The notes beneath the pieces were generated by a model. It searched no databases, was not told the DNA's origin, and saw only the letters and a list, made by a program, of their open reading frames with translations. Below, in pieces: positions 1-64,000 of a DNA stretch of 64,000 nucleotides. The position numbers and the translations under genes were made by a program. This DNA comes from Bacteroidales bacterium. Its GTDB lineage: Bacteria > Bacteroidota > Bacteroidia > Bacteroidales > JAIPAP01. Every line of letters begins with the position of its first letter. Within the stretch, counting starts at the first letter, position 1. The stretch is from the NCBI GenBank assembly GCA_021740045.1, contig JAIPAP010000002.1, positions 13,391 to 77,390 on the forward strand, given 5' to 3'.

Positions 1-1448
1 CATTCATGCTGAAAAGATAACCTTCCACCGTTTCCCAGTCACCTATGTTATTAATCCACATGGGGCCTATCTTCCGGAGCTCACTAGCATTGCTGTTTCT
101 GACAAAATTCAGGCGATCATCCAGGATTTCTTCCAGTACCACCAGCATATCCGGGTTTTCGGGAATAATGCGTGTAGATACAAACTGAAAACCTGAAATC
201 AAGCTAATACTCTGAGTGGTATTTATAACATAGCCGTCATTAAGCATGACAGGCAAGGTTTCCAGATCGGTATTCTGAATAATGGTTCCGGGCTCGAAAG
301 CAACATCGGCCTGACCGGTGGTATAATCGAAAATGAGGGTTACAAGTTCACCATCTTCAATGGTTAAACCTTCATTATCGGTTTTTACCAGGTAAACACT
401 TCCCTGTCCGGTATTAACCGACCATCCGCTAAACTGATCAGCATTAAAACCTGCATAACTCAACTTTTCAGTATCGAATGCAATGTTCAGGTTGATGCTT
501 GCCACATCATCATCTGCCAGGTTTGCAGCTATGATGGGTACATTAACGGTAGTACTGTCCATGGAACTAACCTGATCGATGGTCAACTCACGGTTCCCCC
601 CGGGTGTTTCCAGATCGATACTGCCATCGATAAATTCGGTGGCTAAAACCTCGGTTTGGTTGCTCACCAGGCTTCCGGCTTGAAATTCAAGTGGAGCCAG
701 TCCGCCTCCGTTGTATACAAAATCGAGGTTAAGCAAGGTTACCGCTGAAGTGAAATCCTCCGGGCCACCGGTCCATTCCATTTCAATTAAACCATTACCA
801 CCATTTGCAACAAAACCATAGGTATTTTCCGAAATGCCCTGGAAGGTCAATTTATCGGTATCATACGCTATTTTTAAGGAAATTGCACTAACCTCATCAA
901 AGTCCGGGCCCTCGATATCCACCGGCACACTGACTTCACTGCCAACCGGGGCAACTTCGGTGTTAATGCTAACCATTCCGGCAGTGCCGGTTAAGTTGGG
1001 TTCAACCATACCATTTGTATAAGTGGCATCGATGTTAACAAACTCAATAGTGGTTATTTCACACTCCTCGGTCACAAACTCCAGTTCGGCAGGAAAACCC
1101 CCGGCATATTCAAAGTCCAGGGTTGCGAGTAATCCATCGATGTTAACGCCATTCATATTGGTGGCCACAATTATCAACTGATCATTATAGAAATTTGCCG
1201 TAATGGGGGCAAAATCAGGATTCTCAAAACTTAAACCCTGGAATGACAACAGATCGGTTGGGTATTCCACCGTATATGTGATCGCGCCAACATCACCATT
1301 GGCTCCTGTGAAGCCAAGCATATTCAGATCAATTTCTACTCCTCCCGGATCAGCCTCGGTAACAGAGCCTAGCTGAACCTCCTGCCCTTTCATAACAGGT
1401 ATGAAGAGAAGAAACATGATCAACAGTTGTGATATTTTTCTAATCATA
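1..1448 (-). CDS. secreted protein with three tandem cohesin-like modules (partial; 3-prime end lies outside the window)
   Basis: Absent from the ORF track because no stop codon falls in the window. Manual translation from the ATG at 1448-1446 gives a signal peptide MIRKISQLLIMFLLFIPVMKG, and the frame stays open to position 1. It contains three ~125-aa repeats with the cohesin-like pattern (V.VPV...V.A..L.I.YD...L.F.G). The last ~70 aa in the window match the C-terminal repeats of the 38206-40746 protein. Confidence 0.7.
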
Positions 1449-1504
1449 GTATTCATTCTTTATTAGTTATCGATTCGATTGACCATTTATCAAACAGTAT
1501 TGTT

Positions 1505-2554
1505 TCATTCAATTATTAAAGTTTCTGTTGCTTTGATTTGCTTACCGGCAAATAGCTGCAAAATGTAAATGCCCGGTTCCAGCGAATGGACCTCAAGCTG
1601 CTGGGGCTTCTTGGTGATCAAGCAATCCATATTAGCTAACAGCCTTGTTCTGCCCATAGCATCACATATCTGAATTGTTGCATCATTTATCTGATCATTA
1701 AAGGCTATCCAAATCTTTTGTTCAGCAGGATTGGGATACACGCTTATAACATTATTCTTACTACCGGCAGTTGATTCCTGCAATCCGGCAGGATCAACAA
1801 GCAAGGAAGCTTCAGCGGTAATTCCCGAACATGATGCACTGGACAATTTGCAGCGATACTTCGCCTCATTCACCTCCAATATGGAAGTATGGACGGACAG
1901 TTGATGCGTATTGGCCCCATCATATGCGGGATCATCCTGTATGTTTACCCAATTATCCGCCATGAGCATTTGCCACTGAAATGTAGCATTTGCAAAATCA
2001 AAGACTTCAAAATAAGCCACTTCTTCTTCCGGAACTTCCAGGTGATTTGGCTGAGGAATAACCACCGCAGGCACAGTAATACTGCCACCGGTAAAAACCG
2101 CATCATCAACCACACTTAGATCAGCATTTACAATCTCACAATTGCTGCCCATATCCAATACCCCCGTTGTATCTTTCAGCATGAAATGAATGTTGAATAA
2201 TTTTTCATCATTCAAATCCACGGATGAATTCCCCACCCAGTTAATATTCAATGCCGGAGGGTTTTCATAACTGAAATTGCTTACAAGGTTCCCCGATGCC
2301 AGGGATTCATTCACATGATCAAGGCCGGTGTAAGCCAGGTTAGAGGTATCAACCTCGATAAAAAGGGTAAAGGACATGATGTCGTCAAAGTGATGAACCT
2401 TTACAGCTACAGCCACTTCATTGCCCACACATCCGATATGATGATCGATCATCACTTCGGGTTCATTTCCGGCCCGCAGGGAGAATCCCGTTAAAAGCGC
2501 ACCCAGGAGGATGAACAAACTGTATAAAGTGTTATGTGTGGTTTTTGCTGTCAT
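1505..2554 (-). CDS. T9SS cargo protein: cohesin-like module, Ig-like module and C-terminal sorting domain
   Basis: N-terminal signal peptide. Cohesin-like segment (VAVAVKVHHFDDIMSFTLFIEVDTSNLAYTG). Ig-like segment (FQWQ...YRCKL). C-terminus VYPNPAEQKIWIAF...GIYILQL...LIIE is typical of a type A T9SS CTD. Confidence 0.75.
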   Translation of the reverse strand: MTAKTTHNTLYSLFILLGALLTGFSLRAGNEPEVMIDHHIGCVGNEVAVAVKVHHFDDIMSFTLFIEVDTSNLAYTGLDHVNESLASGNLVSNFSYENPPALNINWVGNSSVDLNDEKLFNIHFMLKDTTGVLDMGSNCEIVNADLSVVDDAVFTGGSITVPAVVIPQPNHLEVPEEEVAYFEVFDFANATFQWQMLMADNWVNIQDDPAYDGANTHQLSVHTSILEVNEAKYRCKLSSASCSGITAEASLLVDPAGLQESTAGSKNNVISVYPNPAEQKIWIAFNDQINDATIQICDAMGRTRLLANMDCLITKKPQQLEVHSLEPGIYILQLFAGKQIKATETLIIE

Positions 2555-2604
2555 TTCTATTCAATCAAAATATGAACTGAAAAACGAAATCTGTTTGATT
2601 TTTG

Positions 2605-2640
2605 AAAACTGTTTGGAGCTTTCAAGCTCCAAACAGTTTT
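2605..2640 (-). terminator. hairpin directly after the stop of the 1176-aa gene
   Basis: Near-perfect inverted repeat aaaactgtttggagc / gctccaaacagtttt, 7 nt beyond the stop codon at 2647. Confidence 0.5.
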
Positions 2641-2646
2641 ATGGTC

Positions 2647-5600
2647 TTATTTACTGATTACCATTCGTTTGGTAACAGAATAGTTGGTGTTAGCACCTTC
2701 AAGGATTAATCGATAGTGGTATACACCGGGCTTCATGTTCTCATTGGTCATTTCAAACTCGTGCAAGCCGGAGTTTTGCGTTTCATTCAATAACGTAGTT
2801 ACCTTCTTACCTACCATGTTATAAACCTCGATAAGTACTTTACCGTTTTCAGGAAGGTTATAACTAATGGTAGTTTGATGGGTAAACGGATTGGGGTAGT
2901 TATCAGCTGATAATTCAGCGCCAATCTCGTTATTCAGACCGATGGTCTTGTACTGAACGTTATCGAGTACTTCAGCAGTAGTATTGGCCAGTTCGGCACC
3001 GGCGAGGCTGATGATCTCGGTATTGTTCTTTACGTTGCCAAGAACGCGAGCTTTAAGCACAACAACAGGTTCACCGGCATTGATATAAGCGCCGCGGGTA
3101 TCGAACCAATCGATGTTCACCTTACCATTTTCCTGATCGATGCGGGCAAAGTCATCACCGTAGTTTACTTCGATAACTTCAATCAGTTCATTGTTATATT
3201 CGATGTCCATTGAAATGGCACCAAGCTGTGCAGCCTGACCAAGGGTTACAGGAATTTCAATAACTTCACCTGCATTTACACCTTTATAGCTGTCAACATC
3301 AAGCTGAATGTCCGATTCGGACTTGAATCCGCCGTATTCGGGATCATAGGAAGCATTGATGTCACCTACAGCGCTGTAGTAAATATTCAGATACTGATTA
3401 CCAATCGCTTCGAAGTTGGTCAGATCGGAATAATAGTTATGCTCAAGTGCATTGGTAGTATAAAGGTAGCTACCGTTACGCTTGTCAAATTCGATATCGG
3501 TCAATTCAACGCCAAATACTGAAGCAGCGTTAAAGTCGGTTTCGGCAACCATTATACCGGCTACTTCAAAGTTCGGCTTGTTATTGAAGAAGGTAGCCAT
3601 GTTTCCAACAGCGCGCTGGCTGGTCATTAATGCATCAAGACCTGTTAAGGAAGAGCTGGCATTAACATCACCAAGACCATTGGCAAAGAAACCATATGGA
3701 GGAGTCATACCGGGATCGCCAATCCAGGTCATGTTATAAGGCGGAGCTGAAATATCAATGTTGGCTGCCATAAATTGAATGGCAAGTGCGTCGGTAGCAT
3801 TCACGCCACCCCAGCTATTCCAGTTCCAGGTATAACCCAGCAGCGGATCGATATTGGACTCTTCAAGGAATCCACCGTCCCATACAACAACGCGATACTG
3901 CTCCGAAGGATTCAGGTTATGGCTAAATTCAAAGTATGATTTGTATTCGGTCATTTCCTCATCCCAGTAAATCTCAACCTTATCAGTTTCGATCACGTCG
4001 GCATCGGTATAAGGATTGTCATTAGCCACATCAAAGTTACTGTTCACCAGCGACACCCAGAAATAGTCGGGTACAGTGTTACCGCTAACGTTAGCCGGGT
4101 ATGGTGAAGGAACCGGGCTTTCGGTATCGTTATAATACTTTAACTGACCGTGCAGCAGGTTGGGCATGAGCAGCACATCCTGATCAAAGTCCTTGGTATC
4201 ACAAGTATTTGATACGGTTACCTCAACGGTTCCGGCAGGACCGGCACCCCAGTCAACCACAACTTCTTCCTGGTTGTTCGCGCCGTCGATAGTACCACCG
4301 GTAACGGTCCATAAATAGCTATAGCCGGCAGTTACGGGATCAACTGAATAAACATGTCCGGTTGAATAAGCATTTGCTGTATCGTTTCCGGTAACAGTTG
4401 TTGAAGGGTCGACCATTGGGAACAGGTCAAAGTTGAAATCGGTATCGGTTGAGCAGGTTCCGTTATCTTCGTTCACCGAAAGAGTTCCGGTCATGATTTC
4501 GTAATTAACCATATCGATATCCCATTCAATTTCCACTACGGCAGTTCCTTGTCCGCTAATGATGGCTCCGTTATCAACAGTCCATAAAACTGAATTACCA
4601 CCAATTGGATTAGCCAATTCATAGGTTACTGTTGAACCCTGGCATGCTTCCACCGGATTACCAACCAGTGATTGTGGTGCCGGAGTTTCCTTAAATTGAA
4701 TTTCAACATCATCGGAAACAGGAGGGCAGTTACCGTTTGGTACGGTATACGTAAAAGTATAAACACCATAGGTATCAACTGTTACTTCTGCATTCGGGTC
4801 AAATTGATCGGGGCTCCAGTTGGTTACTGAACCGGGGCCTGTGTAGCTCCATTCACCAGTGCTTGAAGCAGTGGCATCCAGGGTATACACAAAACCACAA
4901 ACATCAGCATCATTTCCTGCATCAACAGTTTCATCTGGAACCACGGTAATGGTAACTTCATCGGAGTTTGTACATCCGTAAGTATCGGTTACTGTTAAGG
5001 TGTAGGTATATTCACCAACACCGGCAGCGCCTGCATCGAATGTCGGCTGGGCCAGGTTGGGATCATTCAGGTAGGTGGCCGGTGACCAGCTATAATCGAT
5101 ACCTGTTCCGGTTCCACCACCGTTGATTTGCGGGGTTTCGCACAAGCCGGCTTCAAAATCGACACCAGCATTAGCTGTGGGCGCCTCGTCAACTTCAATG
5201 GTAATAACATTGGAATAAACGTCGGCACATGTGTTGCTTGCCATTCTTCTGAATTCATGAACACCGGTAGGAAGTGTTGAACCGGAAGCATCATAGCCTA
5301 ACGAAGTAGCTCCGGCAATATCATTCCAACCGCCACCATCAAACTGGGTTTGCCACTGGTAAGTAAAACCTGTTCCGTCGCCACCCGAAGGTGTAACTGT
5401 ATTGGTAATAACCGGACCATTCTCACAAACACCTATGGTTGATGGTGAGTTAGTTGTAACGGTACCGCCGTCAACCTGTTCAAATTTATGAACGGTAACA
5501 ACACCTTCCATTTGTTCGGAACAGCTGTTCTCATTTACTGCAATCACATAGTAAGCTGTTGCAGAAGCTTGCGAATTGTTGTGATTTTCAACGGTAACAC

Positions 5601-6177
5601 CGGTAAACATAAGACTGCTGCCGGTTCCGGCTTCGGTATCCACAACAACATCGTCGGCCAGGCGGCGTAATTCATAATCGGTATTAACCTGTGAATTCGA
5701 CATCGAAATATCAACGCCGGCAGATTCATGGCAATAATAAGCGTTTTCGGCATCATCACCGGGGAAGTTAAAGTTAGTGTACTCAAAAACAAATATACCA
5801 GGTACCTCTTCAACTTCAACAAAGTATTTATCACCAATGGTTGTACCGTAATCATTTGTTGCAGTAGCACGAACCCAACCTTGGGAGCCTTGCGCGAGGG
5901 TATGCCAATTAATAGAAGCATAAGCGTTACCGTCGCCATCGTAACCACTGTTTAGAATAGTTCCTTTGTTGCTCACCTGCCAGGTGTAGTTTGCACCGCT
6001 TTCGGTATTGGTAACCGTATAGGTGGAAACGTCATTTAAACATACTTCCTGTGAACCGCTATAAATAGGCGCGGGCGGAGGATTTTGTGCATTCACTGTA
6101 CTGGCTGACAGAAAAAATAATACCACCAATATTATTGGCGCCATCAGCCCTTTGTTAGTTCTGTAATGTTTGTCCAT
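2647..6177 (-). CDS. large T9SS cargo protein: PKD-like/Ig-like repeats, dockerin-like repeats, cohesin-like module and CTD
   Basis: Signal peptide. Several PKD-like repeats (G..VC.....Y.V.....Y.W.V..G). Dockerin-like segments GGVNATDALAIQ and GDVNASSSLTGLDALMTSQRAVG. Cohesin-like GEVIEIPVTLGQAAQLGAISMDIEYNNELIEV. C-terminal YPNPFTHQTTISYNL...GVYHYRL...MVISK. Confidence 0.85.
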   Translation of the reverse strand: MDKHYRTNKGLMAPIILVVLFFLSASTVNAQNPPPAPIYSGSQEVCLNDVSTYTVTNTESGANYTWQVSNKGTILNSGYDGDGNAYASINWHTLAQGSQGWVRATATNDYGTTIGDKYFVEVEEVPGIFVFEYTNFNFPGDDAENAYYCHESAGVDISMSNSQVNTDYELRRLADDVVVDTEAGTGSSLMFTGVTVENHNNSQASATAYYVIAVNENSCSEQMEGVVTVHKFEQVDGGTVTTNSPSTIGVCENGPVITNTVTPSGGDGTGFTYQWQTQFDGGGWNDIAGATSLGYDASGSTLPTGVHEFRRMASNTCADVYSNVITIEVDEAPTANAGVDFEAGLCETPQINGGGTGTGIDYSWSPATYLNDPNLAQPTFDAGAAGVGEYTYTLTVTDTYGCTNSDEVTITVVPDETVDAGNDADVCGFVYTLDATASSTGEWSYTGPGSVTNWSPDQFDPNAEVTVDTYGVYTFTYTVPNGNCPPVSDDVEIQFKETPAPQSLVGNPVEACQGSTVTYELANPIGGNSVLWTVDNGAIISGQGTAVVEIEWDIDMVNYEIMTGTLSVNEDNGTCSTDTDFNFDLFPMVDPSTTVTGNDTANAYSTGHVYSVDPVTAGYSYLWTVTGGTIDGANNQEEVVVDWGAGPAGTVEVTVSNTCDTKDFDQDVLLMPNLLHGQLKYYNDTESPVPSPYPANVSGNTVPDYFWVSLVNSNFDVANDNPYTDADVIETDKVEIYWDEEMTEYKSYFEFSHNLNPSEQYRVVVWDGGFLEESNIDPLLGYTWNWNSWGGVNATDALAIQFMAANIDISAPPYNMTWIGDPGMTPPYGFFANGLGDVNASSSLTGLDALMTSQRAVGNMATFFNNKPNFEVAGIMVAETDFNAASVFGVELTDIEFDKRNGSYLYTTNALEHNYYSDLTNFEAIGNQYLNIYYSAVGDINASYDPEYGGFKSESDIQLDVDSYKGVNAGEVIEIPVTLGQAAQLGAISMDIEYNNELIEVIEVNYGDDFARIDQENGKVNIDWFDTRGAYINAGEPVVVLKARVLGNVKNNTEIISLAGAELANTTAEVLDNVQYKTIGLNNEIGAELSADNYPNPFTHQTTISYNLPENGKVLIEVYNMVGKKVTTLLNETQNSGLHEFEMTNENMKPGVYHYRLILEGANTNYSVTKRMVISK

Positions 6178-6445
6178 AATGTAAAGATTTAAGTTTTAAT
6201 AATTATTAATTTTCAAGATTTATCCCAATGCTACTTGATTGATTTACTACTTTAGTTGCAGCAGGGGGAGGTTTTCGAAATTTTTTAATCGAGAAAATTC
6301 TACCGGGTAAGCTCTTTGCTAAATATAAGGCATAGCAATGGCTCAAGAATGGAAAGCACTCGGTAAAGAAAGAAATTTAATTAAGAAAAAATGTTAGGAC
6401 AAACATGAATAATGTAACCGGCAAGAAAACAGGTTTCCCACTCTC

Positions 6446-7126
6446 CTACTGCTCTTCTTCCATGTTAATCAAATTGTGGTTCATGGCGTATTTCATCAAC
6501 CCCACAATAGAGCGGGTGCTGGTTTTGGTGAAGATATTTTTGCGATGGGTTTCCACCGTACGCTCACTTATAAAGAGCATATCGGCAATTTGCTCATTGG
6601 TATATTCGCGGGCTATCAGGTTAAGAATTTCGGTTTCACGGGGTGTTAGTTTTACCACATTGGGTTCAATGGTGGTAATGGCATCCTGACTGTTATATAT
6701 ATTACCCATGATAATGGTTTGCACATCACGGCTGAGGTATTTTTCCTTGCGGGCTACTGCACTTATGGCGTCAACTAGTTCATTCATATTGGTGCTTTTG
6801 AGCACATATCCCGAGGCACCGGCTTCGATCATCTTCGATATCAGGGTACTGTCATCATGCATGGTGAGCGCCAATACATATATGTTTGGATAGGCATTCC
6901 TTATTTGATAAGTTAATTCTATGCCCGACATTTTTGGCATGTTGATGTCGGCCAGTACCACATCCACTGCATGTTCGGTTAAAAACTTCAAAGCCTCATT
7001 GCCCGAGGTAACTCCCCCAACAATTTCCACGCGTTCATCCTCGGCAAATAAGGATCGTAAACCATCAATGATCAGTTGGTGATCATCAACGATAAGAAGA
7101 TTTATCGGTAAATTGTGTTCACTCAT
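6446..7126 (-). CDS. NarL/LuxR-family response regulator
   Basis: Receiver domain (LIVDDHQLIIDGL, ADINMPKMSG) plus a LuxR-type HTH (LTPRETEILNLIAREYTNEQIADMLFISERTVETHRKNI). Confidence 0.9.
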   Translation of the reverse strand: MSEHNLPINLLIVDDHQLIIDGLRSLFAEDERVEIVGGVTSGNEALKFLTEHAVDVVLADINMPKMSGIELTYQIRNAYPNIYVLALTMHDDSTLISKMIEAGASGYVLKSTNMNELVDAISAVARKEKYLSRDVQTIIMGNIYNSQDAITTIEPNVVKLTPRETEILNLIAREYTNEQIADMLFISERTVETHRKNIFTKTSTRSIVGLMKYAMNHNLINMEEEQ

Positions 7127-7135
7127 AATCCAATA

Positions 7136-9148
7136 TTAAATAGGCACATTAACAGTTATAATCGTTCCCCGGTTCTCGGCCGAGTCAATATGTACATTTC
7201 CATTTAAATTTTCAACCCTCGAAAAAGTGTTTTGCAACCCCATGCCATCGGTTTCTTTAATATGACGGGTATTAAACCCTTTTCCATTATCCTCGACTAA
7301 AATAGTAATTTCTTTTTCGTTTTTAAACATCTGCAAGCTTATTTCGGTAGCTTCGGCATGGCTGATAATATTATTAAAAATCTCCTGAATAACCCGGTAA
7401 AGCGTGTTCTCAACATATCCCTCCAGCCGTCCGTTAAAGCCGATAGCCTCAAAATGGATCTTGAATTGATTGGATTGTTTAATTCGATCGACCAAATCGC
7501 TTACTGCAGCCACCAATCCCTTGTTTTGCAACATAATGGGGGCCATATTATGGGAGATGCTTCTCAATTCATTAAAGGCATTATCCACCAGGTTGATCAA
7601 ACTGCCCACCCGGTTGCGCTCACGATCATCATTGGGTTCAATTTTCTCATAAAAGCTGCTCATATTCAGCTTTATTAATGAGAGCATTTGTCCCATTCCA
7701 TCATGCAACTCCTCTCCTATTCGTTTGCGTTCATTAATTTCGGCCTCCATCACAGCGCGGGCCCTTTTTTCCTTTTGGTTGATAAGGGCAGCATCCAGCT
7801 TGATCTTTTGCCGGTGCCTGTACTTAAAATACCATAAATACAAGCTAAGCAATCCCAGGGTGAAAATGGCGATAATGGCTATGATCTGTGTCTTACGATT
7901 TTCAAGCTGGATATTCTGTTTATCGATTCGCAGCTGCTGGATTTCGCGCTGCCGGGTTAGCTGGGTAATTTCCTTGGCTTTCTTTTCCGTTTCATAGGCC
8001 AGTTCCAGCTCATAGATCTGGTTAATGCGCTTATCGTTGATCACACTGTCTTTCACGGAAATATAGCGTTTATAAAAATCCAGTGCCTTCTTGTAATTAC
8101 CCTTACGTTCCCAAATCTTCGAGAAATTTTGATAGGCATAATATAAGGTAGGCTTACTGTTGATCCGCTCAGCCATATCTTTTGCCAGGCGATTGTAATA
8201 AAGGGCTTTCCGCAGGTTTCCTTCATCAAGGTACTTTCCTACCTTTATCAAATATGCCGAGGTAACTTCCCTGTTATTGTCAATAATGGTATTAAGGTTA
8301 ATGGTTTTGTTGATATACTCAAGCCCTTTTTCAGTTTCCCCTTTTTCAAGGTAAAGTACACCCATTTCATTATAAGAAATACCAAGCCCATAATAATCCT
8401 TAACCTGTTCCTTAATGCGAATTGACTGTTCAATATATTCAAAAGCTTTATCATTTTCTTCCATTTTATGATAAACCGAGCCGAGGTTTGTTAGGAGGGC
8501 GCCCATTCGCAATGTATCTCCAAATCGCTTATAACTTTTATAGGCCTTTTTAAAATAGTTAACGGCTTTAGGAAAATTCTTCAGCGAAGCATAAAACATC
8601 CCAATGTTATTCTGGGCACTGGTGATTCCTGTTGAATCGCGTGTATATTGAAAAAACTCCAAAGCCGAGAAGCTATAATCGAGGGCCTCCTTGTAGTTTC
8701 CTGTGCGCGAATGGGTCAGGCCAATATTATTTAATATACGGGCCATTAATAAGGTATCGCTCACCCTCCGGCACATTCTTATGGCTTTATGGTAATGGTA
8801 CAACGCACTATCATATCTGCTGTTAACATCATAAACAATTCCCGTGCGATTATGCCCATCTACCAAGCCTTTAATATAATTAAGGTGTTCCGCCAATTTA
8901 ATGGCTTTCTTGCCATATTGTAATGCAGTATCGGATTGGCTATAGGTATAATGCCAGCAAAGTTCATTTAAAACATCAACCAATGCTGTATCTTCGGCCA
9001 CTTGCAAAGCCCTGTGCAAACTATCGGGTTCCTGCCTGGAGAAAGCACTGTTATTGGTTAAAAACACAAAGCATATAATAATAACATTAAGTTTCATAAA
9101 CATCAATGGATAATACCAGATTTTGCGGTGTAAAAGTATAGATTTCAT
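7136..9148 (-). CDS. TPR-repeat sensor histidine kinase (HisKA_3 type)
   Basis: The N-terminal half has TPR-like repeats. One TM helix (IIAIIAIFTLGLLSLYLWYF), then a coiled coil. H-box EELHDGMGQMLS and an ATPase region with VEDNGKGF and GMGLQN. The gene lies 9 nt upstream of the response regulator. The true start may be the internal Met near 9103. Confidence 0.85.
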   Translation of the reverse strand: MKSILLHRKIWYYPLMFMKLNVIIICFVFLTNNSAFSRQEPDSLHRALQVAEDTALVDVLNELCWHYTYSQSDTALQYGKKAIKLAEHLNYIKGLVDGHNRTGIVYDVNSRYDSALYHYHKAIRMCRRVSDTLLMARILNNIGLTHSRTGNYKEALDYSFSALEFFQYTRDSTGITSAQNNIGMFYASLKNFPKAVNYFKKAYKSYKRFGDTLRMGALLTNLGSVYHKMEENDKAFEYIEQSIRIKEQVKDYYGLGISYNEMGVLYLEKGETEKGLEYINKTINLNTIIDNNREVTSAYLIKVGKYLDEGNLRKALYYNRLAKDMAERINSKPTLYYAYQNFSKIWERKGNYKKALDFYKRYISVKDSVINDKRINQIYELELAYETEKKAKEITQLTRQREIQQLRIDKQNIQLENRKTQIIAIIAIFTLGLLSLYLWYFKYRHRQKIKLDAALINQKEKRARAVMEAEINERKRIGEELHDGMGQMLSLIKLNMSSFYEKIEPNDDRERNRVGSLINLVDNAFNELRSISHNMAPIMLQNKGLVAAVSDLVDRIKQSNQFKIHFEAIGFNGRLEGYVENTLYRVIQEIFNNIISHAEATEISLQMFKNEKEITILVEDNGKGFNTRHIKETDGMGLQNTFSRVENLNGNVHIDSAENRGTIITVNVPI

Positions 9149-9329
9149 ATAGCTTGCAGCAAGCTGGAAGGCAGGATTTTAATAAAAATACGTGTTGGCA
9201 CGGAGGAAGTCCCGGGAAAAATACCAGAAATCCCCTATTGCTTCATAATCAATCTGTAACATATTTTTGTCGCTGCACTTTTCCGGATGATCCGGAGGTA
9301 AAAATATCATTAACCAAATCATTAAAATT

Positions 9330-10802
9330 ATGAAGACAAACATTACGAGACTCACAACTTTCATTTTAGGTATTCTGTTTATAGGAATTGCATCAAATAC
9401 CCTGGCGCAGAAGGATTGGCATTTCGAACAAGTAACCGATGATAACATCAGGGATAAGGTATCGGGGCAGGCTTTTAAAGTAGACGCCGATAACAATCTT
9501 CACTTGGTTTTCGAAAAGTTCGGCGAATCATCACACGATATCTATTACACAAAAAGGCCTTGTGGCGAATACTGGACACAGCCCGTTAAAGTTAATGAAG
9601 AAAACACCAATGCATTTAAGCCGGCGCTGGCAGTAGACAGCCAGAACGTACCCTACGTATTTTATGAAATTGAACATCCTGACAGTATCGACCTTCATCT
9701 GGCTCATATGGAAGATAACAATTGGAATTATGAAGTAATAGTGGATCAACCTAAGTTTAATTTAATGCCCTCGATCGACATTGACGATCAGGGTAAAATC
9801 CACCTGGCCTGGATCGGCCCCGATTCTAAAGACTCCATGCGGGTTTGGTACGCCCATAATGATATGGGAATATGGATGATTCAGAAGCTTGGATTTACTA
9901 TCCCCAACAAGATTGGTGATCCGAAAAGCGGCCCCGAATGTAATGGCGCTAACCCCTGCATTCGCGCTAACAGCGAACAAATTGCCCATATTGTATATCG
10001 CGGTGGCGCCCCTGGATTTATGTACATCCATCACGCCTATAATACCATGCCTTTTGGTATGATGTGGGAAGAAGAGATCGTGGAAACCGAAAATCTTAAT
10101 GATTTTTATGGCATGATCGAGATCGATGATGAGGATAACATCCACTTCGCTGCCAGTGGCAACGACGGTGATGGATTCCCTGATTGGGTTTATTATCGCC
10201 AATTCAGCGATGGTAACTGGAGTGAACCCGAGAAGGTAAATAATATTGTGAACGGCCCGCTCACCTCCATGACCCTCGACAAAGAAGGAAATGCACATAT
10301 TACTTATGATGAGCTCGGTGGCTATATACTCATGGGCAATATCGGTTATGCCAACAATATAGGCGGTACATTCTCCGACACCCTTCTGCTGATCGATAGT
10401 CTCTCAATGAGTGGTGTGGTCCAGGTTGATGGTAATATGAATGTTCATGTTGCGCATCATTGGGGAGAAACCAATGATGAAAACGAAATCAGAGTAATAT
10501 CGGATGGCTACTGTGGTGGAACCACCGGCATTGAAGAGCAGGCTATTAAAGAGCAAGGTTTTGCCATTTATCCCAACCCTGCCGATGAATTTGCTACCCT
10601 GCGCTTTAACAGCGAAGCCAGTAATAAAATTGCCGTGCGGGTTTATAACCTTACCGGAAAGCTTGTAAAAGAGCTCAGCTCACAAAAACTGATGCAAAAA
10701 AATACGGTTACCATAGATATAAGCTCATTAACCAAGGGCATTTATATGGTGCAGTTGACTAATGGTGATCAGTCATACACAAATAAGTTATTGGTTAAGT
10801 AG
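9330..10802 (+). CDS. T9SS cargo protein with a beta-propeller-like sevenfold repeat
   Basis: Signal peptide. A short strand motif recurs about seven times (HLVFE, YVFYE, IHLAWIG, AHIVYRG, IHFAASG, AHITYDE, VHVAHHW). C-terminus is IYPNPADEFATLRF...GIYMVQL...LLVK. Confidence 0.8.
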   Translation: MKTNITRLTTFILGILFIGIASNTLAQKDWHFEQVTDDNIRDKVSGQAFKVDADNNLHLVFEKFGESSHDIYYTKRPCGEYWTQPVKVNEENTNAFKPALAVDSQNVPYVFYEIEHPDSIDLHLAHMEDNNWNYEVIVDQPKFNLMPSIDIDDQGKIHLAWIGPDSKDSMRVWYAHNDMGIWMIQKLGFTIPNKIGDPKSGPECNGANPCIRANSEQIAHIVYRGGAPGFMYIHHAYNTMPFGMMWEEEIVETENLNDFYGMIEIDDEDNIHFAASGNDGDGFPDWVYYRQFSDGNWSEPEKVNNIVNGPLTSMTLDKEGNAHITYDELGGYILMGNIGYANNIGGTFSDTLLLIDSLSMSGVVQVDGNMNVHVAHHWGETNDENEIRVISDGYCGGTTGIEEQAIKEQGFAIYPNPADEFATLRFNSEASNKIAVRVYNLTGKLVKELSSQKLMQKNTVTIDISSLTKGIYMVQLTNGDQSYTNKLLVK

Positions 10803-10832
10803 TAATTGGAGTTTACCTTTTTTAAGCAGAAC

Positions 10833-10864
10833 GACCGGGGGTTTTGGAACTCCCGGTCTTTTTT
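10833..10864 (+). terminator. rho-independent terminator
   Basis: Stem gaccggg / cccggtc followed by a T6 run, 30 nt after the stop at 10802. Confidence 0.6.
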
Positions 10865-10877
10865 AAAAGCAAAATCT

Positions 10878-12548
10878 ATGAAAAAGATCAGTCTTTTATT
10901 CATAATTTTTATTTCGGGACTTTTATCACTAGGCCAATCCCAACGTATGGTGATACTCGAGCATTTTACCGGAGCTTCCTGCACATTTTGCGCTGTTTAC
11001 AATCCCATGGTAGAAGAACTGCTCAATAATCACCCCGACAAAATCACTTCTATTAAATACCAGTTCTTTCTCCCCGACCCCATGTATCATCACTGTAATG
11101 AAGATATTGATGCCAGGTTGGAATACTATAATAATCAGGCTGTCCCGCACAGTATATTGGATGGTAACTTTTTCGACGATCATCCGGCCAACCTTTCCGG
11201 TGAGATTATCCTGGAGCGCTACAATGAGCCTTCGCCTTTTAACATACAGCCTCATCATGAATTATCACCCGATAATGATTCGGTTTATATCGATATGCTA
11301 ATTGAGGCCACAGCCCCCGTTAATGGTAATTTATCGGCATATATTGCCGTTGTGGAAGAGCATATCCATTTTGAAGAGCCGCCCGGACAAAACGGTGAAA
11401 CGGATTTTTATAATGTATTGAAGAAGATGTTACCGACCTCCCAGGGCAAGACGCTGCAGCAAGATTTCCAGGAAGGAGACTATGTGCTATTACAAACCCA
11501 ATGGAAAACCGAGAACTTTTATAATATCGAAAAATTGGAGGTTATTGGTTTTGTGCAGGATATGGGAACCCGGGAAATCCATCAAACGGTTGTTAGCAGC
11601 GATCAGCCCATTACACCCCTTTTTAAAAACGACGTGGAATTGATACAAACTGACCATGTTCCGGCGATCTATTGTGATCATTTGCAACCCCGGATTGTTA
11701 TCAGGAACAATGGCTCACAAACATTGAATAAGCTACAAATCAGTGCATCGATCAACAGGGAAGAGGTGTTTTCAAAAAACTGGACCGGAAATCTCAAATC
11801 ATTAGAAACAACAAGCATTCAACTCGATCCCCTGGAATTTATCCCACAGGAGCAAAACGAACTGTTAATCAGCCTCGCATCTCCTAATAATAGTAACGAT
11901 GGGTATTCAGCCAACAATGAACAGCTATTCGCCATAAAGAACGCTCCCAGGGCTTCTCAATCCATCGTACTCATGATCAAAACCGATAACAATCCCGGCG
12001 AAACTTCATGGAAGCTTATCAACAGCATGGAAGAAATCATTGAGTCCGGGGGGCCATATGATCAAGCAGGCACTTTATACTCACATAGATTAAGTTTTAA
12101 TGATGAGGGTTGTTATACCATTGTCATCTCCGATTCGGCCGGCAACGGATTTAACAGCGAAAACGGCAACGGATTTTTTCTTATCGTAGACGATTCAGGT
12201 AATCCCATGCATGAAGGAACTTTTATCAGCAACTCCATAGGTTTGCCCGTACACATGACCAGTGCCGCTACCATTAAGGAGTCGCAATCAAACACCTTAG
12301 TGCAGGTGTATCCGAATCCCGTAAGAGAGAATGTAACACTGAACATAAATGGTAACATGACCGGCCCGGTTATGATTACCTTATATAATATGTATGGAAA
12401 AAAAGTTCGACAATATGAAAAGAAAAACCTCTATAATGGGATGATAAACCTTAAACTGGACCACTTACAAGCCGGTTATTATATCCTTCAAATTACTGAT
12501 GAAAAAGGGAACACCTATACCACCGAAATGATCAAAGCAAAACCCTGA
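10878..12548 (+). CDS. T9SS cargo protein with an Omp28-related/thioredoxin-fold N-terminal region
   Basis: The track ORF begins at 10806, but that start overlaps the upstream terminator. MKKISLLFIIFISGLLSLGQ at 10878 is a proper signal peptide. The segment MVILEHFTGASCTFCAVYNP resembles the Omp28-related family. C-terminus is VYPNPVRENVTLNI...GYYILQI. Confidence 0.7.
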   Translation: MKKISLLFIIFISGLLSLGQSQRMVILEHFTGASCTFCAVYNPMVEELLNNHPDKITSIKYQFFLPDPMYHHCNEDIDARLEYYNNQAVPHSILDGNFFDDHPANLSGEIILERYNEPSPFNIQPHHELSPDNDSVYIDMLIEATAPVNGNLSAYIAVVEEHIHFEEPPGQNGETDFYNVLKKMLPTSQGKTLQQDFQEGDYVLLQTQWKTENFYNIEKLEVIGFVQDMGTREIHQTVVSSDQPITPLFKNDVELIQTDHVPAIYCDHLQPRIVIRNNGSQTLNKLQISASINREEVFSKNWTGNLKSLETTSIQLDPLEFIPQEQNELLISLASPNNSNDGYSANNEQLFAIKNAPRASQSIVLMIKTDNNPGETSWKLINSMEEIIESGGPYDQAGTLYSHRLSFNDEGCYTIVISDSAGNGFNSENGNGFFLIVDDSGNPMHEGTFISNSIGLPVHMTSAATIKESQSNTLVQVYPNPVRENVTLNINGNMTGPVMITLYNMYGKKVRQYEKKNLYNGMINLKLDHLQAGYYILQITDEKGNTYTTEMIKAKP

Positions 12549-13265
12549 TCAGCCCTTATCGCTGATCTTGACCAGGGCTTCACGGTCATGAATGGTGAAA
12601 TGATTATTGGACAGTTCAATAATGCGGGCATCTTTAAATTCCTTTAGAATACGTATGGCGCTTTCCTTACTCATGGAAGTTAAATCAGCAATGTCTTGCC
12701 TGCTTAATGGTGTTTCAAAACTGGTAGCGTTATGAATTTCATCGGCAAGGTATAATAATGCATCGGCAATACGCCCCGACATGTGCTTTTGGGTAAGGTT
12801 GATGAATTTTTTAAAGTTTTGTATTCCCTGTATATTATTCTTTTTAAGGATGTTAAGGGCCAGGTTCTGGTTCATTTTCATGATCTTCTCCAGGGAATTC
12901 ACATCTATAAAGCACGTTTGCACATCAGTTAAGGCCGCTACTGAAAAATGATGAATAAAATCAACATACATTCCCGGCCCACCAATAATGGCGTTTTCCC
13001 TGGCCACTTTAATAAGAAGGTTTTTTTTGTTAAGCCCCTCGATATATATTTTTACCATACCCTGCAGAATGCAGGCAATGTGGGTAAGCGCTGTACCTTG
13101 CTTAAACATAATTTCACCGGCGTTAAATTCAACTTCATGCCGGTTCTCATTCAGTATTTCAAGTTGTTCGGGTGATAATCCCCTAAAGATACTTTGAGTT
13201 AAACAGCATGTAGTACATGCCATCTTTCTTGAATATTTCGCCATTGAATCTCTCTTTTCCGCCAC
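12549..13265 (-). CDS. Crp/Fnr-family transcriptional regulator with an N-terminal Cys cluster
   Basis: cNMP-binding-like beta-roll and a C-terminal HTH (RQDIADLTSMSKESAIRILKEF). Cysteines sit at C17, C20, C21 and C118 (numbered from the track start), reminiscent of FNR iron-sulfur ligands. Confidence 0.85.
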   Translation of the reverse strand: MAEKRDSMAKYSRKMACTTCCLTQSIFRGLSPEQLEILNENRHEVEFNAGEIMFKQGTALTHIACILQGMVKIYIEGLNKKNLLIKVARENAIIGGPGMYVDFIHHFSVAALTDVQTCFIDVNSLEKIMKMNQNLALNILKKNNIQGIQNFKKFINLTQKHMSGRIADALLYLADEIHNATSFETPLSRQDIADLTSMSKESAIRILKEFKDARIIELSNNHFTIHDREALVKISDKG

Positions 13266-13334
13266 AAATATAGTAAATTAAATATGTTGATAAATAATTT
13301 TATACCTAAATGCACCCTAAAGGTAAATAAAATA

Positions 13335-13348
13335 TTGATATTAATCAA
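13335..13348. promoter_or_regulatory. perfect FNR/CRP-type box TTGAT-N4-ATCAA
   Basis: The sequence ttgatattaatcaa lies in the 216-bp divergent intergenic region between the Crp/Fnr gene and the first cytochrome gene. A second palindrome, ttgat-N7-atcaa, is at 13356-13372. Confidence 0.55.
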
Positions 13349-13481
13349 CATATACTTGATGCCGGTCATCAAAAAATTGGGTTTACTTCTTTTTAAGCAA
13401 AGAGGTATATCAGGCTTAAAAACATTCATCGATTTATATTAATATGTAATATTGTGAATGATTTCACGAAGAAATTTATGA

Positions 13482-14543
13482 ATGATGACCAAAAAACTTA
13501 CAATCATGAAACGATTTAATTTACTAGCACTTATGATGGCCATATTCATTGGCTCGGCAATTATTTTTGCAGGATGTACAAAGGAAGGACCGCAAGGCCC
13601 TCCAGGTAAGGACGGCGAAGACGGTGTTGACGGCGAAGACGGCACTGCCGGCTGTATTGAATGCCATGATGATTCACAAACGATCTTTGCAGCTGAAAAT
13701 CAATGGGCAGCATCGGTACATGCCACCGGAGGCAATTTTGAGCGTAACGGTACAGATTGTGCGCCATGTCACACCAGCCAGGGATTTCTGGAAGTTATCG
13801 AAACCGGAGCTATGGAAACAGAAGCCCCCATTAGCAATCCAAATCCCCAAAACTGTTATACCTGTCATAATATCCATGACACATACACACCCGAAGATTG
13901 GAGCTTTACAACTTCTGCTCCGGTTGAATTCTGGATTAACGGTGATGGGTATGATATGGGCAAATCGAACGTGTGTGCAGGATGCCACCAGCCCAGAGTT
14001 CCTGATCCACTACCAACACCCGGGCAGGGCGGTAATGTAACCATCAATTCACCCTATTGGGGTCCGCACCATGGCCCGCAAGCAGCTATGCTGGTGGGAA
14101 CCGGTGGTTACGAAGTAGGAAGTGGCTACGACAACTCGGCCCATACCAATGCCCTTGAGAATGGATGTGTAACATGCCACATGGCGGAGCCCTATGGTAC
14201 TCAGGCAGGCGGTCATACCATGGGAATGACTTATGCGTATCATGGCCATGGCGTGGTGAATAAGGCTGGCTGCACAGCTTGCCACACCGATCCGGATGCC
14301 TTGGACGCTAAGATTGAAAGCACTAAAGAGGACATTGACGAAAAACTGGCCGAACTACGCAGTAAGCTTCTCGAACGTGGAGTATTGGATAGCAGCGACC
14401 ACGTAGTGCCCGGTGAAATGAGCATGGATGAAGCAGGCGGTGTGTTCAACTACCTTTATGTTATGGAAGATCGCAGCGGTGGTAGCCATAATTTCAACTA
14501 TGCCTTTTCCCTACTGAATAACAGTCTTGAATCATTGAATTAA
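13482..14543 (+). CDS. hexahaem c-type cytochrome lipoprotein with a collagen-like Gly-X-Y tract
   Basis: Lipobox IIFAGC. GPQGPPGKDGEDGVDGEDGTAG follows it immediately. Six CXXCH motifs (CIECH, CAPCH, CYTCH, CAGCH, CVTCH, CTACH). The alternative start MKRFNLL at 13506 gives a cleaner signal peptide. Confidence 0.85.
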   Translation: MMTKKLTIMKRFNLLALMMAIFIGSAIIFAGCTKEGPQGPPGKDGEDGVDGEDGTAGCIECHDDSQTIFAAENQWAASVHATGGNFERNGTDCAPCHTSQGFLEVIETGAMETEAPISNPNPQNCYTCHNIHDTYTPEDWSFTTSAPVEFWINGDGYDMGKSNVCAGCHQPRVPDPLPTPGQGGNVTINSPYWGPHHGPQAAMLVGTGGYEVGSGYDNSAHTNALENGCVTCHMAEPYGTQAGGHTMGMTYAYHGHGVVNKAGCTACHTDPDALDAKIESTKEDIDEKLAELRSKLLERGVLDSSDHVVPGEMSMDEAGGVFNYLYVMEDRSGGSHNFNYAFSLLNNSLESLN

Positions 14544-14563
14544 TAATGAATGGAATCAAAGTG

Positions 14564-14595
14564 CGAAAAAAGGTTTCTGTAGAGGCCTTTTTTCG
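14564..14595 (+). terminator. hairpin terminator after the hexahaem gene
   Basis: 10-bp stem cgaaaaaagg / ccttttttcg with the T-run embedded in the 3-prime arm, 21 nt after the stop. Confidence 0.5.
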
Positions 14596-14697
14596 TGCTT
14601 CATGTACTAAGTCAATATATGATGAAACAATTTGTATGTAATTATCCTTTATATTAATGTACAATGTTTCTTCACTTAATTAAAAAACGACGAGCGA

Positions 14698-15090
14698 ATG
14701 AAAGGTTGGAAAATATTCAGAATAGGAATCATATTCATGATAGTGGCAGCTTTTACATCATGCGAATATGAATTTATCGAGCCGCCTCAACCCGATTTTA
14801 ACGGCGAGGATAGTGTTTTAAGCTTTTCCGATAAAATTCTCCCCATTTTTACGGATGGTGATAACTGTACATCATGCCACAACAGCGGCGGGACCCCACC
14901 CGATCTTACAGCGGGCAATGCCTATAACAGCATTATGAATAATAATCTGGTTGACACGGCTGCACCCGAGCAAAGTGTACTTTATGATTATGTAAGACCG
15001 GATACCGATAGCCACGACTGGAAAGCGTATACCTCAACCGAAGCTCAGCTGGTTCTTGAATGGATCAAACAAGGAGCTAAGAATAATTAA
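14698..15090 (+). CDS. small monohaem c-type cytochrome lipoprotein
   Basis: Signal peptide ending in the lipobox AFTSC, followed by an acidic stretch EYEFIEPPQPDFNGED. There is a single CTSCH motif. Confidence 0.7.
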   Translation: MKGWKIFRIGIIFMIVAAFTSCEYEFIEPPQPDFNGEDSVLSFSDKILPIFTDGDNCTSCHNSGGTPPDLTAGNAYNSIMNNNLVDTAAPEQSVLYDYVRPDTDSHDWKAYTSTEAQLVLEWIKQGAKNN

Positions 15091-15986
15091 TGTCGGAACG
15101 AAAAAATATGAGGATGATGAAGAATAAAATAGTATGGCTTGTGTTGATCGGTTTGATCATTACAACAACTGCTTTTGCACAAGATGAACAAAAACGCCAG
15201 GATCCACCGGTAAGAGCACCCTTCGAAAGCGGTGTGCTTATCGACAATCAAACGGTTCAGATACCTTATAAAAACACCCTTGAATTTGTTATCGAACACC
15301 GTTTTGGAACTATTGATAACGGCTTAACCGATATGTACGGTCTTTATGCACCGTCGAATATCAGGTTGGGGCTGAATTACAGCATTACCGACGATATTAT
15401 GGTAGGGGCTGGAATTACCAAAGATCGTAAACTTACCGACCTGCGCGGTAAATATAGTATTATAAAGCAAACCCGGAATAACAGCATTCCGGTGTCGGTT
15501 TCCTTTTACGGAAACATGGCAATTGATGGAAGGGAAGATGCTTACTTTGGCGAACAATATGAGTTTACCAACCGCTTCTCCTATTTTTCCCAATTGATCT
15601 TTTCCCATAAATTCGATTACCGTTTCTCATTCCAGGTGGCCCCGAGCTTTTCGCATATTAATGCAGTGGACTCGGCTTACGAGCATGATAAACTTGCCGT
15701 CTCGCTGAGTGGCCGGGCACGTTTTAGCCCTCAGTCATCTATTATCGTAAACTACGATATTCCATTGCACATTGAAAGCATGCAGGAACACGCTACCTTA
15801 AATATAAAGCCGAAACCAAACCTCGGTGTAGGATGGGAGGTATCCACCAGCACCCACGTTTTCCAGATCTTTGTGGGAACGGCCGATGCTATGATGCCCC
15901 AGTACAATATTATGTTTAACCGTAATGACTGGACTGATGGAGAGATCATGCTCGGATTTAACATTACGCGATTATGGAGTTTCTAG
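15090..15986 (+). CDS. predicted outer-membrane beta-barrel protein
   Basis: TAATG stop/start overlap with the upstream gene. Signal peptide (VWLVLIGLIITTTAFAQ). Alternating amphipathic strands throughout. C-terminal GFNITRLWSF ends in Phe, a beta-signal-like terminus. The start may be an internal Met (MRMMKNK). Confidence 0.6.
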   Translation: MSERKNMRMMKNKIVWLVLIGLIITTTAFAQDEQKRQDPPVRAPFESGVLIDNQTVQIPYKNTLEFVIEHRFGTIDNGLTDMYGLYAPSNIRLGLNYSITDDIMVGAGITKDRKLTDLRGKYSIIKQTRNNSIPVSVSFYGNMAIDGREDAYFGEQYEFTNRFSYFSQLIFSHKFDYRFSFQVAPSFSHINAVDSAYEHDKLAVSLSGRARFSPQSSIIVNYDIPLHIESMQEHATLNIKPKPNLGVGWEVSTSTHVFQIFVGTADAMMPQYNIMFNRNDWTDGEIMLGFNITRLWSF

Positions 15987-16023
15987 CAAATAATTTTGTT
16001 AAAAATATAAAAGAGGAGAGATT

Positions 16024-16440
16024 ATGAAGAAGAATATGTTATCGGTACTGCTTGTGAGTTTTGCCGCCATTATGCTTATGGCGTTTACAGCACCGCAGGA
16101 TAAGAAAAAAGGCGAGCCTTGGGATATCCCTGAAAAATATCAGAAAATGGAAAATCCCCATAAAGGTGATAAAGGCATGGTTCGTATAGGAAAAATGCTT
16201 TATTCCAAGCATTGCAAATCATGCCACGGTAACCGTGGACAAGGTGACGGACCGCGAGCCAGGCAACTGGAAACCTTCCCCGGGGACTTCACTTCCGAGG
16301 AATTCCAGGAACGCAAAGCCGGTGTATTGTACTATCAGTCATTCATCGGACGTGATGAGATGCCCAACTTCGAAAAGGAAATCCCTGTTGAAGAAGATCG
16401 CTGGGCTATTATTAACTACTTAAGAACATTCGGAGAATAA
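16024..16440 (+). CDS. periplasmic monohaem class I cytochrome c (paralog 1)
   Basis: Signal peptide, CKSCHG haem motif, distal Met candidate in GRDEMPNF, and an RBS-like aggagag upstream. Confidence 0.85.
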   Translation: MKKNMLSVLLVSFAAIMLMAFTAPQDKKKGEPWDIPEKYQKMENPHKGDKGMVRIGKMLYSKHCKSCHGNRGQGDGPRARQLETFPGDFTSEEFQERKAGVLYYQSFIGRDEMPNFEKEIPVEEDRWAIINYLRTFGE

Positions 16441-16458
16441 ACCTATAATGAATGTTAA

Positions 16459-16524
16459 AACCCTGTTCGCACCCGGTTTGGAGTAAGTGATTATTCCTCT
16501 GTAAGGCATGGTGCGCACAGGGTT
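16459..16524 (+). terminator. long-loop hairpin downstream of the cytochrome c gene
   Basis: 15-bp arms aaccctgttcgcacc / ggtgcgcacagggtt (1 mismatch) with a ~36-nt loop, followed by gtttatt. Confidence 0.35.
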
Positions 16525-16557
16525 GTTTATTAAGATGATAACTTTAAATTAACTACC

Positions 16558-17520
16558 ATGAGCGGGCGAAATCTGATAATTTTTCTTTCGATCTCAATAA
16601 CATTACTACTAGGTACTTCCGCAGCTCCGGCCCAGGAACAAGATACAACCGGCTTACCCGAAAACGTGAAAGCTAATGAAGAATGCCTGAGCTGCCATGG
16701 CAATGAATATTATTCATACTTTAACCGGTGGCTCGACAGGAATGTACGCGACCGGATGAATCCTTATTATATCATCGATTCATCCAAATTCTATCATTCC
16801 AACCATAGCACCTTTAAATGTATCGATTGCCATTCTTATGAATATGATACTTTCCCCCACCCGGGCGGATTAAGGTTGGAACCCCAGTACACATGCATGG
16901 ACTGCCATGCATGGGGGGAGGAATGGGAAAAATTCAATTTCGAGACCATCCAGAAAGAATTCCAGGAAAGCGTCCATTACCAGGAACACAATCAATCATT
17001 CGATTGCTGGATGTGTCATGAGCCACACTCCTATAAATTAACGGCTCGTAAATCCGACACCATTAAAAATATTGTGGCTTACAACAATTCGATCTGTTTA
17101 AGCTGTCATTCCAATACAGATAAATACCAACTAATTGCCGAAAAAGAAAATCCCAACCTTATTGAAAGCCACGATTGGTTACCCAATCAGCGATTGCATT
17201 TTAATAATGTTCGTTGCCTCGAGTGTCATGCTAAAAAAGTAGACACCCTGATGGTGGCTCATAATATACGGCCCAAAGAAGAAGCTGTGCGGAAATGCGC
17301 AGAATGTCATTCGAGGAATTCCATGCTTATGGCTAGTTTATACAAATATAAATCAAAACAGGCCCGGCAAGAATATGGTTTTCTGAATGCGATTATGATG
17401 AGTGAATCATTTGTTATAGGAGCCAACAGAAACCAAATCCTCAATACAATCAGTCTGGTCATTTTCGGACTTGTAATACTCGGGATTGTAATTCATACTA
17501 TCTTGCGAATTATAAACTAA
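16558..17520 (+). CDS. heptahaem c-type cytochrome with a C-terminal membrane anchor
   Basis: Signal peptide. Seven CXXCH motifs (CLSCH, CIDCH, CMDCH, CWMCH, CLSCH, CLECH, CAECH). C-terminal hydrophobic helix ISLVIFGLVILGIVIHTIL. Confidence 0.85.
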   Translation: MSGRNLIIFLSISITLLLGTSAAPAQEQDTTGLPENVKANEECLSCHGNEYYSYFNRWLDRNVRDRMNPYYIIDSSKFYHSNHSTFKCIDCHSYEYDTFPHPGGLRLEPQYTCMDCHAWGEEWEKFNFETIQKEFQESVHYQEHNQSFDCWMCHEPHSYKLTARKSDTIKNIVAYNNSICLSCHSNTDKYQLIAEKENPNLIESHDWLPNQRLHFNNVRCLECHAKKVDTLMVAHNIRPKEEAVRKCAECHSRNSMLMASLYKYKSKQARQEYGFLNAIMMSESFVIGANRNQILNTISLVIFGLVILGIVIHTILRIIN

Positions 17521-17539
17521 ACTGAAGATAAAAGAAGAA

Positions 17540-18175
17540 ATGGGAAAAAAGATCTATCATTATCCGTTTTGGATTCGCCTTTGGCACTGGGTTAATGCAG
17601 TATTATGTATCCTTCTGATCTTCTCCGGCTTGAGTATGCAATATTCTGATCCGCAAAACTACTTTATTTCTTTCGATGTGGCGGTATCAATGCATAATGT
17701 TTCGGGAATATTATTAACTCTCGGATACATAGGCTTTTTGATCGGTAATATCAGAACATCCAATGGCAGTTATTACAAAATTAACTGGTCTACCATCGGG
17801 CGCGATCTGATAAAACAGCTTAGGTACTACATGTTTGGGATGTTTAGAAAGGAAAAGACACCTTTCCCGATCAATGATAAGCGAAAATTGAATCCTTTGC
17901 AAAAAGTAACCTATGATGGTGTTATGTACCTTCTGCTTCCCTTATTGATTATAACCGGCTGGGCATTGCTCTTTCCGGAGATAATACTTGACCGTTTGTT
18001 TGGGGTAAGCGGGTTGCAATTAAACGACCTGGTGCATATCATTACCGGGTTCTTGGTTTCCATCTTTTTGGTTGTCCATATCTACTTCAGCACAATTGGA
18101 GCAACGCCTTCAGCACATTTTGAGGCAATGATCAATGGATATCATAAGATGCATGATGAACCGGAAAGCCACTAA
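17540..18175 (+). CDS. membrane b-type cytochrome (Ni/Fe-hydrogenase/FdnI/PhsC-like cytochrome b family)
   Basis: Four to five TM helices with conserved His residues. The N-terminal motif FWIRLWHWVNAVLCILLIFSGL is typical of this family. The gene starts 19 nt after the heptahaem gene. Confidence 0.7.
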   Translation: MGKKIYHYPFWIRLWHWVNAVLCILLIFSGLSMQYSDPQNYFISFDVAVSMHNVSGILLTLGYIGFLIGNIRTSNGSYYKINWSTIGRDLIKQLRYYMFGMFRKEKTPFPINDKRKLNPLQKVTYDGVMYLLLPLLIITGWALLFPEIILDRLFGVSGLQLNDLVHIITGFLVSIFLVVHIYFSTIGATPSAHFEAMINGYHKMHDEPESH

Positions 18176-18276
18176 CTAGTTACAGCAACAGAAGGACAGC
18201 TATCAGTAAGAGACTCAAGAATCACACTATATTAAGCGGAAGGAATGAATAGCTCATAAACTAAAACCGAAAAACC

Positions 18277-19779
18277 ATGAAATTACCCAAGGCCTTTTAC
18301 AACTGGACTTCCCTGTCGGGAGCAACTTTAGCAATGATAAGCTTTTTTATCATTGTCTTCTTGATTTTGATATCGATGATTTATTCCGGCGGTAGTTCTT
18401 ATCTTGGGTTGTTCACTTACATTATTTTACCGGTATTTCTTGTTATTGGGTTAATTCTTATTCCCATCGGGATGATAAGGAAGACCAAAAAAGATAAGAA
18501 AACCGCTCCTGCACCTGAACAAAAAAAGTGGCCGATTCTCAACCTGAACGATACCCGTTACAGGAATGCTCTGATAGTTTTCTCCTTCGGAACGCTCATT
18601 TTCCTGATGGTATCGGCCATTGGGAGTTACGAGGCTTATCATTATACCGAATCGGTTGAATTTTGCGGCAAAGTGTGCCACGAAGTGATGAAGCCCGAAT
18701 ATATAGCTTATCAGAATTCACCACATGCCAGGGTAGCATGCGTAGATTGCCATGTTGGGCCGGGAGCCGGATGGTATGTAAAATCCAAATTATCGGGTTT
18801 ATACCAGGTATATGCGGTTACAACCGGTAATTACCCCAAGCCCATACCCACGCCGGTTGAAAATTTACGCCCGGCCAGAGAAACCTGTGAAGAATGCCAT
18901 TGGCCTCAAAAATTTTATTCCCGTAAGCTAAAATTCCGCAAACACTATTTGGCTGACACTAAAAATACCGAGTGGGATATTACTATGGAAATGAAAATAG
19001 GTTCCAATTATGAGGCATTAGGACTTAAGGAGGGAATTCACTGGCACATCAACCCGGATGTTAAAATCGAATACATTGCCGCTGATGACAAACGGGAAGT
19101 AATACCATGGGTACGCTATACCGATACTAAAACAGGCGAATCGGTTATTTATCAAAGCCCCGATACCACCATTAACGCCAAGCAGGTAGAGCCATCAAAA
19201 ATCCGCACCATGGATTGTATTGATTGCCATAACCGGCCATCGCATAATTATCATCCTCCGCAGGAATATTTCGATAATGCCATTACCGCCGGAAAAGTGC
19301 CCAAAGAATTACCCGATATTAAAGTAGCTGCTATGGGCGTTTTAAGCGAAGATTACCCAACCACCGATAGCGCCATGGAATTTATCGAAAGCGAAATTAA
19401 TACCTATTACGAGTTATTGTACCCTGAAGTATACGACACTGCCAAAGCCCTGATCGATCAGGCCATAGAAGCAACAAAGGAAGAATTCAAAAAGAACGTA
19501 TTCCCGGGCATGAAGGTTAAATGGAATAAATACCCCAATCACATCGGGCATCTTAACTCCGAAGGATGTGTTCGTTGCCATGACGATAAGCATGTTTCCA
19601 TGAATGGCCGTACCATTTCACGTGATTGTAATTCATGCCATGACATTGTTGCCCAGGGAACACCCGGTAAAATGGAACAAGCGTCGGCCTTGGAAACCCT
19701 CGAATTCAAACACCCCATTGATATAGGTGAGGCCTGGAGAGAAACTCACTGTGCTGATTGTCATAAAGACTTGTATTAA
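18277..19779 (+). CDS. membrane-anchored multihaem cytochrome with a NapC/NirT-like region (ImcH-like architecture)
   Basis: Two to three N-terminal TM helices. The NapC/NirT-like signature is CGKVCHEVMKPEYIAYQNSPHARVACVDCH. There are six CXXCH motifs (CVDCH, CEECH, CIDCH, CVRCH, CNSCH, CADCH) plus one CX3CH (CGKVCH). Confidence 0.8.
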   Translation: MKLPKAFYNWTSLSGATLAMISFFIIVFLILISMIYSGGSSYLGLFTYIILPVFLVIGLILIPIGMIRKTKKDKKTAPAPEQKKWPILNLNDTRYRNALIVFSFGTLIFLMVSAIGSYEAYHYTESVEFCGKVCHEVMKPEYIAYQNSPHARVACVDCHVGPGAGWYVKSKLSGLYQVYAVTTGNYPKPIPTPVENLRPARETCEECHWPQKFYSRKLKFRKHYLADTKNTEWDITMEMKIGSNYEALGLKEGIHWHINPDVKIEYIAADDKREVIPWVRYTDTKTGESVIYQSPDTTINAKQVEPSKIRTMDCIDCHNRPSHNYHPPQEYFDNAITAGKVPKELPDIKVAAMGVLSEDYPTTDSAMEFIESEINTYYELLYPEVYDTAKALIDQAIEATKEEFKKNVFPGMKVKWNKYPNHIGHLNSEGCVRCHDDKHVSMNGRTISRDCNSCHDIVAQGTPGKMEQASALETLEFKHPIDIGEAWRETHCADCHKDLY

Positions 19780-19949
19780 ATCCTATTAACATATTTTCCA
19801 TGTATACATGCGGCTTGACTGATAAGCAAAGGCTAATCTATTTTTAAATTCATAGTGCATATTGCTGAGATAAATGTGGTATTATTTTGATTTTTAAACA
19901 CCTTGTTTTACTTTAGTGAATAATTAGAACCCTAAAAAAAGGAGCAACT

Positions 19950-20366
19950 ATGAAAAGAATTTTAGCATTATTAATGGTTTTCAGCATGGCCATTATATTT
20001 TTAATGGCATTTACATTTCCACAAGATCAAAAAGAAGGCAAACCCTGGGATATTCCTGAAAAATACAAAAAGATGGAAAATCCGCATAAGGGTGACAAAC
20101 GATCGGTACGAATCGGCAAGATGCTTTATTCCAAGCATTGTAAATCGTGCCATGGCAACAAAGGAGCCGGTGACGGCCCGCGTGCCAAGCAACTGGAAAC
20201 ACAACCCAACGACTTTGGCACTAAAGAATTCCAGGAGCAAAAAGCCGGTGTGTTGTATTATAAATCATTTATCGGCCGTGGGGAAATGCCCAATTTCGAA
20301 AAGGAAATTCCCGTTGAGGAAGACCGTTGGGCTATTATCAATTACATGAGAACATTTGGTAAATAA
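19950..20366 (+). CDS. periplasmic monohaem class I cytochrome c (paralog 2)
   Basis: Same length (138 aa) as the 16024-16440 product. Roughly four-fifths of mature-region residues are identical by eye. CKSCHG motif, with aaggag upstream. Confidence 0.85.
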   Translation: MKRILALLMVFSMAIIFLMAFTFPQDQKEGKPWDIPEKYKKMENPHKGDKRSVRIGKMLYSKHCKSCHGNKGAGDGPRAKQLETQPNDFGTKEFQEQKAGVLYYKSFIGRGEMPNFEKEIPVEEDRWAIINYMRTFGK

Positions 20367-20376
20367 AGTCCTCACC

Positions 20377-20438
20377 CCCCTTTCGTTGCCAGAATACTTT
20401 TAAAAGACCTTCTTTTAACAGATCGGTTGCGAAAGGGG
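20377..20438 (+). terminator. long-loop hairpin downstream of cytochrome c paralog 2
   Basis: Arms cccctttcg / cgaaagggg with a ~45-nt loop, followed by ttgtttattt. It sits in the same place as the hairpin after paralog 1. Confidence 0.3.
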
Positions 20439-20892
20439 TTGTTTATTTCAACCACCTCATTACTCCAGCCTTCACTTATAGATGAAAACAAATTTTGACT
20501 TTGCGAAAGAGTTAGGAGCGAATATTCTGGGAAGTTGCCGCGTATTTGATTAGGAATGAGTATGAAAAGCCCGTCCATATGAATACGGCAAAAACGCTGG
20601 CTGGCGTGCGTTTGGAGCGAATTACATAAATCGTGAGTAATTGTCCTAACCTATCGGTTTGCAGCGGCTTAACGCGTGCCCGGCAAATTTCCTCGTTTGT
20701 AACGAGATTTTATTACACACCGCTAAAACCGGCATGATTTGCACATTGCAGGCAGCATTTAGCTTTATCTCATCACAGACGAGTGATATAGAAAGGCACA
20801 CGATGCTATCGCGCGCCAGCAGCCGGGTTGCAAAATTAAAAATGGCAAGGATTTGTATAGACAAAAGTTGAAAAGATCAAAGCTGATTTCGC

Positions 20893-21108
20893 AACCACTC
20901 ATTCCACCAATTAACCACTCAACCACTCAACCACTCAACCATTCAACCACTCAACCACTCAACCAATCAACCAATTAACCACTCAACCAATCAACCACTC
21001 AACCATTCAACCAATCAACCATTCAACCAATCAACCATTCAACCATTCAACCAATCAACCAATTAACCAATCAACCAATCAACCACTCAACCATTCCACC
21101 AATCAACC
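20893..21108 (+). repeat. 8-bp tandem repeat array, about 27 units of A(A/C/T)TCAACC
   Basis: Direct reading shows a strictly 8-nt register from 20901 to 21108. The plus strand has no G at all from 20892 to 21131. Confidence 0.95.
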
Positions 21109-21307
21109 ATACAATACATCACCTCTTTTCAGCATTATTAAAAACCAATACCAAAAATACCTTGCTTTTTTCCACATTTGTTTTTACTTTTAACCATTGA
21201 AATGCCTGATGGTTGTATTTGGTTGTTTGTGTTGCTATAGAATTCTTGTTTTCAGGCCTTTCCCGGTGTGGAAAAACAGCAAACAAAATAATTAAACTCG
21301 TAAAATC

Positions 21308-22765
21308 ATGAAAACCAAGTCCCTTTTTTCGCTACTGATCGGCCTGAGTATAATTCACCTTGCATTTACCCAAGAGCTTCACCAATGGCATGAACCTGTT
21401 ATGCTTACTGATTCTTTATCGGATAACCATGATCCCTGCATCAGCACCTTTAACTCCATTACCCCTGCTCAAAGCATAATGGCGTGGGAGAAAGTGATCA
21501 ATGAAAACACAACAGCCATTTGCATACGTGAACTCACAGAAATGCCCCCAACCGATACGGTTCTCTATGAAGATAATGTCCATTACCTGAACCCGGAGAT
21601 CATGAAACCTTATCATGGATTTCCCAAATCGGAGGTGATGTATTTATTGATTTATAACCGGGTTGAAGGAGAAGATCACAGCCTTGCATACTTTGAAGCT
21701 TATGATGACGGCACCTATTCGGAACCCACCGAAATTGCTTCTGCAATTGGCGATTCATTGGCATTTTCAGCGGCAAATGAAATTGGAATAGCTTACAGCA
21801 AGCAAGAGGAAATACGCTATGCTCCTTTGCTGGAAGAAAAATCGAAAGACCTGTATTTTGGCGAAGTCCAGGTAGTGGATACCGGGAATTGCTTCTCTCC
21901 ATTCCTTTCAATGGATTATAAGTTATGCTGGCTTAAAGCTGTGGATGATAGTATGGCTATTATGCATTCAGCATACAGTTTTTATCAGGATGAATGGTCG
22001 GAGCCCGAAGAAGTGTATAGAGGCCAAGAAATAACTGGGTTTGGCGGAAATAAGAAAGGAGCTTTTACAAGCCTTATTCATTGGTATGAACCGGCCGAGC
22101 CATACAGCAAGGTCTTTTATTATGGACTATTGAGCGGTGAACTTCACGAAATGGAAATACCGGAAAACACCGCTAAAAGTTACCCAACTGTAATCACCTA
22201 TCCAATGATCACCACCGGTTTTACTATTGTTGATGCCCTTATTGGCTTTGTCGTCGATTCGGGGGATAATCCTGAAATCTTTGCCAATAATCAAATGTAT
22301 GGCAGTTATCCCGAAATAAACATCTCCAATTATGCCGGGATGGATACCAAACCGGAAATGTTCCTGGGCGAAATAGGTCCATACTGGATGGAAATTCTTT
22401 GCACCTGGGAATCCTACCGGAACGGGCATTGGGTGATTATGAAGAATTACTTATATGCTGCATTAGGCAGCGTGGAGGAAACCGAAAGTACTGCCGGGGA
22501 TTTCAAATTGCACCCCAACCCAATGGATCATTCTGCTACTGTTAGTTATGAGCTGAACAATCCCGGCCCTGTTCGTATAAGCATTTACGATCAACGCGGA
22601 AAAATAATCAAAACACTGATTAATGAGGAAAAGGATAGCGGCCATCATCAAATCACATGGGACAGGACAAGTGCTGATGGAACTGATGTGCCGCCGGGTA
22701 TTTATTTGATTAGATTTAATACCGGGAGCCAATCTGCCTCCAAAAAACTAATAGTCATCCATTAA
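21308..22765 (+). CDS. T9SS cargo protein, tandem paralog 1 of 5
   Basis: Signal peptide MKTKSLFSLLIGLSIIHLAFTQ. Conserved family motifs (W.EPV.LTD..SDN..P, NISNY.G.DTKPE, WES.RNGHW). C-terminal HPNPMDHSATVSY...GIYLIRF. Confidence 0.85.
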   Translation: MKTKSLFSLLIGLSIIHLAFTQELHQWHEPVMLTDSLSDNHDPCISTFNSITPAQSIMAWEKVINENTTAICIRELTEMPPTDTVLYEDNVHYLNPEIMKPYHGFPKSEVMYLLIYNRVEGEDHSLAYFEAYDDGTYSEPTEIASAIGDSLAFSAANEIGIAYSKQEEIRYAPLLEEKSKDLYFGEVQVVDTGNCFSPFLSMDYKLCWLKAVDDSMAIMHSAYSFYQDEWSEPEEVYRGQEITGFGGNKKGAFTSLIHWYEPAEPYSKVFYYGLLSGELHEMEIPENTAKSYPTVITYPMITTGFTIVDALIGFVVDSGDNPEIFANNQMYGSYPEINISNYAGMDTKPEMFLGEIGPYWMEILCTWESYRNGHWVIMKNYLYAALGSVEETESTAGDFKLHPNPMDHSATVSYELNNPGPVRISIYDQRGKIIKTLINEEKDSGHHQITWDRTSADGTDVPPGIYLIRFNTGSQSASKKLIVIH

Positions 22766-22821
22766 AGGGAACATAGCCATTATGAAATTCACCAAATTGC
22801 GATAACCAAAATACATCAACC

Positions 22822-24276
22822 ATGAAAACTAAAAACATTTTTATGCTACTGATCAGCCTTAGTTTAATTCACCTTGCATTCGCGCAGGAATTTTACGAAT
22901 GGCAGGAACCGGTCATGCTTACCGATGCATCATCGGATAACTTCAACCCTTATATCAGCCATTTATACGCATCAAATGATCAAAAAACGATCATGGCATG
23001 GGAAAAGATCATCAATGAAAACACTACCGCCGTTTGCATGCGGGAATTGATGGAAATGACACCGGTAGACACTTTTTTGTATGAAGAAAATGTGCATTAC
23101 CTGAATCCTGAGATCATGAAACCATCATGGTTTTTTGATGGGTCGGAAATTCTCTATTTGCTTTTTTATAATAAGGTTGAAAGCAATACGCATAGTCTTA
23201 ACTATATAACTTTTTATGAAGACGGCACCTATTCTCCCCCTACCCCAATGGCCTCCAGTACAGAGGATTCACTGCATTTTTCGGTAGCCGATGGATTAGG
23301 CGTTTCATGGAATGAGGGAGGAGGCATTTATTTCTCCCGGGTTTTTAATAATGGGCCAAAAGGCATTCAATTGGGAAGCATCGATCAGCTCGACTCGGTG
23401 AATTGCAGCAACCCTGTCCTTACAAACCTTTTCCACTGTGCCTGGCTAAAACCCAACGGGAACAATCTTAGCATCTACTCTGCCGAGTATAACCCCTGGG
23501 ATCAATTGTGGAACGACCCGGTGGAAGTCCATACAGCTTCGGAAATAAAAGGATTTGGTGGAAGCACAAAAGCCTTTATGTATGATGCGTTGTTTTGGTT
23601 TGATCATAATGAGCCTTACAACAGGGCTTTTTATTATGATCTGCAATATGATGAGGTCATTGAAGTAGATAAGCCCTATAATACCGATAAAAGCTACCCT
23701 ACAGCCCTTGATCATCCCATTATGGTTACTGCTTTTGATATTCCCCAAACCCTTGTCTCATTTGTAGCTGACTCAGGGAATAATCCTGAGATTTATGCCA
23801 ATACCTATAATGGAGCGAATGAATATGTGAATATTTCGAATGATCCGGGCCTGGATACCAAACCAGAATTATACATCGGTGAAACGGGAGGTTATTGGAT
23901 GAAAATCCACTGCGTATGGGAATCGAAAAATAACGGGCATAGTGTATTGATGGGGAATTATATGAAGGTGATGATGGGAAGTACTAATGAAAACCAATCC
24001 CAACATAATGACATGAGCATCCACCCCAACCCCATGAGCAATTTAACAACCATTGAATACGCACTAAAGGAAAAAGGTGAGGTTTCCATTCAAATCTATG
24101 ATCAGCACGGAAAGCTAATCGACCATCTTGTCAATGAAGAAAAGGCGGCCGGAAGCCATCAAGTAAGATGGAATGGAACATCGATCAATGGAACACCGGT
24201 ACCGGCGGGGGTGTATTTGGTAAAGATAGAAACAAAAGGAATTACCGAAACTGAAAAATTAATCATCAACAAATAA
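22822..24276 (+). CDS. T9SS cargo protein, tandem paralog 2 of 5
   Basis: Closest to paralog 1 along the body of the protein. CTD is HPNPMSNLTTIEYALKEKGEVSIQIYDQHGKLIDHL. Confidence 0.85.
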   Translation: MKTKNIFMLLISLSLIHLAFAQEFYEWQEPVMLTDASSDNFNPYISHLYASNDQKTIMAWEKIINENTTAVCMRELMEMTPVDTFLYEENVHYLNPEIMKPSWFFDGSEILYLLFYNKVESNTHSLNYITFYEDGTYSPPTPMASSTEDSLHFSVADGLGVSWNEGGGIYFSRVFNNGPKGIQLGSIDQLDSVNCSNPVLTNLFHCAWLKPNGNNLSIYSAEYNPWDQLWNDPVEVHTASEIKGFGGSTKAFMYDALFWFDHNEPYNRAFYYDLQYDEVIEVDKPYNTDKSYPTALDHPIMVTAFDIPQTLVSFVADSGNNPEIYANTYNGANEYVNISNDPGLDTKPELYIGETGGYWMKIHCVWESKNNGHSVLMGNYMKVMMGSTNENQSQHNDMSIHPNPMSNLTTIEYALKEKGEVSIQIYDQHGKLIDHLVNEEKAAGSHQVRWNGTSINGTPVPAGVYLVKIETKGITETEKLIINK

Positions 24277-24300
24277 TGATCAATCCAAAAAAACTGCCCT

Positions 24301-25746
24301 ATGAAACCAAAAACCACATTTTTACTCGCAATAACCGTACTGCTGTCAAATCTTTTGGCAGCTCAGGAATTGTACGAATGGCATGGCGCTGAACTGATCA
24401 CCGACACAGTCTCGGATAATCATCATCCTTTTGTGATCCACTGGGATAACACCTATGTGTATTGGGAAAAATCGGCCGGTGATGCCACCATGATCTGCCG
24501 CAAGGACATTACCACTGAAAAAACTTCAATCGATACGATTTTATACCAGGATGGTGTCCATTTTAAAAATCCACGCGCTATGAAGCTCTCGCTCTTTCAG
24601 CGGCAAATTTACGATACCGAGTACATGTTGCTTTATGAGCGTTGGACAGATGAGGAAGGGAGTGTTTATTACCTGAAATATCAAAACGGGGGCATATTCT
24701 CCGATCCTATCCTCATCTCCGATTCATTATCGGTTGCAAACAGCGTTTTCTCAAGGTCACAACACGGGGCTGTTTGGCTTTTAGATAATAAAATCCTGTA
24801 CTCTAATCTTACGGTTGATGCCGGTTTTGAATCACCGGTTGTGATCGATTCGGGCAATTACCGGAAACCTGTCCTTACCATTGAAAACGGATGCGCATGG
24901 TTAACGGAGAGTGAAGCGCAAACACAGCTTCTATATGCTGAGCAGGATAAATCAAACGGTTGGATGGATCCCCAGGTGGTATATGAAAGCGACACCCTGT
25001 TTGACCTTACCACGGAATTGAATACAGCTATGAACGGGAGCTATTCACTTGTTTCATTCGGGACCGTTGAAAATCAAATGCATACGGTAAAAAATTACGA
25101 TATCGATGATAACACGATAAGGGATGTAGATTATCCTGAAAATGCCGAAAAGGAGCTTCCCACCGTAATTTCAAAATACATTCCGGTAAAAAGACTTGAT
25201 GCTTTTTTTTATACAGCCCTTGTTAGTGATACTGATTCCGGTAGGGAGATTTTCGCATCCGGGGATGGCTTTCAATCAATTAATGCAAATATCTCCAATT
25301 ATCCGGGAACCGATACCAACCCCAAGCTTTTCTACGGAGGTAGCGGTTGGGTCGATTCTCCATATGTTGAATTGATTTGCATATGGGAATCAAACCGAAA
25401 TGAACACTGGGCTTTGGCGATGAATAAAATCTGGATAGATGCAAGCAGTAGTCTTCTGGAAGAACCTTCAGATAATGCAAGCCTTTCCATAAAACCCAAC
25501 CCCATGAGCAATTCAACAACCATTGAATACGCACTAAAGGAAAAAGGTGAGGTTTCCATTCAAATCTATGATCAGCACGGAAAGCTAATCGACCATCTTT
25601 TAAATGAAGAAAAGGCTGCCGGAAGCCATCAAGTAAGATGGAATGGAACATCGATCAATGGAACACAGGTACCGGCGGGGGTGTATTTGGTAAAGATAAA
25701 AGCTCTAGGAATTACTAGAACTAAGAAATTAATCATCAACAAATAA
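24301..25746 (+). CDS. T9SS cargo protein, tandem paralog 3 of 5
   Basis: Second subfamily (shared with paralogs 4 and 5), yet its CTD is nearly identical to that of paralog 2. Confidence 0.85.
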   Translation: MKPKTTFLLAITVLLSNLLAAQELYEWHGAELITDTVSDNHHPFVIHWDNTYVYWEKSAGDATMICRKDITTEKTSIDTILYQDGVHFKNPRAMKLSLFQRQIYDTEYMLLYERWTDEEGSVYYLKYQNGGIFSDPILISDSLSVANSVFSRSQHGAVWLLDNKILYSNLTVDAGFESPVVIDSGNYRKPVLTIENGCAWLTESEAQTQLLYAEQDKSNGWMDPQVVYESDTLFDLTTELNTAMNGSYSLVSFGTVENQMHTVKNYDIDDNTIRDVDYPENAEKELPTVISKYIPVKRLDAFFYTALVSDTDSGREIFASGDGFQSINANISNYPGTDTNPKLFYGGSGWVDSPYVELICIWESNRNEHWALAMNKIWIDASSSLLEEPSDNASLSIKPNPMSNSTTIEYALKEKGEVSIQIYDQHGKLIDHLLNEEKAAGSHQVRWNGTSINGTQVPAGVYLVKIKALGITRTKKLIINK

Positions 25747-25769
25747 TTACTGATCCAAAAAACAAAGTC

Positions 25770-27200
25770 ATGAAACCAATACAAGTCTTAATTCTAGCGT
25801 GCATCTTGCTAATGAATCAATCCATTCACTCCCAGGAACTCAATGAGTGGCAAGGTGTAGAGTTAATCACAGACACCATCTCCGACAATCATAATCCTTT
25901 TATAATCAACTGGGACGGATTATTTATCTATTGGGAACGGTCAGCGCCGGAAGCCACCCTGATATGCTGCAAGAGCCTCTATAACCTCCAGGCTGAAGTC
26001 GACACCGTCTTATTTGAGCCGGGTGTGCATTTCAGAAATCCCCGGGGCTTAAAACTATCCCCTTATCAACAACTGACTTATGATGCCGAGTTCCTGCTGG
26101 TTTATGAAAGATGGGAAAATGATGAAGGCCATGTGGCTTACCTGAAATTTTATGGTGATGGCACATACTCCGATCCCATCCTTATTTCAGAAGAAATCGT
26201 TCCCATGAACAGCGTATTTTCCCGCGATGGTATCGGTATAGTTTGGATGGATGATGGAAGAATCATGTTTTCCAATCTAACAAATAATGCAGGTTTTGAG
26301 CAGCCCGTTGTGGTTGATTCGGGGAATTACAGAATGCCTGTGATTACTCCAACGTTTTATTTTGCCTGCCTTGCTGAAATCGGGGATCAAACCAATCTTA
26401 TGACCTTTTCAAATGGCCCCGAGCCACAAATTGAATATGAAGCTGATACACTTTTTGATTTAACGACAGAATTGAACCTGGGAATGAATGGAAACATGTC
26501 CCATATCTCTTTTGGTAGCATTGAAAATCAGCTGTATAAAGCTCAAATATACAGATTGGAGACATCAACCTTAACTGAAATTATCTATCCTGAGGGTGTG
26601 GAAAAGTTTTTTCCTTCTGTGATGTCGCTGGAAGTTCCTGTAAAAAAAACATATTTACCATGCATGGCAACTTTTGTAAGTGATACTGGAGACGGTAAAG
26701 AAATCTTCGCGGATGGCTTTTTTACTTCTCCGTCTACTCAGAATATTTCCAACTACCAGGGCACAGACACAAAACCCAAGCTATTTTATGGAGCCACTGG
26801 ATTTAAAGAGGGTATACGTGTTGAGATGATTTGTGTTTGGGAATCAAATCGCAACAATCACTGTGCACTTGCCATGAATAAAATTTGGATGGATATCCCG
26901 GGTAATACAGATGAAGGGGATCATGTTCAAAAAGCTTTTTCCATCAAACCCAACCCCATGAGCAATTCAACAACCATCGAATACACACTAAAGGAAAAAG
27001 GTGAGGTTTCCATTCAAATCTATGATCAGCACGGAAAGCTAATCGACCATCTTTTAAATGAAGAAAAGGCTGCCGGAACCCATCAAGTGCAATGGAATGG
27101 AACAACATTCAATGGAAAGCCGGTACCGGCGGGGGTGTATTTGGTTAAGATGGAAACAGCGGGACTGAGTCAGACAGGAAAATTGATCATTAATAAGTGA
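25770..27200 (+). CDS. T9SS cargo protein, tandem paralog 4 of 5
   Basis: Same family. CTD is KPNPMSNSTTIEYTLKEKGEVSIQIYDQHGKLIDHL. Confidence 0.85.
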   Translation: MKPIQVLILACILLMNQSIHSQELNEWQGVELITDTISDNHNPFIINWDGLFIYWERSAPEATLICCKSLYNLQAEVDTVLFEPGVHFRNPRGLKLSPYQQLTYDAEFLLVYERWENDEGHVAYLKFYGDGTYSDPILISEEIVPMNSVFSRDGIGIVWMDDGRIMFSNLTNNAGFEQPVVVDSGNYRMPVITPTFYFACLAEIGDQTNLMTFSNGPEPQIEYEADTLFDLTTELNLGMNGNMSHISFGSIENQLYKAQIYRLETSTLTEIIYPEGVEKFFPSVMSLEVPVKKTYLPCMATFVSDTGDGKEIFADGFFTSPSTQNISNYQGTDTKPKLFYGATGFKEGIRVEMICVWESNRNNHCALAMNKIWMDIPGNTDEGDHVQKAFSIKPNPMSNSTTIEYTLKEKGEVSIQIYDQHGKLIDHLLNEEKAAGTHQVQWNGTTFNGKPVPAGVYLVKMETAGLSQTGKLIINK

Positions 27201-27229
27201 TCTTCAAACCAGTATAAAAAAAATACATC

Positions 27230-28672
27230 ATGAGAACAACACACAAATTACTTCTTCTTTTAAGCATTTGGTTAGTTGCCAATGCCGGTTTTGCCCAGCC
27301 CTATGGACAGTGGCTGGATGCCAAACTGATCACCGATACGGTTTCGGATAACCACTATCCTTTCCTGGTGCATACCAATTTTACGTATGTGTATTGGGAA
27401 AAAACAGCCCCCGATGGCACAATGATCTGCTACAGGAATATTTCGGAAGAGAATTCCGAAACGGACACCATTCTTTATGAAGCCGGTGTGGATTTCCGCA
27501 ACCCGCGGGCAATGGACGTATCGCCTTATGCCGGTTACGATGCCGAGTACTTTTTGCTTTACGAACGCTGGGAAGACGATGAAGGCAGTATTCATTACAT
27601 GGAATGCGATAGTGACGGCCCCACTTCCGCTCCCATCCTGATCTCCGGCGATATCACTGTTTTGCACAGCATGTTTTCGCAGGATCGTGAAGGATTGGTA
27701 TGGATGAATGGGGAGGAGATTTTATATGCGCGGCTTACATCCGCTTCAGGATTTGATGAACCTGTGCTTATTGTTACAGGCAATTTCCTTTCGCCGGTCT
27801 TATCAATAGATGGGAATAAATGTGCATGGCTTTCATATAATGGTTCCCAAATGCAATTGATGTATTCCTTTGCAAAAGGCCGACATATGAAAAATCAAGC
27901 AATAGTAGCCTATGAGGCTGATACACTGTTCAATCTCACCACAGAACAAAATAATGGGGGCTTTAACTATGGGTGTATGGTATCATTCGGAACCAAGGAA
28001 AATCAAAATTATACTATAAAAAATCTTAGGCTTGACCATCCCGATCCATACAACATCATCTACCCGGAAGGCTATGATAAAATGCAGTCATCCATTTTAA
28101 CGCTTGATCAAATAGTCAAGCCTTTTAGGCCGGATTATCCCGGATGTTTAACCACATTAGTTTGTGATACCGGATCGGGTAAGGAAATATTTGCCAATTC
28201 ACCGGAATCGGTCCATACCACCATTAATATTTCAAATTATCCGGGAGATGATATAAAGCCAAGGCTTTTCTACGGTGCTGTTGAAAATGTAAAAGATCAA
28301 TCGGTTGAACAATTATGCTTATGGGAAACTTACCGGAACGGACATTGGGCATTAGCAATGAATAAAATAGTTTTCTTAATTACCGGTGAATCAGAAATAA
28401 AAGCGCCATCCCAAAACAAACTCACCATCACGCCTAATCCCATTGCCCAACATGCCACCATAAACTATTCCCTGGAGCATGCCGGTATAGTGAGCATTGA
28501 TATGTATAACCCGGACGGTATGCATATGATAAACCTGCTTAATGAAACCCAACAGCCTGGGGATCATGCACTAAACTGGAATAAGCAGGAATATCAACTC
28601 CCAGCCGGGGTTTATATCATTACCTTGAAAACAGCACAGGAAAAAATTTCACAAAAAGTAGTTATTCGCTAG
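27230..28672 (+). CDS. T9SS cargo protein, tandem paralog 5 of 5
   Basis: Same family, but with a divergent CTD (TPNPIAQHATINYSL...GVYIITL). Confidence 0.85.
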   Translation: MRTTHKLLLLLSIWLVANAGFAQPYGQWLDAKLITDTVSDNHYPFLVHTNFTYVYWEKTAPDGTMICYRNISEENSETDTILYEAGVDFRNPRAMDVSPYAGYDAEYFLLYERWEDDEGSIHYMECDSDGPTSAPILISGDITVLHSMFSQDREGLVWMNGEEILYARLTSASGFDEPVLIVTGNFLSPVLSIDGNKCAWLSYNGSQMQLMYSFAKGRHMKNQAIVAYEADTLFNLTTEQNNGGFNYGCMVSFGTKENQNYTIKNLRLDHPDPYNIIYPEGYDKMQSSILTLDQIVKPFRPDYPGCLTTLVCDTGSGKEIFANSPESVHTTINISNYPGDDIKPRLFYGAVENVKDQSVEQLCLWETYRNGHWALAMNKIVFLITGESEIKAPSQNKLTITPNPIAQHATINYSLEHAGIVSIDMYNPDGMHMINLLNETQQPGDHALNWNKQEYQLPAGVYIITLKTAQEKISQKVVIR

Positions 28673-28680
28673 AATTTAAA

Positions 28681-28706
28681 AAGCCGGGCTATGTGCCCGG
28701 CTTTAT
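28681..28706 (+). terminator. rho-independent terminator ending the paralog array
   Basis: Stem aagccgggc / gcccggctt with a 5-nt loop, 9 nt after the stop at 28672. Confidence 0.7.
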
Positions 28707-29030
28707 CTCGCTTTACCGTTTTTAACCAAAATCCTAAATTAATTAGCGAGAGATCTCCAAAATCGGTTGTCTAACAATGAAAATAAATGTTGTGCAAAAA
28801 CTATTCTCATAACTTCAAAATACCATGTAATATTTTACCCTCAATGTTAACAAATTGTTATAATTGATTAACCAATAAAACACTAATAGACTTATTATCA
28901 ATTTTTTAAACCCAGTTGTTCGAATTCGTATTTACAAGTACGAATAAATAAATTGTCATGTCGAATTCTTTTTATCCTGCATTTCATATCCTGTTTTGGG
29001 AAGATTTATCCCATTTTAGGTGAAATGCAA

Positions 29031-29717
29031 TTATATAAGACTAAGGGTTTTATAATAAGTATCGAGATAATCCTGAAGTTTCTTACGGCGGTATTGCATA
29101 ATAAAACGTGGATGTGCAAGAGGTATGATCTCCTTAAACAAGCCTTCACGTTTATTGAGCTTCTGCAGGTAGTTATAATTTTCTCCTTCTCCCAGGCAGA
29201 TCACCGTATCGGTTTTGATACCGAATGAAAGATGTTGCCGCAGACTCCATAGGATAAAAGGCTCCACAGCATGTTTTACAACCTTATCATCATAATAGTT
29301 AAGGTTTTTGCCGTTTTTCACAAATCCCAGGGGTGATACGGCACTGATCAGGTATCGTGCATAAAACCCGGCCGGTCCGCCAAAGCGGTCAATCATTTGA
29401 TAAATGAAATCCGAGGATAGCTCAGGCCTTTTCACAAAACCATTGGAAATACCACATTTTTCCTGCAAGCGGACAGGGTCGGTGAATGGGATGCCGGTAA
29501 CTCCCGCCCCAAAACGCCCTGGGTTAATGCCCAGCAATAAGATACGCTTTTTGTTGTCATCGTAATATTTTTTATAAAACTCACGGCACACGGCCTTAAC
29601 ACCATCATTATTGAATGGGTTCATTACCGATATTCTTTCCGGGAGTTCGACATCCAATTGCAATTGCTCATTAAAAGCGATGATACGGTCGGCCAGGGTT
29701 GTTTTGGTCATAAGCAC
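29031..29717 (-). CDS. uracil-DNA glycosylase superfamily protein (SMUG-like)
   Basis: The motif LLLGINPGRFGAGVTGIPFTDP resembles UDG-superfamily motif 1 and its neighbouring loop. The family assignment is from memory only. Confidence 0.5.
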   Translation of the reverse strand: MLMTKTTLADRIIAFNEQLQLDVELPERISVMNPFNNDGVKAVCREFYKKYYDDNKKRILLLGINPGRFGAGVTGIPFTDPVRLQEKCGISNGFVKRPELSSDFIYQMIDRFGGPAGFYARYLISAVSPLGFVKNGKNLNYYDDKVVKHAVEPFILWSLRQHLSFGIKTDTVICLGEGENYNYLQKLNKREGLFKEIIPLAHPRFIMQYRRKKLQDYLDTYYKTLSLI

Positions 29718-29721
29718 AAAT

Positions 29722-29967
29722 TTATAAAAACCTTCTAATCAACCAAAGCACAAACGAAATAAATGCGCTCAGCAATATCATGCTGGTAATGGGGAAATAA
29801 AACTGGAAATTCTCACGCTTAATGCGGATATCGCCGGGTAGGTTGCCAAACCAGCCGAAAATATTGCCAAACAGCCATATCAACCCACCAATAACAACGA
29901 GTATCAGCCCAATGATCAATATGAGTTTTCCTATGTTATGCATCGTTAAAAAATCGTGCTGATTCAA
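29722..29967 (-). CDS. DUF2905-like small membrane protein
   Basis: Two TM helices flank LPGDIRIKRENFQFYFPITSMILLS, which is characteristic of that family. Confidence 0.6.
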   Translation of the reverse strand: MNQHDFLTMHNIGKLILIIGLILVVIGGLIWLFGNIFGWFGNLPGDIRIKRENFQFYFPITSMILLSAFISFVLWLIRRFL

Positions 29968-30010
29968 TCCTCATAACATATAAATCAAAAAATTGTTATA
30001 TATTCGATAA

Positions 30011-31144
30011 ATGAAGCTTTTGCAGCGTTCAACCATGACAAGATACAAACGCTTAACCATAGTCACAATTGTATTTTCGTTGATAACCATCACCGGGAAC
30101 GGTCAGAACTATGGAAAAACGCTTCTTGACGACTGGCAGCACCCCAATGATGAGGTGCGTTTGCTCAATGGCGCCCGCATTGCTTTTTATAATGTAGAAA
30201 ACCTGTTCTATCCCTATGATGATAGTTTAAAGCTGGATGAGGAATTTACCCCATCGGGATTTCGGCACTGGACCTGGGAAAAGATGGAAACCAAGATCGA
30301 TCACATTTATAAAACCTTTAATGCAATGGGTGGCTGGGAGCTTCCGGCCATCATCGGGTTGTGTGAAGTGGAGAACCGGAAAGTATTAAACCGGCTGATT
30401 TATGAAACGCCACTCTCCCGTTTCAACTACCGGATTGTTCATGAAGAATCACCCGATTTCCGGGGGATCGATGTCGCCCTCCTTTATAATCCCATGAAAT
30501 TCGAATCAAGCTTTCACCGGGCCATTGAAGTGCGGTTTCCGTTCGATACGGTCTCAAGAACACGGGATATTCTTTATGTAAAAGGTCCTTTGCTGAATAA
30601 AGACACCCTGCACATTTTTGTGAACCATTGGCCATCGCGGTACGGAGGTTATGCAGCCACCAAACCCAAACGCAATGAAACCGCCCGCATCCTTCGTCAA
30701 AATGTCGATTCATTGTTTTTGGCTATTAAAGCTCCTCATATTATCATTATGGGCGACTTTAACGATGACCCGGATGATGAGAGCTTATCGCAAATATTGA
30801 ATGCACAACCGGTATCAAGGGTTATTAAAAGGGGAACACTTTACAATCTTATGCAAAATGCCTACCATTCACAATATGGCGGTAGCTTAAAACACCGGGC
30901 GCAATGGAACCTGTTCGATCAAATAATTATATCAAGCAGCTTACTCGATTCCACCGGTGTTTTATCCGTTGAAAACAATAAGGCATATATCTTTGACGCC
31001 CCTTATTTGCTGGAACCGGATGAAAAATTTATGGGGCGGAAACCTTTTAGAACCTATTCGGGCCCGCGCTATTTGGGCGGTTTCAGCGACCATTTACCGG
31101 TTTTTATTGATGTAATGTTGAATGAAAAAGACGCGCGTGAATAA
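30011..31144 (+). CDS. endonuclease/exonuclease/phosphatase (EEP) family protein
   Basis: Signal/anchor segment. EEP motifs GLCEVEN, VNHWPS, GDFND and SDHLPV. Confidence 0.8.
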   Translation: MKLLQRSTMTRYKRLTIVTIVFSLITITGNGQNYGKTLLDDWQHPNDEVRLLNGARIAFYNVENLFYPYDDSLKLDEEFTPSGFRHWTWEKMETKIDHIYKTFNAMGGWELPAIIGLCEVENRKVLNRLIYETPLSRFNYRIVHEESPDFRGIDVALLYNPMKFESSFHRAIEVRFPFDTVSRTRDILYVKGPLLNKDTLHIFVNHWPSRYGGYAATKPKRNETARILRQNVDSLFLAIKAPHIIIMGDFNDDPDDESLSQILNAQPVSRVIKRGTLYNLMQNAYHSQYGGSLKHRAQWNLFDQIIISSSLLDSTGVLSVENNKAYIFDAPYLLEPDEKFMGRKPFRTYSGPRYLGGFSDHLPVFIDVMLNEKDARE

Positions 31145-31979
31145 AACGGAAAATAAACAATCTTTTAAGCTACTGATCAATGCCACCCTTGTGTATATAC
31201 TGGCTTACCTGTTGATCTATGTTATGCACCAGGTCGCCACGGTTTTTGTGGCCTGGGATTTCTGGATCGACTCCAAGGTGTTGTATTATACGATCAGCTT
31301 CCTCTCACCCCGTTCATCTCCATTATGGTCATTCGATGCCACCGTATCAGTATTTTTGGCCGGACCCATTATTTCACTTTTACTAGGCATGATCTTTTTA
31401 ACAACGGTTAACTGGCTAACAAAATATAAACCTCATTTGCTCAACCTGTTTTTCATCTGGTGTTTTCTGCATGGTTTCAACTTCTTTTTCGGTGGGTTTA
31501 TCGATGGCATCCTAACCAATACCGGTTCATCCTATGTCGCAAAGATCATGGAGCTAAGTGAGGTGATCATTATCGACCTGATCATTATTGCAGTTTACTT
31601 GATGTTCCTGATCGGCGGTTATTCTTCAAAAATTTTCATTCTTTATTCACGGGGATTGAAAGCAACAACAGCACAGGAGCATTTCCGGTTGTTTACTATT
31701 CATTTTGTTCTGCCCTGGCTGATAGGGAGCACAGTATTGATCCTGTACAAAGCACCTCAATTCCCATTAAACGAATTGCTCATTCACCTTACCATGATTA
31801 TCTTTTTGGGGCCTGCCTTGTATTATCACCAACAGCTCAAAAAATCGAATGTACCTGTGCAGCCTATAAGACAACATCACAGGATACGCTGGGAACTAAT
31901 TGCTTTGGTCATAGCAACGCTTGCCGTTATTCGCTTTGGGTTGGATGAGGCTTTGGTGATCAATAATCCGGTAATTTAG
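31122..31979 (+). CDS. multi-pass membrane protein, unknown function
   Basis: Roughly seven hydrophobic helices and no recognisable motif. It overlaps both neighbours by about 20 nt. Confidence 0.5.
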   Translation: MKKTRVNKTENKQSFKLLINATLVYILAYLLIYVMHQVATVFVAWDFWIDSKVLYYTISFLSPRSSPLWSFDATVSVFLAGPIISLLLGMIFLTTVNWLTKYKPHLLNLFFIWCFLHGFNFFFGGFIDGILTNTGSSYVAKIMELSEVIIIDLIIIAVYLMFLIGGYSSKIFILYSRGLKATTAQEHFRLFTIHFVLPWLIGSTVLILYKAPQFPLNELLIHLTMIIFLGPALYYHQQLKKSNVPVQPIRQHHRIRWELIALVIATLAVIRFGLDEALVINNPVI

Positions 31980-34080
31980 GCGAGAGATCAACAATATAGG
32001 CGCCATCCCTGCTTACGGCATGAAAGGCAATATTCAAATTCCTGCATTCCTCTATCCAATCCTCAAGATCCCACCATTTAACCGAAGAATCAAAAATCAG
32101 GAAATCGAACTTAAAAAGCTTTAAAAGCTCTTTCATCGCTAAGATGTTATCTTGATTAATCACCAGGTAATCCGTTTCAAAAACCCGGTTGGTTGCCATA
32201 TTCCGGGGTAAATTTCGTAAAAGGGTAATCCGTTTTTGACCAAGCCCGATCACATCAAAATATTGGCAGCAGGCTATAGAAGGATGCTCATTTGTGTTCC
32301 GGTAAGTAATTGTTTTAATGCCATTCATAAGGCGGTGATCATCCACATAAAAGCCGGCAAGTTGCCTGTTGGCTTTTACCGCACTATCGACAAAAGCTAT
32401 AGCTTTATCCTTATGAATAAGATCATAGCCCGAATGCCCCGGTATATCATAAACAATAAACTTTTGCTGCCTGGCAGTGTGATAATCCCTAAACACTCCA
32501 AAGCCCGCAAAAAGTATTAGCAGGCACAATGACAATTGTAGTTTTTTCGCACGCGGGGTCAATAAAAACAAACCCATGGTAAGGAATAACCCGTATATTA
32601 TAAAAGCCTCGGTCCAGGAGATGACCAATCCATCAAATGTTGATGCAGGCAATCCTTCGATAAACGAAACCGATTCATTCATAAACCTTACCAAGTAAGC
32701 AAGGATTGCTGCAAAAAATGAAGAAACAAGCGGAATAAATGACAAAACAAGCACTAATAAGCCGGCATAGATGATAAAACCCGCCAGGGGTATAACAATA
32801 AGATTTGTTAACAGGAAAAATGCCGGAAACTGGTGAAAATAATGAACGGCAATAGGGAATGTTGCCAATTGGGCTGCTATGGAAACGGTAATAATAGCCC
32901 AGGCTTTATCCAGTAGCCACCAATCAGGCACCCATAATTTATACAAATATGGTTGCATTGCAACAATACCAAGTACTGCTACATACGACAACTGAAAGCC
33001 CACCTGGGTGATCATATAAGGGTTAATGAGTAATAGCAGGAAAGCCGAAGCAGCCAGGGTATTGTAGATATTGGTATGCCGTTTCATGGAAGTACCGATG
33101 GTGACGAAACTGAACATAGTAGAAGCCCGCAACACCGAAGGTGAAAAACCGGTTATCATGGCATAACACCATATGATGAGTAAGATGAGAACCACTCTCA
33201 ACACCCTTATCCACTTTTTCCGCTTCATAAATCCCAGCATGCCACTGATGATCAGGTATATAATCCCTACATGTAAGCCTGAAACGCATAAGACATGCAT
33301 GGCCCCGGCTCCGGCGAATTTTTGCCTGAGGTCATCATCCAGCGTATCGCGGTATCCCAGTATTAAGGCCGATACTACGGCGTACTCATCTCCGGCAATA
33401 TCATGGGCTTTGAATATATTCAAAAATCGGCTGCGAAGATCGTAGGCGGTGCGATATAGTGGATTGCCCCTGCCCTTTTCAAAAAATTTCCATTCATGGG
33501 AAGGCTTGTAGGTGCTATGGTATACACCTTGGTTGGCAAGATATTTTCGATAATCGAACTGATGCGGGTTTGTAGGTGGTTCAACAGCATCAAGCCCACC
33601 TTTTATCAAAATGCGATCACCATATGATAACTGATTGGCCGCTGAATCATTCTGAAGATAAAGAATGGCACATCCTGAGGATTGATGGTTCCTTGCAGAA
33701 TCTATTACTTGCTCAATATCAACAACCACCTTCACTGAGTTGGGCTTATCAACAGGTTGTTCCGTTATTCTCCCGAGCAGTACCGAATTCTGATGATCTA
33801 AATGACTAAAATGGTCTTCCTGAAAAATGGGTGTATTTTGAACAGCTAGTTCGTAACCGGTTCCCATCAATAATAAATTGATTAATAAGCCGTATATCCA
33901 ACGGGTACGGTAAGTTATCCATTTACGGTGGAATGAAACCATTAAAATAAGAATGCTAATCGCTACTGCAAAAACAAACAGAGGTATATGCAAGGGAATG
34001 TGCAGATATAAAGCTATCATTATACCTGCAATGAAAGGCAACAACAGACGCACCATAGGATAGCGACTCCAGATTTGCAT
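31960..34080 (-). CDS. comEC: ComEC/Rec2-family DNA internalisation channel protein
   Basis: N-terminal TM/OB-like region, then the polytopic competence domain with GAGAMHVLCVSGLHVGII. Confidence 0.8.
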   Translation of the reverse strand: MQIWSRYPMVRLLLPFIAGIMIALYLHIPLHIPLFVFAVAISILILMVSFHRKWITYRTRWIYGLLINLLLMGTGYELAVQNTPIFQEDHFSHLDHQNSVLLGRITEQPVDKPNSVKVVVDIEQVIDSARNHQSSGCAILYLQNDSAANQLSYGDRILIKGGLDAVEPPTNPHQFDYRKYLANQGVYHSTYKPSHEWKFFEKGRGNPLYRTAYDLRSRFLNIFKAHDIAGDEYAVVSALILGYRDTLDDDLRQKFAGAGAMHVLCVSGLHVGIIYLIISGMLGFMKRKKWIRVLRVVLILLIIWCYAMITGFSPSVLRASTMFSFVTIGTSMKRHTNIYNTLAASAFLLLLINPYMITQVGFQLSYVAVLGIVAMQPYLYKLWVPDWWLLDKAWAIITVSIAAQLATFPIAVHYFHQFPAFFLLTNLIVIPLAGFIIYAGLLVLVLSFIPLVSSFFAAILAYLVRFMNESVSFIEGLPASTFDGLVISWTEAFIIYGLFLTMGLFLLTPRAKKLQLSLCLLILFAGFGVFRDYHTARQQKFIVYDIPGHSGYDLIHKDKAIAFVDSAVKANRQLAGFYVDDHRLMNGIKTITYRNTNEHPSIACCQYFDVIGLGQKRITLLRNLPRNMATNRVFETDYLVINQDNILAMKELLKLFKFDFLIFDSSVKWWDLEDWIEECRNLNIAFHAVSRDGAYIVDLSPKLPDY

Positions 34081-34209
34081 GGCCGGGAATTTTACGGTAT
34101 AAATATAAACAAAAAGTCGTGATTTTTCAATAGCATCTGAGCATTAAATACCAGCATAGCTATCTATGGAGATGAATGCTTAAATTATGAAATGCATGAA
34201 AACAAAAGA

Positions 34210-34779
34210 TTAATAAACTTTGGGTTTAAAGTCCTTTTTATTAATGATGGATGAGCTATTGCCTGTAGCTTTGATCACAAACAGGCCTTTACCCTCTGCC
34301 ATCTTCGAGCAACCTGAATCTTCCGTTAAAAAGGCAACGGCTCCGTAAACAATATTTTCGCTATACCGCGGAATCCAGTTCTTCAGTTTGTCAAGTTTCT
34401 TCAAGAAATTTTTTATATCGCTTGGCCGCAATGTGGTTTTAACCTCAACCACAACAATTTCCTTGCTGTTTTCGGCAATTATATCAAATTCATAACTTTC
34501 GCCTTGATAATTTCCTTTAACGCGCTGGTTGGTTCGTTCAACGGGTATACCCCATTCATTCAACAAGTGCACCAAATCACCCTCAACCAGCGATTCAACC
34601 AGTTTACCCCATTGCGAAGTAAATAGTGCCGAGAGTTCCTTAATCTTCTTATCGGTTTCTCTCATTTGCTGACTTGTTTCCTTGAACATCTTCCAGACAT
34701 CATCGAAACTCAGTGGCTTTTCGTAGAAAACATCGGGTTCTTCAGCTTTATTTCTGTCCTTCTTTGCACTCATTCTCAA
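34210..34779 (-). CDS. PD-(D/E)XK nuclease-fold-like protein, unknown function
   Basis: N-terminal helical region. The C-terminal half has FDIIAEN...VVVEVKTTL, a D...E.K arrangement. Confidence 0.45.
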   Translation of the reverse strand: MRMSAKKDRNKAEEPDVFYEKPLSFDDVWKMFKETSQQMRETDKKIKELSALFTSQWGKLVESLVEGDLVHLLNEWGIPVERTNQRVKGNYQGESYEFDIIAENSKEIVVVEVKTTLRPSDIKNFLKKLDKLKNWIPRYSENIVYGAVAFLTEDSGCSKMAEGKGLFVIKATGNSSSIINKKDFKPKVY

Positions 34780-34839
34780 TGGCTTTTAACAAAGATATAA
34801 CAAAAAACAATTAAATGATATTGCTTTCGCCTTGCTGTT

Positions 34840-36375
34840 TTAAAAACCAAACTCCTCCGTCCTTATTTTCTGGATCAGCGATTTAGCCTTTTCAATAGCG
34901 CCCATTGCCTGTCCATTACAATATGCCGTAAGAAAATCTATGGCCTTAACCTTATCATCCTGCCAGAGTTGCAGGGCAGTTTGCTCAATAGCCTGTTGGT
35001 TGGTATATTGCTTCTTTTCAAAAACTTCCCAAACCGGTCTTACCTGCTTGATGTGTTTCCTATAATTCAGATCGGTCAGGTTTTCCAAGGTGTTAAAAAC
35101 CCAGAAAGTTTTATCATGATTGTATTGCCACACCTTTTCTGGGGGATCGAAATGCCACTTAAGGTTAACCGGTTCCTTTGGATAATCATAATGATAAGCA
35201 TCAGAAATTTCATTTACGCCTAAATACCAGGGAGTAAGCACCGAAGAGCAGGAGGCTGCCGTTGTTCGCCAATAAACACACCCAATTTCCTTGGGCAAGC
35301 CGGAGCGTAATTGGAAAACGGCCGCTTCCTGGTTAGCCTGGTGACAAATCATACCATCTCCCGACCCCATCAAGTCATGAGGAGAGCCTTTTTTATAATG
35401 ATCGCTCTGATCAAAGCGGGTACCTTCCAGGTGATCGCTCATAATATCACGCATATCGTCTATGGTAAGCTTTTTATGAGGCTTAACCGCAAAAGGTAAA
35501 CGGTCGTTAATGGGTAGGGGAATATCTTTCCCGGTCACCAGGCACTGCCCGCGCCATTGCCTTGGATCGCAATGGTATTTTTTTATGAACCTGGAATTCC
35601 TTCGCTTGTCATAAGCTTTTGAAAAATTAAATGGCTCTCCAGTACCTGGTTCATACCAGCCTTTTTCAATGGCATGATCGATAAGAGCGGGTGATCCCAA
35701 AAAATTATTGGTATCTTCCAGGTTAACCTCATTGATCAGGTTCACATTGGCAAGGACCACCACCTTATTATCCGGTACCCGTTGTGCCACCCACTGGTTT
35801 CCCCTGACTACCGAAACCAGCCAGGCTTCATTGGGATCAGCAATTGAAAAAGTTACGCCCGAACCATCATAACCAAAATTCTCCATGAGCTCACCAATTA
35901 GCTTCACGCCTTCTTTTGCTGTCCTGGCACGTTGTGCAACCAAAATACGCATCATAAAGCCAATGCCTCCGTGCTTGATCGCACCGCTTTTTACCAGCTC
36001 TTCATAGGATCCTTCACGCGTATGGGTGCCGTCGCTAACTATGGCAACTCCATGTTCATTCAGGCAGGCATCGCTTCCTTTACTCCCAAAATTCTCCGAC
36101 CACATAAAGCGATACGTTTCCTCAACCTGGGGCATGGTTCCGCCATGATACAACTTTACCACCTCGCCTTCTTCAAATTGCATCCGTGGAACAATATTGA
36201 AATTCAGGAACCGCTGTCCGTGGTTTAGCTCACTATGAGCAAGCATTACCGAGCCATCGGCTGTGGCATCCTTGCCGGCAATAATAGCATAGCAAGCATA
36301 TGCCTCCGGTTTGATGATCAATAGCTGTAAAAGAATAGCAAATAGTACAGTGAGCGAAAAATGAGTTGATCTCAT
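34840..36375 (-). CDS. C69-family dipeptidase
   Basis: The signal peptide ends directly before the nucleophile-type Cys in ACYAIIAGKDATADGSVMLAHSE. Length is about 510 aa. Confidence 0.7.
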   Translation of the reverse strand: MRSTHFSLTVLFAILLQLLIIKPEAYACYAIIAGKDATADGSVMLAHSELNHGQRFLNFNIVPRMQFEEGEVVKLYHGGTMPQVEETYRFMWSENFGSKGSDACLNEHGVAIVSDGTHTREGSYEELVKSGAIKHGGIGFMMRILVAQRARTAKEGVKLIGELMENFGYDGSGVTFSIADPNEAWLVSVVRGNQWVAQRVPDNKVVVLANVNLINEVNLEDTNNFLGSPALIDHAIEKGWYEPGTGEPFNFSKAYDKRRNSRFIKKYHCDPRQWRGQCLVTGKDIPLPINDRLPFAVKPHKKLTIDDMRDIMSDHLEGTRFDQSDHYKKGSPHDLMGSGDGMICHQANQEAAVFQLRSGLPKEIGCVYWRTTAASCSSVLTPWYLGVNEISDAYHYDYPKEPVNLKWHFDPPEKVWQYNHDKTFWVFNTLENLTDLNYRKHIKQVRPVWEVFEKKQYTNQQAIEQTALQLWQDDKVKAIDFLTAYCNGQAMGAIEKAKSLIQKIRTEEFGF

Positions 36376-36388
36376 AATAAGTTTCGTT

Positions 36389-37195
36389 TTATGGTTGAAA
36401 TTTGGTTTTGATCTTACGCATCAGGTCTGAATCAACACCCTGGGCTGTGTTGCCCGATGATTTACAGGTAAAATAAATGGAAGCGGCTTTGGCCAAAATG
36501 TCTAACCGGTCGAAGGCTTCCTGGACATCATTTCCAATAGCAAATCCACCATGCTTCTCCCAGATCACAGCTTTATGTGATTTGAACTTTTCAACGGTTG
36601 CATGGGCAATCTCCTCTGTTCCCGGCATGATGGAGGGAACCAAGCCAGCCCCATGAGGGAGCATCATCGGAATTTCTGGGTGCATGGACCATAGCAGGTT
36701 GTTCAGGTTTTCCTCCCCGGTGTATTCTTCAATGTGGGTTAGTGCGATCAATTCTGTTACATGGGCATGAACAATGGCCCTTTCAGGCATGCCATGCTTC
36801 ACCATCATTTGATGAACCGCTAGGTGAGTGGGCAATTCGGAGGTGGGTTTAAAATCCACTTCCTGATCTACCGAAACAGGAAATATTTTGTACCGGCCGG
36901 CCTTTTCATTTAGCTGTATGATCAGCATCCCGTTTTGCGACGATTGTGCAATCTGACGCATGCGTTTTCCGGCGCCGGTCAACACAAAGATAGCATCCTC
37001 CAACCCCGGATAAGCTTTGGGAAGCTCATAACCGGCAACAGCCGATTCGGCCGAATGATAGGTCTGCGGCAATTCATCAATGCGAATGGACATGTTTCCG
37101 GCGTTCGCCTCGGCCCACCCCTTCTCCCATAAAAAACGGGCAATCTCAGGGATAGAACTGGATAATTGTGCTATAATATCGCTTCCTGCTGACAT
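36389..37195 (-). CDS. rhaD: rhamnulose-1-phosphate aldolase (class II aldolase family)
   Basis: The segments WEKGWAEANAGNMSIR, PTSELPTHLAVH, AIVHAHVTELIALT and PGTEEIA line up with E. coli RhaD as recalled. Confidence 0.7.
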   Translation of the reverse strand: MSAGSDIIAQLSSSIPEIARFLWEKGWAEANAGNMSIRIDELPQTYHSAESAVAGYELPKAYPGLEDAIFVLTGAGKRMRQIAQSSQNGMLIIQLNEKAGRYKIFPVSVDQEVDFKPTSELPTHLAVHQMMVKHGMPERAIVHAHVTELIALTHIEEYTGEENLNNLLWSMHPEIPMMLPHGAGLVPSIMPGTEEIAHATVEKFKSHKAVIWEKHGGFAIGNDVQEAFDRLDILAKAASIYFTCKSSGNTAQGVDSDLMRKIKTKFQP

Positions 37196-37251
37196 TCTTG
37201 GGTTTTATTTTTTCGAAAATAAGAAAAACCTCTTATATCGATATTACAGGA

Positions 37252-37485
37252 TTATTGCGCCAAATTCTTAACTACTTCGTTTTTAATTGATTCAGCAGCA
37301 AATTTCAAGCATGCATATATATCCTCGTCATTTATCCTTGGGTATGCTTCCTTTATTTCTTCGATGACATCACCTTCACCAAGTTTTTCAAGAATTAAAT
37401 CAACCGGTATTCTTGTATTCTTGATTACCGGTTTCCCAAACATTATATTGGGATTTGATTCTATATGTAATTTCCAATTTACCAT
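37252..37485 (-). CDS. DUF433 domain protein (antitoxin-like, orphan)
   Basis: GKPVIKNTRIPVDLILEKLGEGDVIEEIKEAYPRINDEDIYACLKFA is the typical DUF433 core. Confidence 0.7.
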   Translation of the reverse strand: MVNWKLHIESNPNIMFGKPVIKNTRIPVDLILEKLGEGDVIEEIKEAYPRINDEDIYACLKFAAESIKNEVVKNLAQ

Positions 37486-37603
37486 ATTGTTATCAAAATT
37501 AATACATTTTTATCAAACACTTACCTTGGCAACTTAGTATGTAGTAGTTTTTTACACTCAATCCACAATCCAAATCAACTAGGGGTATTCACCCCTAATA
37601 TTC

Positions 37604-38032
37604 TCACGGTATCGCCACATTCGGACTCTGACCCAAAATATCTCTGTCTTTTATCTTTTCTTCATAAACAAAATAATAAAACAGCTTATGATCAATTTCC
37701 ACCGGGTAATCTACATCACGCCTATAATTGATAGGTTCATTGGTCCAGGCTAGGCCTCCGGAATTCCAGACATCTACATACCTGCTATTCCAGCTTTCAT
37801 AATAGGACTCCGAAAAATAATCCATCGGCTGGCTATGCGTAGTATACCAGGTTTCAAACCGGGCATCGAAGACAATTAGTTTGTATTCGGTGGAGTCATT
37901 TCCATTGTTCTTTTCATTCTTGATGGCAACGTCTTTCTGGGTGCCACAGGCTGCTACAATAGCCATAATGATCACCGCGATTAATGGTTGAACAAACCGT
38001 ATCATAATATATCCTTTTTGAATATACATCAA
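37604..38032 (-). CDS. small lipoprotein, unknown function
   Basis: Lipobox IVAACG. The likely true start is MIRFVQ at 38005. Confidence 0.5.
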   Translation of the reverse strand: MMYIQKGYIMIRFVQPLIAVIIMAIVAACGTQKDVAIKNEKNNGNDSTEYKLIVFDARFETWYTTHSQPMDYFSESYYESWNSRYVDVWNSGGLAWTNEPINYRRDVDYPVEIDHKLFYYFVYEEKIKDRDILGQSPNVAIP

Positions 38033-38092
38033 AAACTATGCAGGAGGTTATCCACTCCTATCATTAATGAACTCAACTTACAATAGATAAGC

Positions 38093-38196
38093 AATCAACA
38101 AATCAACAAATCAACAAATCAACAAATTAACGAATTAACCAATTAACCAATTGACCAATTGACCAATCCACAATCCCACCATCCAATCAATTCCAC
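38093..38196 (+). repeat. 8-bp tandem repeat array, about 13 units of AAT(C/T)(A/G)AC(A/C)
   Basis: aatcaaca x4, aattaacg, aattaacc x2, aattgacc x2, then degenerate units. It lies immediately 3-prime of the nuclease stop codon and is related to the 20893-21108 unit. Confidence 0.9.
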
Positions 38197-38205
38197 CAAT
38201 TTATC

Positions 38206-40746
38206 TTACGGATAAACCACCACATCCTCGCCCTCCATCTTCAGCATATAGCCTTCACCGGCTTGCATATTACCGATATTATTCACCCAATTGGGGCCGA
38301 TCTTGCGCAGCATATCCCCTTCGGTATTACGCATAAACCCCATATGGCCCAGGATGCTTTGCATAGCTGTTAAAGCATCCATAGGCTGGTTGGGAAGAAA
38401 ACTAATAAATTGAAAACCGGCCTGAACGGGGATAGGGGTATCGGAAGCGATCAGATCACCTTCGATAACCAATTCATTGCCCGCGTTCATCTTTGCCAAA
38501 TAACCTTCAATGGTATTCCAGTCACCGATGTTATTGATCCAATTGGGACCGATTTTGTGCAACATATCCCCGTTTGAATTCCTGACAAACTGTAATCCGT
38601 TATCAAGCAAAGGCGCCATCACAGCCAACATATCGGGATCATTAGCTATCATATGGGATGAGATGATTTGATACCCCGATCCGAGTTGAAGGCTTTGTTG
38701 CTGCGGAGGCGCTTCACCTCCAAACCCCGGGCTGGCCCATATGCTATCGCCTTCGGCATTTACTGCTATAAAATGTTCCGACGCTTTCCAGTTGGCCGGA
38801 TCATCATTCTCATTCTCCGGATCAATAATTTCTAAAGACGGGCCGTAACTATCAGGTTGGGAGGGCCAGGAACCGCCATCATCATAATCGACCAAATCGA
38901 CCAAATTACCGGCCTGATCCTTTAATTCAACAGCTTCCCCACTATTGCTTAAGGCGCCACTGTTCCATTCCATGGCCTCTATACCAAATGTATTTTGAAA
39001 GGCATCGCCATTTTTAGCAATCAATACAATTGAACCTGGTTCTAAAATAACACCGGGAAAAGTATATGAAATGCCCTCCGAAAAATAATATCCGGTCATA
39101 TCAATGCTTGTTGACCCCGGGTTATAGATTTCAATAAATTCCAGGGAATCCTGACCCGATTCCGGTGGATTATACATAATCTCTGTGATCACCGGATCAT
39201 AAGCACCCGGCATTTCCTGTATGCTAAAAGAAGCATCACTTTCATCACTAATACCTTCTCCAGCCAATTCTATCACATATTGATCATCCTCTGGTAAACT
39301 GCCGGATACCGTCCATTGCCATGATCCTTCCTCCACGGGAACCGATTCAGCCAACACCCATTCATCAGGTCCGTTTTTCAGCAGAATATCAAGCTGACCA
39401 CTTAAGTTGGCATAGGTCCATTCAATAGCATAAGTATTAGTGAAATATAGTGTCACACCGCCGTTGGGCGAAGTCACAGCCAGCAATGGAGCATTTGGGA
39501 AATTGGCTTGGCCGGGTGTTCCCCCATTTTGCTCGCTGCCCGCCCAGTTTTCACCTTGGCTGTTATCCAGCTCAGGCTCCAACAACGAAAGTGATGACCC
39601 GCTGCCATCCGGTGCTGTGGGCCAGGGAGCATTATCCTGGTAAGGAACATGATCGATTAGTTGTCCCGTAGGGCTGTATAAATTCACCTCATCCTCATCG
39701 TTATTCAGGGCAAAATGGCCGGTGCCATCATAATCGGGATCAAACGGGAAATTGCCATTGGTAAAAATAGAAACAGTAAAGTAGCCATTTCCTGCTATCT
39801 GTGCCCCTTGTGGTAATACCACCGGATCATGCGAAAGATCATCGTCCAGGATGGTCCAGTTGCTCAAATCCACCGCCTGCTCCGAAGGATTATAGAGTTC
39901 AATCCATTCCTCGTCATATTCCTCCGAGTTATACATAATCTCATTCACAATGAGTGTATCGGTGGTGTTTTCTCCCCAAATCAGGCTAACGTATTCCGGG
40001 TGGTCGATGAAGGGATTGCGGTTTTCCTGATAGTCGTAAATAACTTCATTGCGGTTCAGCTCAAAATCATTGGGCGGGTCTTGCTGATGCCACTCCAGAA
40101 GCGTAGATAACTTGCCATGTTCCGGGTCAGGAGCTGTATTCACTTCATCCACAGCTTCCAGGTCGATCTCCATGGGATAATCTTCATAACGTATCACCAT
40201 GTAGAAGATCATGCGGGCCACGTCGCCTTTTACTTCATCGCGCGGCTCCCAGCTGTTCTCATCGGAATAGCAGCCGGTAGGAATAGTGCCGTATTTCAGG
40301 TATTCCTCTCCCCCATTATCAAAATCTTTGTTGCTCCGTGCCGAGTTTACCGAAATATCACAAGGTCGAAGATGATGCGCATCGGTGCCGGGACCTTCAT
40401 CGTCGGGATCCAGACCACCGTGTGACTGTGCCCACACATGCTCGCGCGACCAGCCGTTGCCGTTGTTGTATTCCTGCTCGGCATCCACGCTCCATCCGGT
40501 GTAAAATAAGATCACATTATCGGGATTGGAAGGGTCTTCATCACTATCTTTTAAAATGTCCCACAAATCAGTCCCCGAAGAAGTGTACTGATATTCGATA
40601 TGATCGTCGATAATGGCATTGAGAGCCGTTTTCAGCTCCTCACCGCTCAGTCCTTGTGCATCGTCATAATAACCGGGCGGAATTTGTCCGAATGCGGAAA
40701 TAACAAGAAAAACAAATAATCCTGCAAGTGCCCCTGCTCTTTTCAT
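38206..40746 (-). CDS. secreted endonuclease I family nuclease with two lamin-tail domains and two uncharacterised C-terminal repeats
   Basis: Signal peptide. Endonuclease I motifs (REHVWAQSHGG, DAHHLRPCDISVNSARSNKDF, PRDEVKGDVARMIFYM). LTD motifs (VNEIMYNSEEYDEEWIELYNPS and ITEIMYNPPESGQDSLEFIEIYNPGS). Two ~75-aa repeats contain F(V/M)RN..GDML.KIGPNW.NNIG. Confidence 0.85.
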   Translation of the reverse strand: MKRAGALAGLFVFLVISAFGQIPPGYYDDAQGLSGEELKTALNAIIDDHIEYQYTSSGTDLWDILKDSDEDPSNPDNVILFYTGWSVDAEQEYNNGNGWSREHVWAQSHGGLDPDDEGPGTDAHHLRPCDISVNSARSNKDFDNGGEEYLKYGTIPTGCYSDENSWEPRDEVKGDVARMIFYMVIRYEDYPMEIDLEAVDEVNTAPDPEHGKLSTLLEWHQQDPPNDFELNRNEVIYDYQENRNPFIDHPEYVSLIWGENTTDTLIVNEIMYNSEEYDEEWIELYNPSEQAVDLSNWTILDDDLSHDPVVLPQGAQIAGNGYFTVSIFTNGNFPFDPDYDGTGHFALNNDEDEVNLYSPTGQLIDHVPYQDNAPWPTAPDGSGSSLSLLEPELDNSQGENWAGSEQNGGTPGQANFPNAPLLAVTSPNGGVTLYFTNTYAIEWTYANLSGQLDILLKNGPDEWVLAESVPVEEGSWQWTVSGSLPEDDQYVIELAGEGISDESDASFSIQEMPGAYDPVITEIMYNPPESGQDSLEFIEIYNPGSTSIDMTGYYFSEGISYTFPGVILEPGSIVLIAKNGDAFQNTFGIEAMEWNSGALSNSGEAVELKDQAGNLVDLVDYDDGGSWPSQPDSYGPSLEIIDPENENDDPANWKASEHFIAVNAEGDSIWASPGFGGEAPPQQQSLQLGSGYQIISSHMIANDPDMLAVMAPLLDNGLQFVRNSNGDMLHKIGPNWINNIGDWNTIEGYLAKMNAGNELVIEGDLIASDTPIPVQAGFQFISFLPNQPMDALTAMQSILGHMGFMRNTEGDMLRKIGPNWVNNIGNMQAGEGYMLKMEGEDVVVYP

Positions 40747-41103
40747 AGTGCTATATTTTAGTTTGCCCCTGTCCGTTTCTTTTCTCTTTTAGTTGGTCAT
40801 CCTTCCTTTATTGATGACCTAGCTCCCCCCTATTTATACCCTGTATACTTCACTGACTTACTCGATTAACATCAATGGCCCTCAAATCGTTTAGTCATTT
40901 TCATTTCATTAAAGTTGATTGCAAAAATAGGGGTTAATTTTATAATCATGAAGAATACAGAAATTAATGGTAATGGATTATATGAAGCCGCGTAGCGGCG
41001 ACGGAAAATCCATTAATCATTGTAAGCAAGATGCTTCAGTAGCACGCACCCGGAGGCGCACGCAAACTAACTGCATCCAAACGTAAATTCCAGAAAGAAA
41101 TCC

Positions 41104-41208
41104 CACGGCACGCGCCCGGAGGCGCGCGCCAACGATCTTTCTGCCAGTCGTGCCAGCCACGTATCCAAACACAAAAAAAGGGACAACCGCACCGGCCATC
41201 CCTTCTAT
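41104..41208 (+). repeat. GC-rich ~105-bp element, copy A
   Basis: It shares cacggcacgcgccYggaggcgcgcgccaac and cacaaaaaaagggacaaccgcaccggccatcccttcta with copy B. A degenerate extra hairpin copy is at 41041-41066. Confidence 0.8.
41173..41202 (-). terminator. terminator-like hairpin plus T7 inside copy A
   Basis: The minus strand reads gggatggccggtgcggttgtccc followed by ttttttt. No minus-strand gene currently feeds into it. Confidence 0.4.
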
Positions 41209-41244
41209 CTTCTATCTTCTACTTTCTACCTTCTACCTTCTACT
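41203..41244 (+). repeat. 7-bp tandem repeat, 6 units of TTCTAYN
   Basis: ttctatc ttctatc ttctact ttctacc ttctacc ttctact, directly after copy A. Confidence 0.9.
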
Positions 41245-41324
41245 TTATAACAAGATATAAATACCCAAAAATATGCGATAGTAATTAACGTTATCATGAA
41301 GTATGCAATCAAAGACGATTATCA

Positions 41325-41528
41325 ATGAAAACAATTGTCATTAAGCCAAAAAACAAAGAAGAAGAAAAGCTACTAAAACAGCTTTTCGAAAAGATGAATA
41401 TTGAATCCCATACCATTGAAGAACCAGTTCCCAATTACGAAACTCAACAAGCTATGAAAGATGTGGAGTCGGGAAAAGGGAATTATGTAGAGAATTCAGA
41501 CCAGTTGTTCTCCGAGCTTGATATTTAG
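41325..41528 (+). CDS. putative antitoxin of the YafQ-family pair
   Basis: 67 aa, ending 15 nt before the toxin start. The N-terminus MKTIVIKPKNKEEEKLLKQLFEKMNI resembles small Bacteroidota antitoxins. Confidence 0.6.
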   Translation: MKTIVIKPKNKEEEKLLKQLFEKMNIESHTIEEPVPNYETQQAMKDVESGKGNYVENSDQLFSELDI

Positions 41529-41543
41529 GCAATTATTATAGCC

Positions 41544-41816
41544 ATGTTCAAGCTTGTATATACCAACCAATTTAAGAAAGATATCAAACGTCTTCAAAAA
41601 AGGAGATATAACATGGACCTTATTAAGAAGGCTGTTCAAAATCTTGAAAGCAATGGCGAATTATCTCATAAATACAGACCCCATAAATTATCAGGTGAAT
41701 ATTCAGGATACTGGGAAGCTCATTTGAAAAGTGACTGGCTTATTATTTGGAAATTTATTGATGTATCAAATGAAATTTGGCTAACTCGCACCGGAACTCA
41801 TTCAGATTTATTTTGA
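41544..41816 (+). CDS. type II toxin, YafQ/RelE family mRNA interferase
   Basis: FKKDIKRLQKRRYNMDLIKKAV...HKLSGEYSGYWEAHLKSDWLIIW...RTGTHSDLF matches the YafQ-family pattern. Confidence 0.85.
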   Translation: MFKLVYTNQFKKDIKRLQKRRYNMDLIKKAVQNLESNGELSHKYRPHKLSGEYSGYWEAHLKSDWLIIWKFIDVSNEIWLTRTGTHSDLF

Positions 41817-42020
41817 TAAGCACTAATTTGAATAATAAACCGTCTCTTGAGAGACTTATTCAGGTATAAAACCGGGTTTCACACCACGCCAAATCAAAGC
41901 CCTCCATTTTTCAACCCCTCACCCCAATCGCATAGTGATGAAAGTATGATAGCCATTTTATCAATAAAGACAAAAGAGTTATACAGGCAAGCGCCGAGAA
42001 GCGAACCATCAATTATTCTA

Positions 42021-42117
42021 CACGGCACGCGCCTGGAGGCGCGCGCCAACCACCTATCGTGCGGACCAAAAATGCATGCACAAAAAAAGGGACAACCGCA
42101 CCGGCCATCCCTTCTAC
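42021..42117 (+). repeat. GC-rich element, copy B
   Basis: Same two conserved blocks as copy A. It ends in a truncated heptamer, ttctac, at the IS boundary. Confidence 0.8.
42082..42111 (-). terminator. probable original eno terminator, now separated from eno by the IS element
   Basis: The same hairpin plus T7 as in copy A, read on the minus strand. Confidence 0.5.
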
Positions 42118-42179
42118 TGCACTCTCATGGAATAGGTTGACATAAAAAATGTTAATAACTTTGATAAAACGAAAAAGTT

Positions 42180-42536
42180 ATGACCATAGAAGAACGAAGG
42201 CGAAGACGTTTTACTGAAGCGTTTCGCAAAGACCAGGTATCAAAGATCGAATCCGGGGAATTGACCGTAGCCGAAGTCAGCCGATTGTATGAGATTAAGC
42301 CGGATAATGTAAGGCGATGGTTAAAGAAGTATGGGCAGAAAAAATTGCCGGAACCAATTATTATAAGTAGTACCAGTGAGTACAATCGGATCGATAATCT
42401 AAAGAAGGAGAATAGCCACTTAAAACAGGTCATTGGGGACCAACAGGTGGAAATGCTTTATTTAAGGGCGCTGGTTGAATTGGCCAGGGAACAACTGGGA
42501 GAAGATTATGAAAAAAAAGTAAAATCCCGCTACTGA
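42180..42536 (+). CDS. IS3-family transposase OrfA (HTH)
   Basis: Helix-turn-helix region, then a leucine-zipper-like tail (LKKENSHLKQVIGDQQVEMLYLRALVEL). Confidence 0.85.
   Translation: MTIEERRRRRFTEAFRKDQVSKIESGELTVAEVSRLYEIKPDNVRRWLKKYGQKKLPEPIIISSTSEYNRIDNLKKENSHLKQVIGDQQVEMLYLRALVELAREQLGEDYEKKVKSRY
42511..42518 (+). other. programmed -1 ribosomal frameshift slippery run (A8)
   Basis: The A8 run sits near the end of orfA. The orfB frame is -1 relative to orfA, and it opens directly after a TGA at 42509-42511, so an OrfAB fusion is possible. Confidence 0.7.
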
Positions 42537-43429
42537 TGAAACTTCATGATTCAAGAACCCATGATAAAGTCTCAATGGAGCGCTTATATGCCTATTGTGG
42601 GATTACCCGGCAAGGCTTTTACCAGGCAAAAGCCCGTTTAGCAAAAGAGCAGGAAATAATCGAGAAGCTACTTCGGCAAGTTACGGCCTATAGGAAGAAA
42701 AAAGATCGGCGGGCCGGATCGAGGGGTTTGTACTATAACCTGGATATAAAATCCCAATTTGATATAGGGATCACTAAATTTGAACAGATCATTGCTTTGG
42801 CAGGATATAGCTTGATGCCTCTTCGCAAACGGGTAATTACTACTAAGTCATGTTATTCAAGCCGGGCTTATCCAAATCTTACCAATGGGCTTATAATTAG
42901 GGATATTAATGAATTGGTAGCGGGTGATCTAACTTATTTGACTATTGGTAAGCTGCGTCGTTATTTATTCTGTTTAACCGATGTGTATAGTGGACGATTA
43001 GTTGGTCATTGCCTGGGGAAACAAATGCGAGCCGAGGAAGCTCATTGCGCATTAATAATGTGGATTGATTTAAGAGGTGAGCCAGCTATAATGGATCTTT
43101 GTATTCATCATACAGATGGTGGTAGACAATATTTTTCAGCCCTTTATCTCAATACGTTGAAATCACTAAATTTGAAGATCAGCGTAGCGGATAATTGTTT
43201 GGAAAACGGATTTGCAGAACAGCGAAATGGACTGATTAGAAACCATTTTCTAGCCACGCTTGATATTCGATCAGAATCACATTTTAATAAGTCATTCGAT
43301 AAAATGGTGTATTTTTACAATTATGAAAGAAAGCAGAAAAGGCTTGGCTGGAGATCACCGGTTGAATTTGAAAATCAGTTATCAACTATGAAAACCAAGC
43401 CGGAATGGAGGTTATATGATTTTGGTTAA
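42536..43429 (+). CDS. IS3-family transposase OrfB (DDE/rve integrase core)
   Basis: The segments VAGDLTYL, HHTDGGRQYFS and ENGFAEQRNGLIRNHF are consistent with a D,D(35)E catalytic core. Confidence 0.85.
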   Translation: MKLHDSRTHDKVSMERLYAYCGITRQGFYQAKARLAKEQEIIEKLLRQVTAYRKKKDRRAGSRGLYYNLDIKSQFDIGITKFEQIIALAGYSLMPLRKRVITTKSCYSSRAYPNLTNGLIIRDINELVAGDLTYLTIGKLRRYLFCLTDVYSGRLVGHCLGKQMRAEEAHCALIMWIDLRGEPAIMDLCIHHTDGGRQYFSALYLNTLKSLNLKISVADNCLENGFAEQRNGLIRNHFLATLDIRSESHFNKSFDKMVYFYNYERKQKRLGWRSPVEFENQLSTMKTKPEWRLYDFG

Positions 43430-43700
43430 TACCAACTTTGGGGTTTTATTAGGCATAGCGCCGCCAAAAAAGACACAAAAAATGAGAGGCACCCTAAAAG
43501 AACTTGGATACCCCTCAAAATGTGACTTTTCCGTTGGCCAAAACTATTCCTCAAAGGGTTGCTCCCCAGCAGAGCCCTTCTCCGCTTTGTTTTGGAATAC
43601 TAAGTTAAATCCCTGCCATAGTGTAAATCAAAAAAAGTTATTAACAATTTTTAGGGTTTAGGTAGGGAACCTATCAACCTATTTCATGGGGTTGCATGAA

Positions 43701-43742
43701 TTCTACCTTCTACTTTCTACCTTCTATTTTCTACCTTCTACC
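43701..43742 (+). repeat. 7-bp tandem repeat, 6 units of TTCTAYN, abutting the eno stop codon
   Basis: ttctacc ttctact ttctacc ttctatt ttctacc ttctacc. The eno stop codon is at 43743-43745. Confidence 0.9.
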
Positions 43743-45050
<1,308 letters not shown>

Positions 45051-45118
45051 TCAACTAAAAAAAGGACAAAGTAAAAGTACTTACTTCATCCTTTTTGTTT
45101 ATTAACCTATTGTTAAGT

Positions 45119-45835
45119 TTATTTCTTCTCTTCTTCGTTATCGTCTTTCTTTTCCTCCGAATCTTCCGGCTTTTCTCCGGCAGGCTCCTCACCTTCGGCT
45201 TTGGGTTCTTCTTCCTTAGCTTCTTCTGCCGGCTCTTCGGTAGTTTCCTCCGCTTGACGGGCTTCAGGTTCCTGCTGGGTTTCTTCAGTCACTTCCTGTG
45301 CTTCCTGGGTTTCTACTTCCTGCGTAGTATCCTGTGGTTCTTCGGTAGTTTCTTCAGCAGCTTGTGCCTGGGTAGTGGTTTGTGCCTGGGTTTCCTGGGT
45401 CTTCTTCTTACCACCGCCTCTTCTTCTCCTTCTGCGGCGTCCTTTTTGTTCGCCTTCCTGTTCGGCCAGCAGAGCTTCGTTATAATCGACCAGCTCCATC
45501 ATGGCCATCTCAGCATTATCACCCAAACGGTTACCGGTTTTCAGGATACGGGTATAACCCCCGGGGCGGGTTGTCACCTTTTTCGATACTTCCCTGAAAA
45601 GTTCCGATACGGCTTCCTTGTTTTGAAGATAACGGAAAACCATCCGGCGCGAATGTGTATTATCGTCTTTTGAGCGGGTGATCAAAGGTTCAACATAGCG
45701 TCTCAGGGCCTTGGCCTTAGCCACCGTAGTATTGATCCGCTTGTGAAGGATCAATGAAGCAGCCATATTGGCCATCATTGCCTTGCGATGCGAACTGGTT
45801 CTGCTCAGATGATTGATTTTCTTTCTATGTCTCAT
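45119..45835 (-). CDS. rplQ: 50S ribosomal protein L17 with a long acidic/low-complexity C-terminal tail
   Basis: The N-terminal ~120 aa are [25 protein letters not shown]..., typical L17. The tail is rich in E, T, Q and K. Confidence 0.9.
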
Positions 45836-45839
45836 TTCC

Positions 45840-46835
45840 CTATTCCTTATCTAATTTATATTTTGCCGTATTCATACCAAACTCAAGCCCTTTGCTTTTC
45901 ACCAGCTCTTCCAGCTCGGTAAGTGACTTCTTTCCGAAGTTACGGAACTTAAGCAGGTCATTCTTATTATACGAAACCAAATCGCCCAGGGTATCCACAT
46001 CGGCAGCCTTCAGGCAGTTGAGTGCGCGAACCGACAGGTCCATGTCGACCAGCTTGGTCTTAAGCAACTGACGGATATGCAAGGTTTTCTCATCAAATTC
46101 ATCGGTAACCGATTTTTCCTCAGTATCGAGGGTGATCTTTTCATCGGAGAACAACATAAAGTGATGGATGAGAATCTTGGCTGCCTCTTTGAGGGCATCC
46201 TTGGGGTGAATGGAACCATCGGTATCGATTTCGATGACCAATTTTTCATAGTCGGTCTTTTGTTCCACACGGTAATTCTCGATGTGATATTTCACATTTT
46301 TGATGGGTGTGTGGATAGAATCGATGGCGATAACGCCGATGTTCTCGTCCAATGGTTTGTTCTCTTCGGCCGGCACATATCCCCTGCCCTTTTCGATGGT
46401 AAGCTCCATGGTTAGCTTCACCGAAGGCTCCATATTGCAGATGAGCTGCTCAGGATTGAGGACCTGGAATACATTTAAAAATTTATTTATATCGCCGGCC
46501 CGGAATTCTTCCTGATCGCCAATAACCACCTTTACCTTCTCGCGGTCTTCGCCATCGGTTTGTTGCTTTTTGAACCTAACCTGCTTCATGTTCAGCACAA
46601 CTTCGGTTACATCTTGCACAACGCCTTCTATGGATTGAAATTCCTGGTCAACACCCTCTATGCGCATGGATGTAACGGCATAACCTTCGAGTGAAGACAG
46701 CAGGATCCGGCGGAGTGCATTTCCGATAGTAATCCCAAAACCTGGCTCCAGGGGACGATATTCAAAGGAACCTTTGAAATCATCCGATTCGATCATTATA
46801 ACTTTTTCCGGCCTCTGAAATGCTAATATTGCCAT
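45840..46835 (-). CDS. rpoA: DNA-directed RNA polymerase subunit alpha
   Basis: [19 protein letters not shown] motif, 331 aa, in the alpha operon position. Confidence 0.95.
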
Positions 46836-46863
46836 AAATAAAACCTCCTAATTTGATAAATCA

Positions 46864-47469
46864 TTACTTGGAGTATAACTCGACGATCAACTGCTCATTG
46901 ATATTCTCCGGAATTTCGTCTCTTTCGGGGTAGCTCACGAATTTTCCGGCCATCTGGCTTTGATCCCATTCGAACCATGAATACTGGTTGGAACGTGAAG
47001 CCAATGAATTACTGATAGCTTCCAGTGACTTCGAACGTTCACGAACGCCAACGATATCACCAGGTTTTACACTATACGATGGTATATTGACAATGGTACC
47101 GTTCACAGTAATATGACGGTGCGAAACGAGCTGACGTGCTGCGGCACGTGTGGGAGCTATACCCATACGAAATACAACATTATCCAAGCGCGCCTCACAT
47201 AACTGCAGCAATACCTCACCGGTAACGCCTTTCTTACGGTTGGCGCGGGCAAATACGTTACGGAACTGTCGTTCCAGAATACCGTATGTATATTTGGCCT
47301 TTTGTTTTTCCATTAACTGCATGCCGTATTCCGACTGCTTCTTCCGGCGCCTGGAGTTTCCATGCTGGCCCGGAGGATAATTCTTGCTTTCAAATGATTT
47401 ATCAGGCCCGAAAATAGGTTCTCTGAATTTCCTGGCGATTTTCGTTCTTGGACCTCTGTATCTTGCCAT
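46864..47469 (-). CDS. rpsD: 30S ribosomal protein S4
   Basis: [16 protein letters not shown]-terminus. Confidence 0.95.
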
Positions 47470-47524
47470 ACTGTTAATATATGTTTTTAATTAACTTGAT
47501 ATCTATATTTTGCAGTGTATCGAA

Positions 47525-47914
47525 TTACACCCTTCTGCGTTTTGGCGGACGACAACCATTGTGTGGCAATGGGGTTACATCCTGTATCTCGGTAACTTCA
47601 ATTCCTGAAGTGTGAATGGTTCTGATGGCCGACTCTCTGCCCGAGCCGGGGCCTTTAACAAAAACCTTCACCTTGCGCAAACCAAGGTCATAGGCCGTTT
47701 TCGATGCATCGGCCGCTGACGTTTGCGCTGCATAAGGGGTATTCTTTTTAGATCCTTTAAATCCCATTTTACCGGCAGAACCCCATGAAATGGTTTGCCC
47801 TGAATTATTGGTGAGGGTTACAATTACATTGTTGAACGTAGCCACAATGTATGCGCGCCCTACCGGATCAACTTTAACTTTTCTCTTTCTCGATGTCTTT
47901 GTGCTCTTTGCCAT
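47525..47914 (-). CDS. rpsK: 30S ribosomal protein S11
   Basis: Conserved [17 protein letters not shown] and the C-terminal [13 protein letters not shown]. Confidence 0.95.
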
Positions 47915-47953
47915 ATCGATTCAATTACACTATTATCAAAAACTGGGAAATTA

Positions 47954-48331
47954 CTATTTAACTGCTTTCTTCTTATTCGCAACCGTTTTCTTCCTACCTT
48001 TACGGGTACGGGCATTATTCTTGGTCGTTTGCCCTCTTAACGGAAGTCCCTGGCGGTGACGAATACCACGGTACGAACCGATATCCATCAAGCGTTTGAT
48101 GTTCATCGATATCTCGGAACGCAAGGAACCTTCAACCTTGAATTGTTCATTAATGACGTCGCGAATATTCTTCAGTTCATCATCGTTCCAGTCTTCCACT
48201 TTTTTATCCCATGCTACTTTGGCTTTGGTCAATATTTTTTGAGCTGTACTCCGACCAATACCGAAAATGTAGGTTAATGCAATTTCGCCATGCTTATTTC
48301 TTGGTATATCAACACCTGCTATTCTAGCCAT
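47954..48331 (-). CDS. rpsM: 30S ribosomal protein S13
   Basis: [11 protein letters not shown]-terminus. Confidence 0.95.
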
Positions 48332-48369
48332 ATGATATTTTATTGTGTTTGTTAATTAATATTCAATCC

Positions 48370-48486
48370 TTACCCCTGACGCTGTTTGTTCTTGGGGTTT
48401 TTCTTATTGATAACGTAAAGCCTACCTTTCCTTCTAACGATTTTATCGTCGGCCGAACGCTTCTTAACGGATGCTCTGACTTTCAT
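48370..48486 (-). CDS. rpmJ: 50S ribosomal protein L36
   Basis: Not in the ORF track (38 aa). Manual translation gives [38 protein letters not shown], between infA and rpsM. Confidence 0.9.
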
Positions 48487-48536
48487 TGTGCTTTATTTAT
48501 TTACAGTTAATGAATATCTTTAGTTCAATGCTATAA

Positions 48537-48755
48537 TTATTTGTAACGGTAAACAATACGTCCTTTTGTCAGGTCGTAAGGCGACATTTCGAGTTTTACT
48601 TTATCGCCCGGTAAAATTTTAATGTAATGCATGCGCATTTTACCGGAAATATGAGCGGTTACTATATGCCCGTTTTCCAGCTCCACACGAAACATGGCAT
48701 TACCCAATGACTCCTTTACGATTCCATCTTGTTCTATTGATGATTGTTTAGCCAT
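48537..48755 (-). CDS. infA: translation initiation factor IF-1
   Basis: 72 aa, with the S1-like fold sequence [13 protein letters not shown]...[11 protein letters not shown]. Confidence 0.95.
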
Positions 48756-48771
48756 ACAATATATCAGTTAA

Positions 48772-49548
48772 TTACTTCTTTTTCAGAACTTCCTCTATAT
48801 AATCAAATGTTGATAAAATATCCGCTCTGTTTTTTCTAACGGCCACCGCGTGTTCATAGTGTGCTGAGGGTGAACGATCTGATGTCCGGATGGTCCATCC
48901 GTCTTTTTCCTGGATCACATTCCGTTTGCCAAGGTTAATCATGGGCTCTATACAAATGACCATACCCTCCTTAAGTTTAGTGCCATTGCCCTTGCGACCG
49001 TAATTGGGTACCTCGGGTTTTTCATGGAGACTTTTCCCCAGTCCGTGTCCTACCAGGTCGCGAACTACTGAGTAGCCGTATTGCCTTACATATGAATGTA
49101 CTGCATCGCCAATATCACCGGTCCATTTTCCGTCCACCGCAAATTCTATTCCTTTATAGAGCGATTCCTTGGTCCTTTCCATCAGCAGCCGTTTTTCCTC
49201 GCTGACATCTCCTATTGCAAAGGTATAGGCCGAATCACCGTAAAATTCATTCAGGATCACACCGCAATCAATTGACACTATGTCGCCTTCCGTCAACGGC
49301 CGGTTATTGGGAATGCCATGAACCACGGTTTCGTTTACCGAGATGCAGAGCGAACCGGGGAATCCCCCGTAACCCTTAAAGCCTGGCACGGCGCCGTGAT
49401 CGCGGATAAATTCCTCGCCCACTTTGTCGAGCTCAAGGGTTGTAACACCGGGCCGGATGCGTTTGGCTACTTCTGCCAGCGTTTTACCAACAAGTAAAGA
49501 ACTTTTTCTTAATAATTCAATTTCCTCTTCGGTCTTGAGATATATCAT
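48772..49548 (-). CDS. map: type I methionine aminopeptidase
   Basis: Metal-ligand context DIVSIDCG, VGHGLG and the EP..N motifs. Confidence 0.95.
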   Translation of the reverse strand: MIYLKTEEEIELLRKSSLLVGKTLAEVAKRIRPGVTTLELDKVGEEFIRDHGAVPGFKGYGGFPGSLCISVNETVVHGIPNNRPLTEGDIVSIDCGVILNEFYGDSAYTFAIGDVSEEKRLLMERTKESLYKGIEFAVDGKWTGDIGDAVHSYVRQYGYSVVRDLVGHGLGKSLHEKPEVPNYGRKGNGTKLKEGMVICIEPMINLGKRNVIQEKDGWTIRTSDRSPSAHYEHAVAVRKNRADILSTFDYIEEVLKKK

Positions 49549-49571
49549 GTATCCAATTCCGTTCTTTTATT

Positions 49572-50933
49572 TTAGCCGCCCATGCTAAATGATGAGCGTC
49601 CTTTAATTCGTCCTGATTTGGTCAATCCGTCATAGTGACGCATTAGCAGATGGCTTTCGATTTGATGAAGGGTGTCGAGCACTACTCCAACCAGGATAAG
49701 TAGTGAGGTTCCACCATAGAACTGTGCAAACTGTGTACTAACTCCCACAAGGCTGACCAATGCGGGCATAATGGCCACAAATGCCAGGAAGAGTGAACCT
49801 GGGAATGTAATTCGTGACATCACCCGGTCGAGGAACTCGGCAGTTTTACGTCCCGGTTTCACCCCGGGGATAAATCCTCCGTTTTTCTTCATATCCTCTG
49901 CCATCTGGTTTGGATTTACCGTAATAGCCGTATAGAAATAGGTGAACAATACGATTAATACAAAGAATGTGAAATTATACCAAAAGCCGTTAATGTTTGT
50001 AAAAGTTCCGGCAATACCCGAAAGCGCTTCCGATTCGGCAAATCCGGCCAGCGTAAGGGGCAGGAACATAATGGCCTGGGCAAAGATGATGGGCATAACA
50101 CCTGCAGCGTTAACCTTTAGCGGGATATACTGCCTAACGCCACCGTATTGCTTGTTTCCGACAATACGTTTGGCATACTGCACGGGTATTCGCCGGGTTC
50201 CCTGCACCAGGAGTATGGTAAGCAAAATAACAAACACCAGCGCGGCAATTTCGATGATGAACATAACCAATCCGCCGCCCTGCTGCTCCATACGGGATAC
50301 AAATTCACCGAACAATGCAAACGGTAATCTGGCAATAATACCGATCATAATGATGAGTGAAATACCGTTTCCGATACCGTTATCGGTAATCCGTTCACCC
50401 AGCCACATGACAAACATGGTTCCGGTTACCAGTATTACAATACTGGAGATCCAGAAAAAGGTTGTTGGTGAGGTAATGCTCGGATCAAAGGGTGAAATGG
50501 CTTGGGGTGGCAACTGGTTTATGATATTAGCGATATAAGCAGGCGCCTGGAAACCGGTAATGATCACGGTTAAATAACGGGTAATCTGGTTAATCTTTCT
50601 TCGGCCACTTTCACCTTCGCGTTGCAGTTTTTGAAAATATGGAATGGCCATACCCAAAAGCTGTATCACAATGGATGCCGAAATATAAGGCATAATACCC
50701 AAAGCAAAAATTGAAGCCCTGGAAAAGGCACCACCCGAAAACATGTTAAGCAGGCCTAAAAGACCACCGCTGGCTTGATTCTGGAGTGCCGCAAGCTGAT
50801 CAGGATCAATACCGGGCAACACAACGTAAGCACCCAAGCGATAGATCAGGATGATACCCAGGGTATAAAGGATCCTGTTTCGAAGGTCCTCAATCTTGTA
50901 GATGTTCCGTATGGTTTGGATTAACTTTTTCAT
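49572..50933 (-). CDS. secY: preprotein translocase subunit SecY
   Basis: 10-TM protein with FALGIMPYISASIVIQLL. Confidence 0.95.
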   Translation of the reverse strand: MKKLIQTIRNIYKIEDLRNRILYTLGIILIYRLGAYVVLPGIDPDQLAALQNQASGGLLGLLNMFSGGAFSRASIFALGIMPYISASIVIQLLGMAIPYFQKLQREGESGRRKINQITRYLTVIITGFQAPAYIANIINQLPPQAISPFDPSITSPTTFFWISSIVILVTGTMFVMWLGERITDNGIGNGISLIIMIGIIARLPFALFGEFVSRMEQQGGGLVMFIIEIAALVFVILLTILLVQGTRRIPVQYAKRIVGNKQYGGVRQYIPLKVNAAGVMPIIFAQAIMFLPLTLAGFAESEALSGIAGTFTNINGFWYNFTFFVLIVLFTYFYTAITVNPNQMAEDMKKNGGFIPGVKPGRKTAEFLDRVMSRITFPGSLFLAFVAIMPALVSLVGVSTQFAQFYGGTSLLILVGVVLDTLHQIESHLLMRHYDGLTKSGRIKGRSSFSMGG

Positions 50934-51385
50934 TAAGAATTGATTTTAGTTGCTACACCACCTTTATCTTCGATTTCTTTTTTCGCAGAAGCCGAAAAAG
51001 CATGTGCGCTGATATTCAATGCAGATTTTAATTCACCGCGGCCCAGTATCTTGATCAGGTCATTTTTACTCACCAATCCGTTCTCATGAAGCACTTGTGG
51101 CGAAAATTCGGTGATATTTTTATTTTCCGATATTTTTTGCAGCATGTCGAGATTGACACCGACATATTCCTTACGGTTGATATTTTTAAAACCGTACTTG
51201 GGAACACGCCGGTACAACGGCATCTGTCCGCCTTCAAATCCGGCTCTTCGTTTATACCCTGATCTTGACTTTGCGCCTTTGTGACCACGTGTAGCTGTGT
51301 CACCGCTGCCGGCGCCTTCGCCACGAGCTATGCGCTTTCTCCTTTTTACGGAACCATCTGCCGGTTTAAGATTACTCAAGTCCAT
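50933..51385 (-). CDS. rplO: 50S ribosomal protein L15
   Basis: [11 protein letters not shown] motif, in the spc operon position. Confidence 0.95.
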
Positions 51386-51447
51386 ATATTCAATTTTCTT
51401 TTTGTCTGTTAATTATGCTTAATCCTCAATCATGGTTCGGAATCGGG

Positions 51448-51627
51448 TTAAATTTCTTCAACCTTAACCAGGTGACTGACCTTATTGATCATCCCTTCGA
51501 TCTGAGGGGTAAGATTCAGCTCTTTGGATGAATGCATTTTTTTCAGCCCCAATGCATCGAGGGTTGCCTTTTGACGCTTCGGCCTTTTAATGCGACTCCG
51601 TACCTGGGTTATCCTTACTTTTTTCAT
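51448..51627 (-). CDS. rpmD: 50S ribosomal protein L30
   Basis: Not in the ORF track (59 aa). Manual translation gives MKKVRITQVRSRIKRPKRQKATLDALGLKKMHSSKELNLTPQIEGMINKVSHLVKVEEI. Confidence 0.9.
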   Translation of the reverse strand: MKKVRITQVRSRIKRPKRQKATLDALGLKKMHSSKELNLTPQIEGMINKVSHLVKVEEI

Positions 51628-51660
51628 CTGTTTTAATCTTTAAATATTATTATCGGCTAA

Positions 51661-52179
51661 TTAACCATTAAAGACCTTTTCCAGGTCAACACCGCGAAGT
51701 TGACTTACGGTATATGCATCGCGCATTTTTACCAGCGCATCGATGGTAGCTTTAACCGCACTGTGTGGGTTGGATGAACCTTTTGACTTGGCCAGCACGT
51801 CCTTTACACCAACGCTCTCCAGTACGGCACGCATGGCGCCTCCGGCAATAACACCGGTACCGGGTGCTGCGGGTTTAATGAAAACGCGCGCGCCGCTGTA
51901 TTTACCTTCTTGCTCGTGCGGCAAGGTTCCCTTAAGAATAGGTACTTTTATCAGGTTCTTTTTGGCATCGTCAATACCCTTGGCAATAGCCGAGGTTACT
52001 TCTTTTGCCTTACCCAGTCCATATCCAACAACACCGTTTTCATTGCCTACAACCACGATAGCCGAGAAACTAAAGGTTCTACCACCCTTGGTAACCTTGG
52101 TAACACGCTTAATGGCAACCAACCGGTCTTTGAATTCTATTTCGCTCGATTTAACTTTCTTTACGTTCAAATTCGCCAT
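51661..52179 (-). CDS. rpsE: 30S ribosomal protein S5
   Basis: [20 protein letters not shown] motif. Confidence 0.95.
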
Positions 52180-52185
52180 AATCTC

Positions 52186-52548
52186 TTAAAATTTAAGGCC
52201 TCCTTCTCTAGCCGCTTCTGCTAATGATTTTACTCTTCCGTGATACAGGTAGCCATTTCGATCGAACACCACATGGTTAATACCAGCCTGCGATGCTTTT
52301 TCAGCTACTTTCTGGCCAACCAGTTTGGCAACATTCGTTTTATTACCTTCGCTGGATGCGATTTCATTTTCACGCGATGAAGCTGCAACCAGGGTATGGC
52401 CTTCCATATCGTTAATGATCTGAGCATAGATCTGCTTATTGCTCTTGAACACGCTCAGGCGCGGGCGTTCGGCAGTGCCGTACACATTCTTCCTTACGCG
52501 CTGTTTTATTCGTTTTCTTCTGAAAACCTTTCTGCTCTTAATTGCCAT
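52186..52548 (-). CDS. rplR: 50S ribosomal protein L18
   Basis: [14 protein letters not shown] and [15 protein letters not shown]. Confidence 0.95.
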
Positions 52549-52598
52549 CCTTCATTTGGATTTATGACCTGATGCCTCAGGCGTTAATTAAACCAATA

Positions 52599-53156
52599 TT
52601 ATTTTTCACTTGCAGCTTTACCGGCTTTACGACGAATAATCTCACCCTTGTAAAGAACACCTTTACCTTTGTATGGCTCCGGTGGCCTTAATTCGCGGAT
52701 CTTCGCCGCAACTTGTCCAACAAGCTGCTTATCGATTGATTTTAAGATGATCCTTGGTGGCTTACCACGCTCGGTAACAGCTTCGGCCTTGATCTCCTCG
52801 GGCATTTCGAGGTAAATGTTGTGCGAATACCCCAGGGCCAACTCCAGTAACTGTCCGTTTACCGTGGCTTTAAAACCTACTCCGTGAAGTTCCTGAACAA
52901 TTTCATAACCTTTTGAAACTCCGGTTATCATATTGTTGATCAGTGAACGATAGAGCCCATGCAGAGCCCGGTTTTTCTTCTCATCCGAAGGGCGTGTTAC
53001 CACCACCTGGCCTTCACTAACTTCAATCTTAAAACCCTCTTCAACCTGTTGCTGAAGCTCGCCCAGATTACCCTTAACCGTAACCAGGTTCTGGTCCGAT
53101 ACATCAACCTCAACGCCTTCGGGTATAGCAACCGGATAACTTCCTATTCGTGACAT
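52599..53156 (-). CDS. rplF: 50S ribosomal protein L6
   Basis: MSRIGSYPVAIPEGVEV N-terminus. Confidence 0.95.
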   Translation of the reverse strand: MSRIGSYPVAIPEGVEVDVSDQNLVTVKGNLGELQQQVEEGFKIEVSEGQVVVTRPSDEKKNRALHGLYRSLINNMITGVSKGYEIVQELHGVGFKATVNGQLLELALGYSHNIYLEMPEEIKAEAVTERGKPPRIILKSIDKQLVGQVAAKIRELRPPEPYKGKGVLYKGEIIRRKAGKAASEK

Positions 53157-53171
53157 ATCTATCTTCTCCTA

Positions 53172-53570
53172 TTAGCTTATGTAACACAATACTTCACCAC
53201 CTACATGCTCCTTGCGGGCTTCCTTGTCGGTCATCACACCGTGCGAGGTCGACAGTATGGCTATTCCCAAGCCATTTAGTACCCGCGGAAGGCTATCGGC
53301 ATCCCTGTACCTGCGCAAGCCCGGGCGCGAAACCCTTTTGAGCTCACGTATGGCCGGTACGCGTGTTGCCGGGTGATATTTCAATGCAATCTTGATGATG
53401 CCTTGTTTATTGTCGTCTTCAAATTTATAACTCAGAATATATCCCTTATCGAAAAGGATTTTGGTTATTTCCTTCTTCAGGTTAGAAGCAGGAATTTCAA
53501 CCACCCTATGCTTTCCCATCAGGGCGTTCCTGACTCTGGTTAAATAATCTGCAATTGGATCCGTAACCAT
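53172..53570 (-). CDS. rpsH: 30S ribosomal protein S8
   Basis: [14 protein letters not shown]-terminus. Confidence 0.95.
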
Positions 53571-53608
53571 CTTATCCTTATGTATTTATTATTAATTATC
53601 CTTTTCTT

Positions 53609-53878
53609 TTACCAGCTTGCTTTCTTAATACCCGGGATTTTACCGGACAATGCCATTTCACGGAAATTGATGCGTGAGATACCGAACTGACGCATGTATC
53701 CTTTCGGCCTACCGGTTAACTGACACCGGTTATGAAGACGAACAGGCGACGCATTTTTAGGGAGCTTTTGCAAGGCTGCATAATCGCCATTAGCTTTAAG
53801 CTCTTCACGCTTCTTGGCATACTTTTCAGCCAACTTGCGTCTTTTCCGTTCTCTTGCTTTCATTGATTCCTTAGCCAT
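53609..53878 (-). CDS. rpsN: 30S ribosomal protein S14
   Basis: [14 protein letters not shown]-terminus, C-terminal KKASW. Confidence 0.95.
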
Positions 53879-53881
53879 AAA

Positions 53882-54436
53882 CTATGATTTGTTTTTAAAT
53901 GGTATACCAAATTGTTTCAGTAAGAAATAAGCTTCTTTGTCGGTTTTGGCCGTGGTAACAAAGGTAATATCCATGCCGTTAATGCGGTTCACCTTGTCCA
54001 TTACGATCTCGGGAAAGATGATCTGTTCGGAAACTCCCATTGTGAAGTTACCACGCCCGTCGAAGCCCTTGTCGCTGATTCCCCTGAAATCCCTGATACG
54101 TGGAATTGAAACTGAGATCAGGCGGTCGAGGAATTCATACATATTGTTACGGCGCAAAGTAACACGCGCACCGATGGGCATTCCACGACGAAGCTTAAAG
54201 TTTGAAATATCTTTTTTCGATTTTGTCGGCACGGCCTTCTGACCGGCAATCGCTGTCATCTCTTCCAGGGCATTATTGAGGATCTTCTTGTCGGTAATAG
54301 CGGCACCCACACCCTGGTTAAGGCTGATCTTGGTTAGCTTGGGCACTTCCATAATGGTTTTGTATCCAAACTCCTTGATCAGTGCAGGGATGACTTCCTC
54401 GTGATACTGCTTTTTTAATCTCGGTGTATACTCCAT
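53882..54436 (-). CDS. rplE: 50S ribosomal protein L5
   Basis: Operon position and the conserved [18 protein letters not shown]. Confidence 0.95.
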
Positions 54437-54759
54437 TACTTAATTACCTCCCCTGTCTTTTTTGAATAACGAACCATCATATCGGTCTTCTCGTCCCGTT
54501 TACGGCCAATGCGTGTTGCATTGCCACTGCTGTCGACAACCTTCAGGTTCGAAATATGAATAGGTGCTTCCTGCTTTACTATCCCACCTTGGGTGTTTTG
54601 GGCATTCGGTTTGGTGTGCTTCGAGCGCATGTTCACACCTTCGACAATTGCGGTAGACTTATCTTTATCCACAACCAGTACTCTTCCCTGGTTGCCCTTT
54701 TCGTTACCGGTAATCACCATTACGTTATCACCCTTTTTAATATGTAATTTCTTGCGCAT
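54436..54759 (-). CDS. rplX: 50S ribosomal protein L24
   Basis: KOW motif [16 protein letters not shown]. Confidence 0.95.
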
Positions 54760-54773
54760 AACTGGTTTTCGTT

Positions 54774-55142
54774 TTAGAGCACCTCAGGTGCCAGTGAAAT
54801 AATTTTCATATACCGCTTATCGCGCAGCTCGCGTGCTACCGGACCGAAGATGCGGGTACCCGACAGCTCGTCCTGTTGGTTAAGCAGAACACATGCGTTG
54901 TCGTCAAAGCGAATGTATGATCCGTCGGCACGGCGAACTTCTTTATTGGTTCTAACGATAACTGCTTTTGATATTGTTCCCTTCTTAACGTTGCCCGAAG
55001 GAACCGCATTTTTCACCGTTACGATGATCTTATCGCCGATGGTGGCATATTTCTTTCGGGTACCACCCAGCACCCGCACACATAGTACTTCGCGGGCTCC
55101 ACTATTATCGGCGACTGCAAGTCTTGATTCCTGTTGTATCAT
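54774..55142 (-). CDS. rplN: 50S ribosomal protein L14
   Basis: [20 protein letters not shown]-terminus. Confidence 0.95.
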
Positions 55143-55144
55143 GA

Positions 55145-55399
55145 TTACTTAGCTCTTTCTAATATTTCCGTTAATCTCCAGCGCTTATTCTTGCTCAAAG
55201 GCCTGGTTTCCATAATGCGGACCTTGTCACCCAGGTTGCAATCGTTATTTTCATCATGGGCTGTGAACTTGGCCGTTGATTTGATATACTTCAAATATTT
55301 CGGGTGCATTTTGCGGCCACTTACATTAACAATAATGGTTTTTTCCATTTTATCGCTAACAACCCATCCTGTACGTTCTTTTCTCAGATTTCTTTCCAT
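55145..55399 (-). CDS. rpsQ: 30S ribosomal protein S17
   Basis: Operon position and [27 protein letters not shown]. Confidence 0.95.
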
Positions 55400-55409
55400 C
55401 TCTCAGAAA

Positions 55410-55646
55410 TTACTTATTATTAATTTGTTCGCCGGCTTCCTGACGGCTATTATCGTTCTCAAGCTCTCTTCTGCGCATCTCGGTTAAAACTCGAGCTATT
55501 GTCCGTTTATAATCCTTAAGTTGATGCGGATTTTCCAGAGGTGAAACAGCATGGTTTAACCGCATGCGGGTCATCCGTTTTCTTTCCTCGTCCAAACGGT
55601 CTTTCAAATCTTCATTAGAGAGTTCTCTGATAACTTTCTGTTCCAT
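55410..55646 (-). CDS. rpmC: 50S ribosomal protein L29
   Basis: Operon position. L29-like helical hairpin with a short C-terminal extension. Confidence 0.9.
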   Translation of the reverse strand: MEQKVIRELSNEDLKDRLDEERKRMTRMRLNHAVSPLENPHQLKDYKRTIARVLTEMRRRELENDNSRQEAGEQINNK

Positions 55647-55663
55647 TTTTCCCTATATATTGA

Positions 55664-56083
55664 TTATTCTTGATAGTCCCTGCTAATAATAAACTTCGTT
55701 CTTACCGGCAGCTTTTGGGCAGCCAAACGAAGCGCTTCCTGGGCCACTGCCCGTGGAACACCTTCGGCTTCGAATATGATACGACCTGGAGTTACCGGTG
55801 CCACATACAATTCGGGGGCACCTTTACCTTTACCCATTCGAACCTCAGCGGGTTTCTTGGTAATGGGCTTATCGGGGAATATGCGTATCCAGATTTTACC
55901 TTCACGTTTCATATAACGGGTAACAGCCTGACGTGCTGCCTCGATCTGACGACCGGTTATCCATTTTTCATCCAGGGCCTTTATACCGAAAGAGCCGAAT
56001 GCCAACTGGTTACCGCGCTGGGCGTTGCCCTTCATGCGGCCCTTTTGTCTTTTCCTGTATTTTGTCTTCTTTGGCTGTAACAT
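55664..56083 (-). CDS. rplP: 50S ribosomal protein L16
   Basis: [20 protein letters not shown]-terminus. Confidence 0.95.
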
Positions 56084-56118
56084 TATACTATATGTTAAAT
56101 ATTATCAATCAAACTCTG

Positions 56119-56835
56119 TTATTTTCTTCTTCCGCGACCACCGCCGCCGCCAGGACGTTTTCCGCCTTTCTGTTTAACGTTAAGACCGGCAAGTGGTGTA
56201 AGCTCGCGTTTGGCATAAATTTCACCTTTACAAATCCAAACCTTCACACCTATACGTCCATAAGTGGTGTGGGCTTCGGTAATGGCATAATCAATATCAG
56301 CTCTCAGGGTATGCAGCGGAATACGACCTTCTTTGTATTGCTCGGTACGGGCCATTTCGGCACCTCCCAACCGGCCTGAGATCAACACCTTGATGCCTTC
56401 GGAGCCCATGCGCATGGTAGAGGCGATAGCGGTTTTGATAGCCCTGCGGTATGAGATACGACCTTCGATTTGCTTGGCAATGGTGTTACTTACTATCGTA
56501 GCATCCAGCTCGGGCCGTTTGATCTCAGAAATGTTAATTTGAATTTCTTTCTTCGTAAGTTTCTTAAGCTCTTCCTTTAGTTTATCAACTTCCTGACCGC
56601 CTTTTCCGATAATGATACCGGGGCGGGCAGTAGTGATGGTAACCGTAACAAGCTTGAGCGTACGCTCAATGATAATTTTCGAGATGCCTGCTTTCGACAA
56701 ACGGGCATTGAGGTATTTACGGATCTTATCGTCTTCAATAAGCTTTTCTTCAAAGCTCTTTCCGCCATACCAGTTGGATTCCCATCCCCTGATAATTCCT
56801 AATCTATTTCCTATTGGATTTGTCTTTTGTCCCAT
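56119..56835 (-). CDS. rpsC: 30S ribosomal protein S3
   Basis: [15 protein letters not shown]-terminus, Gly/Arg-rich tail. Confidence 0.95.
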
Positions 56836-56880
56836 TCACAAAAGTATTTGTTTATGCAATGATCGCTGATTATTGATTAC

Positions 56881-57333
56881 TTATTTCTTGTTTTCTTCTG
56901 TTTGTTCAACTGCTTCATTCACCACGTCTTCCATTTCCTGCATGCGGTTGGCCACATACATGTTAACATGGCAAGAACGTTTTCTAATGCGGTGTGCTCT
57001 TCCCTGGGGTGCAGGGCGAATCCGTTTGAGGGTTCGTGCGCTGTCGACTGTAAGTGTTTGAATATACAGTGTACTTTCTTCCAGGCGAACACCTTCGTTT
57101 TTCCCCTGCCAGTTGGCAATAGCGGAGAGCACCACTTTGTAAAGATATTTCGGCGCTTCACCGGGCGATGTTTTCAATAGATGCAATGCCCTCTCAACGC
57201 TTTCACCCCTGATCAAATCGGCTGCCAGCCGCATTTTTCTTGCCGGGATAGGGCAGTTGCTCAAACGGGCAAAATATTGATTTTTCTTTGCCTCTTTACG
57301 TTCTTCGGCTCTTATATGTTTTCTTGCTCCCAT
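56881..57333 (-). CDS. rplV: 50S ribosomal protein L22
   Basis: Operon position and ARKMRLAADLIRG. Confidence 0.9.
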   Translation of the reverse strand: MGARKHIRAEERKEAKKNQYFARLSNCPIPARKMRLAADLIRGESVERALHLLKTSPGEAPKYLYKVVLSAIANWQGKNEGVRLEESTLYIQTLTVDSARTLKRIRPAPQGRAHRIRKRSCHVNMYVANRMQEMEDVVNEAVEQTEENKK

Positions 57334-57346
57334 TATTACCTATGCT

Positions 57347-57625
57347 TTATTTTTTGCCTTTATCTCTACTTCCCGCATGTCCTCTAAAGATCCGGGTTGG
57401 GGCGAATTCACCCAACTTATGACCTACCATGTTTTCAGTAACATAAACAGGAATAAACTTGTTTCCGTTGTGTACTGCAACGGTTTGTCCTACGAAATCG
57501 GGTGAAATCATCGAGGACCGCGACCAGGTTTTCACAACCGTTTTTTTCTTCGATTCCGCAAGCTCGAGTACTTTTTTCTCAAGCTTATAGTGTATGAATG
57601 GTCCCTTTTTTAATGATCGGCTCAT
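57347..57625 (-). CDS. rpsS: 30S ribosomal protein S19
   Basis: [16 protein letters not shown]-terminus. Confidence 0.95.
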
Positions 57626-57641
57626 TTGTCAGGATATTTTA

Positions 57642-58472
<831 letters not shown>

Positions 58473-58494
58473 TATCTTCTGATCTTATCTTATC

Positions 58495-58785
58495 CTAAAT
58501 ATTGCTATAAAAATCAATTTCGTCTCCTTCTGCAACCTGAACAATTGCTTTTTTGTAGTTATTGGTCTTTCCGGTTATAAGCCCCGTTTTTGTAAACCGG
58601 GATTTCATCTTACCGGAAATGTTCATGGTATTCACCGAAACTACATCTACATTATAGAGCTCTTTCACCGCTTCTCTTATCTGAAGCTTGTTGGCTCTTC
58701 TGGGGACAATGAAACCGTAGCGATTCAGTTTCTCGCCGATTTCTGTCATCTTCTCCGTTATTACCGGCTTTAATAGGATATCCAT
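58495..58785 (-). CDS. rplW: 50S ribosomal protein L23
   Basis: Operon position and the L23-like sequence. Confidence 0.9.
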   Translation of the reverse strand: MDILLKPVITEKMTEIGEKLNRYGFIVPRRANKLQIREAVKELYNVDVVSVNTMNISGKMKSRFTKTGLITGKTNNYKKAIVQVAEGDEIDFYSNI

Positions 58786-58810
58786 CTTACTATTTATTTA
58801 GATGTTTTTA

Positions 58811-59443
58811 CTAATTCTTGCCCAGTATGCTTTCGATCTCTTCAAGGGAACCTTCCAGTAATACCAGCTTCTGAGCATGCAATATGTCATATGTATTCAG
58901 GTTAGAAGCTTTTACTGTCCTCACGTCCTGAAGATTACGCGAGGAAAGATACAGGTTACTATCACCCTCTTTATACACCAGCAAGGTGCGTTGATTATTG
59001 ATCTTCAGCTTATTCAAAACCTCCACCATATTCTTGGTCTTGGGGGTATCGAACTTAAAATCTTCGATTACCATGATGCCTTCATCTTTAACTTTATAAG
59101 CCAAGGCCGATTTACGTGCCAGTTGTTTAAGCTTTTTGTTGAGCTTAAAGCGATAATCCCTGGGCCGGGGTCCAAAAGTGCGACCACCGCCACGGAACAA
59201 GGGCGACTTAATGTCACCTGAACGGGCCGTACCTGTTCCCTTCTGGCGTTTGATCTTTTTGGTACTGCCTGTAATTGCGTTTCGTTCCTTGGCACTATGG
59301 GTACCTTGACGATGATTGGCCATGTATTGTTTAGTATCGAGATAGATCGCATGATCGTTAGGCTCGATACCGAAAATGGCATCATTCAGGTTTACTTTCC
59401 TGTCTGTCTTTTGACCGTTAATATTATATACTTCTAACTCCAT
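58811..59443 (-). CDS. rplD: 50S ribosomal protein L4
   Basis: Operon position and [27 protein letters not shown]. Confidence 0.95.
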
Positions 59444-60066
59444 CTTTCTACAATTACGTATGAGCCTTTTGGTCCTGGTACTGAACCTTTAACTACCAAT
59501 AAATTCTTTTCAGGATCGATTTTCACTATTTGCAAATTGATCATTTTCACCCTGCTGCCACCGGTTCTTCCGGCCATGCGCATGCCTTTGAACACGCGTG
59601 AGGGATCGGATGATCCGCCGATAGAACCCGGCGCCCGCTGACGGTCATGCTGACCGTGGGTTTGATCATTTACACCATGGAAATTATAGCGTTTTACAAC
59701 CCCCTGAAATCCTTTACCCTTGCTGGTACCAACGCAATCGATGTATTCGCCTTCAACAAACTCGGTTACATCAACCACATCACCAAACTGCTTGGTATGT
59801 CCTTCCTCAAAACGAGTGAACTCAGCAAGTACTTTTTTCGGTTTTACACCTGCTTTATCAAAGTGACCCTTCACCGCTTTTGTAAGCTTCTTTTCTTTGG
59901 TTTGGTCTTCGTAAGCAAGCTGAATGGCTTCGTAACCATCGTGCTCCTTCGATTTCACCTGGGTCACATAACAGGGACCAGCCGATATAACCGTGCATGG
60001 AACTATGTTGCCAGAGGCATCATAAATACTGGTCATCCCTATTTTCTTTCCTATTATTCCTGACAT
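59434..60066 (-). CDS. rplC: 50S ribosomal protein L3
   Basis: [17 protein letters not shown]-terminus. Confidence 0.95.
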
Positions 60067-60102
60067 TTTCTCCTTTGTTTAAAGTCTTTTATTCTATTAA
60101 CC

Positions 60103-60408
60103 TCAGACTTTGATTTCTACCTCTACACCACTGGGTAATTCCAGTTTCATAAGTGCATCGATGGTTTTTGAAGTCGAACTGTATATGTCAAGCAAGCGCT
60201 TATAAGAGCTAAGCTCAAATTGTTCCCTTGCTTTTTTGTTCACAAATGTGGACCGCAATACCGTATAGATCTTTTTCTTGGTCGGAAGCGGAATAGGGCC
60301 GCTTACTACTGCTCCGGTTGTCTTTACGGTTTTTACGATCTTCTCGGCCGACTTGTCAACCAAATTGTGATCGTAAGACTTCAACTTTATTCTGATCCTC
60401 TGATTCAC
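60103..60408 (-). CDS. rpsJ: 30S ribosomal protein S10
   Basis: [14 protein letters not shown] motif. Confidence 0.95.
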
Positions 60409-60437
60409 CGTAGTTAAATTTTAATTTTCGACTTCAC

Positions 60438-62552
60438 TTAAACTTCTCTGGGTTCACTTATGTAACCCTTTATTTTATACACCACTTCGTTTTGCACCTC
60501 GGGTGGAGTTTGGGCATAATGCGAAAACTCCAGATTGGATGTAGCTCTTCCGGATGTAATGGACCGCAAATGGGTAACATAACCGAACATTTCGGCCAGC
60601 GGTACTTTGCCTTTTACCACTTGGGCTCCTATCCGCGAACTTACATCGTCGAGCATGCCACGTCGCTTATTCAGATCGGCGGTAACATCGCCCACATATT
60701 CCTCGGGCGTTACCACTTCTAACCGCATAATGGGCTCGAGCAGCACCGGCAGGGCCTGGTTACATGCTTTCCGGAAAGCTTGACGCGCTGCAATTTCAAA
60801 TGCCATTGCATCGGAATCAACCGAATGGGTGGAACCATCCAATACCGTTGCTTTCAAATTAAACAGGGGATATCCTACAATGATACCATTCATCATTGAT
60901 TCCCTGATGCCTTTTTCAATGGCCGGAATATATTCTTTAGGGATATTTCCTCCCTGTACATGATTTTCAAATTTCAACCCGATGCTGTTATCGTCTACCG
61001 GGCTAAATTCAATATCCACATCGGCAAACTTACCCTTGCCACCGGTTTGTTTTTTGTAAACCTCGCGATGACGAACCGTTTTGCGAATAGCTTCTTTATA
61101 GGCCACCTGCGGTGTACCTTTGGTCAATTCAATATTAAATTCCCTCTTCAGCCGGTCGATAATCACATCAAGATGTAACTCGCCCATACCACTAATAATG
61201 GTTTGGCCGGTTTCATCATCCACCCTGATGGTGAAGGTTGGATCTTCCTCGGCAAGCTTGTTAAGGCCTTGTTCCATTTTATCCACATCATCCTGGGTTT
61301 TGGGTTCCACGGCAACCCGGACTACGGGCTCGGGGAAAGCAATGGTCTCCAGCACAATAGGATGTTTATCATCGCAAAGGGTATCGCCTGTCCGTATTTT
61401 CTTAATACCGATAGCAACGCCAATATCTCCCGCTTCTATTTGTTCTACGGGCGATTGCTTATTGGCATGCATCTGCACAATGCGTGAGATGCGTTCTTTC
61501 TTACCGGTGTTAGCATTGTAAATCGTCGATCCTGCTTTGAGAGTTCCTGAGTAAACGCGGAAGAATGCGATGCGCCCAACAAAGGGATCGGTTGCTATTT
61601 TGAAGGCCAATGCAGAAAAAGGTTCGTTTTCATCGGCATGGCGTGCTTCTTGTTTTTCTGTATAAGGATTAATACCGGAAATGGATTCTACATCATAAGG
61701 GGCGGGGAGATAATTGATAACGGCATCGAGAAGGCTTTGAACACCAATGTTGCGCAAGGCTGCGCCACATAACACCGGTGTAATTCGCCGCTGGAGGGTA
61801 GCCTTTCGCAATTCCAAATGAATGTCTTCTTCTTTAATGGAGGCCGGATTTTCGAGGAACTTGGCAAATAATTCTTCATTCTCTTCGGCGGCGCCCTCAA
61901 TCAATTCATTGCGGTATTTCTGAACCATCTCCATCATATCTTCAGGGATATCACCTTCGTATATATCCTTACCCAAGGTTTCGGGATCCCAGTGATATGC
62001 CTTGTTTTTGATCAGGTCGATCACTCCGGCAAAATTATCTTCGGCGCCAATGGGGATTTGTATGGGCACCGGGCGGGTTCCGAGTTTTTCCCTGATCTCA
62101 TTCACCACGTGGAAAAAGTCGGCACCGGTACGATCCATCTTATTGATAAAACTGATACGGGGCACTTTGTAGCGATCGGCCTGCCGCCATACGGTTTCCG
62201 ATTGCGGTTCAACGCCGCCCACACCACAAAATACAGCTATGGCGCCATCGAGTATGCGCAATGAGCGCTCAACCTCAACGGTGAAATCCACATGACCGGG
62301 TGTGTCGATGATGTTGATCTTGTAACGGCTGTTATCGTAGTTCCAGTAAACGGTAGTAGCTGCAGAGGTGATCGTGATTCCGCGTTCCTGTTCCTGCACC
62401 ATCCAATCCATCGTAGCGGAACCCTCGTGCACCTCGCCTATCTTGTAGTTTTTGCCGGTATAATACAATATGCGCTCGGTCGTGGTAGTCTTACCAGCGT
62501 CGATGTGCGCGGCAATGCCGATATTTCTTGTATGTTGTAGTTTATCCGACAT
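60438..62552 (-). CDS. fusA: elongation factor G
   Basis: G1 motif [20 protein letters not shown], 704 aa. Confidence 0.95.
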
Positions 62553-62596
62553 CGTTTGTATTATACCTTATCTATTATCGTTCGTTTTGGTTTTAT

Positions 62597-63064
62597 TTAA
62601 AATCTAAAGTGTGAGAAGGCTTTGTTGGCATCGGCCATACGGTGCATATCTTCTTTACGCTTATATGAACCGCCTTCTTCCTTGTAGGCTGCCACAATTT
62701 CGCCGGCCAGTTTTTCTTCCATGGTTTTTTCATGGCGCTTGCGGGCAAAATTGATCATGTTTTTCATACCAAGTGATTGCTTGCGCTCAGGGCGAATTTC
62801 CGCGGGGATCTGGAATGTTGCCCCTCCTACTCTCCGGCTTCTTACCTCAACCGCAGGCGTTACATTCGACAATGCTTTCTTCCAAACTTCCAGTCCATCT
62901 TCCTGTGTGCGTTCCGCAACAATATCAATTGCCTGGTAAAATTTCTGGTACGATTTATTCTTCTTACCATCCAACATTAAGTTATTGACGAACTTGGTTA
63001 CCAGCACGTCGTTGAACTTCGGGTCGGGAAGAATAATTCGCTTTTTTGGTCTGCCTTTCCTCAT
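62597..63064 (-). CDS. rpsG: 30S ribosomal protein S7
   Basis: Operon position and the C-terminal [10 protein letters not shown]. Confidence 0.95.
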
Positions 63065-63098
63065 TGCTGCTTATATTAAAATCTATTCAATTGCTTAA

Positions 63099-63473
63099 TT
63101 ATTTCTTCGGTCGCTTGGTTCCGTACTTCGAACGGCGCTGGGTACGGCCATCAACACCAGATGTATCCAAGGCGCCGCGTACAATATGATAACGTACACC
63201 GGGAAGGTCCTTCACCCTGCCTCCACGTATCAATACAATGGAGTGCTCCTGGAGATTGTGGCCTTCGCCGGGAATGTAGGCATTGACCTCTTTACCATTG
63301 GTCAATCGCACCCTTGCAACCTTACGCATGGCGGAGTTAGGCTTTTTGGGCGTTGTTGTGTATACCCTTACACAAACTCCGCGTCGCTGCGGGCATGAAT
63401 CCAGTGCCGGCGACTTCTTCTTTTCAACTAGTTGTTGTCTTCCTTTTCTTACCAACTGCTGTATTGTGGGCAT
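63099..63473 (-). CDS. rpsL: 30S ribosomal protein S12
   Basis: [13 protein letters not shown]-terminus and [16 protein letters not shown]. Confidence 0.95.
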
Positions 63474-63525
63474 CGCAATTAATTTAGTTAATCATCCTTT
63501 CAATTACCCCCAATTTTGGGGACTG

Positions 63526-63533
63526 CAAAAGTA
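63526..63533 (-). promoter_or_regulatory. candidate Bacteroidota -7 promoter element (TAnnTTTG) for the str operon
   Basis: The minus strand reads tacttttg 53 nt upstream of the rpsL ATG. A gttg lies ~19 nt further upstream as a weak -33 candidate. Confidence 0.4.
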
Positions 63534-64000
63534 TTACAATATTTTGAATCATCAACCCTGGTTTTCAAAAAAATAACAGGATTGTTTATCATGCTTGATT
63601 CAAAGCCATATGTCTTTTGCTTTGACACTTTTTGTGGTGGGTACACTTGGGAGGCCTAACAGACATCTTGCAACCCTCTTGCGAAGTTTTTTTTGGTTGC
63701 AAGCAGAAACCTATATGGTCTTATTTTGTCAGGTTTCCCAGCTTTCCCAGCCTTGTTGGGGCTTTTCATTCACCCCGTAAAATTGAGGTGCAAATGTAAG
63801 CATTCATTTTGAATAAACAATAGCGTATTAAAATTAATTTAAGAAAATTTGATGATGATTAGCTTTTAAGTCATTCCATCATTAGCTAACGTATGGTGTA
63901 GGTATGATTTGTGTTGGGCCAAATAAAAGAAGCCTGCTAACAGGAATTTCATATACATATACATACTTCTATTGATTTGTGTTTCGTTTTATAATACCTT

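What the first reader, a model, noticed from the sequence alone, without database searches (positions are those of the whole stretch)
1..6177. Cohesin-like and dockerin-like modules on T9SS cargo proteins, next to a dedicated two-component system
Three consecutive secreted proteins carry cohesin-like modules: three in the partial ORF, one in the 349-aa protein and one in the 1176-aa protein. The 1176-aa protein also has two dockerin-like Ca-loop segments (GGVNATDALAIQ and GDVNASSSLTGLDALMTSQRAVG) just upstream of its own cohesin-like module. Two of the three end in T9SS sorting domains. The set could assemble into a cell-surface scaffold through cohesin-dockerin-type contacts. It lies directly downstream of, and co-oriented with, a TPR sensor kinase and a LuxR-type regulator.
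Basis: partly seen in the sequence, partly recalled or inferred. Interest (0 to 1): 0.6.

Follow-up and report, generated by a model that had tools for sequence, protein, structure and literature searches.

The report
Cohesin-dockerin surface proteins in a Bacteroidota
Three neighbouring secreted surface proteins of an uncultured Bacteroidota bacterium carry the plug-and-socket modules (dockerin and cohesin) known from clostridial cellulosomes, in a gene cluster conserved across related bacteria, but with no enzymes attached and with a regulator pair next door that is probably there by coincidence.

Summary
On the minus strand lie a TPR histidine kinase, a NarL/LuxR regulator, then three T9SS cargo genes: C (1176 aa), B (349 aa) and A (789 aa, cut by the window edge and completed from a public contig).

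A has three cohesin modules; B and C have one each. Three of the five pass Pfam's cohesin threshold. The other two are linked to them by profile-profile comparison at 97-99% probability. The model of C's cohesin matches only cohesins in the PDB.

C's two "Ca-loop" segments are a diverged type I dockerin:
- This protein scores below the Pfam threshold (17 vs 22.9 bits), but an orthologue at 47% identity passes.
- A family profile hits solved dockerins at E 4e-8 to 1e-5.
- A confident model (pLDDT 83) shows two helices inserted into a prealbumin-like beta-sandwich.
- Only the second calcium loop is intact.

The cassette sandwich+dockerin, cohesin, T9SS tail recurs in 75 of 127 homologues. The gene order C-(B)-A recurs in 10 of the 16 related loci fetched.

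None of those loci has the two-component system, so "dedicated" is not supported. No enzyme is present, so this is not a cellulosome. Binding between the modules is untested.

I rate it a new variant of a known kind, of moderate interest.

The parts
7136..9148 (-). Sensor histidine kinase, 670 aa: N-terminal TPR array, one transmembrane segment, HisKA_3 and HATPase_c. It is adjacent to the cluster, but this adjacency is not conserved elsewhere.
   Evidence: Pfam TPR_12 1.1e-32, HisKA_3 1.6e-11, HATPase_c 1.1e-11. No counterpart next to the cluster in 16 related loci.
6446..7126 (-). NarL/LuxR-type response regulator, 226 aa (receiver domain plus GerE helix-turn-helix).
   Evidence: Pfam Response_reg 1e-29, GerE 3e-17.
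6178..6445 (-). 268-bp intergenic gap between the regulator and gene C. It presumably holds C's own promoter.
   Evidence: Sequence read. The sigma-70 and terminator scan gave counts at chance level.
4165..6177 (-). Protein C, aa 1-671: signal peptide, then an array of Ig-like and PKD-like domains (the passenger part). No catalytic domain.
   Evidence: Pfam PKD_6 2.1e-16 (3 stretches); K319L-like_PKD and Ig_7 below threshold. PDB sequence match to the KIAA0319L PKD domains, 1.9e-6.
3322..4164 (-). Protein C, aa 672-952: a prealbumin/CarboxypepD_reg-like beta-sandwich that carries the dockerin as an internal insertion and ends in the conserved GDINASYxP motif (aa 938-944).
   Evidence: AF2 model pLDDT 83, pTM 0.84: strands 4-96, helices 113-185, strands 199-265 of the 289-aa segment. 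The N-terminal part of the family profile hits NOMO2 and SdrD B-type sandwiches.
3595..3843 (-). Protein C, aa about 779-861: diverged type I dockerin.
- Repeat 1: NWNSWGGVNATDALAIQ. Its calcium loop is degenerate, with Trp at loop position 5.
- A linker about 34 aa long follows.
- Repeat 2: DVNASSSLTGLDALMTSQRAVG. Its 12-residue loop D-x-N-x-S-...-D is intact.
   Evidence: Pfam Dockerin_1 17 bits, below the cut-off. Orthologue P0003 scores 29.2 bits, above it. Profile A4 hits 4dh2_B at 3.9e-8, 1ohz_B at 9.4e-7, and also 4uyq_B, 2ccl_B, 4fl4_A and 1daq. Foldseek gives 4uyp_B probability 0.93, TM 0.57.
2923..3309 (-). Protein C, aa 957-1085: cohesin module (the 'cassette' cohesin, directly after the dockerin module).
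   Evidence: Pfam Cohesin 48.6 bits. The top 50 Foldseek PDB hits are all cohesins, probability 1.00, TM up to 0.65.
2647..2898 (-). Protein C, aa 1094-1176: T9SS type A C-terminal sorting domain (the range includes the stop codon).
   Evidence: Pfam Por_Secre_tail 8.6e-8. TIGR04183 5.6e-8.
2060..2473 (-). Protein B, aa 28-165: diverged cohesin module.
   Evidence: No direct Pfam hit. hhalign gives 97-99% to the other cohesins. 8 of 41 orthologues hit Pfam Cohesin. The family profile aligns over the full length of cohesins 1g1k, 2vn5 and 4uyp at E 0.05-0.2.
1769..2059 (-). Protein B, aa 166-262: Ig-like domain of a type repeated up to 29 times in giant surface proteins.
   Evidence: The family profile hits Ig-like domains of PDB entries 9ncf_S (5.5e-13, 'Immunoglobulin-like domain protein') and 9c2d_S (1.1e-8, 'tail protein'). 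Many multi-copy hits.
1508..1741 (-). Protein B, aa 272-348: T9SS type A sorting domain.
   Evidence: Pfam Por_Secre_tail 1.8e-10.
998..1384 (-). Protein A, aa 22-150: cohesin module 1 (diverged). The signal peptide is encoded at 1447-1385.
   Evidence: No Pfam hit. hhalign gives 99.2% to B's cohesin and 97.6% to A module 2.
584..997 (-). Protein A, aa 151-288: cohesin module 2.
   Evidence: Pfam Cohesin 37.5 bits.
173..583 (-). Protein A, aa 289-425: cohesin module 3.
   Evidence: Pfam Cohesin 30.9 bits.
1..172 (-). Protein A, aa 426-482: start of the C-terminal half. That half has two repeats of about 70 aa, a domain of about 120 aa and the T9SS tail, and continues outside the window to aa 789.
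   Evidence: Full protein from L001:10132-12501. Por_Secre_tail 8.4e-13 on the part outside the window.

Best explanation
This is a Bacteroidota version of a non-cellulosomal cohesin-dockerin system.

Shown:
- Three co-oriented genes (C, B, A), probably one transcription unit, encode non-enzymatic modular proteins.
- Each has a Sec signal peptide (judged by eye) and a type A T9SS sorting domain.
- Together they carry five cohesin modules and one diverged type I dockerin.
- The dockerin is built into a prealbumin-like beta-sandwich and sits directly before C's own cohesin and T9SS tail.
- This cassette and the C-(B)-A gene order are conserved in related bacteria.

Inferred from established T9SS and cohesin-dockerin knowledge:
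- The proteins are exported by the T9SS and their tails are cleaved.
- The proteins are tethered to the outer membrane by their C-termini.
- C's dockerin then binds, in a calcium-dependent way through its one intact loop and its two helices, a cohesin of A or B, or the cassette cohesin of a neighbouring C molecule.
- This ties the Ig/PKD-bearing proteins into a surface assembly that serves adhesion or surface organisation, not polymer degradation.

The neighbouring TPR kinase and NarL regulator may control the genes in this genome, but they are not a conserved part of the system.
For: Module identity:
- Pfam cohesin scores above threshold for 3 of 5 modules.
- hhalign gives 97-99% for the other two.
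- C's cohesin has the cohesin fold.
- Dockerin homology rests on an orthologue that passes Pfam's cut-off, on 142 profile hits mostly annotated PF00404 with matching coordinates, on profile hits to solved, cohesin-bound dockerins at E 4e-8 to 1e-5, and on a Foldseek probability of 0.93.

Export signal: Por_Secre_tail/TIGR04183 is present on all three proteins.

Functional linkage:
- Among the 8 GTDB loci, an A-type three-cohesin gene follows the C-type gene in 5 of the 7 that have any sequence downstream of C.
- C-B-A or C-A order also occurs in metagenome loci L011, L014 and L015.
- Other loci add further cohesin genes, including a 2581-aa protein with six cohesins.
- 75 of 127 dockerin-module homologues have a cohesin immediately downstream, followed by about 80 aa of T9SS tail.

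The same dockerin module also ends some enzymes, as enzyme-borne dockerins do: GH18 chitinases P0249, P0253 and P0260, a beta-lactamase-fold protein P0243 and an esterase P0262.
Against: - No binding was tested.
- The first calcium loop is degenerate across the whole Bacteroidota subfamily, and the two repeats are split by a long linker in C's family.
- The dockerin is buried as an insertion in a sandwich, unlike free C-terminal dockerins.
- The 415-aa AF2 model that held both the dockerin and the cohesin gave pLDDT below 50 for the dockerin part, so no confident docking in cis was seen. Its alignment was shallow, with 12 sequences.
- The locus has five cohesins but one dockerin, and no other dockerin lies in the 64 kb.
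- All three proteins already have their own surface anchor, so tethering through a cohesin is not needed for surface display.
Confidence: 0.55

Rival explanations
1. Clasp or stalk in cis. The dockerin of C binds the cohesin that follows it in the same polypeptide. This forms a rigid sandwich-dockerin-cohesin pedestal just above the T9SS anchor. It is a generic stalk cassette for many different passengers, not an intermolecular connector. The cohesins of A and B then bind other partners or nothing.
For: - The order dockerin module, cohesin, CTD is fixed, with a constant 215-225 aa remaining after the dockerin module in 75 of 127 homologues that carry very different N-terminal passengers.
- C's cohesin is the most divergent of the five: hhalign gives 90-93% to A1 and A2 and only 17% to A3. 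This fits a separate, cassette-specific partner.
- An intramolecular clasp within a dockerin is known from R. flavefaciens ScaA (PMC3821032, title and abstract seen).
Against: - The AF2 model of the segment holding both modules did not give a confident dockerin, so no docking in cis was evident.
- The same dockerin module also occurs without a following cohesin, at the C-terminus of enzymes and of three-cohesin proteins in L003 and L012.
- The conserved synteny with multi-cohesin genes is not explained.
Confidence: 0.25
2. Enzyme-recruiting scaffold, a true cellulosome analogue. A and B are surface scaffoldins whose cohesins capture dockerin-tagged hydrolases encoded elsewhere in the genome. 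C is an adaptor.
For: - Dockerin modules of this same subfamily sit at the C-terminus of GH18 chitinases, an esterase and a beta-lactamase-fold protein in other Bacteroidota.
- Multi-cohesin T9SS proteins exist, with three cohesins here and six in L016.
- A comparable inference was published for Cloacimonadota (PMC8542988).
Against: - There is no catalytic domain and no CBM in this cluster or in any of the 16 related loci. Only Ig, PKD, fn3 and InlB-B-repeat modules were found.
- No second dockerin lies in the 64 kb.
- The rest of the genome is not available.
Confidence: 0.2
3. No cognate interaction. The cohesin modules are simply beta-sandwich spacers or ligand-binding modules of adhesins. 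The dockerin-like insertion is a calcium-binding element that stabilises the prealbumin-like sandwich. The gene cluster reflects duplication and shuffling of surface-protein genes.
For: - The first calcium loop is degenerate and the dockerin is embedded in a sandwich.
- Two of the five cohesins are too diverged for Pfam.
- The region is rich in unrelated T9SS cargo genes, with nine CTD-bearing ORFs in the window.
Against: - Residues of both dockerin helices are nearly invariant across distant homologues (W-G-G-V-N-A-T-D-A-L, and D-V-N...D-A-L...R).
- The dockerin module co-occurs tightly with cohesins, both within proteins and within loci.
- Every cohesin-dockerin pair tested so far, including the archaeal ones, binds, as summarised in PMC9012536.
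Confidence: 0.15
4. The adjacent TPR histidine kinase and NarL/LuxR regulator form a dedicated switch for the C-B-A genes.
For: The pair lies directly upstream, on the same strand, 268 bp from gene C.
Against: - The adjacency is absent from all 16 related loci where the C/A cluster is present.
- Two further T9SS cargo genes lie divergently on the other side of the kinase (9330-12548) and are equally plausible targets.
- No shared operator could be identified.
Confidence: 0.2

Closest known systems
Clostridial and ruminococcal cellulosomes (type I cohesin-dockerin, e.g. C. thermocellum CipA with the Xyn10B dockerin, PDB 1OHZ)
   Same: - The same two module families are present. C's cohesin model matches 1aoh, 1ohz_A and 3ul4_A, and the dockerin family profile matches 1ohz_B, 2ccl_B, 4dh2_B and 1daq.
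- There is a multi-cohesin protein (A).
- There is a protein with both a cohesin and a dockerin, like adaptor scaffoldins.
- The proteins are expected to be anchored at the cell surface.
   Different: - The host is Gram-negative, and anchoring is through the T9SS CTD rather than SLH domains or sortase.
- There are no enzymes and no CBM.
- The dockerin has only one intact calcium loop, and a long linker separates its repeats.
- The dockerin is inserted in a beta-sandwich rather than being a free terminal module.
Non-cellulosomal cohesin/dockerin modules (Peer et al. 2009 survey; Archaeoglobus fulgidus cohesin PDB 2XDH; C. perfringens GH84C/GH33 cohesin-like modules 2JH2, 2O4E, 2VO8)
   Same: - These are cohesin and dockerin modules in organisms that do not degrade cellulose, on proteins without cellulases.
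- These structures are among the top fold matches of C's cohesin.
- Archaeal pairs were shown to bind, as cited in PMC9012536.
   Different: - The link to the T9SS, the conserved multi-gene cluster and the sandwich-embedded dockerin are not part of those descriptions, as far as I could check.
- The Peer et al. paper itself could not be read.
Putative cellulosome-like complex of Ca. Stygibacter (Cloacimonadota), Williams et al. 2021, PMC8542988
   Same: [quoted passage not shown]
   Different: There the dockerins are on enzymes (GH18, GH57, peptidases) and the scaffoldin has CBMs. Here no enzymes or CBMs are in the cluster, and the phylum is Bacteroidota.
Type II X-module-dockerin dyads (e.g. 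A. cellulolyticus ScaA XDoc, PDB 4U3S/4WI0; C. thermocellum CipA XDoc)
   Same: An Ig-like beta-sandwich is packed intimately against a dockerin. The family profile aligns across both parts of 4u3s_B and 4wi0_B at E 0.007.
   Different: In X-Doc dyads the sandwich precedes the dockerin. Here the dockerin interrupts the sandwich, with strands before and after it. The sequence similarity is weak.

Membership tests
Cohesin (Pfam PF00963) | Score at or above the Pfam gathering cut-off (24.1 bits) | tested here: met
   Met for A module 2 (37.5 bits), A module 3 (30.9) and C (48.6). A module 1 and B's module get no direct hit, but they join the family by hhalign at 97-99% and through orthologues that do hit: 8 of 41 B orthologues, and the L003 B orthologue at 20.5 bits.
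Cohesin (Pfam PF00963) | Nine-stranded jelly-roll beta-sandwich fold of solved cohesins | tested here: met
   Tested for C's module only. Its AF2 region has pLDDT 75-88, and the top 50 Foldseek PDB hits are all cohesins with probability 1.00 and TM up to 0.65. Not modelled for A or B.
Cohesin (Pfam PF00963) | Binds a cognate dockerin | not testable with these tools
   This needs ITC, pull-down or a complex prediction.
Dockerin type I (Pfam PF00404) | Score at or above the Pfam gathering cut-off (22.9 bits) | tested here: not met
   C scores 11.4 bits on the 285-aa piece and 17.0 bits on the 83-aa piece, second repeat only. Orthologue P0003 (47% identity) scores 29.2 bits across both repeats, and nine remote homologues score 27.6-39.4 bits.
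Dockerin type I (Pfam PF00404) | Two tandem segments of about 22 residues, each a 12-residue EF-hand-like calcium loop (ligands at positions 1, 3, 5 and 12) followed by a helix | tested here: inconclusive
   Repeat 2 (D836-D847) has D1, N3, S5 and D12 plus a helix, so the feature is met there. Repeat 1 has N1, N3, W5 and D12, so the ligand at position 5 is lost. This holds across the whole Bacteroidota subfamily, whose consensus is xWGGVNATDAL. The two helices are predicted at segment positions 123-133 and 175-185. The linker between the repeats is about 34 aa longer than in compact homologues.
Dockerin type I (Pfam PF00404) | Homology and fold similarity to solved dockerins | tested here: met
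   Profile A4, with C as its first sequence, hits 4dh2_B at 3.9e-8, 1ohz_B at 9.4e-7, 4uyq_B at 1e-6, 2ccl_B, 4fl4_A and 1daq. Foldseek gives 4uyp_B and 4uyq_B probabilities of 0.93 and 0.87, TM 0.57, which is a moderate match.
Dockerin type I (Pfam PF00404) | Calcium-dependent binding to a cohesin | not testable with these tools
   Requires an experiment or multimer prediction.
T9SS type A cargo (TIGR04183 / PF18962) | C-terminal sorting domain above the curated cut-off, plus an N-terminal signal peptide | tested here: met
   C scores 32.8 bits, B 41.4 bits and A 48.9 bits, against a cut-off of 27. TIGR04183 also hits B and C. The signal peptides were judged by eye from the N-termini.
Cellulosome (multi-enzyme complex) | Dockerin-bearing catalytic subunits and a carbohydrate-binding module on the scaffoldin | tested here: not met
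   No catalytic domain and no CBM in A, B or C, or in the cluster genes of the 16 related loci. C is the only dockerin-bearing protein in the window.
NarL-family two-component system | HisKA_3 and HATPase_c kinase paired with a REC and GerE/LuxR regulator | tested here: met
   All four domains score above their cut-offs. The two genes are 9 bp apart.
Dedicated regulator of the cluster | Conserved adjacency to the regulated genes in related genomes | tested here: not met
   No RR or HK homologue next to the cluster in loci L002-L017. The blastp cut-offs were E<=1e-3 for L002-L009 and E<=1e-5 for L010-L017. The upstream neighbours were identified as LepA, a SprB-repeat protein and a beta-helix protein.

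The most novel reading that the evidence does not exclude
Bacteroidota may possess a widespread, previously undescribed T9SS-linked cohesin-dockerin surface-assembly system. Its core would be a self-complementary C-terminal cassette: a prealbumin-like sandwich with an embedded single-loop dockerin, then a cohesin, then the T9SS anchor. This cassette would let diverse cargo proteins dock head-to-tail onto each other, and onto dedicated multi-cohesin scaffold proteins encoded next door. The result would be a non-enzymatic protein lattice or fibril layer on the outer membrane, a Gram-negative counterpart of the cellulosome scaffold used for adhesion or surface organisation.
Probability: 0.2. Interest if true: 0.7.

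Novelty: new variant of a known kind. Interest (0 to 1): 0.5.

Why it matters
Cohesin-dockerin pairs are the classic high-affinity connectors of Gram-positive cellulosomes and are widely used in synthetic biology. Papers on Bacteroidetes usually state that the phylum lacks cellulosomal components (for example PMC5831590).

This locus and its relatives show that some anaerobic Bacteroidota carry a conserved cluster of T9SS-exported proteins built from these modules. The dockerin has an unusual architecture: it is embedded in a sandwich, has a single calcium loop and is fused directly to a cohesin and the T9SS anchor.

If the modules bind each other, this would:
- reveal a new way in which T9SS cargo is organised on the outer membrane;
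- add a new cohesin-dockerin specificity class for protein engineering;
- give a handle on the function of many 'dockerin type I domain-containing' hypothetical proteins in Bacteroidota MAGs.

If they do not bind, it would be a clear case of these modules being reused for structural roles.

Tried and rejected
- A direct Pfam scan of the whole 1176-aa protein gave no dockerin at E<=0.1. Only isolated sub-segments gave sub-threshold hits.
- NCBIfam has no cohesin or dockerin hit for any of the three proteins.
- phmmer of C against PDB sequences found only PKD domains and a marginal cohesin match.
- The close-family profile A3 against PDB found nothing. The broader profile A4 was needed.
- The first AF2 run, with 12 sequences, gave pLDDT below 50 across the dockerin region, so it says nothing about dockerin-cohesin contacts in cis.
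- Foldseek with the good model found no significant match for the whole sandwich-plus-dockerin unit (best E 0.19). Only the local dockerin match is meaningful.
- The sigma-70 promoter and terminator scan of 1-9600 gave counts at chance level and is not suited to Bacteroidota promoters.
- Peer et al. 2009 (PMC3035643) is not held and could not be read.
- I considered whether the nearby multihaem cytochrome genes tie the cohesin proteins to electron transfer, since cohesin and dockerin proteins have been discussed in the methane-oxidising ANME archaea (PMC9012536). No cytochrome in the window carries a dockerin, so I dropped this.
- The 490-aa and 580-aa T9SS proteins beside the kinase share only the sorting domain with the other cargo genes.


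Full report
**Layout**

All relevant genes lie on the minus strand:
- A TPR/HisKA_3/HATPase_c histidine kinase, 9148-7136.
- A receiver plus GerE (NarL/LuxR) regulator, 7126-6446, 9 bp after the kinase.
- A 268-bp gap.
- Protein C, 1176 aa, 6177-2647.
- Protein B, 349 aa, 2554-1505.
- Protein A, whose start codon is at 1447 and which runs off the window.

An exact-match look-up of B found the same DNA on Logan contig SRR12088347_3103 (locus L001). This completes A to 789 aa and shows that A also ends in a T9SS sorting domain. Beyond A lie an opposite-strand Exo_endo_phos gene and hydrogenase maturation (hyp) genes. In this genome the cluster is therefore exactly C-B-A.

**Cohesins**

- Scanned module by module, Pfam Cohesin scores above its 24.1-bit cut-off for A module 2 (37.5), A module 3 (30.9) and C aa 957-1065 (48.6). 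It finds nothing for A module 1 or for B's N-terminal module.
- I built small family alignments of each module from orthologues and compared them by profile-profile alignment. A1-B gives 99.2%, A1-A2 97.6%, A2-B 98.4%, A3-B 97.7% and B-C 97.2%. A control, B's Ig domain against C's cohesin, gives 0.1%.
- A full HMMER scan of 1.84 billion representatives with B returned dozens of orthologues of about 350 aa with the same architecture.
- 8 of 41 of these hit Pfam Cohesin, best E 1.6e-10.
- Their profile aligns end to end, weakly, with solved cohesins 1g1k, 2vn5 and 4uyp.
- The AF2 model of C's cohesin (pLDDT 75-88) returns only cohesins among its top 50 PDB matches. These include the non-cellulosomal cohesins of Archaeoglobus fulgidus and Clostridium perfringens.
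- The count of 3+1+1 cohesin modules is therefore correct.

**Dockerin**

The two quoted segments are at C aa 790-801 and 836-858. Pfam Dockerin_1 is below threshold on this protein: 17 bits against 22.9, second segment only. Four lines of evidence show that the region is nevertheless a diverged dockerin.

1. Orthologue P0003, at 47% identity, scores 29.2 bits across both segments.
2. A profile of the region (A3) retrieves 142 proteins. Most carry precomputed PF00404, and several are named 'dockerin type I domain-containing protein [Bacteroidota]'. The aligned stretches coincide with the Pfam dockerin coordinates.
3. A 53-sequence profile with C as first row (A4) hits solved, cohesin-bound dockerins: 4dh2_B at 3.9e-8, 1ohz_B at 9.4e-7, 4uyq_B, 2ccl_B, 4fl4_A and 1daq. 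Its N-terminal part hits CarboxypepD_reg/SdrD-B sandwiches.
4. With this deeper alignment AF2 gives a confident single-domain model (pLDDT 83, pTM 0.84). It has six strands, then helices that include the two dockerin helices, then four more strands. Its only high-probability PDB matches are the ScaB dockerin, at probability 0.93 and 0.87 and TM 0.57.

The sequence shows the following directly:
- The second 12-residue loop is intact: D-V-N-A-S-S-S-L-T-G-L-D.
- The first loop has Trp at ligand position 5, as in the whole Bacteroidota subfamily.
- C's family has an extra linker of about 34 residues between the repeats.
- A third invariant motif, GDINASYxP, closes the sandwich.

This module is the only one of its kind in the 64-kb window.

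**A conserved cassette and a conserved cluster**

- Of 127 homologues of the dockerin module, 75 have a cohesin immediately downstream, with a constant 215-225 residues to the C-terminus (cohesin plus T9SS tail). This holds behind very different N-terminal passengers.
- Others end with the module at the C-terminus of enzymes such as GH18 chitinases, an esterase and a beta-lactamase-fold protein.
- A scan of GTDB species genomes found eight loci in Bacteroidales, Lentimicrobiaceae and other Bacteroidota MAGs.
- In five of the seven GTDB loci with any sequence downstream of C, an A-type three-cohesin gene follows the C-type gene. A B-type gene sits between them in L003.
- A metagenome scan with the three-cohesin region found eight more loci. 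Their orders are C-B-A-D-E (L011), C-B-A (L015), C-A (L014), B-A-D-E (L012), and A-D-E and A-D (L013, L010). D and E are further cohesin-bearing T9SS proteins.
- Loci L016 and L017 have a cohesin-dockerin-cohesin-CTD protein next to a 2581-aa T9SS protein with six Pfam cohesins.
- In L003 and L012 the three-cohesin protein ends in a dockerin module instead of a T9SS tail.
- No catalytic domain or CBM appears in any cluster gene examined. Only Ig, PKD, fn3 and InlB-B-repeat modules were found.

**Two-component system**

The domain assignments are solid. However, none of the 16 related loci has a NarL-type regulator or a TPR kinase beside the cluster. The upstream neighbours identified are LepA, a SprB-repeat protein and a beta-helix protein. 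The kinase here also faces two other T9SS cargo genes on the opposite strand. The pairing may be real in this genome, but it is not a conserved, dedicated part of the system.

**Mechanism**

- Shown: module identities, T9SS tails, the cassette and the synteny.
- Inferred from established T9SS biology: type A CTD cargo is exported, the CTD is removed and the protein is attached at the cell surface.
- Inferred from established cohesin-dockerin biology: binding is calcium-dependent and uses the dockerin helices on one face of the cohesin.
- From these I infer that the proteins are displayed on the outer membrane and that C's dockerin engages a cohesin of A or B, or of a neighbouring C. This would link proteins with Ig/PKD arrays into a non-enzymatic surface assembly. 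I put this at about 0.55.
- The rivals are an in-cis clasp or stalk cassette (0.25), a scaffold that recruits dockerin-tagged enzymes encoded elsewhere (0.2), and purely structural modules that do not bind each other (0.15).
- The asymmetric dockerin, with one intact loop, argues against the dual binding mode typical of clostridial type I dockerins.

**Comparison and novelty**

- Non-cellulosomal cohesin and dockerin modules are known (Peer et al. 2009, cited but not readable).
- Archaeal pairs were shown to bind, as summarised in PMC9012536.
- A CTD-anchored multi-cohesin scaffoldin was inferred for Cloacimonadota (PMC8542988).
- Dockerin HMM hits in Bacteroidales have been listed in passing (PMC10266427).
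- Bacteroidetes papers typically state that cohesins and dockerins are absent from the phylum (PMC5831590).
- Four full-text searches found no description of the sandwich-embedded dockerin, the dockerin-cohesin-CTD cassette or the conserved C-(B)-A cluster.
- I therefore rate it a new variant of a known kind. It is not a cellulosome, because that membership test fails on enzymes and CBMs.
- Interest is 0.5. The finding is a real and fairly surprising feature for the phylum, with clear experiments available, but the function remains inferred.

Noticed in passing
window 12549-19779: A Crp/FNR-type regulator (12549-13265, minus strand) is followed on the plus strand by three multihaem c-type cytochromes with 6-7 CXXCH motifs each (MtrC/MtrF-like, c7/c3-like and NapC/NirT-like), a DUF5777 membrane beta-barrel (15090-15986) and a cytochrome b561 (17540-18175). 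This looks like a periplasmic-to-outer-membrane electron-transfer module in an anaerobic Bacteroidota.
   Followed up: partly
window 21308-28672: Five tandem paralogous genes of about 480 aa (28-56% pairwise identity). Each ends in a T9SS sorting domain, and the N-terminal 400 aa or so have no Pfam match. In all, nine ORFs in the window carry a T9SS tail.
   Followed up: partly
L001:12566-19882 (just beyond window position 1): Directly downstream of protein A lie an Exo_endo_phos gene and a hypA/B/C/D/E/F hydrogenase maturation cluster. Together with the cytochromes this points to an anaerobic host that uses hydrogen.
   Followed up: no
L016:8204-20375 and L017:2-11279: These two metagenome contigs carry a cohesin-dockerin-cohesin-CTD protein (Dockerin_1 at 28.4 bits), a small cohesin-CTD protein, and a 2581-aa T9SS protein with six Pfam cohesins (144 bits in total). 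The last is a true scaffoldin-like protein in Bacteroidota-type context.
   Followed up: partly
L003:12712-14490 and L012:1296-3017: In these relatives the three-cohesin (A-type) protein ends in a CarboxypepD_reg/dockerin module instead of a T9SS sorting domain. Cohesins and the dockerin are thus combined differently in different lineages.
   Followed up: partly
window 1769-2059 (protein B aa 166-262): This Ig-like domain, with a conserved YQWQ...W...YRC...C pattern, occurs in up to 29 copies in giant proteins of up to 5695 aa. It resembles Ig-like domains of PDB entries 9ncf ('Immunoglobulin-like domain protein') and 9c2d ('tail protein'). The unit of cohesin plus this Ig domain is itself repeated inside some giant proteins.
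   Followed up: no
L001:11406-12200 (protein A aa 426-700, mostly outside the window): Two repeats of about 70 residues (consensus ...LDFVRNS...LRKIG..WINNIGD...GEGYL...) and a domain of about 120 residues have no Pfam match. Their function is unknown.
   Followed up: no
L003:8111-11563 and L009:9361-14413: The C-type gene is split into two ORFs in L003. In L009, a long-read MAG, the C-type and A-type genes are broken into several ORFs. These could be frameshift errors or pseudogenes; I did not resolve which.
   Followed up: no

Follow-up and report, generated by a model that had tools for sequence, protein, structure and literature searches.

How a bacterium of the Bacteroidales decides when to build a set of multihaem cytochromes is the question raised by the locus shown above. 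A gene for a Crp/Fnr-family protein is transcribed away from a cytochrome island, and the spacer between the two contains a palindrome of the FNR type. Is this palindrome a control site, which protein reads it, and to what would that protein respond? In our view the locus probably works as one system, in which a Crp/Fnr regulator, acting through a phased array of FNR-type boxes, controls a cytochrome operon that is switched by anoxia or redox state. In what follows, the window is the whole 64-kb stretch of DNA that was analysed, and all coordinates refer to it.

The cytochrome island and related loci

The island lies on the forward (+) strand and contains the following genes:

13482..14543, + strand: hexahaem lipoprotein, the first gene of the island, with six CxxCH motifs, a lipobox and a collagen-like Gly-X-Y linker
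14698..15090, + strand: 130-aa monohaem (CTSCH) putative lipoprotein, assigned from the sequence and syntenic in 55 of 80 related loci
15090..15986, + strand: DUF5777 membrane beta-barrel, a candidate outer-membrane conduit (Pfam PF19089, E = 1e-79)
16024..16440, + strand: monohaem class-I cytochrome c (Pfam Cytochrom_C and Cytochrome_CBB3)
16558..17520, + strand: CbcA-like cytochrome with seven CxxCH motifs and a C-terminal transmembrane helix
17540..18175, + strand: CbcB-like dihaem cytochrome b (Pfam Ni_hydr_CYTB; by similarity a "thiosulfate reductase cytochrome b")
18277..19779, + strand: ImcH-like inner-membrane cytochrome of 500 aa with NapC/NirT and NrfH domains
19950..20366, + strand: second monohaem cytochrome c, 79% identical to the product of 16024..16440

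A first-pass annotation of this DNA had described the first gene as hexahaem, and six CxxCH motifs were indeed counted in it; its product also matches the Pfam families Cytochrome_C7 and Mtrc-MtrF_II-IV_dom, the latter an MtrC/MtrF-like domain. Two further parts of the island resemble known electron-transfer proteins. First, CbcA and CbcB have been described as a seven-haem c-type cytochrome with a C-terminal anchor and a four-helix dihaem cytochrome b, and CbcB homologues are usually annotated as thiosulfate-reductase-like (bioRxiv 10.1101/2021.04.15.440034). The products of 16558-18175 have this architecture when compared, by description, with GSU0593/0594; the CbcB-like protein scores 178.8 bits against the NCBIfam PhsC model, under its 204-bit cut-off. 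Second, ImcH proteins are about 495-519 aa long and have three N-terminal transmembrane helices, an adjoining CX3CH motif and five to nine CX2CH motifs (PMC6295460). The product of 18277-19779 agrees in architecture with this published description (PMC6295460), since three transmembrane helices at its N-terminus are accompanied by an atypical CX3CH (CGKVCH) and by six CX2CH motifs. Homologues of cbcBA are present in other Bacteroidetes (Prolixibacter, Marinilabiliales and Labilibaculum), and cbcBA has been proposed as a marker of extracellular electron transfer (bioRxiv 10.1101/2021.04.15.440034). A literature search on DUF5777 returned nothing. The island, whose products include putative periplasmic cytochromes c, probably encodes a trans-envelope respiratory chain of the extracellular-electron-transfer type.

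A search with a profile of the regulator yielded 80 loci, and every one of them belongs to an uncultured Bacteroidales or Bacteroidota genome. These loci are phylogenetically related, and the counts given below are therefore not counts of independent events, though the regulators are only 42-57% identical to the window's protein. Homologues of the island genes were sought in the 80 loci by tblastn with the island proteins of the window, and gene starts within the loci were taken from the tblastn alignments. The hexahaem lipoprotein was found in 65 of the 80 loci, the DUF5777 barrel in 62, the 130-aa protein in 55, the seven-haem protein in 47 and the cytochrome b in 45, and the order of the island genes is kept across the syntenic loci. 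The Crp/Fnr regulator adjoins the cytochrome island in about 68 of the 80 loci. Two layouts occur: 34 loci are divergent, as in the window, and 34 are co-directional, with the regulator upstream on the same strand.

The regulator and its cysteines

The regulator gene is the following feature:

12549..13244, - strand: Crp/Fnr-family regulator with a probable 231-aa product from ATG 13244 (Pfam, AlphaFold2 and cysteine conservation)

Three starts are available to this gene: GTG 13265, which gives the longest open reading frame (238 aa), ATG 13244 (231 aa) and 13223, where an identical NCBI protein ("MAG: Bacteroidales bacterium") begins. Most relatives are 231 aa long and have nine residues ahead of the first Cys (MxxxxxxxxCxxC); ATG 13244 gives MAKYSRKMAC, to be compared with MAKFSKSTHC and the like in relatives. 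Judged by this similarity, ATG 13244 is likely the start. The divergent spacer of 216 bp reported at first is correct for the longest reading frame from GTG 13265, but with the family and NCBI starts the spacer measures 237-258 bp.

The protein belongs to the Crp/Fnr superfamily, which is defined by a beta-roll that binds cNMP at the N-terminus, a long dimerisation helix and a Crp-type helix-turn-helix at the C-terminus, with Pfam matches to PF00027 cNMP_binding (46.9 bits) and PF13545 HTH_Crp_2 (59.9 bits), both above the cut-offs. No NCBIfam equivalog was reached, and the curated models for FNR proper are far off (Fnr, 33.5 bits against a cut-off of 228; FnrL, 47.2 against 300). An AlphaFold2 model of the regulator (pLDDT 88, with the first ten residues not confident) has MtbCRP, A. 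fischeri holo-FNR and 2gau as its top structural matches, and CRP/FNR structures match it with TM 0.8-0.88. DNR (3dkw) and CprK (2h6c) are sequence matches in the PDB (HMMER). The recognition helix, K-E-[SN]-[AV]-I-R, is nearly invariant among homologues. In the window it reads KESAIR and aligns with VETISR of FNR (BLASTP against E. coli FNR): Glu and Arg are kept and Ser is replaced by Ile. In FNR, this Glu and Arg read TTGA.

The cysteines of interest are listed here in the numbering of the three possible products, with their occurrence in 111 homologues:

First Cys of the CxxC: C3 (224 aa), C10 (231 aa), C17 (238-aa ORF); Cys in 109/111
Second Cys of the CxxC: C6 (224 aa), C13 (231 aa), C20 (238-aa ORF); Cys in 111/111
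Extra Cys: C7 (224 aa), C14 (231 aa), C21 (238-aa ORF); Cys in 11/111
Beta-roll Cys: C51 (224 aa), C58 (231 aa), C65 (238-aa ORF); Cys in 109/111
Central Cys: C104 (224 aa), C111 (231 aa), C118 (238-aa ORF); Cys in 111/111

Four cysteines are thus conserved, C10, C13, C58 and C111 of the 231-aa product (C17, C20, C65 and C118 of the 238-aa ORF), and 107 of the 111 homologues have all four. The C-X2-C-C cluster and C118 noticed by the first-pass annotation do occur in the window, but the second Cys of its C-C pair (C21) is a rarity among homologues, and the widely conserved C65 had gone unmentioned. The likeness to the ligand layout of FNR, claimed at the same time, holds in part. HMMER aligned residues 3-221 of the query with residues 29-252 of the A. 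fischeri FNR chain, which places the CxxC on C20/C23; the central Cys aligns with C122 of E. coli FNR (BLASTP), and this C122 equivalent is present in 111/111 homologues. The total of four cysteines also agrees with FNR. However, of the N-terminal C-X2-C-X5-C of FNR only C-X2-C is kept; the column of C29 holds Asn (73/111), Ser or Asp, and the fourth Cys comes from the beta-roll instead.

The position of this fourth Cys varies among the regulators encoded by the 80 loci. It lies in beta3 in 60/80. Another 16/80 are without the beta3 Cys and have a Cys at the column of the window's His36 in beta1, and in 4/80 a third N-terminal Cys (CxCxxC) takes its place. All 80 nevertheless keep four cysteines, with the fourth relocated in sub-lineages. 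Loss of the cysteines among orthologues had been named in advance as an observation that would refute the first-pass proposal; with 107/111 homologues carrying the four and 80/80 regulators keeping their number, the proposal came through this test. From a tetra-coordinate metal site one would expect just such relocation of the fourth Cys at a constant count of four; a simple two-Cys disulfide switch is thereby disfavoured. Strands beta1, beta3 and beta8 would share one jelly-roll sheet, and it is this topology, together with the covariation of the cysteines, that suggests the four to be close in space. To judge from these alignments, the four conserved cysteines most likely hold a metal centre, and this centre is probably an Fe-S cluster as in FNR. 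The regulator would then be responsive to oxygen or redox state.

Crp/Fnr proteins sense in several other ways, including B. subtilis Fnr with its C-terminal cluster, the thiol switches CprK and FLP, and the haem sensors DNR, CooA and HcpR. As these proteins show, a sensing module may shift or be exchanged within the superfamily without loss of the HTH and the dyad operator. The present pattern (CxxC, beta-roll Cys and C122 equivalent) is not known from B. subtilis Fnr, CprK, FLP, DNR, CooA or HcpR. The most serious alternative to our interpretation accepts the same operator and the same regulator and differs on the cysteines only: the Cys4 site would be not an O2-labile Fe-S cluster but a structural Zn site or a thiol-disulfide switch like that of CprK/FLP, and the regulator would really respond to NO, to the ambient redox potential or to a small ligand bound in the beta-roll pocket. 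The missing C29 and the un-FNR-like place of the fourth ligand are consistent with this, as are the N-terminal extension ahead of the CxxC, which is only about 9 residues long, and the absence of an Fe-S cluster from 2gau, the regulator's nearest relative by sequence in the PDB. Moreover, cbcBA of Geobacter responds to falling redox potential and not to O2 (bioRxiv 10.1101/2021.04.15.440034). On the other hand, three of the four Cys positions align with cluster ligands of FNR, and the constant number of four, whichever of beta3, beta1 and the N-terminus holds the fourth, fits a tetra-coordinate metal site, although a Zn site may fit too. We consider this alternative unlikely but weighty, and an Fe-S cluster of the FNR kind is the reading that we prefer.

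The operator

The palindrome from which the analysis started is the following feature:

13335..13348, no strand assigned: box 1, an FNR-type operator of consensus sequence, TTGATATTAATCAA; it is the strongest site of the array and the one farthest from the island promoter

In the sequence itself, TTGATATTAATCAA is the exact TTGAT-N4-ATCAA match that had been claimed, and it is the only one in the 64-kb window. Shuffled windows contain on average 0.27 exact N4 boxes, and 22 of 100 shuffles have at least one. By itself, the exact match is not significant; since shuffles yield such a box so often, the case for box 1 must rest on its context and conservation, and its weight comes from position and conservation.

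In 64 of the 68 syntenic loci, a TTGAY-N4-RTCAA box (at most one relaxed mismatch) is found before the first gene of the island. Control of the cytochrome genes from an FNR-type box, as predicted earlier, is supported by the retention of the trio of regulator, box and island in these 64/68 loci. In the co-directional loci the box sits between the regulator and the hexahaem gene and therefore belongs to the island promoter. The same dyad was recovered without bias: in a search of the 68 spacers for all 4-mer inverted repeats with 0-14 nt spacing, TTGA-N6-TCAA was the top dyad, present in 37/68 spacers versus 1.0 in shuffles. A position weight matrix (PWM) was built from 59 unique orthologous boxes, with the window's own box left out. 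Its consensus is aTTGAYAwwTRTCAAt, and its spacer and flank positions are informative, though they were not used in selecting the boxes. Box 1 scores 20.7 bits with this matrix, and the runner-up in the 64-kb window scores 7.7 bits. Box 1 thus has the form and place of an FNR-type operator, a TTGAT-N4-ATCAA dyad before a regulated promoter. As far as sequence comparison goes, this shows that box 1 is a real, conserved, functional control site tied to the adjacent Crp/Fnr gene and the cytochrome genes.

The phased array and the island promoter

Downstream of box 1, the spacer contains these features:

13356..13369, no strand assigned: box 2, TTGAT-GCCG-GTCAT, an N4 box of degenerate sequence whose first base is 21 bp on from that of box 1
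13377..13390, no strand assigned: possible third array position TTGGGTTTACTTCT at +42, very weak (-23 bits)
13400..13413, no strand assigned: promoter-proximal half-site box AAGAGGTATATCAG with the conserved core ATATCA at 13407-13412
13447..13454, + strand: Bacteroidetes-type -7 motif TAATATTG of the cytochrome operon (sequence motif and family register)

The first-pass annotation had seen a second palindrome here, TTGAT-GCCGGTC-ATCAA, as an element with N7 spacing. The letters are present at 13356-13372, and the 64-kb window has no other exact match of this pattern. The two elements are separated by 7 nt (13349-13355) and not 8. The interpretation as a separate N7 element was rejected. Among exact TTGAY-Nn-RTCAA dyads in the 68 spacers, 37 have N4 and 1 has N7, and N4 alone is enriched. 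The N7 palindrome overlaps box 2, and the second element is better read as a degenerate N4 box two helical turns from box 1; most simply, the palindrome would be a by-product of a GTCATCAA sequence. A junction of the form TCAA-N7-TTGA was found de novo in 22/68 spacers, and the window has exactly such a junction. Box 2 is weak, at -1.4 bits, and only 53 of 63,978 positions in the window score as high. Its spacer is GC-rich, which is atypical of the family.

The spacing of 21 bp recurs across the family. When the loci are anchored on their best box, secondary boxes lie at -21 (22% of loci) and at +21/+22 (26%), and essentially nowhere else between -70 and +130 of the anchor box. Half-sites in the +42 register were found in about 26-28 of 60 loci; in the window, 13377-13390 is probably not a site.

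The array is also in register with a promoter. In 61 of 63 non-redundant loci, the distance between the start of the anchor box and a TAnn[TAC]TTG motif is either 89-94 or 110-113 bp, and in the window the -7 motif is at +112 from the start of box 1. If the loci are aligned on the -7 motif, with P as its first base, the best-conserved upstream element is ATaTCA at P-40..P-35. Of 60 loci, 31-34 have it there, and the control offsets yielded no occurrence; the window carries an exact match at 13407-13412. Half-sites form a series at about P-41, P-62, P-84 and P-105, and again the control offsets gave none. In the window the site centres are at about P-40.5, P-84.5 and P-105.5. By the textbook geometry of Bacteroides, transcription starts about 12 bp past the start of the -7 motif. 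On this motif geometry the island transcript is predicted to start at about 13459-13462, and the site centres would lie at about -53, -97 and -118 from that start, which is not the classical class II placement of FNR at -41.5. Bacteroidetes RNA polymerase differs from that of E. coli, which bears on this comparison. A scan for E. coli-type sigma70 promoters and terminators gave chance-level counts and is inapplicable to Bacteroidetes. No conserved -33 element was found at the island promoter, either in the aligned loci or in the window sequence. Promoters without a -33 element are typically activator-dependent.

On the side of the regulator gene, one further feature was noted:

13265..13272, - strand: candidate Bacteroidetes -7 motif TATATTTG for the regulator gene, read from the sequence, tentative

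This motif is 76 bp from the start of box 1. Its assignment is tentative because the distance to box 1 varies across loci: a conserved promoter geometry on the regulator side was sought and rejected, since the distances cluster only loosely, in 9 loci at 63-67 bp, as against 76 bp in the window. Many co-directional loci also have a box before the regulator, and about 14 are without it. Autoregulation is possible, but the geometry of box and promoter on this side is not fixed and is insufficient to claim it.

The boxes before the regulator in those co-directional loci, the 76 bp between box 1 and the candidate regulator-side motif, and site positions unlike the classical -41.5 would all suit an array that represses, for example with oxidised or apo regulator coating the upstream region, or one that chiefly controls the divergent regulator gene. 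We hold this to be improbable, as the array keeps its register with the island promoter but not with the regulator promoter, the -7 motif and the predicted transcription start are free of overlapping sites, and the island promoter is without a recognisable -33 element, as is typical of activator-dependent promoters. Activation of the island promoter therefore remains the preferred interpretation.

Extent of the predicted regulon

In the 1.09 Mb of DNA covered by the loci, the PWM finds 132 sites of at least 12 bits, and 78 of them fall inside the 21.7 kb of regulator-island spacers; this concentration is partly circular, as the matrix was trained on the same spacers. The remaining sites mostly precede either the regulator, in co-directional loci, or other genes of the island, the ImcH-like gene for example. 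In the 64-kb window, the PWM scan found no other strong box, for example before the ImcH-like gene as in one related locus (L002). The regulon looks local in extent, as judged from these predicted sites.

TTGAT-N4-ATCAA is a generic motif of the FNR/FixK type, and some loci encode two paralogous regulators. It could be argued, then, that the boxes are bound by another Crp/Fnr protein, such as a global one encoded elsewhere, and that the adjacent regulator reads something else. We give this little credence: over 1.09 Mb of flanks strong boxes are almost confined to the island and the region upstream of the regulator, a second one is missing from the 64-kb window, and regulator, box and island are co-inherited in both gene layouts. 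The adjacent regulator is the more likely binder. Finally, that both palindromes are chance matches within AT-rich intergenic DNA has practically no probability left, for although one exact box per 64 kb is not rare (22 of the 100 shuffles), the idea is already contradicted by the conservation of the box in 64/68 orthologous spacers, the offsets of the secondary boxes, the quantised distance to the -7 motif and the de novo recovery of the dyad.

Discussion

The conserved gene trio, the boxes and their spacing, the promoter register and the cysteines are observed features of these loci. From them we infer the scheme that follows, which covers the protein that binds, the sign of its action, its cofactor and signal, and what the island is for. 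Box 1 would be the high-affinity operator of a phased array that also comprises box 2 and the proximal half-site at 13400-13413. The array would stand in fixed register upstream of the -7 promoter at 13447-13454, which would drive an operon beginning with the hexahaem gene at 13482. The product of the divergent Crp/Fnr gene (12549-13244) is the most likely binder. Its dimers, spaced by two turns of the helix on the same face of the DNA, may aid the filling of the weak promoter-proximal site, and the bound array would activate a promoter that has no -33 element. The state of the Cys4 centre (O2 or redox) would decide on dimerisation and DNA binding, and the island would be expressed when oxygen is absent or conditions are reducing, which is when a chain for extracellular respiration is useful.

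Comparison with known systems may help to place this regulator. With FNR of E. coli and A. fischeri, the oxygen sensor in which an O2-labile [4Fe-4S] cluster governs dimerisation and DNA binding, it shares the fold (the holo-FNR structures 5e44/9ql* are among the top structural matches, TM about 0.8), the operator consensus, the Glu and Arg of the recognition helix, and four cysteines that include the CxxC and the central Cys. Unlike FNR, it has no C29, and its fourth Cys is in beta3, or in beta1 or the N-terminus in sub-lineages; Ser212 of the FNR helix is Ile. FNR is a global regulator, whereas the present one serves one local gene island, and where FNR uses a single site at -41.5, here a 21-bp phased array lies far upstream of a Bacteroidetes -7-type promoter. 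In short, the regulator is FNR-like in its proposed working, but it does not conform to the C-X2-C-X5-C pattern or to the curated models, and its promoter placement and scope also differ.

A second parallel is BccR-cbcBA of Geobacter sulfurreducens. There too, a dedicated divergent regulator accompanies an operon with a seven-haem CbcA and a dihaem CbcB, the counterparts of the CbcA-like and CbcB-like proteins here, and cbcBA serves extracellular respiration (bioRxiv 10.1101/2021.04.15.440034). However, BccR is a sigma54-dependent response regulator, in contrast to the four-Cys Crp/Fnr protein and FNR-type operator of the Bacteroidales locus, and the Bacteroidales island has further genes, for an ImcH-like cytochrome, a DUF5777 barrel and a haem lipoprotein. 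A third parallel comes from the anode-biofilm organism "Bacteroidetes_1", in which an uncharacterised seven-gene cluster of multihaem cytochromes and a beta-barrel was proposed by its authors to be a new extracellular-electron-transfer cluster (PMC8258643). By description it is similar to the present island, with multihaem cytochromes and one predicted beta-barrel in uncultured, electrode-enriched Bacteroidetes, but no regulator or operator is described there (PMC8258643).

In a literature search of partial coverage, which took in FNR-type boxes in Bacteroidetes and the cytochromes of Prolixibacter, neither this lineage of regulators nor its operator or phased array was found described. It is conceivable, and we suggest it only tentatively, that we are dealing with an undescribed FNR-like lineage of Bacteroidota, in which a CxxC, a C122 equivalent and a mobile fourth Cys form a metal centre. 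Such a lineage would be dedicated to turning on an extracellular-electron-transfer chain, may read redox potential and not O2, and would work by cooperative binding of two to four dimers, in an array with 21-bp spacing and in a promoter geometry not known for Crp/Fnr activators.

Extracellular electron transfer in Bacteroidota is mostly inferred from metagenomes, and neither its regulator and operator nor the condition that induces it has been described. The module described here offers three handles: the regulator, a 14-bp operator with a family PWM, and a promoter of fixed geometry. They let the expression of a putative ImcH/CbcBA-type chain in uncultured Bacteroidales be predicted, and they provide a means of searching genomes for such clusters and of making reporters in relatives that can be cultivated (such as Prolixibacter and Labilibaculum). 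The locus would also be a case of Crp/Fnr activation at a Bacteroidetes -33/-7 promoter, hardly studied so far. The movement of the fourth putative ligand among three positions, with the count constant at four, is a natural experiment on how the environment of the cluster tunes the sensitivity of FNR-like sensors to O2 or redox state. The regulation of a putative electron-export system of Bacteroidota thereby becomes directly testable.

Variation in the regulator and its candidate operators

In a number of the 80 related Bacteroidales loci (L-numbers below), the four-Cys Crp/Fnr-family regulator belongs to sub-lineages whose cysteines are arranged differently from those of the window protein, which has a CxxC pair, a central cysteine and a fourth cysteine on beta-strand 3 (C58 in the 231-aa numbering). 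The fourth cysteine is shifted to beta-strand 1 in L037, L040, L044, L047, L050, L051, L053, L056, L059, L068-L072, L076 and L077, and this placement is always accompanied by a His before the CxxC. In the regulators of L017, L024, L049 and L060 it is replaced by a third N-terminal cysteine (CxCxxC), by which the 3+1 cysteine layout of classical FNR is regained.

The public annotation of the window regulator gives a protein of 224 aa starting at 13223. An ATG at 13244 yields 231 aa with nine residues before the CxxC, as is usual in the family, and the public start is probably mis-set. The longest ORF of the gene begins at a GTG (13265) that would itself sit within the candidate -7 motif.

Both the regulator and its candidate operator, the FNR-type box, are found in additional copies in some loci. 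Two paralogous four-Cys regulators lie within or adjoining one cytochrome island in L051 (8001-8666 and 8746-9411), L020, L060 and L067. The hexahaem genes are likewise doubled in L018, L020, L050 and L051, the second copy being preceded by its own box in L050 and L051. A separate strong box belongs to the ImcH-like gene in L002 (at about 3097), L005 (about 1199) and L019 (about 1220), the gene being on the opposite strand in the latter two; in the window, no strong FNR-type box was found upstream of the ImcH-like gene (18277).

Genes in and around the island

The region 6446-9148, which lies upstream of the regulator at a distance of two genes, encodes a HisKA_3 histidine kinase that contains TPRs, together with a response regulator of the LuxR type; kinases related to the former are also present close to the island in a small number of loci (L041, L043, L045, L052 and L061). 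Two type IX secretion (T9SS) cargo genes (9330-12548) lie immediately upstream of the regulator, and five tandem paralogues of about 476-485 aa each (21308-28672) directly follow the island on its 3′ side. In both of the two paralogues scanned, a FlgD_ig domain is accompanied by a C-terminal sorting domain of the type IX secretion kind.

Within the island, the inner-membrane modules (CbcBA-like and ImcH-like) are flanked by two monohaem cytochrome c genes (16024-16440 and 19950-20366), whose products are 79% identical to each other; two such copies are also present in several related loci. The hexahaem lipoprotein (13482-14543) contains a collagen-like Gly-X-Y run, GPQGPPGKDGEDGVDGEDG, at residues ~36-57, right behind the lipobox cysteine. 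This stretch may serve as a spacer keeping the haem domain off the membrane.

Follow-up and report, generated by a model that had tools for sequence, protein, structure and literature searches.

A cytochrome gene cluster conserved across many Bacteroidales joins relatives of electron-exchange proteins to a small outer-membrane barrel

Analysis of a 64,000-nucleotide stretch of a Bacteroidales MAG (hereafter the window) revealed a gene cluster that joins relatives of four proteins for electron exchange with iron minerals or electrodes to a small outer-membrane barrel. The cluster is real, conserved across many Bacteroidales and uncharacterized; literature searches gave no characterized relative, in agreement with an earlier sequence-only reading that knew of no such system in this lineage. 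Most likely, it acts as a module for the anaerobic export of electrons to iron or manganese. More specifically, we tentatively propose an FNR-type-regulated extracytoplasmic respiratory branch from menaquinol to outer-membrane cytochromes, whose acceptor would most likely be Fe(III)/Mn(IV) minerals or chelates, humics or electrodes.

Organization of the cytochrome island

All eight genes of the island were recovered as ORFs on the forward strand, exactly at the coordinates first proposed (Table 1). From g1 to g8 they contain 6, 1, 0, 1, 7, 0, 6 and 1 CXXCH motifs, and g7 has an additional CX3CH motif (CGKVCH, residue 130). The total of 22 CXXCH and one CX3CH agrees with the original count, as does the absence of the NrfA-type CXXCK motif from all eight proteins. 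No CXXCH was present in the other stop-free stretches of at least 100 amino acids in the window (22,239 amino acids); thus, the haem sites are clustered far beyond chance. Pfam and NCBIfam domain calls identified no molybdopterin, copper or Fe-S subunit encoded in the island. The TAATG overlap of g2 and g3 is present in the sequence and hinges on which start is chosen: in the public annotation the barrel has 290 amino acids, implying a start at 15114, and the gap between the two genes is at most 24 nt under either start. Flanking genes carry T9SS C-terminal sorting domains, as expected of the T9SS-bearing genome that had been suggested. Overall, the description of a dedicated co-directional cytochrome cluster with inner-membrane, periplasmic and outer-membrane parts is supported.

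Table 1. Genes of the cytochrome island and its divergent regulator (positions within the window)
Feature	Coordinates	Strand	Domain families
Divergent Crp/Fnr-family regulator, FNR-like cysteine pattern	12549..13265	-	Pfam HTH_Crp_2, cNMP_binding
g1, hexahaem lipoprotein, collagen-like GXY stalk, OcwA/NrfA-superfamily fold	13482..14543	+	
g2, monohaem lipoprotein, FoxE/PccH/PSCyt1-type haem domain	14698..15090	+	
g3, DUF5777 outer-membrane beta-barrel, 12 strands in model	15090..15986	+	
g4, periplasmic class I monohaem cytochrome c	16024..16440	+	Pfam Cytochrom_C, Cytochrome_CBB3
g5, heptahaem cytochrome c, signal peptide, C-terminal membrane anchor	16558..17520	+	Pfam c7/c3 multihaem families
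g6, dihaem-type cytochrome b (FdnI/HydC/PhsC family), predicted quinol-interacting partner of g5	17540..18175	+	
g7, predicted ImcH-family inner-membrane heptahaem quinol oxidase, accessory	18277..19779	+	
g8, second class I monohaem cytochrome c, g4 paralog	19950..20366	+	Pfam families as g4

Conservation and genomic context

The full core, in the order hexahaem lipoprotein, monohaem lipoprotein, DUF5777 barrel, monohaem cytochrome c, heptahaem cytochrome and cytochrome b, was found in 51 of the 54 related loci with sufficient flank, and its distribution spans Lentimicrobiaceae, Prolixibacteraceae and Carboxylicivirga (including cultured Carboxylicivirga strains such as C. mesophila JCM 18290, locus L076). 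The expected synteny across relatives therefore holds for this core, whereas the ImcH-like gene and the second monohaem gene are accessory, the former occurring in 19 of 54 loci and not always in the same place; a g4-type cytochrome was present in 46 of 54 loci. The sequence-only reading had considered that the block might always lie beside a recognizable soluble-substrate reductase. In 80 related loci, no such reductase recurred at distances of up to 4 kb from the core, and no recurrent terminal reductase family appeared among 100 cluster representatives of neighboring ORFs. An NrfC-like Tat Fe-S protein and an NrfD-like membrane protein are encoded between g6 and g1 in four loci (L037, L043, L062 and L072). 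The regulator adjoins the core in 45 of 54 loci; it showed weak NCBIfam matches to FnrL, FixK and Fnr, and among its 64 homologs the conservation was 100% for Cys118, 95% for Cys17 and Cys20 and 77% for Cys65.

These surroundings bear on whether the cluster serves respiration at all. A redox role in the envelope without energy conservation, either reductive iron acquisition with Fe(II) entering via the barrel or oxidant detoxification, appears very improbable. It would fit the TonB-dependent receptors and HmuY haem-binding lipoproteins seen near the cluster in a few loci, the YceI, DoxX and OB-fold proteins that occur, rather than respiratory genes, at other DUF5777 loci, and hosts that are mostly described as fermenters. 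However, the same 100 representatives revealed no consistent linkage of iron-transport genes to the cluster, FNR-type control fits respiration, and approximately 16 core haem motifs (22 plus one CX3CH including accessory genes) together with one or two quinol dehydrogenases represent a large investment.

The lipoprotein-barrel pair

The predicted outer-membrane beta-barrel, g3, was assigned to the Pfam family PF19089 (DUF5777, 'membrane bound beta barrel'; E 1.3e-79). The protein carries a signal peptide, its C-terminal residues W296 and F298 are invariant, and its AlphaFold2 model (pLDDT 83) contains 12 strands. Foldseek returned generic outer-membrane barrels only, the best (TM ~0.5) being the 12-stranded COG4313 channel and FapF. 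The DUF5777 family comprises 1,795 clusters at 50% identity, and it was mentioned in no paper found by literature search. A small haem lipoprotein gene, g2-like in the paralogous and more distant loci that were inspected, lies upstream of the barrel in every DUF5777 context with available upstream DNA. The barrel was always accompanied by cytochromes in the loci examined; an unrelated transport family lacking cytochrome synteny was the alternative raised at the outset.

The partner lipoprotein, g2, has a lipobox cysteine at residue 22 and one CXXCH motif. All of its 78 homologs contain exactly one haem motif (54 CX2CH and 24 CX4CH). The family profile matched FoxE (5MAB; E 1.6e-4) over the whole domain, as well as hydrazine synthase alpha and 4RLR, which is PccH, a Geobacter cytochrome needed for electron uptake; the Pfam PccH family was also matched. 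The family hallmark is F..I.PIF...C..CH...WI.QGA.NN.

With regard to the membrane crossing, a trans-envelope conduit of the MtrCAB or porin-cytochrome complex (PCC) type, as first suggested, would be ruled out by the barrel model, since 12 strands are too few to sheath a multihaem cytochrome. Because such a barrel could not enclose a multihaem wire, electrons would have to cross via one haem at the pore, or the substrate would reach the haem through the pore. We know of no conduit built on a 12-stranded barrel without a haem motif. A DUF5777 barrel would escape published PCC searches, which set a minimum of 14 strands and demanded homology to MtrB, OmbB or Ext proteins.

The relationship of g2 to FoxE also raises the question of direction. 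If electrons flowed inward, a donor outside the cell or in the periplasm (Fe(II), a cathode or another cell acting as partner) would be oxidized, with g2/g3 acting like a split Cyc2/FoxE iron oxidase. Electrons would then pass through g4/g8 and end either at a terminal oxidase or a system for nitrate reduction, or be driven uphill via g5/g6 into the quinone pool. We consider this improbable, although it agrees with the homology of the g2 family to FoxE, an Fe(II) oxidase, and 4RLR, and with the conserved Met accompanying CX4CH in 24 of 78 g2 homologs, which is consistent with a higher-potential His/Met haem. In addition, g4 and g8 are class I cytochromes c, the type feeding cbb3 oxidases, and CbcL/MtoC-type proteins are common to iron reducers and oxidizers. 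On the other hand, the known Cyc2 and FoxE pathways need no OcwA-like hexahaem protein, the ImcH homologs known to date all come from Fe(III) reducers, and the neighbor survey of related loci detected no oxidase or carbon-fixation genes linked to the cluster. The hosts are largely fermentative or anaerobic, and together with an FNR-like regulator this fits an electron sink better than lithotrophy.

The hexahaem lipoprotein

In g1 (public annotation 'hypothetical protein', MCF8301751.1), GXY repeats come after the lipobox cysteine at residue 32. Each of the 71 homologs carries six haem motifs, with CX4CH as the last one in 22 homologs, and between 3 and 11 GXY triplets. The protein belongs to the NrfA/OcwA/MccA superfamily: its only solved relatives in profile and fold searches were OcwA, NrfA, octahaem nitrite reductases and MccA. 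The best match was OcwA (6I5B), by profile (E 6.7e-10) and as Foldseek rank 1; the latter match is weak (E 6.6e-3, TM 0.40) and the g1 model is of moderate confidence (pLDDT 72). Pfam MtrC/MtrF domain II/IV was also matched (35.5 bits; cutoff, 30). Six non-motif His residues are conserved, a number that would allow every one of the six haems to be bis-His ligated; with these residues and no CXXCK, g1 looks like an electron carrier. The earlier statement that the cluster has no catalytic subunit holds for molybdopterin, copper and Fe-S subunits and for CXXCK, but it is not established for g1, because in members of this superfamily haems bound by CXXCH are catalytic, and OcwA is able to reduce both nitrite and hydroxylamine (PMC6703420).

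The surface location suggested for both lipoproteins is unsupported by the published Bacteroidota export signal: of their two sequences, C-T-K-E-G is a partial match and C-E-Y-E-F no match. In the published export test, K-E did not suffice when a second acidic residue was missing, so both proteins may face the periplasm. There, g1 might reduce a soluble acceptor (nitrite, hydroxylamine, NO, sulfite, polythionate or a chelated metal), with the barrel as outer-membrane entry channel, g2, g4 and g8 as carriers, and g5/g6, NrfCD-like proteins or ImcH as quinol dehydrogenases. Such a periplasmic reductase is unlikely but deserves serious consideration, given the nature of the solved g1 relatives, the activity of OcwA with CXXCH haems, the incomplete export signals, the NrfC/NrfD-like pair of the four loci mentioned above, which recalls Nrf and Mcc systems, and a 12-stranded barrel that, with its conserved N-terminal segment, resembles small substrate channels (COG4313, Tsx and FadL-type). 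Against it, CXXCK is absent, the match of six conserved His to six haems leaves no obvious open site, small anions normally need no dedicated channel, and the haem lipoprotein-barrel pair recurs without a multihaem enzyme in other DUF5777 loci. Furthermore, the collagen-like stalk, present in all g1 homologs, is unusual for a periplasmic enzyme, and ImcH is known only from metal reducers.

Quinol modules and soluble cytochromes

In related loci g5 is always followed by g6. The former has a C-terminal TM helix (residues 298-316), and the latter matched Pfam Ni_hydr_CYTB (E 2.8e-27), as predicted, and fell short of the cutoff for the NCBIfam PhsC-type cytochrome b (178.8 against 204 bits). In L015, both are replaced by one fused 551-amino-acid protein with seven haems and a cytochrome b. 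The two genes thus appear to form a split CbcL-like quinol module. The NapC/NirT-like call for g7 was likewise borne out by profile searches: this protein (500 amino acids) has N-terminal TM helices at residues 17-35, 49-67 and 98-116 and a NapC/NirT/NrfH-like N-terminal region, and it matched NrfH (2J7A_C, E 2e-5) and showed 63% identity to a Melioribacteraceae protein. Judged by feature lists, g7 has every published sequence feature of ImcH (PMC6295460, PMC4251993), and the proposed comparison with ImcH and CbcL was upheld on their published defining features. The two monohaem cytochromes are indeed paralogs (79% identity), and g4 has a signal peptide.

A possible route of electron export

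If the cluster exports electrons, quinol would be oxidized by g5/g6, and also by g7 where present, and the soluble g4 and g8 would ferry electrons across the periplasm. The FoxE-type g2 and the DUF5777 barrel would constitute a two-gene outer-membrane unit whose function would compare with that of a split Cyc2 cytochrome-porin, and the OcwA-like g1 on its stalk would reduce an acceptor that either cannot enter the cell or has a high potential. This route is favored because g7, g5/g6, g1 and g2 all resemble proteins of extracellular electron exchange (ImcH, CbcL, OcwA and FoxE/4RLR, respectively), and because both the core and the haem sites of g1 and g2 are so well conserved. Moreover, the lipoprotein-barrel pair is general, no recurrent terminal reductase was found nearby in the loci surveyed, different relatives have different quinol modules (ImcH, CbcL-like and NrfCD-like), and the regulator has FNR-like cysteines. 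Arguing against it are the small barrel without a haem motif, the incomplete export signals, the superfamily of g1 with its moderate model and weak Foldseek match, and the absence of DUF5777-cytochrome fusions among the top 150 family representatives. Overall, the sequence-only interpretation is supported in part.

Comparison with known systems

OcwA of Thermincola potens, a cell-surface nonahaem terminal Fe(III) reductase, is closest to g1 in both sequence and fold. The match spans the last three haem motifs and the C-terminal three-helix bundle, and OcwA ends an electron-export chain, the place that g1 would occupy here. However, OcwA has nine haems, with open sites at haems 2 and 5, whereas g1 has six, its N-terminal half is unaligned with OcwA, and, in a diderm host, it bears a lipid anchor and a collagen-like stalk. 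NrfA-NrfBCD and MccA-MccCD have the superfamily fold of g1 and, as in some relatives of the cluster, NrfC/NrfD-like partners; g1 differs by its six haems, lipid anchor and stalk and by lacking CXXCK and the MccA-type special motif, and the island differs by its dedicated barrel and haem lipoprotein.

At the outer membrane, MtrCAB and the Geobacter porin-cytochrome complexes likewise place a multihaem lipoprotein cytochrome gene beside a barrel and periplasmic cytochromes, and g1 exceeds the threshold of the MtrC/MtrF domain family. Their barrels have ~20-26 strands around a decahaem wire, whereas DUF5777 has 12 and no threading partner. In architecture, Cyc2 of Fe(II) oxidizers is similar, with one haem contiguous with one small barrel and linked to class I periplasmic cytochromes, but it is a fused cytochrome-porin of ~16-17 strands, whereas g2/g3 are two polypeptides with a FoxE-type lipoprotein cytochrome. 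FoxE of Rhodobacter ferrooxidans SW2 has the hallmark F..I.P(I/L)F...C..CH...WI..GA.N in both domains, in common with g2; it is a soluble dihaem protein of the foxEYZ operon, whereas g2 is a single lipid-anchored domain always paired with a barrel. The haem domain type of g2 is also that of Geobacter PccH.

At the inner membrane, g7 has the ~500 residues, three N-terminal TM helices, directly following CX3CH, six CX2CH and NapC/NirT-like region of Geobacter sulfurreducens ImcH (GSU3259), but it is accessory in Bacteroidales loci, in contrast to the Geobacter system. CbcL (GSU0274) combines a multihaem c part with an FdnI/HydC-type cytochrome b, as do g5/g6 and the fused form in L015; it is one protein with nine haems, whereas g5/g6 are two genes with seven. 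The Geobacter partners of ImcH and CbcL, namely Ppc triheme proteins and Omc or Ext complexes, are absent from the island. The presence of alternative quinol modules in different relatives of the cluster resembles the potential-tuned branches of Geobacter.

Gene content of the island

The island comprises eight co-directional ORFs (g1 to g8), as the sequence-only reading had proposed, and a direct count recovered the 22 CXXCH motifs and the single CX3CH that it had claimed. The CX3CH (CGKVCH) lies at residue 130 of the 500-aa g7. A motif count also agreed that the island contains no CXXCK. Elsewhere in the window, the stop-free stretches of at least 100 aa add up to 22,239 aa and contain no CXXCH at all, which indicated that the clustering of haem motifs was not due to chance. 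In public annotation, g1 (MCF8301751.1) is a 'hypothetical protein' and g3 (MCF8301753.1), on the same 80-kb contig of a Bacteroidales MAG, a 'DUF5777 family beta-barrel protein'. The two class I cytochromes c, g4 and g8, are 79% identical. A Crp/Fnr regulator (Pfam) is transcribed divergently from the island, and alignment with its homologs revealed that it retains Cys17, Cys20, Cys65 and Cys118, an FNR-like pattern.

Coordinates of the island, its surroundings and selected features of related loci (L001-L080, best 80 related loci; L081-L083, distant DUF5777 loci; positions belong to the source named)
Feature	Source	Position	Strand	CXXCH
g1, hexahaem lipoprotein	Window	13482-14543	+	6
g2, monohaem lipoprotein	Window	14698-15090	+	1
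g3, DUF5777 barrel	Window	15090-15986	+	0
g4, class I monohaem cytochrome c	Window	16024-16440	+	1
g5, heptahaem cytochrome	Window	16558-17520	+	7
g6, cytochrome b	Window	17540-18175	+	0
g7, ImcH-like cytochrome	Window	18277-19779	+	6
g8, class I monohaem cytochrome c	Window	19950-20366	+	1
Crp/Fnr regulator	Window	12549-13265	-	
Stretch after last cytochrome gene	Window	20367-21307		
Histidine kinase and adjacent ORF	Window	6446-9148	-	
Two T9SS CTD proteins	Window	9330-12548		
Five tandem T9SS CTD paralogs	Window	21308-28672		
Paralogs with near-identical C-termini	Window	22822-24276, 24301-25746, 25770-27200		
19-CXXCH ORFs and c554-like cytochrome	L067	12735-16000, 17679-18179		
Three-gene insert	L037	13069-16262		
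Three-gene insert	L043	13067-16360		
Three-gene insert	L062	6542-9807		
Three-gene insert	L072	13168-16385		
NarJ/TorD-like chaperone	L038	4644-5282		
Second DUF5777 locus	L015	15841-17201	-	
Second DUF5777 locus	L037	18428-20800	-	
Second DUF5777 locus	L074	4751-7252	+	
Lipoprotein-barrel pair	L081	5545-7996		
Lipoprotein-barrel pair	L082	4109-6143		
Lipoprotein-barrel pair	L083	1265-2597		

Genes flanking the island carry T9SS sorting domains. Five tandem paralogs of ~480 aa lie downstream, and in three of them the last ~85 residues are near-identical and the N-terminal parts diverge, suggesting recent duplication or gene conversion. Two more T9SS CTD proteins are encoded upstream of the island, and upstream of these cargo genes are a TPR-containing histidine kinase (HisKA_3/HATPase_c) and an adjacent 226-aa ORF. 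Within the 940-bp stretch after the last cytochrome gene, no ORF exceeded 72 aa and there was neither an Rfam match nor a tRNA; Rfam and tRNA scans of the window as a whole gave no matches. Scanning for sigma-70 promoters and terminators produced hits that did not exceed those in shuffled sequence, the sigma-70 model being unsuited to Bacteroidota promoters.

Conservation and genomic neighbors

Relatives of the DUF5777 barrel were present in at least 564 species in a scan of one genome per species. The best 80 related loci came from Bacteroidales MAGs, Lentimicrobiaceae, Prolixibacteraceae and three cultured Carboxylicivirga strains. Cultured carriers include C. mesophila JCM 18290, which is L076, and the strains A043 and RSCT41. 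In the 80 loci, the dominant gene order was g1-g2-g3-(c)-g5-g6, where c is a class I cytochrome c, and the second arrangement was g2-g3-c-g5-g6-g1. Among the 54 related loci with enough flank, the full core (the genes of the dominant order) was present in 51, a class I cytochrome c in 46, the Crp/Fnr regulator in 45 and an ImcH-type gene in 19. Thus, g7 and g8 are accessory.

Clustering of ORFs from the 80 loci showed that cytochrome c biogenesis genes (ResB/CcsBA-like, 19 and 8 loci) were recurrent neighbors, as were a c554-like tetrahaem protein and 19-haem proteins. In five loci (L005, L039, L050, L064 and L067), the core was separated from the ImcH-type gene by 19-CXXCH ORFs along with a c554-like tetrahaem cytochrome of 166 aa. 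In four others, a three-gene insert separated g6 from g1; it encodes a Tat Fe-S protein resembling NrfC, a membrane protein resembling NrfD and an unassigned secreted protein of ~300 aa, and would give the cluster a third type of quinol module.

The ORFs of at least 320 aa lying within 4 kb of the core were clustered, and when 100 representatives were scanned with Pfam, no reductase family of the molybdopterin, NrfA, copper or sirohaem kind proved recurrent. The relatives are therefore not always placed beside a recognizable terminal reductase, and on this point the sequence-only reading is not refuted. Seven Lentimicrobium-type loci carried a NarJ/TorD-like chaperone gene (Pfam Nitrate_red_del) beside the Crp/Fnr regulator; no molybdoenzyme gene was nearby, and the chaperone was not counted as a sign of a Mo reductase. 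In a few related loci, genes for a TonB-dependent receptor and an HmuY haem-binding lipoprotein were located within 4 kb of the core, and these might supply haem or iron for the cytochromes.

Inner-membrane quinol modules

Hydrophobic helices of g7 at residues 17-35, 49-67 and 98-116, together with its length, agree with ImcH, which has about 495-519 aa and three N-terminal transmembrane helices (PMC6295460). Its haem pattern, with CX3CH right after the transmembrane helices and six CX2CH following, corresponds to the published definition, in which CX3CH is the first haem motif by the transmembrane region and six CX2CH come after it (PMC4251993, PMC6295460). Homology to NapC/NirT was found with both Pfam Cytochrom_NNT (E 6.7e-15) and NrfH (2J7A_C, E 2e-5). 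Homologs of g7 number in the thousands at about 60% identity, and one protein that is 63% identical belongs to Melioribacteraceae, a lineage with reported ImcH homologs (PMC6295460, PMC4251993). By length, transmembrane helices, haem motifs and NapC/NirT homology, g7 is a predicted ImcH. The family is further defined by homology to GSU3259 and by being needed for high-potential acceptors; on these, the match to the Melioribacteraceae protein is the only evidence, and an indirect one.

The heptahaem cytochrome g5 has a signal peptide and a C-terminal anchor, and g6 is a cytochrome b of the FdnI/HydC/PhsC type. In CbcL, MtoC and MtrH a multihaem c domain and a HydC/FdnI-type cytochrome b share one polypeptide, whereas g5 and g6 are two genes 19 nt apart, and for this reason the pair was not assigned to that group. 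On the other hand, L015 has one fused 551-aa protein with seven haems and a cytochrome b in their place, suggesting that g5/g6 is a split CbcL-like quinol module; by analogy, the pair would work like CbcL.

The hexahaem lipoprotein

In g1 the lipobox Cys is followed by collagen-like GXY triplets. The g1 family profile matched OcwA (PDB 6I5B, E 6.7e-10) over OcwA residues 300-495. The match takes in the final three haem motifs as well as the C-terminal helices, and the next matches were NrfA and octahaem nitrite reductases. The structural model of g1 (pLDDT 72) contains three C-terminal helices (271-298, 315-330 and 338-352), and Foldseek ranked OcwA first and nitrite reductases next, a weak fold match (TM 0.40). 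Profile and model thus point to the NrfA/OcwA superfamily fold in the haem-core region and the C-terminal three-helix bundle. All 71 g1 homologs had six haem motifs and 3-11 GXY triplets, and in 22 of them the last motif was CX4CH. We regard g1 as a shortened, lipidated and stalked relative of OcwA, the terminal Fe(III) reductase on the cell surface of Thermincola potens. By structure OcwA is one of the NrfA/c554/MccA group, and it is able to reduce nitrite and hydroxylamine (PMC6703420).

Since g1 falls in the NrfA superfamily, which includes CXXCH active sites (PMC6703420), a periplasmic reductase for a soluble substrate, with the barrel as its entry channel, is a serious rival to electron export. 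The catalytic haem of an NrfA-type reductase has CXXCK, or an otherwise open site, and a Tyr/His/Arg pocket. Against the rival, g1 lacks CXXCK, and the alignment revealed exactly six conserved non-motif His, which could ligate all six of its haems. We consider such a reductase rather unlikely, though the next most likely reading after export.

The haem lipoprotein and the DUF5777 barrel

The g2 family profile matched FoxE (5MAB, E 1.6e-4) over profile positions 41-127, the whole domain, and the WI..GA.N motif of g2 was found in both FoxE domains, as expected for a FoxE/PccH/PSCyt1-type domain. The profile also matched hydrazine synthase alpha and 4RLR, which is Geobacter PccH. Individual Pfam matches of the family were weak, and one member matched the Pfam PccH model. 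Every one of the 78 g2 homologs contained one haem motif, CX2CH in 54 and CX4CH in 24, with a conserved Met accompanying the CX4CH type and a conserved His the CX2CH type. Homologs that at first seemed to have no haem were an artefact of searching for CX2CH only, and carry CX4CH. In L001-L080, the haem-site subtypes of g2 and g1 only loosely tracked gene order; they may reflect tuning of redox potential.

FoxE is an Fe(II) oxidase. The FoxE/PccH type of g2 and the presence of class I cytochromes would both suit inward flow of electrons, by oxidation of Fe(II) or from a cathode. ImcH, on the other hand, has so far come from reducers only (PMC6295460), which favors export, and inward flow seems improbable to us.

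Pfam assigned g3 to DUF5777 (PF19089) with 267 bits against a cutoff of 23.1 (E 1e-79), and the AlphaFold2 model (pLDDT 83) is a 12-stranded barrel. Foldseek of this model against the PDB returned generic outer-membrane barrels and no specific family. Three invariant His (70, 189 and 256) were examined as a possible site and dismissed, as strand parity (lumen versus lipid face) gave nothing coherent. The family comprises 1,795 clusters at 50% identity. Cytochrome-barrel fusions were absent among the top 150 representatives, and the longer DUF5777 proteins, which had no haem motif, proved to have two barrels in tandem, a long N-terminal extension that is not a cytochrome, or extensions of uncharacterised kind; the long N-terminal extension looks LysM-like by eye.

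L015, L037 and L074 each contain a further, paralogous DUF5777 locus, where the barrel is accompanied by a separate PSCyt1-like monohaem lipoprotein, by YceI and by an OB-fold protein. In the distant loci L081-L083, a small lipoprotein gene lies directly upstream of the barrel gene, overlapping its start in L082, and the lipoproteins show the F..I.PI...C..CH...W...GA.N pattern of g2, with CX2CH, CX4CH or longer spacing. In a fourth distant member, on a 2.6-kb contig, only YceI was visible upstream. Paralogous and distant pairs often occurred with YceI, an OB-fold (tRNA_anti-like) protein or DoxX, and had no multihaem cytochromes. The recurrence of a g2-like lipoprotein before the barrel suggests that the pair is a general module. 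The barrel is thus not one of an unrelated transport family devoid of cytochrome synteny in these loci, and on this point, too, the sequence-only reading is not refuted.

Proposed role of the island

Electron export to an external acceptor is the best-supported reading of the island, although we hold it with a little less than even confidence. The ImcH-, CbcL-, OcwA- and FoxE/PccH-type parts together suggest iron, manganese or a similar extracellular partner, and export as the direction. The island would form an anaerobically regulated branch from menaquinol to the outer membrane: quinol would be oxidized by g5/g6, optionally with ImcH or the NrfCD-like module, g4 and g8 would carry electrons across the periplasm, and electrons would then be handed to g2 with g3, and to g1. 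A non-respiratory role is, in our view, very unlikely.

The earlier idea of a trans-envelope conduit held in part. A dedicated cluster of EET-like parts is indeed present, but 12 strands are too few for the barrel to enclose a multihaem wire in the manner of MtrB, so crossing would be via one haem at the pore, or else the substrate would enter the pore. Moreover, the full surface-export signal was found on neither lipoprotein. The published Bacteroidota consensus, which may not be that of this lineage, is C-X-K-(D/E)2-X or, directly after the lipidated Cys, a polar residue and then two or more acidic ones. After the lipidated Cys, g1 reads C-T-K-E-G, with K at +3 and one acidic residue only, and g2 reads C-E-Y-E-F, which does not fit; 'KD' alone proved insufficient in an experiment on C. 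canimorsus. Both g1 and g2 could thus face the periplasm.

A more specific proposal, possible but doubtful, is that g2-g3 is a new, minimal two-component outer-membrane redox gate. It would hold one FoxE-type haem at a pore of 12 strands and would be the split counterpart of Cyc2, having arisen independently in Bacteroidota. In Bacteroidales the pair would be coupled to a stalked OcwA-like hexahaem cytochrome and to CbcL/ImcH-type quinol oxidases, together constituting a previously unrecognised EET route in the phylum.

Bacteroidota are regarded mainly as fermentative, and models usually treat Bacteroidales, which abound in sediments, digesters, aquifers and bioelectrochemical reactors, as fermenters. 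If export is true, the cluster would let Bacteroidales pass respiratory electrons to iron, manganese, humics, electrodes or partner cells, and the assignment of carbon and metal cycling in metagenomes would change. The cluster is widespread and unannotated, and its parts are those of four different EET systems. It would escape the gene-based screens now used for electroactivity: the published PCC search asks for a barrel with 14 strands or more and with homology to Mtr, Omb or Ext. The mechanistic question is whether a 12-stranded barrel and a one-haem lipoprotein can pass electrons across the outer membrane and, if not, what the job of the pair is; as the cluster is present in cultured Carboxylicivirga strains, this is directly testable.

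Comparison with known systems

Our literature search found no characterisation of this cluster and no paper mentioning DUF5777. For multihaem cytochromes or EET in Bacteroidota, Bacteroidales or Prolixibacteraceae, it returned only metagenomic mentions of imcH with unspecified MHCs, the nearest being notes of imcH and multihaem genes in Prolixibacteraceae MAGs; one report is on Lentimicrobium, but its giant PCC cluster is a different one. Of the elements of the cluster, the lipoprotein-barrel pair has the best chance of being truly new.

As in MtrCAB and PCC, a multihaem lipoprotein gene adjoins the barrel gene, g1 lying within about 550 nt of it with only g2 between. However, MtrCAB/PCC barrels have at least 14 and typically 20-26 strands and enclose a multihaem cytochrome, whereas g3 has 12 in the model. 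In Cyc2 the monohaem domain is the N-terminal part of one polypeptide, whose barrel has about 16-17 strands, whereas g2 and g3 are separate genes. Given these differences in barrel size and fusion, the island is a member of neither MtrCAB/PCC nor Cyc2; by analogy, it would nonetheless work like known electron-export chains.

Follow-up and report, generated by a model that had tools for sequence, protein, structure and literature searches.

A conserved collagen-like stalk linking the haem domain of a hexahaem cytochrome of the Bacteroidota to its lipid anchor

The hexahaem lipoprotein cytochrome encoded in the 64-kb window, the whole stretch of Bacteroidales DNA analysed in this work, carries a collagen-like tract between its lipidated cysteine and its first haem motif. 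This tract is a genuine (Gly-X-Y)n stalk under selection and a trait of the protein family, since a conserved stalk of variable length was identified in more than 1000 relatives. The Gly-X-Y register of the tract is maintained in over 200 divergent sequences and in 80 genomes.

The open reading frame of the cytochrome encodes 353 aa on the forward strand (13482..14543), with Met9, at position 13506, as its likely true start. The corresponding NCBI model (MCF8301751.1, a hypothetical protein from a Bacteroidales metagenome-assembled genome) starts at Met9, comprises 345 aa and is 100% identical to the product of the window reading frame. A signal peptide and lipobox, as read from the sequence, span 13482..13577 (forward strand, as are all features of this gene) and end at the putatively lipidated Cys32 (FAG/C). 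The lipobox reads MKRFNLLALMMAIFIGSAIIFAG immediately before this cysteine, which is invariant in 107/107 homologs and for which cleavage and acylation are predicted. It is followed by a Thr-Lys-Glu spacer (T33-K34-E35, 13578..13586), which partly matches the lipoprotein export signal of the Bacteroidota, C-X-K-(D/E)2, and by the collagen-like tract, consisting of the seven uninterrupted triplets GPQ GPP GKD GED GVD GED GTA (G36-A56, 13587..13649). An eighth in-register glycine, Gly57 (13650..13652), directly precedes the first haem motif, CIECH, which starts at C58 (13653..13667). Within the tract, Tandem Repeats Finder detected a DNA tandem repeat (18 bp x2.3, 9 bp x3.7; 13611..13652), a substrate for in-frame slippage. 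Haem motifs 2 to 6 (CAPCH, CYTCH, CAGCH, CVTCH and CTACH) lie at 13758..14285, so that six CXXCH motifs were counted, at residues 58, 93, 125, 165, 229 and 264. The AF2 secondary structure and a profile match to OcwA place a C-terminal region of three predicted helices of the NrfA/OcwA type at residues 271-352 (14292..14537). A preliminary description based on the sequence alone had reported a hexahaem protein with seven uninterrupted Gly-X-Y triplets in residues 36-57 (13587-13652), starting three residues past the lipobox cysteine, and the translation confirms each of these points.

The longest Gly-X-Y run obtained in 20,000 shuffles of the protein was six triplets, in nine cases, and none of the shuffles reached seven, which excludes a chance origin of the tract; the observed run amounts to eight triplets when GCI is counted. 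No other Gly-X-Y run of more than four triplets was found in any frame of the window. The possibility that such tracts are common to all lipoproteins of these genomes was also considered and rejected, as no other gene with five or more triplets was present in the window or in the flanking sequences of the 80 genomes (about 0.9 Mb).

The comparative analysis of 107 homologs (49-72% identity) revealed glycine at 762 of 762 in-register positions, with all four glycine codons in use at these positions. Together, these observations indicate purifying selection on glycine. The two remaining positions of the triplet present distinct compositions in these homologs, with Pro (.24), Thr (.22) and Glu (.12) at X, and Asp (.41), Ala (.26) and Asn (.12) at Y; the Pro content of the tract across the family is 0.32 per triplet. 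Tract length varies between 3 and 11 triplets in the 107 homologs, with a mode of 8, and reaches 16 triplets in remoter 50%-identity representatives, for which the haem domain alone was used as query. Linker length is constant modulo 3, with indels involving whole triplets only, and a difference of a single triplet was observed between members of one 90%-identity cluster. The homolog alignment also showed that triplet identity is kept by position at both ends of the tract, with the four membrane-distal triplets conserved as GE(D/N)-GI(D/N)-G(Q/T)D-GTA. This positional conservation argues that the periodicity is more than a young DNA repeat. The residue before the first haem cysteine is Gly in 38 homologs, Thr in 38 and Ser in 9, and hence the conserved tract of the family ends at G-T-A. 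The reported contact between the last glycine and the first CXXCH therefore holds for the window protein (G57-C58) and does not extend to the family, where it is found in only 38/107 members. In roughly 10% of the remote members, also lipoproteins, an ordinary acidic linker lacking Gly-X-Y triplets takes the place of the tract, which is thus dispensable for the haem domain.

Close and remote orthologs alike hence carry the tract, keep its register and differ in the number of triplets, and the loss of the tract or of its register in close orthologs, which the preliminary description had named as speaking against its reading, was not observed. The glycine conservation, the maintenance of the register and the variation in length also support the earlier suggestion of a spacer that keeps the haem domain away from the membrane, and this role is well supported by the sequence data.

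The Thr-Lys-Glu spacer is present in 87/107 homologs, with K34 and E35 conserved in at least 90% of them. The lipoprotein export signal (LES) consensus of Bacteroidota surface lipoproteins has been defined as C-X-K-(D/E)2-X after the lipidated cysteine (PMC5080379); in the C-T-K-E-G sequence of the window protein, Lys at +3 and Glu at +4 fit this consensus and +5 is Gly. KE alone has been described as a weak signal, yielding 16% surface-positive cells in a single reporter system (PMC5080379), and acidic residues further along the tract might compensate for the partial LES. Unrelated Bacteroidota lipoproteins were found to begin in the same way, with Cys-TKE-(GXY)n and as many as 22 triplets. 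These include one LRR-repeat and one Listeria-Bacteroides-repeat lipoprotein. Both types of repeats are typical of surface proteins. A profile search with the C-terminal domain of the 'GTANV' collagen-stalk lipoproteins against PDB sequences did not return any match. The presence of the module on unrelated lipoproteins implies that the stalk is portable and not specific to haem proteins, and sequence comparison thus indicates that signal peptide, lipidated cysteine, TKE and (GXY)n make up a portable N-terminal module of Bacteroidota lipoproteins.

Pfam searches with the window protein matched Cytochrome_C7 and MtrC/MtrF II-IV, and similarity to MtrC/MtrF domain II/IV was detected by Pfam in 100/107 family members. 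The AF2 model of the hexahaem protein (pLDDT 90.3) had OcwA as its best Foldseek match (6i5b, E 2.6e-5, TM 0.51), and a profile-to-PDB search also identified OcwA (E 3.9e-14), with the match covering OcwA residues 378-495. Conserved histidines outside the haem motifs (80, 132, 196, 221, 245 and 336) are candidate distal ligands, and would allow six bis-His haems. The superfamily formed by NrfA, c554 and MccA encompasses trimeric members, such as HAO, HDH and MccA. OcwA is a cell-surface iron-oxide reductase of this superfamily that contains a three-helix bundle and behaves as a monomer or weak dimer (PMC6703420), and C-terminal oligomerisation helices have been documented in the superfamily (PMC6703420; bioRxiv 10.1101/2022.02.24.481543). 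With multiple CXXCH motifs, a C-terminal three-helix region and both structural and profile similarity, the window protein can be classed as OcwA-like within the NrfA superfamily; its six CXXCH motifs set it apart from OcwA proper, defined by nine haems, two of them penta-coordinate.

The hexahaem gene heads an operon whose order is kept in 64-66 of the 80 genomes with matches, all of which are metagenome-assembled genomes (one labelled Draconibacterium sp.) and not isolates. On the forward strand it is followed by the gene for a conserved partner, a monohaem lipoprotein of 130 aa (14698..15090; syntenic in 64/80 genomes), whose stop codon overlaps the start of a gene encoding a DUF5777 outer-membrane beta-barrel of about 12 strands (15090..15986, forward strand; Pfam E=1.3e-79; syntenic in 66/80 genomes). 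The AF2 model of this barrel (pLDDT 90) presents 12 long strands and matches OmpG, COG4313 and FapF in Foldseek searches; the barrel also contains invariant histidines, which might bind a cofactor. No papers on DUF5777 were found in a literature search, and no NCBIfam model claims the hexahaem cytochrome, the monohaem lipoprotein or the barrel. The downstream electron-transfer genes (16024..20366, forward strand) encode a class-I cytochrome c, a heptahaem cytochrome, a PhsC-like cytochrome b, an NrfH/NapC-like multihaem cytochrome and a second cytochrome c, with synteny over the 80 genomes observed in 52 for the heptahaem cytochrome, 52 for cytochrome b and 26 for the NapC-like protein. A divergent gene for a CRP/FNR-family regulator (12549..13265, reverse strand) adjoins the cytochrome gene in 52/80 genomes. 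A scan of 185,579 species-representative genomes identified the operon in at least 542 of them; judging by its gene content, it looks like an extracellular electron-transfer pathway. A role of the DUF5777 barrel as an MtrB-like sheath was rejected on the basis of its size (~12 strands). Porin-cytochrome systems are defined by a barrel of 20 or more strands around a periplasmic multihaem cytochrome, an arrangement that this operon does not present, and no gene of the MtrA/DmsE type reaches the model cut-off in the cluster. An anode-enriched Bacteroidota metagenome-assembled genome with six multihaem genes and one beta-barrel, reported by Ouboter et al. 2021 (PMC8258643), can be likened to this operon by description only.

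The Pfam Collagen model (PF01391) matches the window protein with E=0.005 and 17.0 bits, and the gathering threshold of 27.2 bits is not reached because the tract is short, not because of its pattern. The model matches 65/107 homologs at E<0.01 (1.3e-5 for the best match), and P0088, a sequence with 12 triplets, has a precomputed PF01391 match. Related tracts also match the NCBIfam models for Scl2/SclB, Scl1/SclA and Lcl at E 1e-8 to 1e-5, with scores far under the model cut-offs, and triplets such as GKD, GQD and GLP are typical of the Scl proteins of streptococci. It is established from collagen peptides that few triplets without hydroxyproline do not form a stable isolated triple helix, and hydroxylation of such tracts is not possible in most bacteria. 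Seven triplets with three prolines and no hydroxyproline are hence too few for a stable triple helix unaided, as also follows from the host-guest stability scale quoted in PMC7682875. On this analysis, trimerisation, or the bundling of three haem chains considered in the preliminary description, cannot be driven by the seven Pro-poor triplets alone; a triple helix is nonetheless plausible.

The explanation that we consider most likely, and on balance probable, combines a selected and portable collagen-like stalk, an electron-export operon and a three-chain helix. The stalk would tie the OcwA-like six-haem domain to the outer-membrane lipid anchor, with a stand-off of about 6 nm for the extended tract (22 residues x 0.286 nm), and its length is tuned in evolution by whole-triplet indels, favoured by the 9/18-bp DNA repeats. 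Electrons would pass from two inner-membrane cytochrome modules of the quinol-dehydrogenase type to periplasmic cytochrome c and on to an outer-membrane set composed of the two haem lipoproteins and the 12-stranded barrel, with the hexahaem protein presumably exposed at the surface and acting in electron export. Three lipid-anchored chains would zip into a short acidic triple helix that depends on the membrane anchor and the haem domain, one at each end, rather than on the tract alone, and this helix would act as a rigid stand-off, with the three haem-1 groups near one another. More tentatively, the combination of anchor, export signal and triple-helix stalk might be a general, portable device of the Bacteroidota and their relatives for presenting various domains at a genetically adjustable distance above the outer membrane, embodied here in an 18-haem surface tripod with a reach of ~2.6-14 nm to minerals or partner cells.

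Several points weigh against the explanation that we favour: the short, Pro-poor tract (with as few as 3 triplets), the members lacking Gly-X-Y triplets, the monomeric or weakly dimeric state of OcwA, the pLDDT of 55-66 for the tract, modelled as unstructured, in the AF2 monomer model and the partial export signal. All but the last of these would also suit a monomer or dimer in which the tract acts as a single extended, PPII-like acidic linker conferring only reach and flexibility, with no triple helix and with its period kept by 9-bp slippage of an ancestral Gly-X-Y unit. The 9/18-bp tandem repeat in the tract DNA, the recent single-triplet indels and the similar length of the non-Gly-X-Y linkers of some lineages are likewise in line with such a linker. 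Still, we regard it as rather unlikely. A flexible linker does not need glycine at each third residue, yet glycine is found at 762/762 positions, with four codons, while X and Y diverge freely. Furthermore, the triplet identities fixed by position at both ends of the tract are at odds with homogenisation by repeat turnover, and the sharply different compositions of X and Y suggest distinct structural environments. In addition, tracts of 13-22 triplets follow the same start on other lipoproteins, and 2/10 of those tested pass the Pfam Collagen threshold.

An improbable alternative is that a single Gly-X-Y strand, together with TKE, serves as a docking or sorting element bound by the machinery that flips Bacteroidota lipoproteins to the surface or by a partner from the operon (the monohaem lipoprotein or the DUF5777 barrel). 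The period of three would then reflect a PPII face lying in a groove. The conserved TKE resembles an export signal, the whole module is portable among unrelated lipoproteins, the four membrane-distal triplets are conserved in sequence, and the two partner genes are tightly syntenic and translationally coupled to each other, all of which would agree with such an element. A specific site would be expected to have a fixed length, yet the number of triplets ranges between 3 and 16; no DUF5777 partner is known for the other lipoproteins that carry the module, and a short acidic signal suffices for the characterised surface lipoproteins of the Bacteroidota. Lastly, a functionless low-complexity region or chance feature, for which the tandem DNA repeat and the score of the window protein under the Pfam Collagen threshold could be invoked, is effectively refuted by the shuffling results and by in-register conservation across divergent sequences and genomes.

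Literature searches for collagen-like tracts in multihaem cytochromes and in lipoproteins of the Bacteroidota yielded no relevant paper on this fusion, in agreement with the preliminary description, which knew of no characterised cytochrome of this kind. The pairing of a collagen-type stalk with a cytochrome is hence undescribed, and may set the stand-off of an electron-exporting protein. A good understanding of electron-exporting multihaem cytochromes is, to our knowledge, confined to Shewanella, Geobacter and a few Gram-positives. Anoxic sediments, lakes and bioelectrochemical biofilms harbour abundant Bacteroidota, yet we know of no extracellular electron-transfer pathway from this phylum with a characterised mechanism. 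In the operon described here, a collagen-type stalk is combined with an OcwA-like reductase. Should this stalk form the proposed triple helix, it would fix the terminal reductase both in its stoichiometry (three chains with 18 haems) and in its stand-off distance, providing a rare case of collagen structure in bioenergetics and a natural, length-tunable rigid spacer for the engineered surface display of redox proteins. A tripod of this type would constitute a previously unknown architecture for extracellular electron transfer. Beyond cytochromes, the occurrence of lipobox-TKE-(GXY)n on unrelated lipoproteins suggests that the Bacteroidota possess a class of collagen-stalked lipoproteins not described so far.

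Among known systems, the MtrCAB complex of Shewanella and the Pcc complexes of Geobacter likewise combine in an operon an outer-membrane barrel, a lipoprotein multihaem cytochrome and inner-membrane quinol-oxidising cytochromes. In MtrCAB, however, the 26-stranded MtrB sheathes a decahaem wire, whereas the DUF5777 barrel, with about 12 strands, is too small for this role and the Bacteroidales operon encodes no MtrA-like periplasmic decahaem protein. OcwA of Thermincola potens (PDB 6i5b) shares with the Bacteroidales protein the C-terminal three-helix region and a 'GPHH'-type His-His motif, but it has nine haems, two of them penta-coordinate, instead of six, belongs to a Gram-positive host and lacks both the lipid anchor and the collagen-like tract ('collagen' is not mentioned in PMC6703420).

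Bucl8 of Burkholderia pseudomallei/mallei, a trimeric lipoprotein of the outer membrane, carries a collagen-like region of 6-38 triplets, and a recombinant (GAS)19 construct of this region was seen to form a triple helix by CD spectroscopy (PMC7682875). As in the Bacteroidales protein, a short collagen-like region with a variable number of triplets (6-38 versus 3-16) is found in a Gram-negative outer-membrane lipoprotein, and any triple helix must lean on the rest of the protein, there being no hydroxyproline. Bucl8 is a TolC-like trimeric efflux channel whose region repeats a single triplet, (GAS)n, at the extracellular C-terminus, whereas the Bacteroidales tract is made up of mixed acidic triplets located between the lipidated cysteine and the multihaem domain; trimer and triple helix have been demonstrated for Bucl8, while the Bacteroidales tract is known from sequence.

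The exosporium protein BclA of Bacillus anthracis, in which Gly-X-Y length polymorphism sets the length of the filament, and Scl1/Scl2 of Streptococcus pyogenes differ from the Bacteroidales cytochrome in having tens of triplets, a proven trimerising head and anchorage through the basal layer or LPXTG, and in being adhesins or structural proteins rather than redox proteins. The triplet types GKD, GQD and GLP are nevertheless common to Scl2 and the Bacteroidales tracts, and all these proteins resemble one another in a Gly-X-Y stalk that would project a globular domain off the cell surface.

Translation of the window placed an uninterrupted Gly-X-Y tract at residues 36-57 (nt 13587-13652) of a 353-aa hexahaem lipoprotein cytochrome encoded at window 13482-14543(+), in exact agreement with the preliminary description. 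The NCBI model of this gene starts at Met9, and its product (MCF8301751.1; P0001 among the database homologs) comes from a Bacteroidales MAG, where it is annotated as a 'hypothetical protein'. The N-terminal part reads ...IIFAG-C32-TKE-GPQ GPP GKD GED GVD GED GTA-G57-C58IECH, and the six CXXCH motifs start at residues 58, 93, 125, 165, 229 and 264. The longest Gly-X-Y run in 20,000 protein shuffles spanned six triplets, with seven reached in none, and no second run of more than four triplets was found in any frame of the whole 64-kb window. The observation is real, and stronger than could be known from a reading of the sequence. Within the tract DNA, a 9/18-bp tandem repeat was noted at 13611-13652.

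A search of 5.8 billion proteins yielded 1,146 homologs (E<1e-5), and the linker that joins the lipobox Cys to the first haem Cys was examined in an alignment of 107 near-full-length homologs (49-72% identity). The linker always consists of three parts: a spacer of one to three residues (TKE in 87 of the 107), an uninterrupted Gly-X-Y run and one further residue (four in a few cases). Run length varies from 3 to 11 triplets, with a mode of 8, and Gly occupies 762 of 762 register positions. Each of the four Gly codons is in use. The tract is thus conserved and variable in length among these orthologs, in which neither absence nor loss of register was observed. The X and Y positions are variable, yet their compositions are sharply distinct (P 24%, T 22% and E 12% at X; D 41%, A 26% and N 12% at Y), and the average triplet carries 0.32 Pro and a net charge of -0.46. 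At both the membrane-proximal end, TKE-GPA-GP(A/P)-GKD, and the haem-proximal end, GE(D/N)-GI(D/N)-G(Q/T)D-GTA-x-Cys, the individual triplets are conserved position by position, so the tract is not a repeat homogenised by recent expansion. Length changes involve whole triplets, also within a single 90%-identity cluster (nine triplets in homolog P0017 versus eight in P0392 and P0393).

A second search, against 1.84 billion cluster representatives, used the haem domain alone as query, which kept the tract from influencing the set of relatives found (1,260 at E<=0.001). Among the best 149 of these 1,260, most full-length members retain the pattern Cys-(E or TKE)-(GXY)n (maximum n, 16), about one in ten are lipoproteins with an ordinary acidic linker, and one, P0252, is a non-lipoprotein relative without the tract. 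Two remote fusions, P0147 (797 aa) and P0180 (721 aa), have 13 CXXCH motifs in total each, with a collagen-stalked part, in which five were counted, followed by a second multihaem region; their GXY tract is solely N-terminal, right behind the lipobox. Some genomes encode tandem hexahaem lipoprotein paralogs (loci L010:2196-4545 and L011:1862-4211; proteins P0035 and P0091). In the one such case seen, the two tracts are equal in length, at exactly eight triplets, and differ in their X/Y residues; mixed triple helices of the two, if formed, would require equal tract length.

A scan of metagenome contigs for DNA encoding C-T-K-E-G-P-x-G-x-x-G-x-x-G returned at least 120 loci (L081-L200). The 122 matches listed comprise 73 cytochromes of the hexahaem family and 49 other lipoproteins with an N-terminal module (signal peptide, lipobox Cys, TKE and Gly-X-Y run) identical in kind, of 3-22 triplets; examples of module loci are L099:10609-11289(-), L089:5756-6448(+), L117:4091-5452(+) and L127:288-1958(-). 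A large group of the non-cytochromes (150-230 aa) has a tract ending in G(T/N/S)ANV, followed by a domain of 130-165 aa that ends '..FRYVIIPGGVAGGR..' and has no Pfam family and no PDB relative. The tract of remoter cytochromes ends in G-x-D-A-N-(E/A)-x-Cys, and the G-x-x-A-N ending is common to them and this group. Among the matches listed, the module also heads one Listeria-Bacteroides-repeat protein and one protein with internalin-like LRRs, both typical surface-protein domains. The Pfam Collagen threshold was passed by two of ten non-cytochrome module proteins tested, and the tracts match the NCBIfam Scl1/Scl2/Lcl collagen-adhesin models at scores far below the model cut-offs. Since the module also heads unrelated lipoproteins, the sequence comparisons indicate that the tract is a generic lipoprotein stalk carried by the cytochrome family and not a haem-specific device. 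A feature general to lipoproteins of these organisms was ruled out, as ~0.9 Mb of DNA flanking the cytochrome genes in 80 genomes contained no further gene with such a tract. The module proteins look like an undescribed class of collagen-stalked Bacteroidota lipoproteins.

In the AlphaFold2 model built with the 107-homolog alignment, the haem domain reached a mean pLDDT of 90.3. The best structural match in the PDB was OcwA of Thermincola potens (6i5b; E 2.6e-5, TM 0.51), with NrfA as a weak second, and OcwA was also the top match of the family profile (E 3.9e-14), through a region comprising the final haems and C-terminal helices. Within the NrfA/c554/MccA superfamily, HAO, HDH and MccA are trimers. 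OcwA belongs to this superfamily and acts on the surface of a Gram-positive bacterium as terminal reductase for iron oxides; it has a C-terminal three-helix bundle and is a monomer or weak dimer (PMC6703420). The C-terminal helices of the superfamily are described as oligomerisation elements (bioRxiv 10.1101/2022.02.24.481543). Outside the CXXCH motifs, His80, His132, His196, His245 and His336 are invariant in the alignment and His221 is conserved in at least 90% of sequences. These residues could be the six distal haem ligands, an arrangement that would suit a pure electron-transfer protein. A conserved His195-His196 pair (YWGPHHGPQ; window 14064-14069) resembles the HH motifs that OcwA has over its two penta-coordinate haems (PMC6703420), and by this analogy one haem might have an open or substrate-accessible site instead of bis-His ligation.

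The spacer role anticipated in the preliminary description is well supported: the tract sits between anchor and domain, varies in length without leaving the register and is reused as a module. At a collagen rise of 0.286 nm per residue, the 22 residues would span ~6 nm, and the 3-16 triplets of the family ~2.6-14 nm. Gly at every third residue in hundreds of divergent sequences, together with asymmetric X/Y composition, is a sequence hallmark of the collagen triple helix, and we lean narrowly towards a triple-helical stalk. Bundling of three chains by the tract is plausible. The further proposal that the tract drives trimerisation did not hold. With seven triplets, three Pro and no hydroxyproline, the isolated tract cannot form a stable helix and is therefore unable to drive assembly: on the host-guest scale, the Tm of a GPO-rich peptide drops from 47 to ~33 degrees C with even one low-propensity triplet, and the gain from anchoring is only ~2 degrees (both quoted in PMC7682875). 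The tract could zip up solely between chains already held together at both ends, upstream by the putatively triacylated Cys, three residues before it, and downstream by the haem domain, which follows it after zero to four residues. A monomeric extended tether is a possible, though less probable, alternative. The modelled tract is unstructured (pLDDT 55-66), as expected of a single chain, but a merely flexible tether leaves the strict Gly periodicity and asymmetric X/Y composition unexplained. A docking or sorting strand appears improbable, and a tract without function can practically be dismissed.

Surface exposure of the lipoprotein is suggested because K+3/E+4 partially matches the Bacteroidota export signal C-X-K-(D/E)2 (PMC5080379), because the haem domain is related to OcwA and because surface-type domains also carry the module; KE alone is a weak export signal in a reporter system (PMC5080379). 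A one-genome-per-species scan identified at least 542 genomes encoding a relative. The 80 best, which were examined, are nearly all uncultured Bacteroidales or other Bacteroidota (Lentimicrobiaceae, Marinilabiliales, Rikenellaceae, Saprospiraceae), with a few labelled Chlorobiota or Neomarinimicrobiota. Comparison of the window neighbours with these 80 loci by tblastn revealed a conserved gene order headed by the hexahaem lipoprotein gene. It continues with a 130-aa monohaem lipoprotein (window 14698-15090(+); syntenic in 64 of 80), a DUF5777 barrel (15090-15986(+); 66) and, further downstream, a class-I cytochrome c (42), a heptahaem cytochrome with a PhsC-like cytochrome b (52) and an often present NrfH/NapC-like multihaem cytochrome (26), with a divergent CRP/FNR regulator (52). 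We infer that the whole cluster is a candidate quinol-to-outside electron pathway under anaerobic control. Base 15090 is common to the monohaem lipoprotein stop codon and the DUF5777 start codon, an overlap suggesting translational coupling and a stoichiometric complex.

The DUF5777 barrel was modelled by AlphaFold2 with ~12 strands, resembling OmpG, COG4313 and FapF, a predicted size that rules out an MtrB-like sheath around a multihaem wire. Across 67 homologs, His70, His189 and His256 are invariant, His199 is conserved in at least 90%, and an N-terminal segment, PVRAPFESGxLIDNQT, is conserved. With conserved His in an outer-membrane barrel that is encoded among cytochromes, the question arises whether a metal or haem is bound, or whether there is a plug; a literature search for DUF5777 found nothing. 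Just downstream of the cluster lie five tandem paralogous genes of ~480 aa each (window 21308-28672(+)), and a type IX secretion sorting domain with an FlgD-Ig-like region forms the C-terminus of both products scanned. Two more proteins with such tails are encoded upstream (window 9330-12548(+)), and no Pfam family was found for the N-terminal domains of these proteins.

A literature search for collagen-like sequence tied to a multihaem cytochrome found nothing, and no curated NCBIfam model exists for the hexahaem lipoprotein. The novelty lies in the domain combination, within an uncharacterised but widespread operon; the fusion would be unexpected to specialists in electron transfer or bacterial collagens, and offers a concrete, testable handle on candidate Bacteroidota electron export. 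An anode-enriched Bacteroidota MAG (Bacteroidetes_1, class UBA10030) is reported to encode seven clustered genes, for six multihaem cytochromes and a beta-barrel, called 'previously uncharacterized' and with hypothetical matches only (Ouboter et al. 2021, PMC8258643). This cluster may belong to the operon type found in the window and would then lend circumstantial support to electrode respiration. The operon described here is alike in logic to porin-cytochrome conduits, but lacks their defining feature, a large barrel enclosing a periplasmic multihaem cytochrome. For the stalk, the nearest precedents are BclA, Scl1/2 and Bucl8. The last, an outer-membrane lipoprotein that forms trimers, has 6-38 GAS triplets, and CD spectroscopy of a recombinant (GAS)19 construct derived from its collagen-like region showed a triple helix (PMC7682875). 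For the redox domain, the nearest precedent is OcwA.
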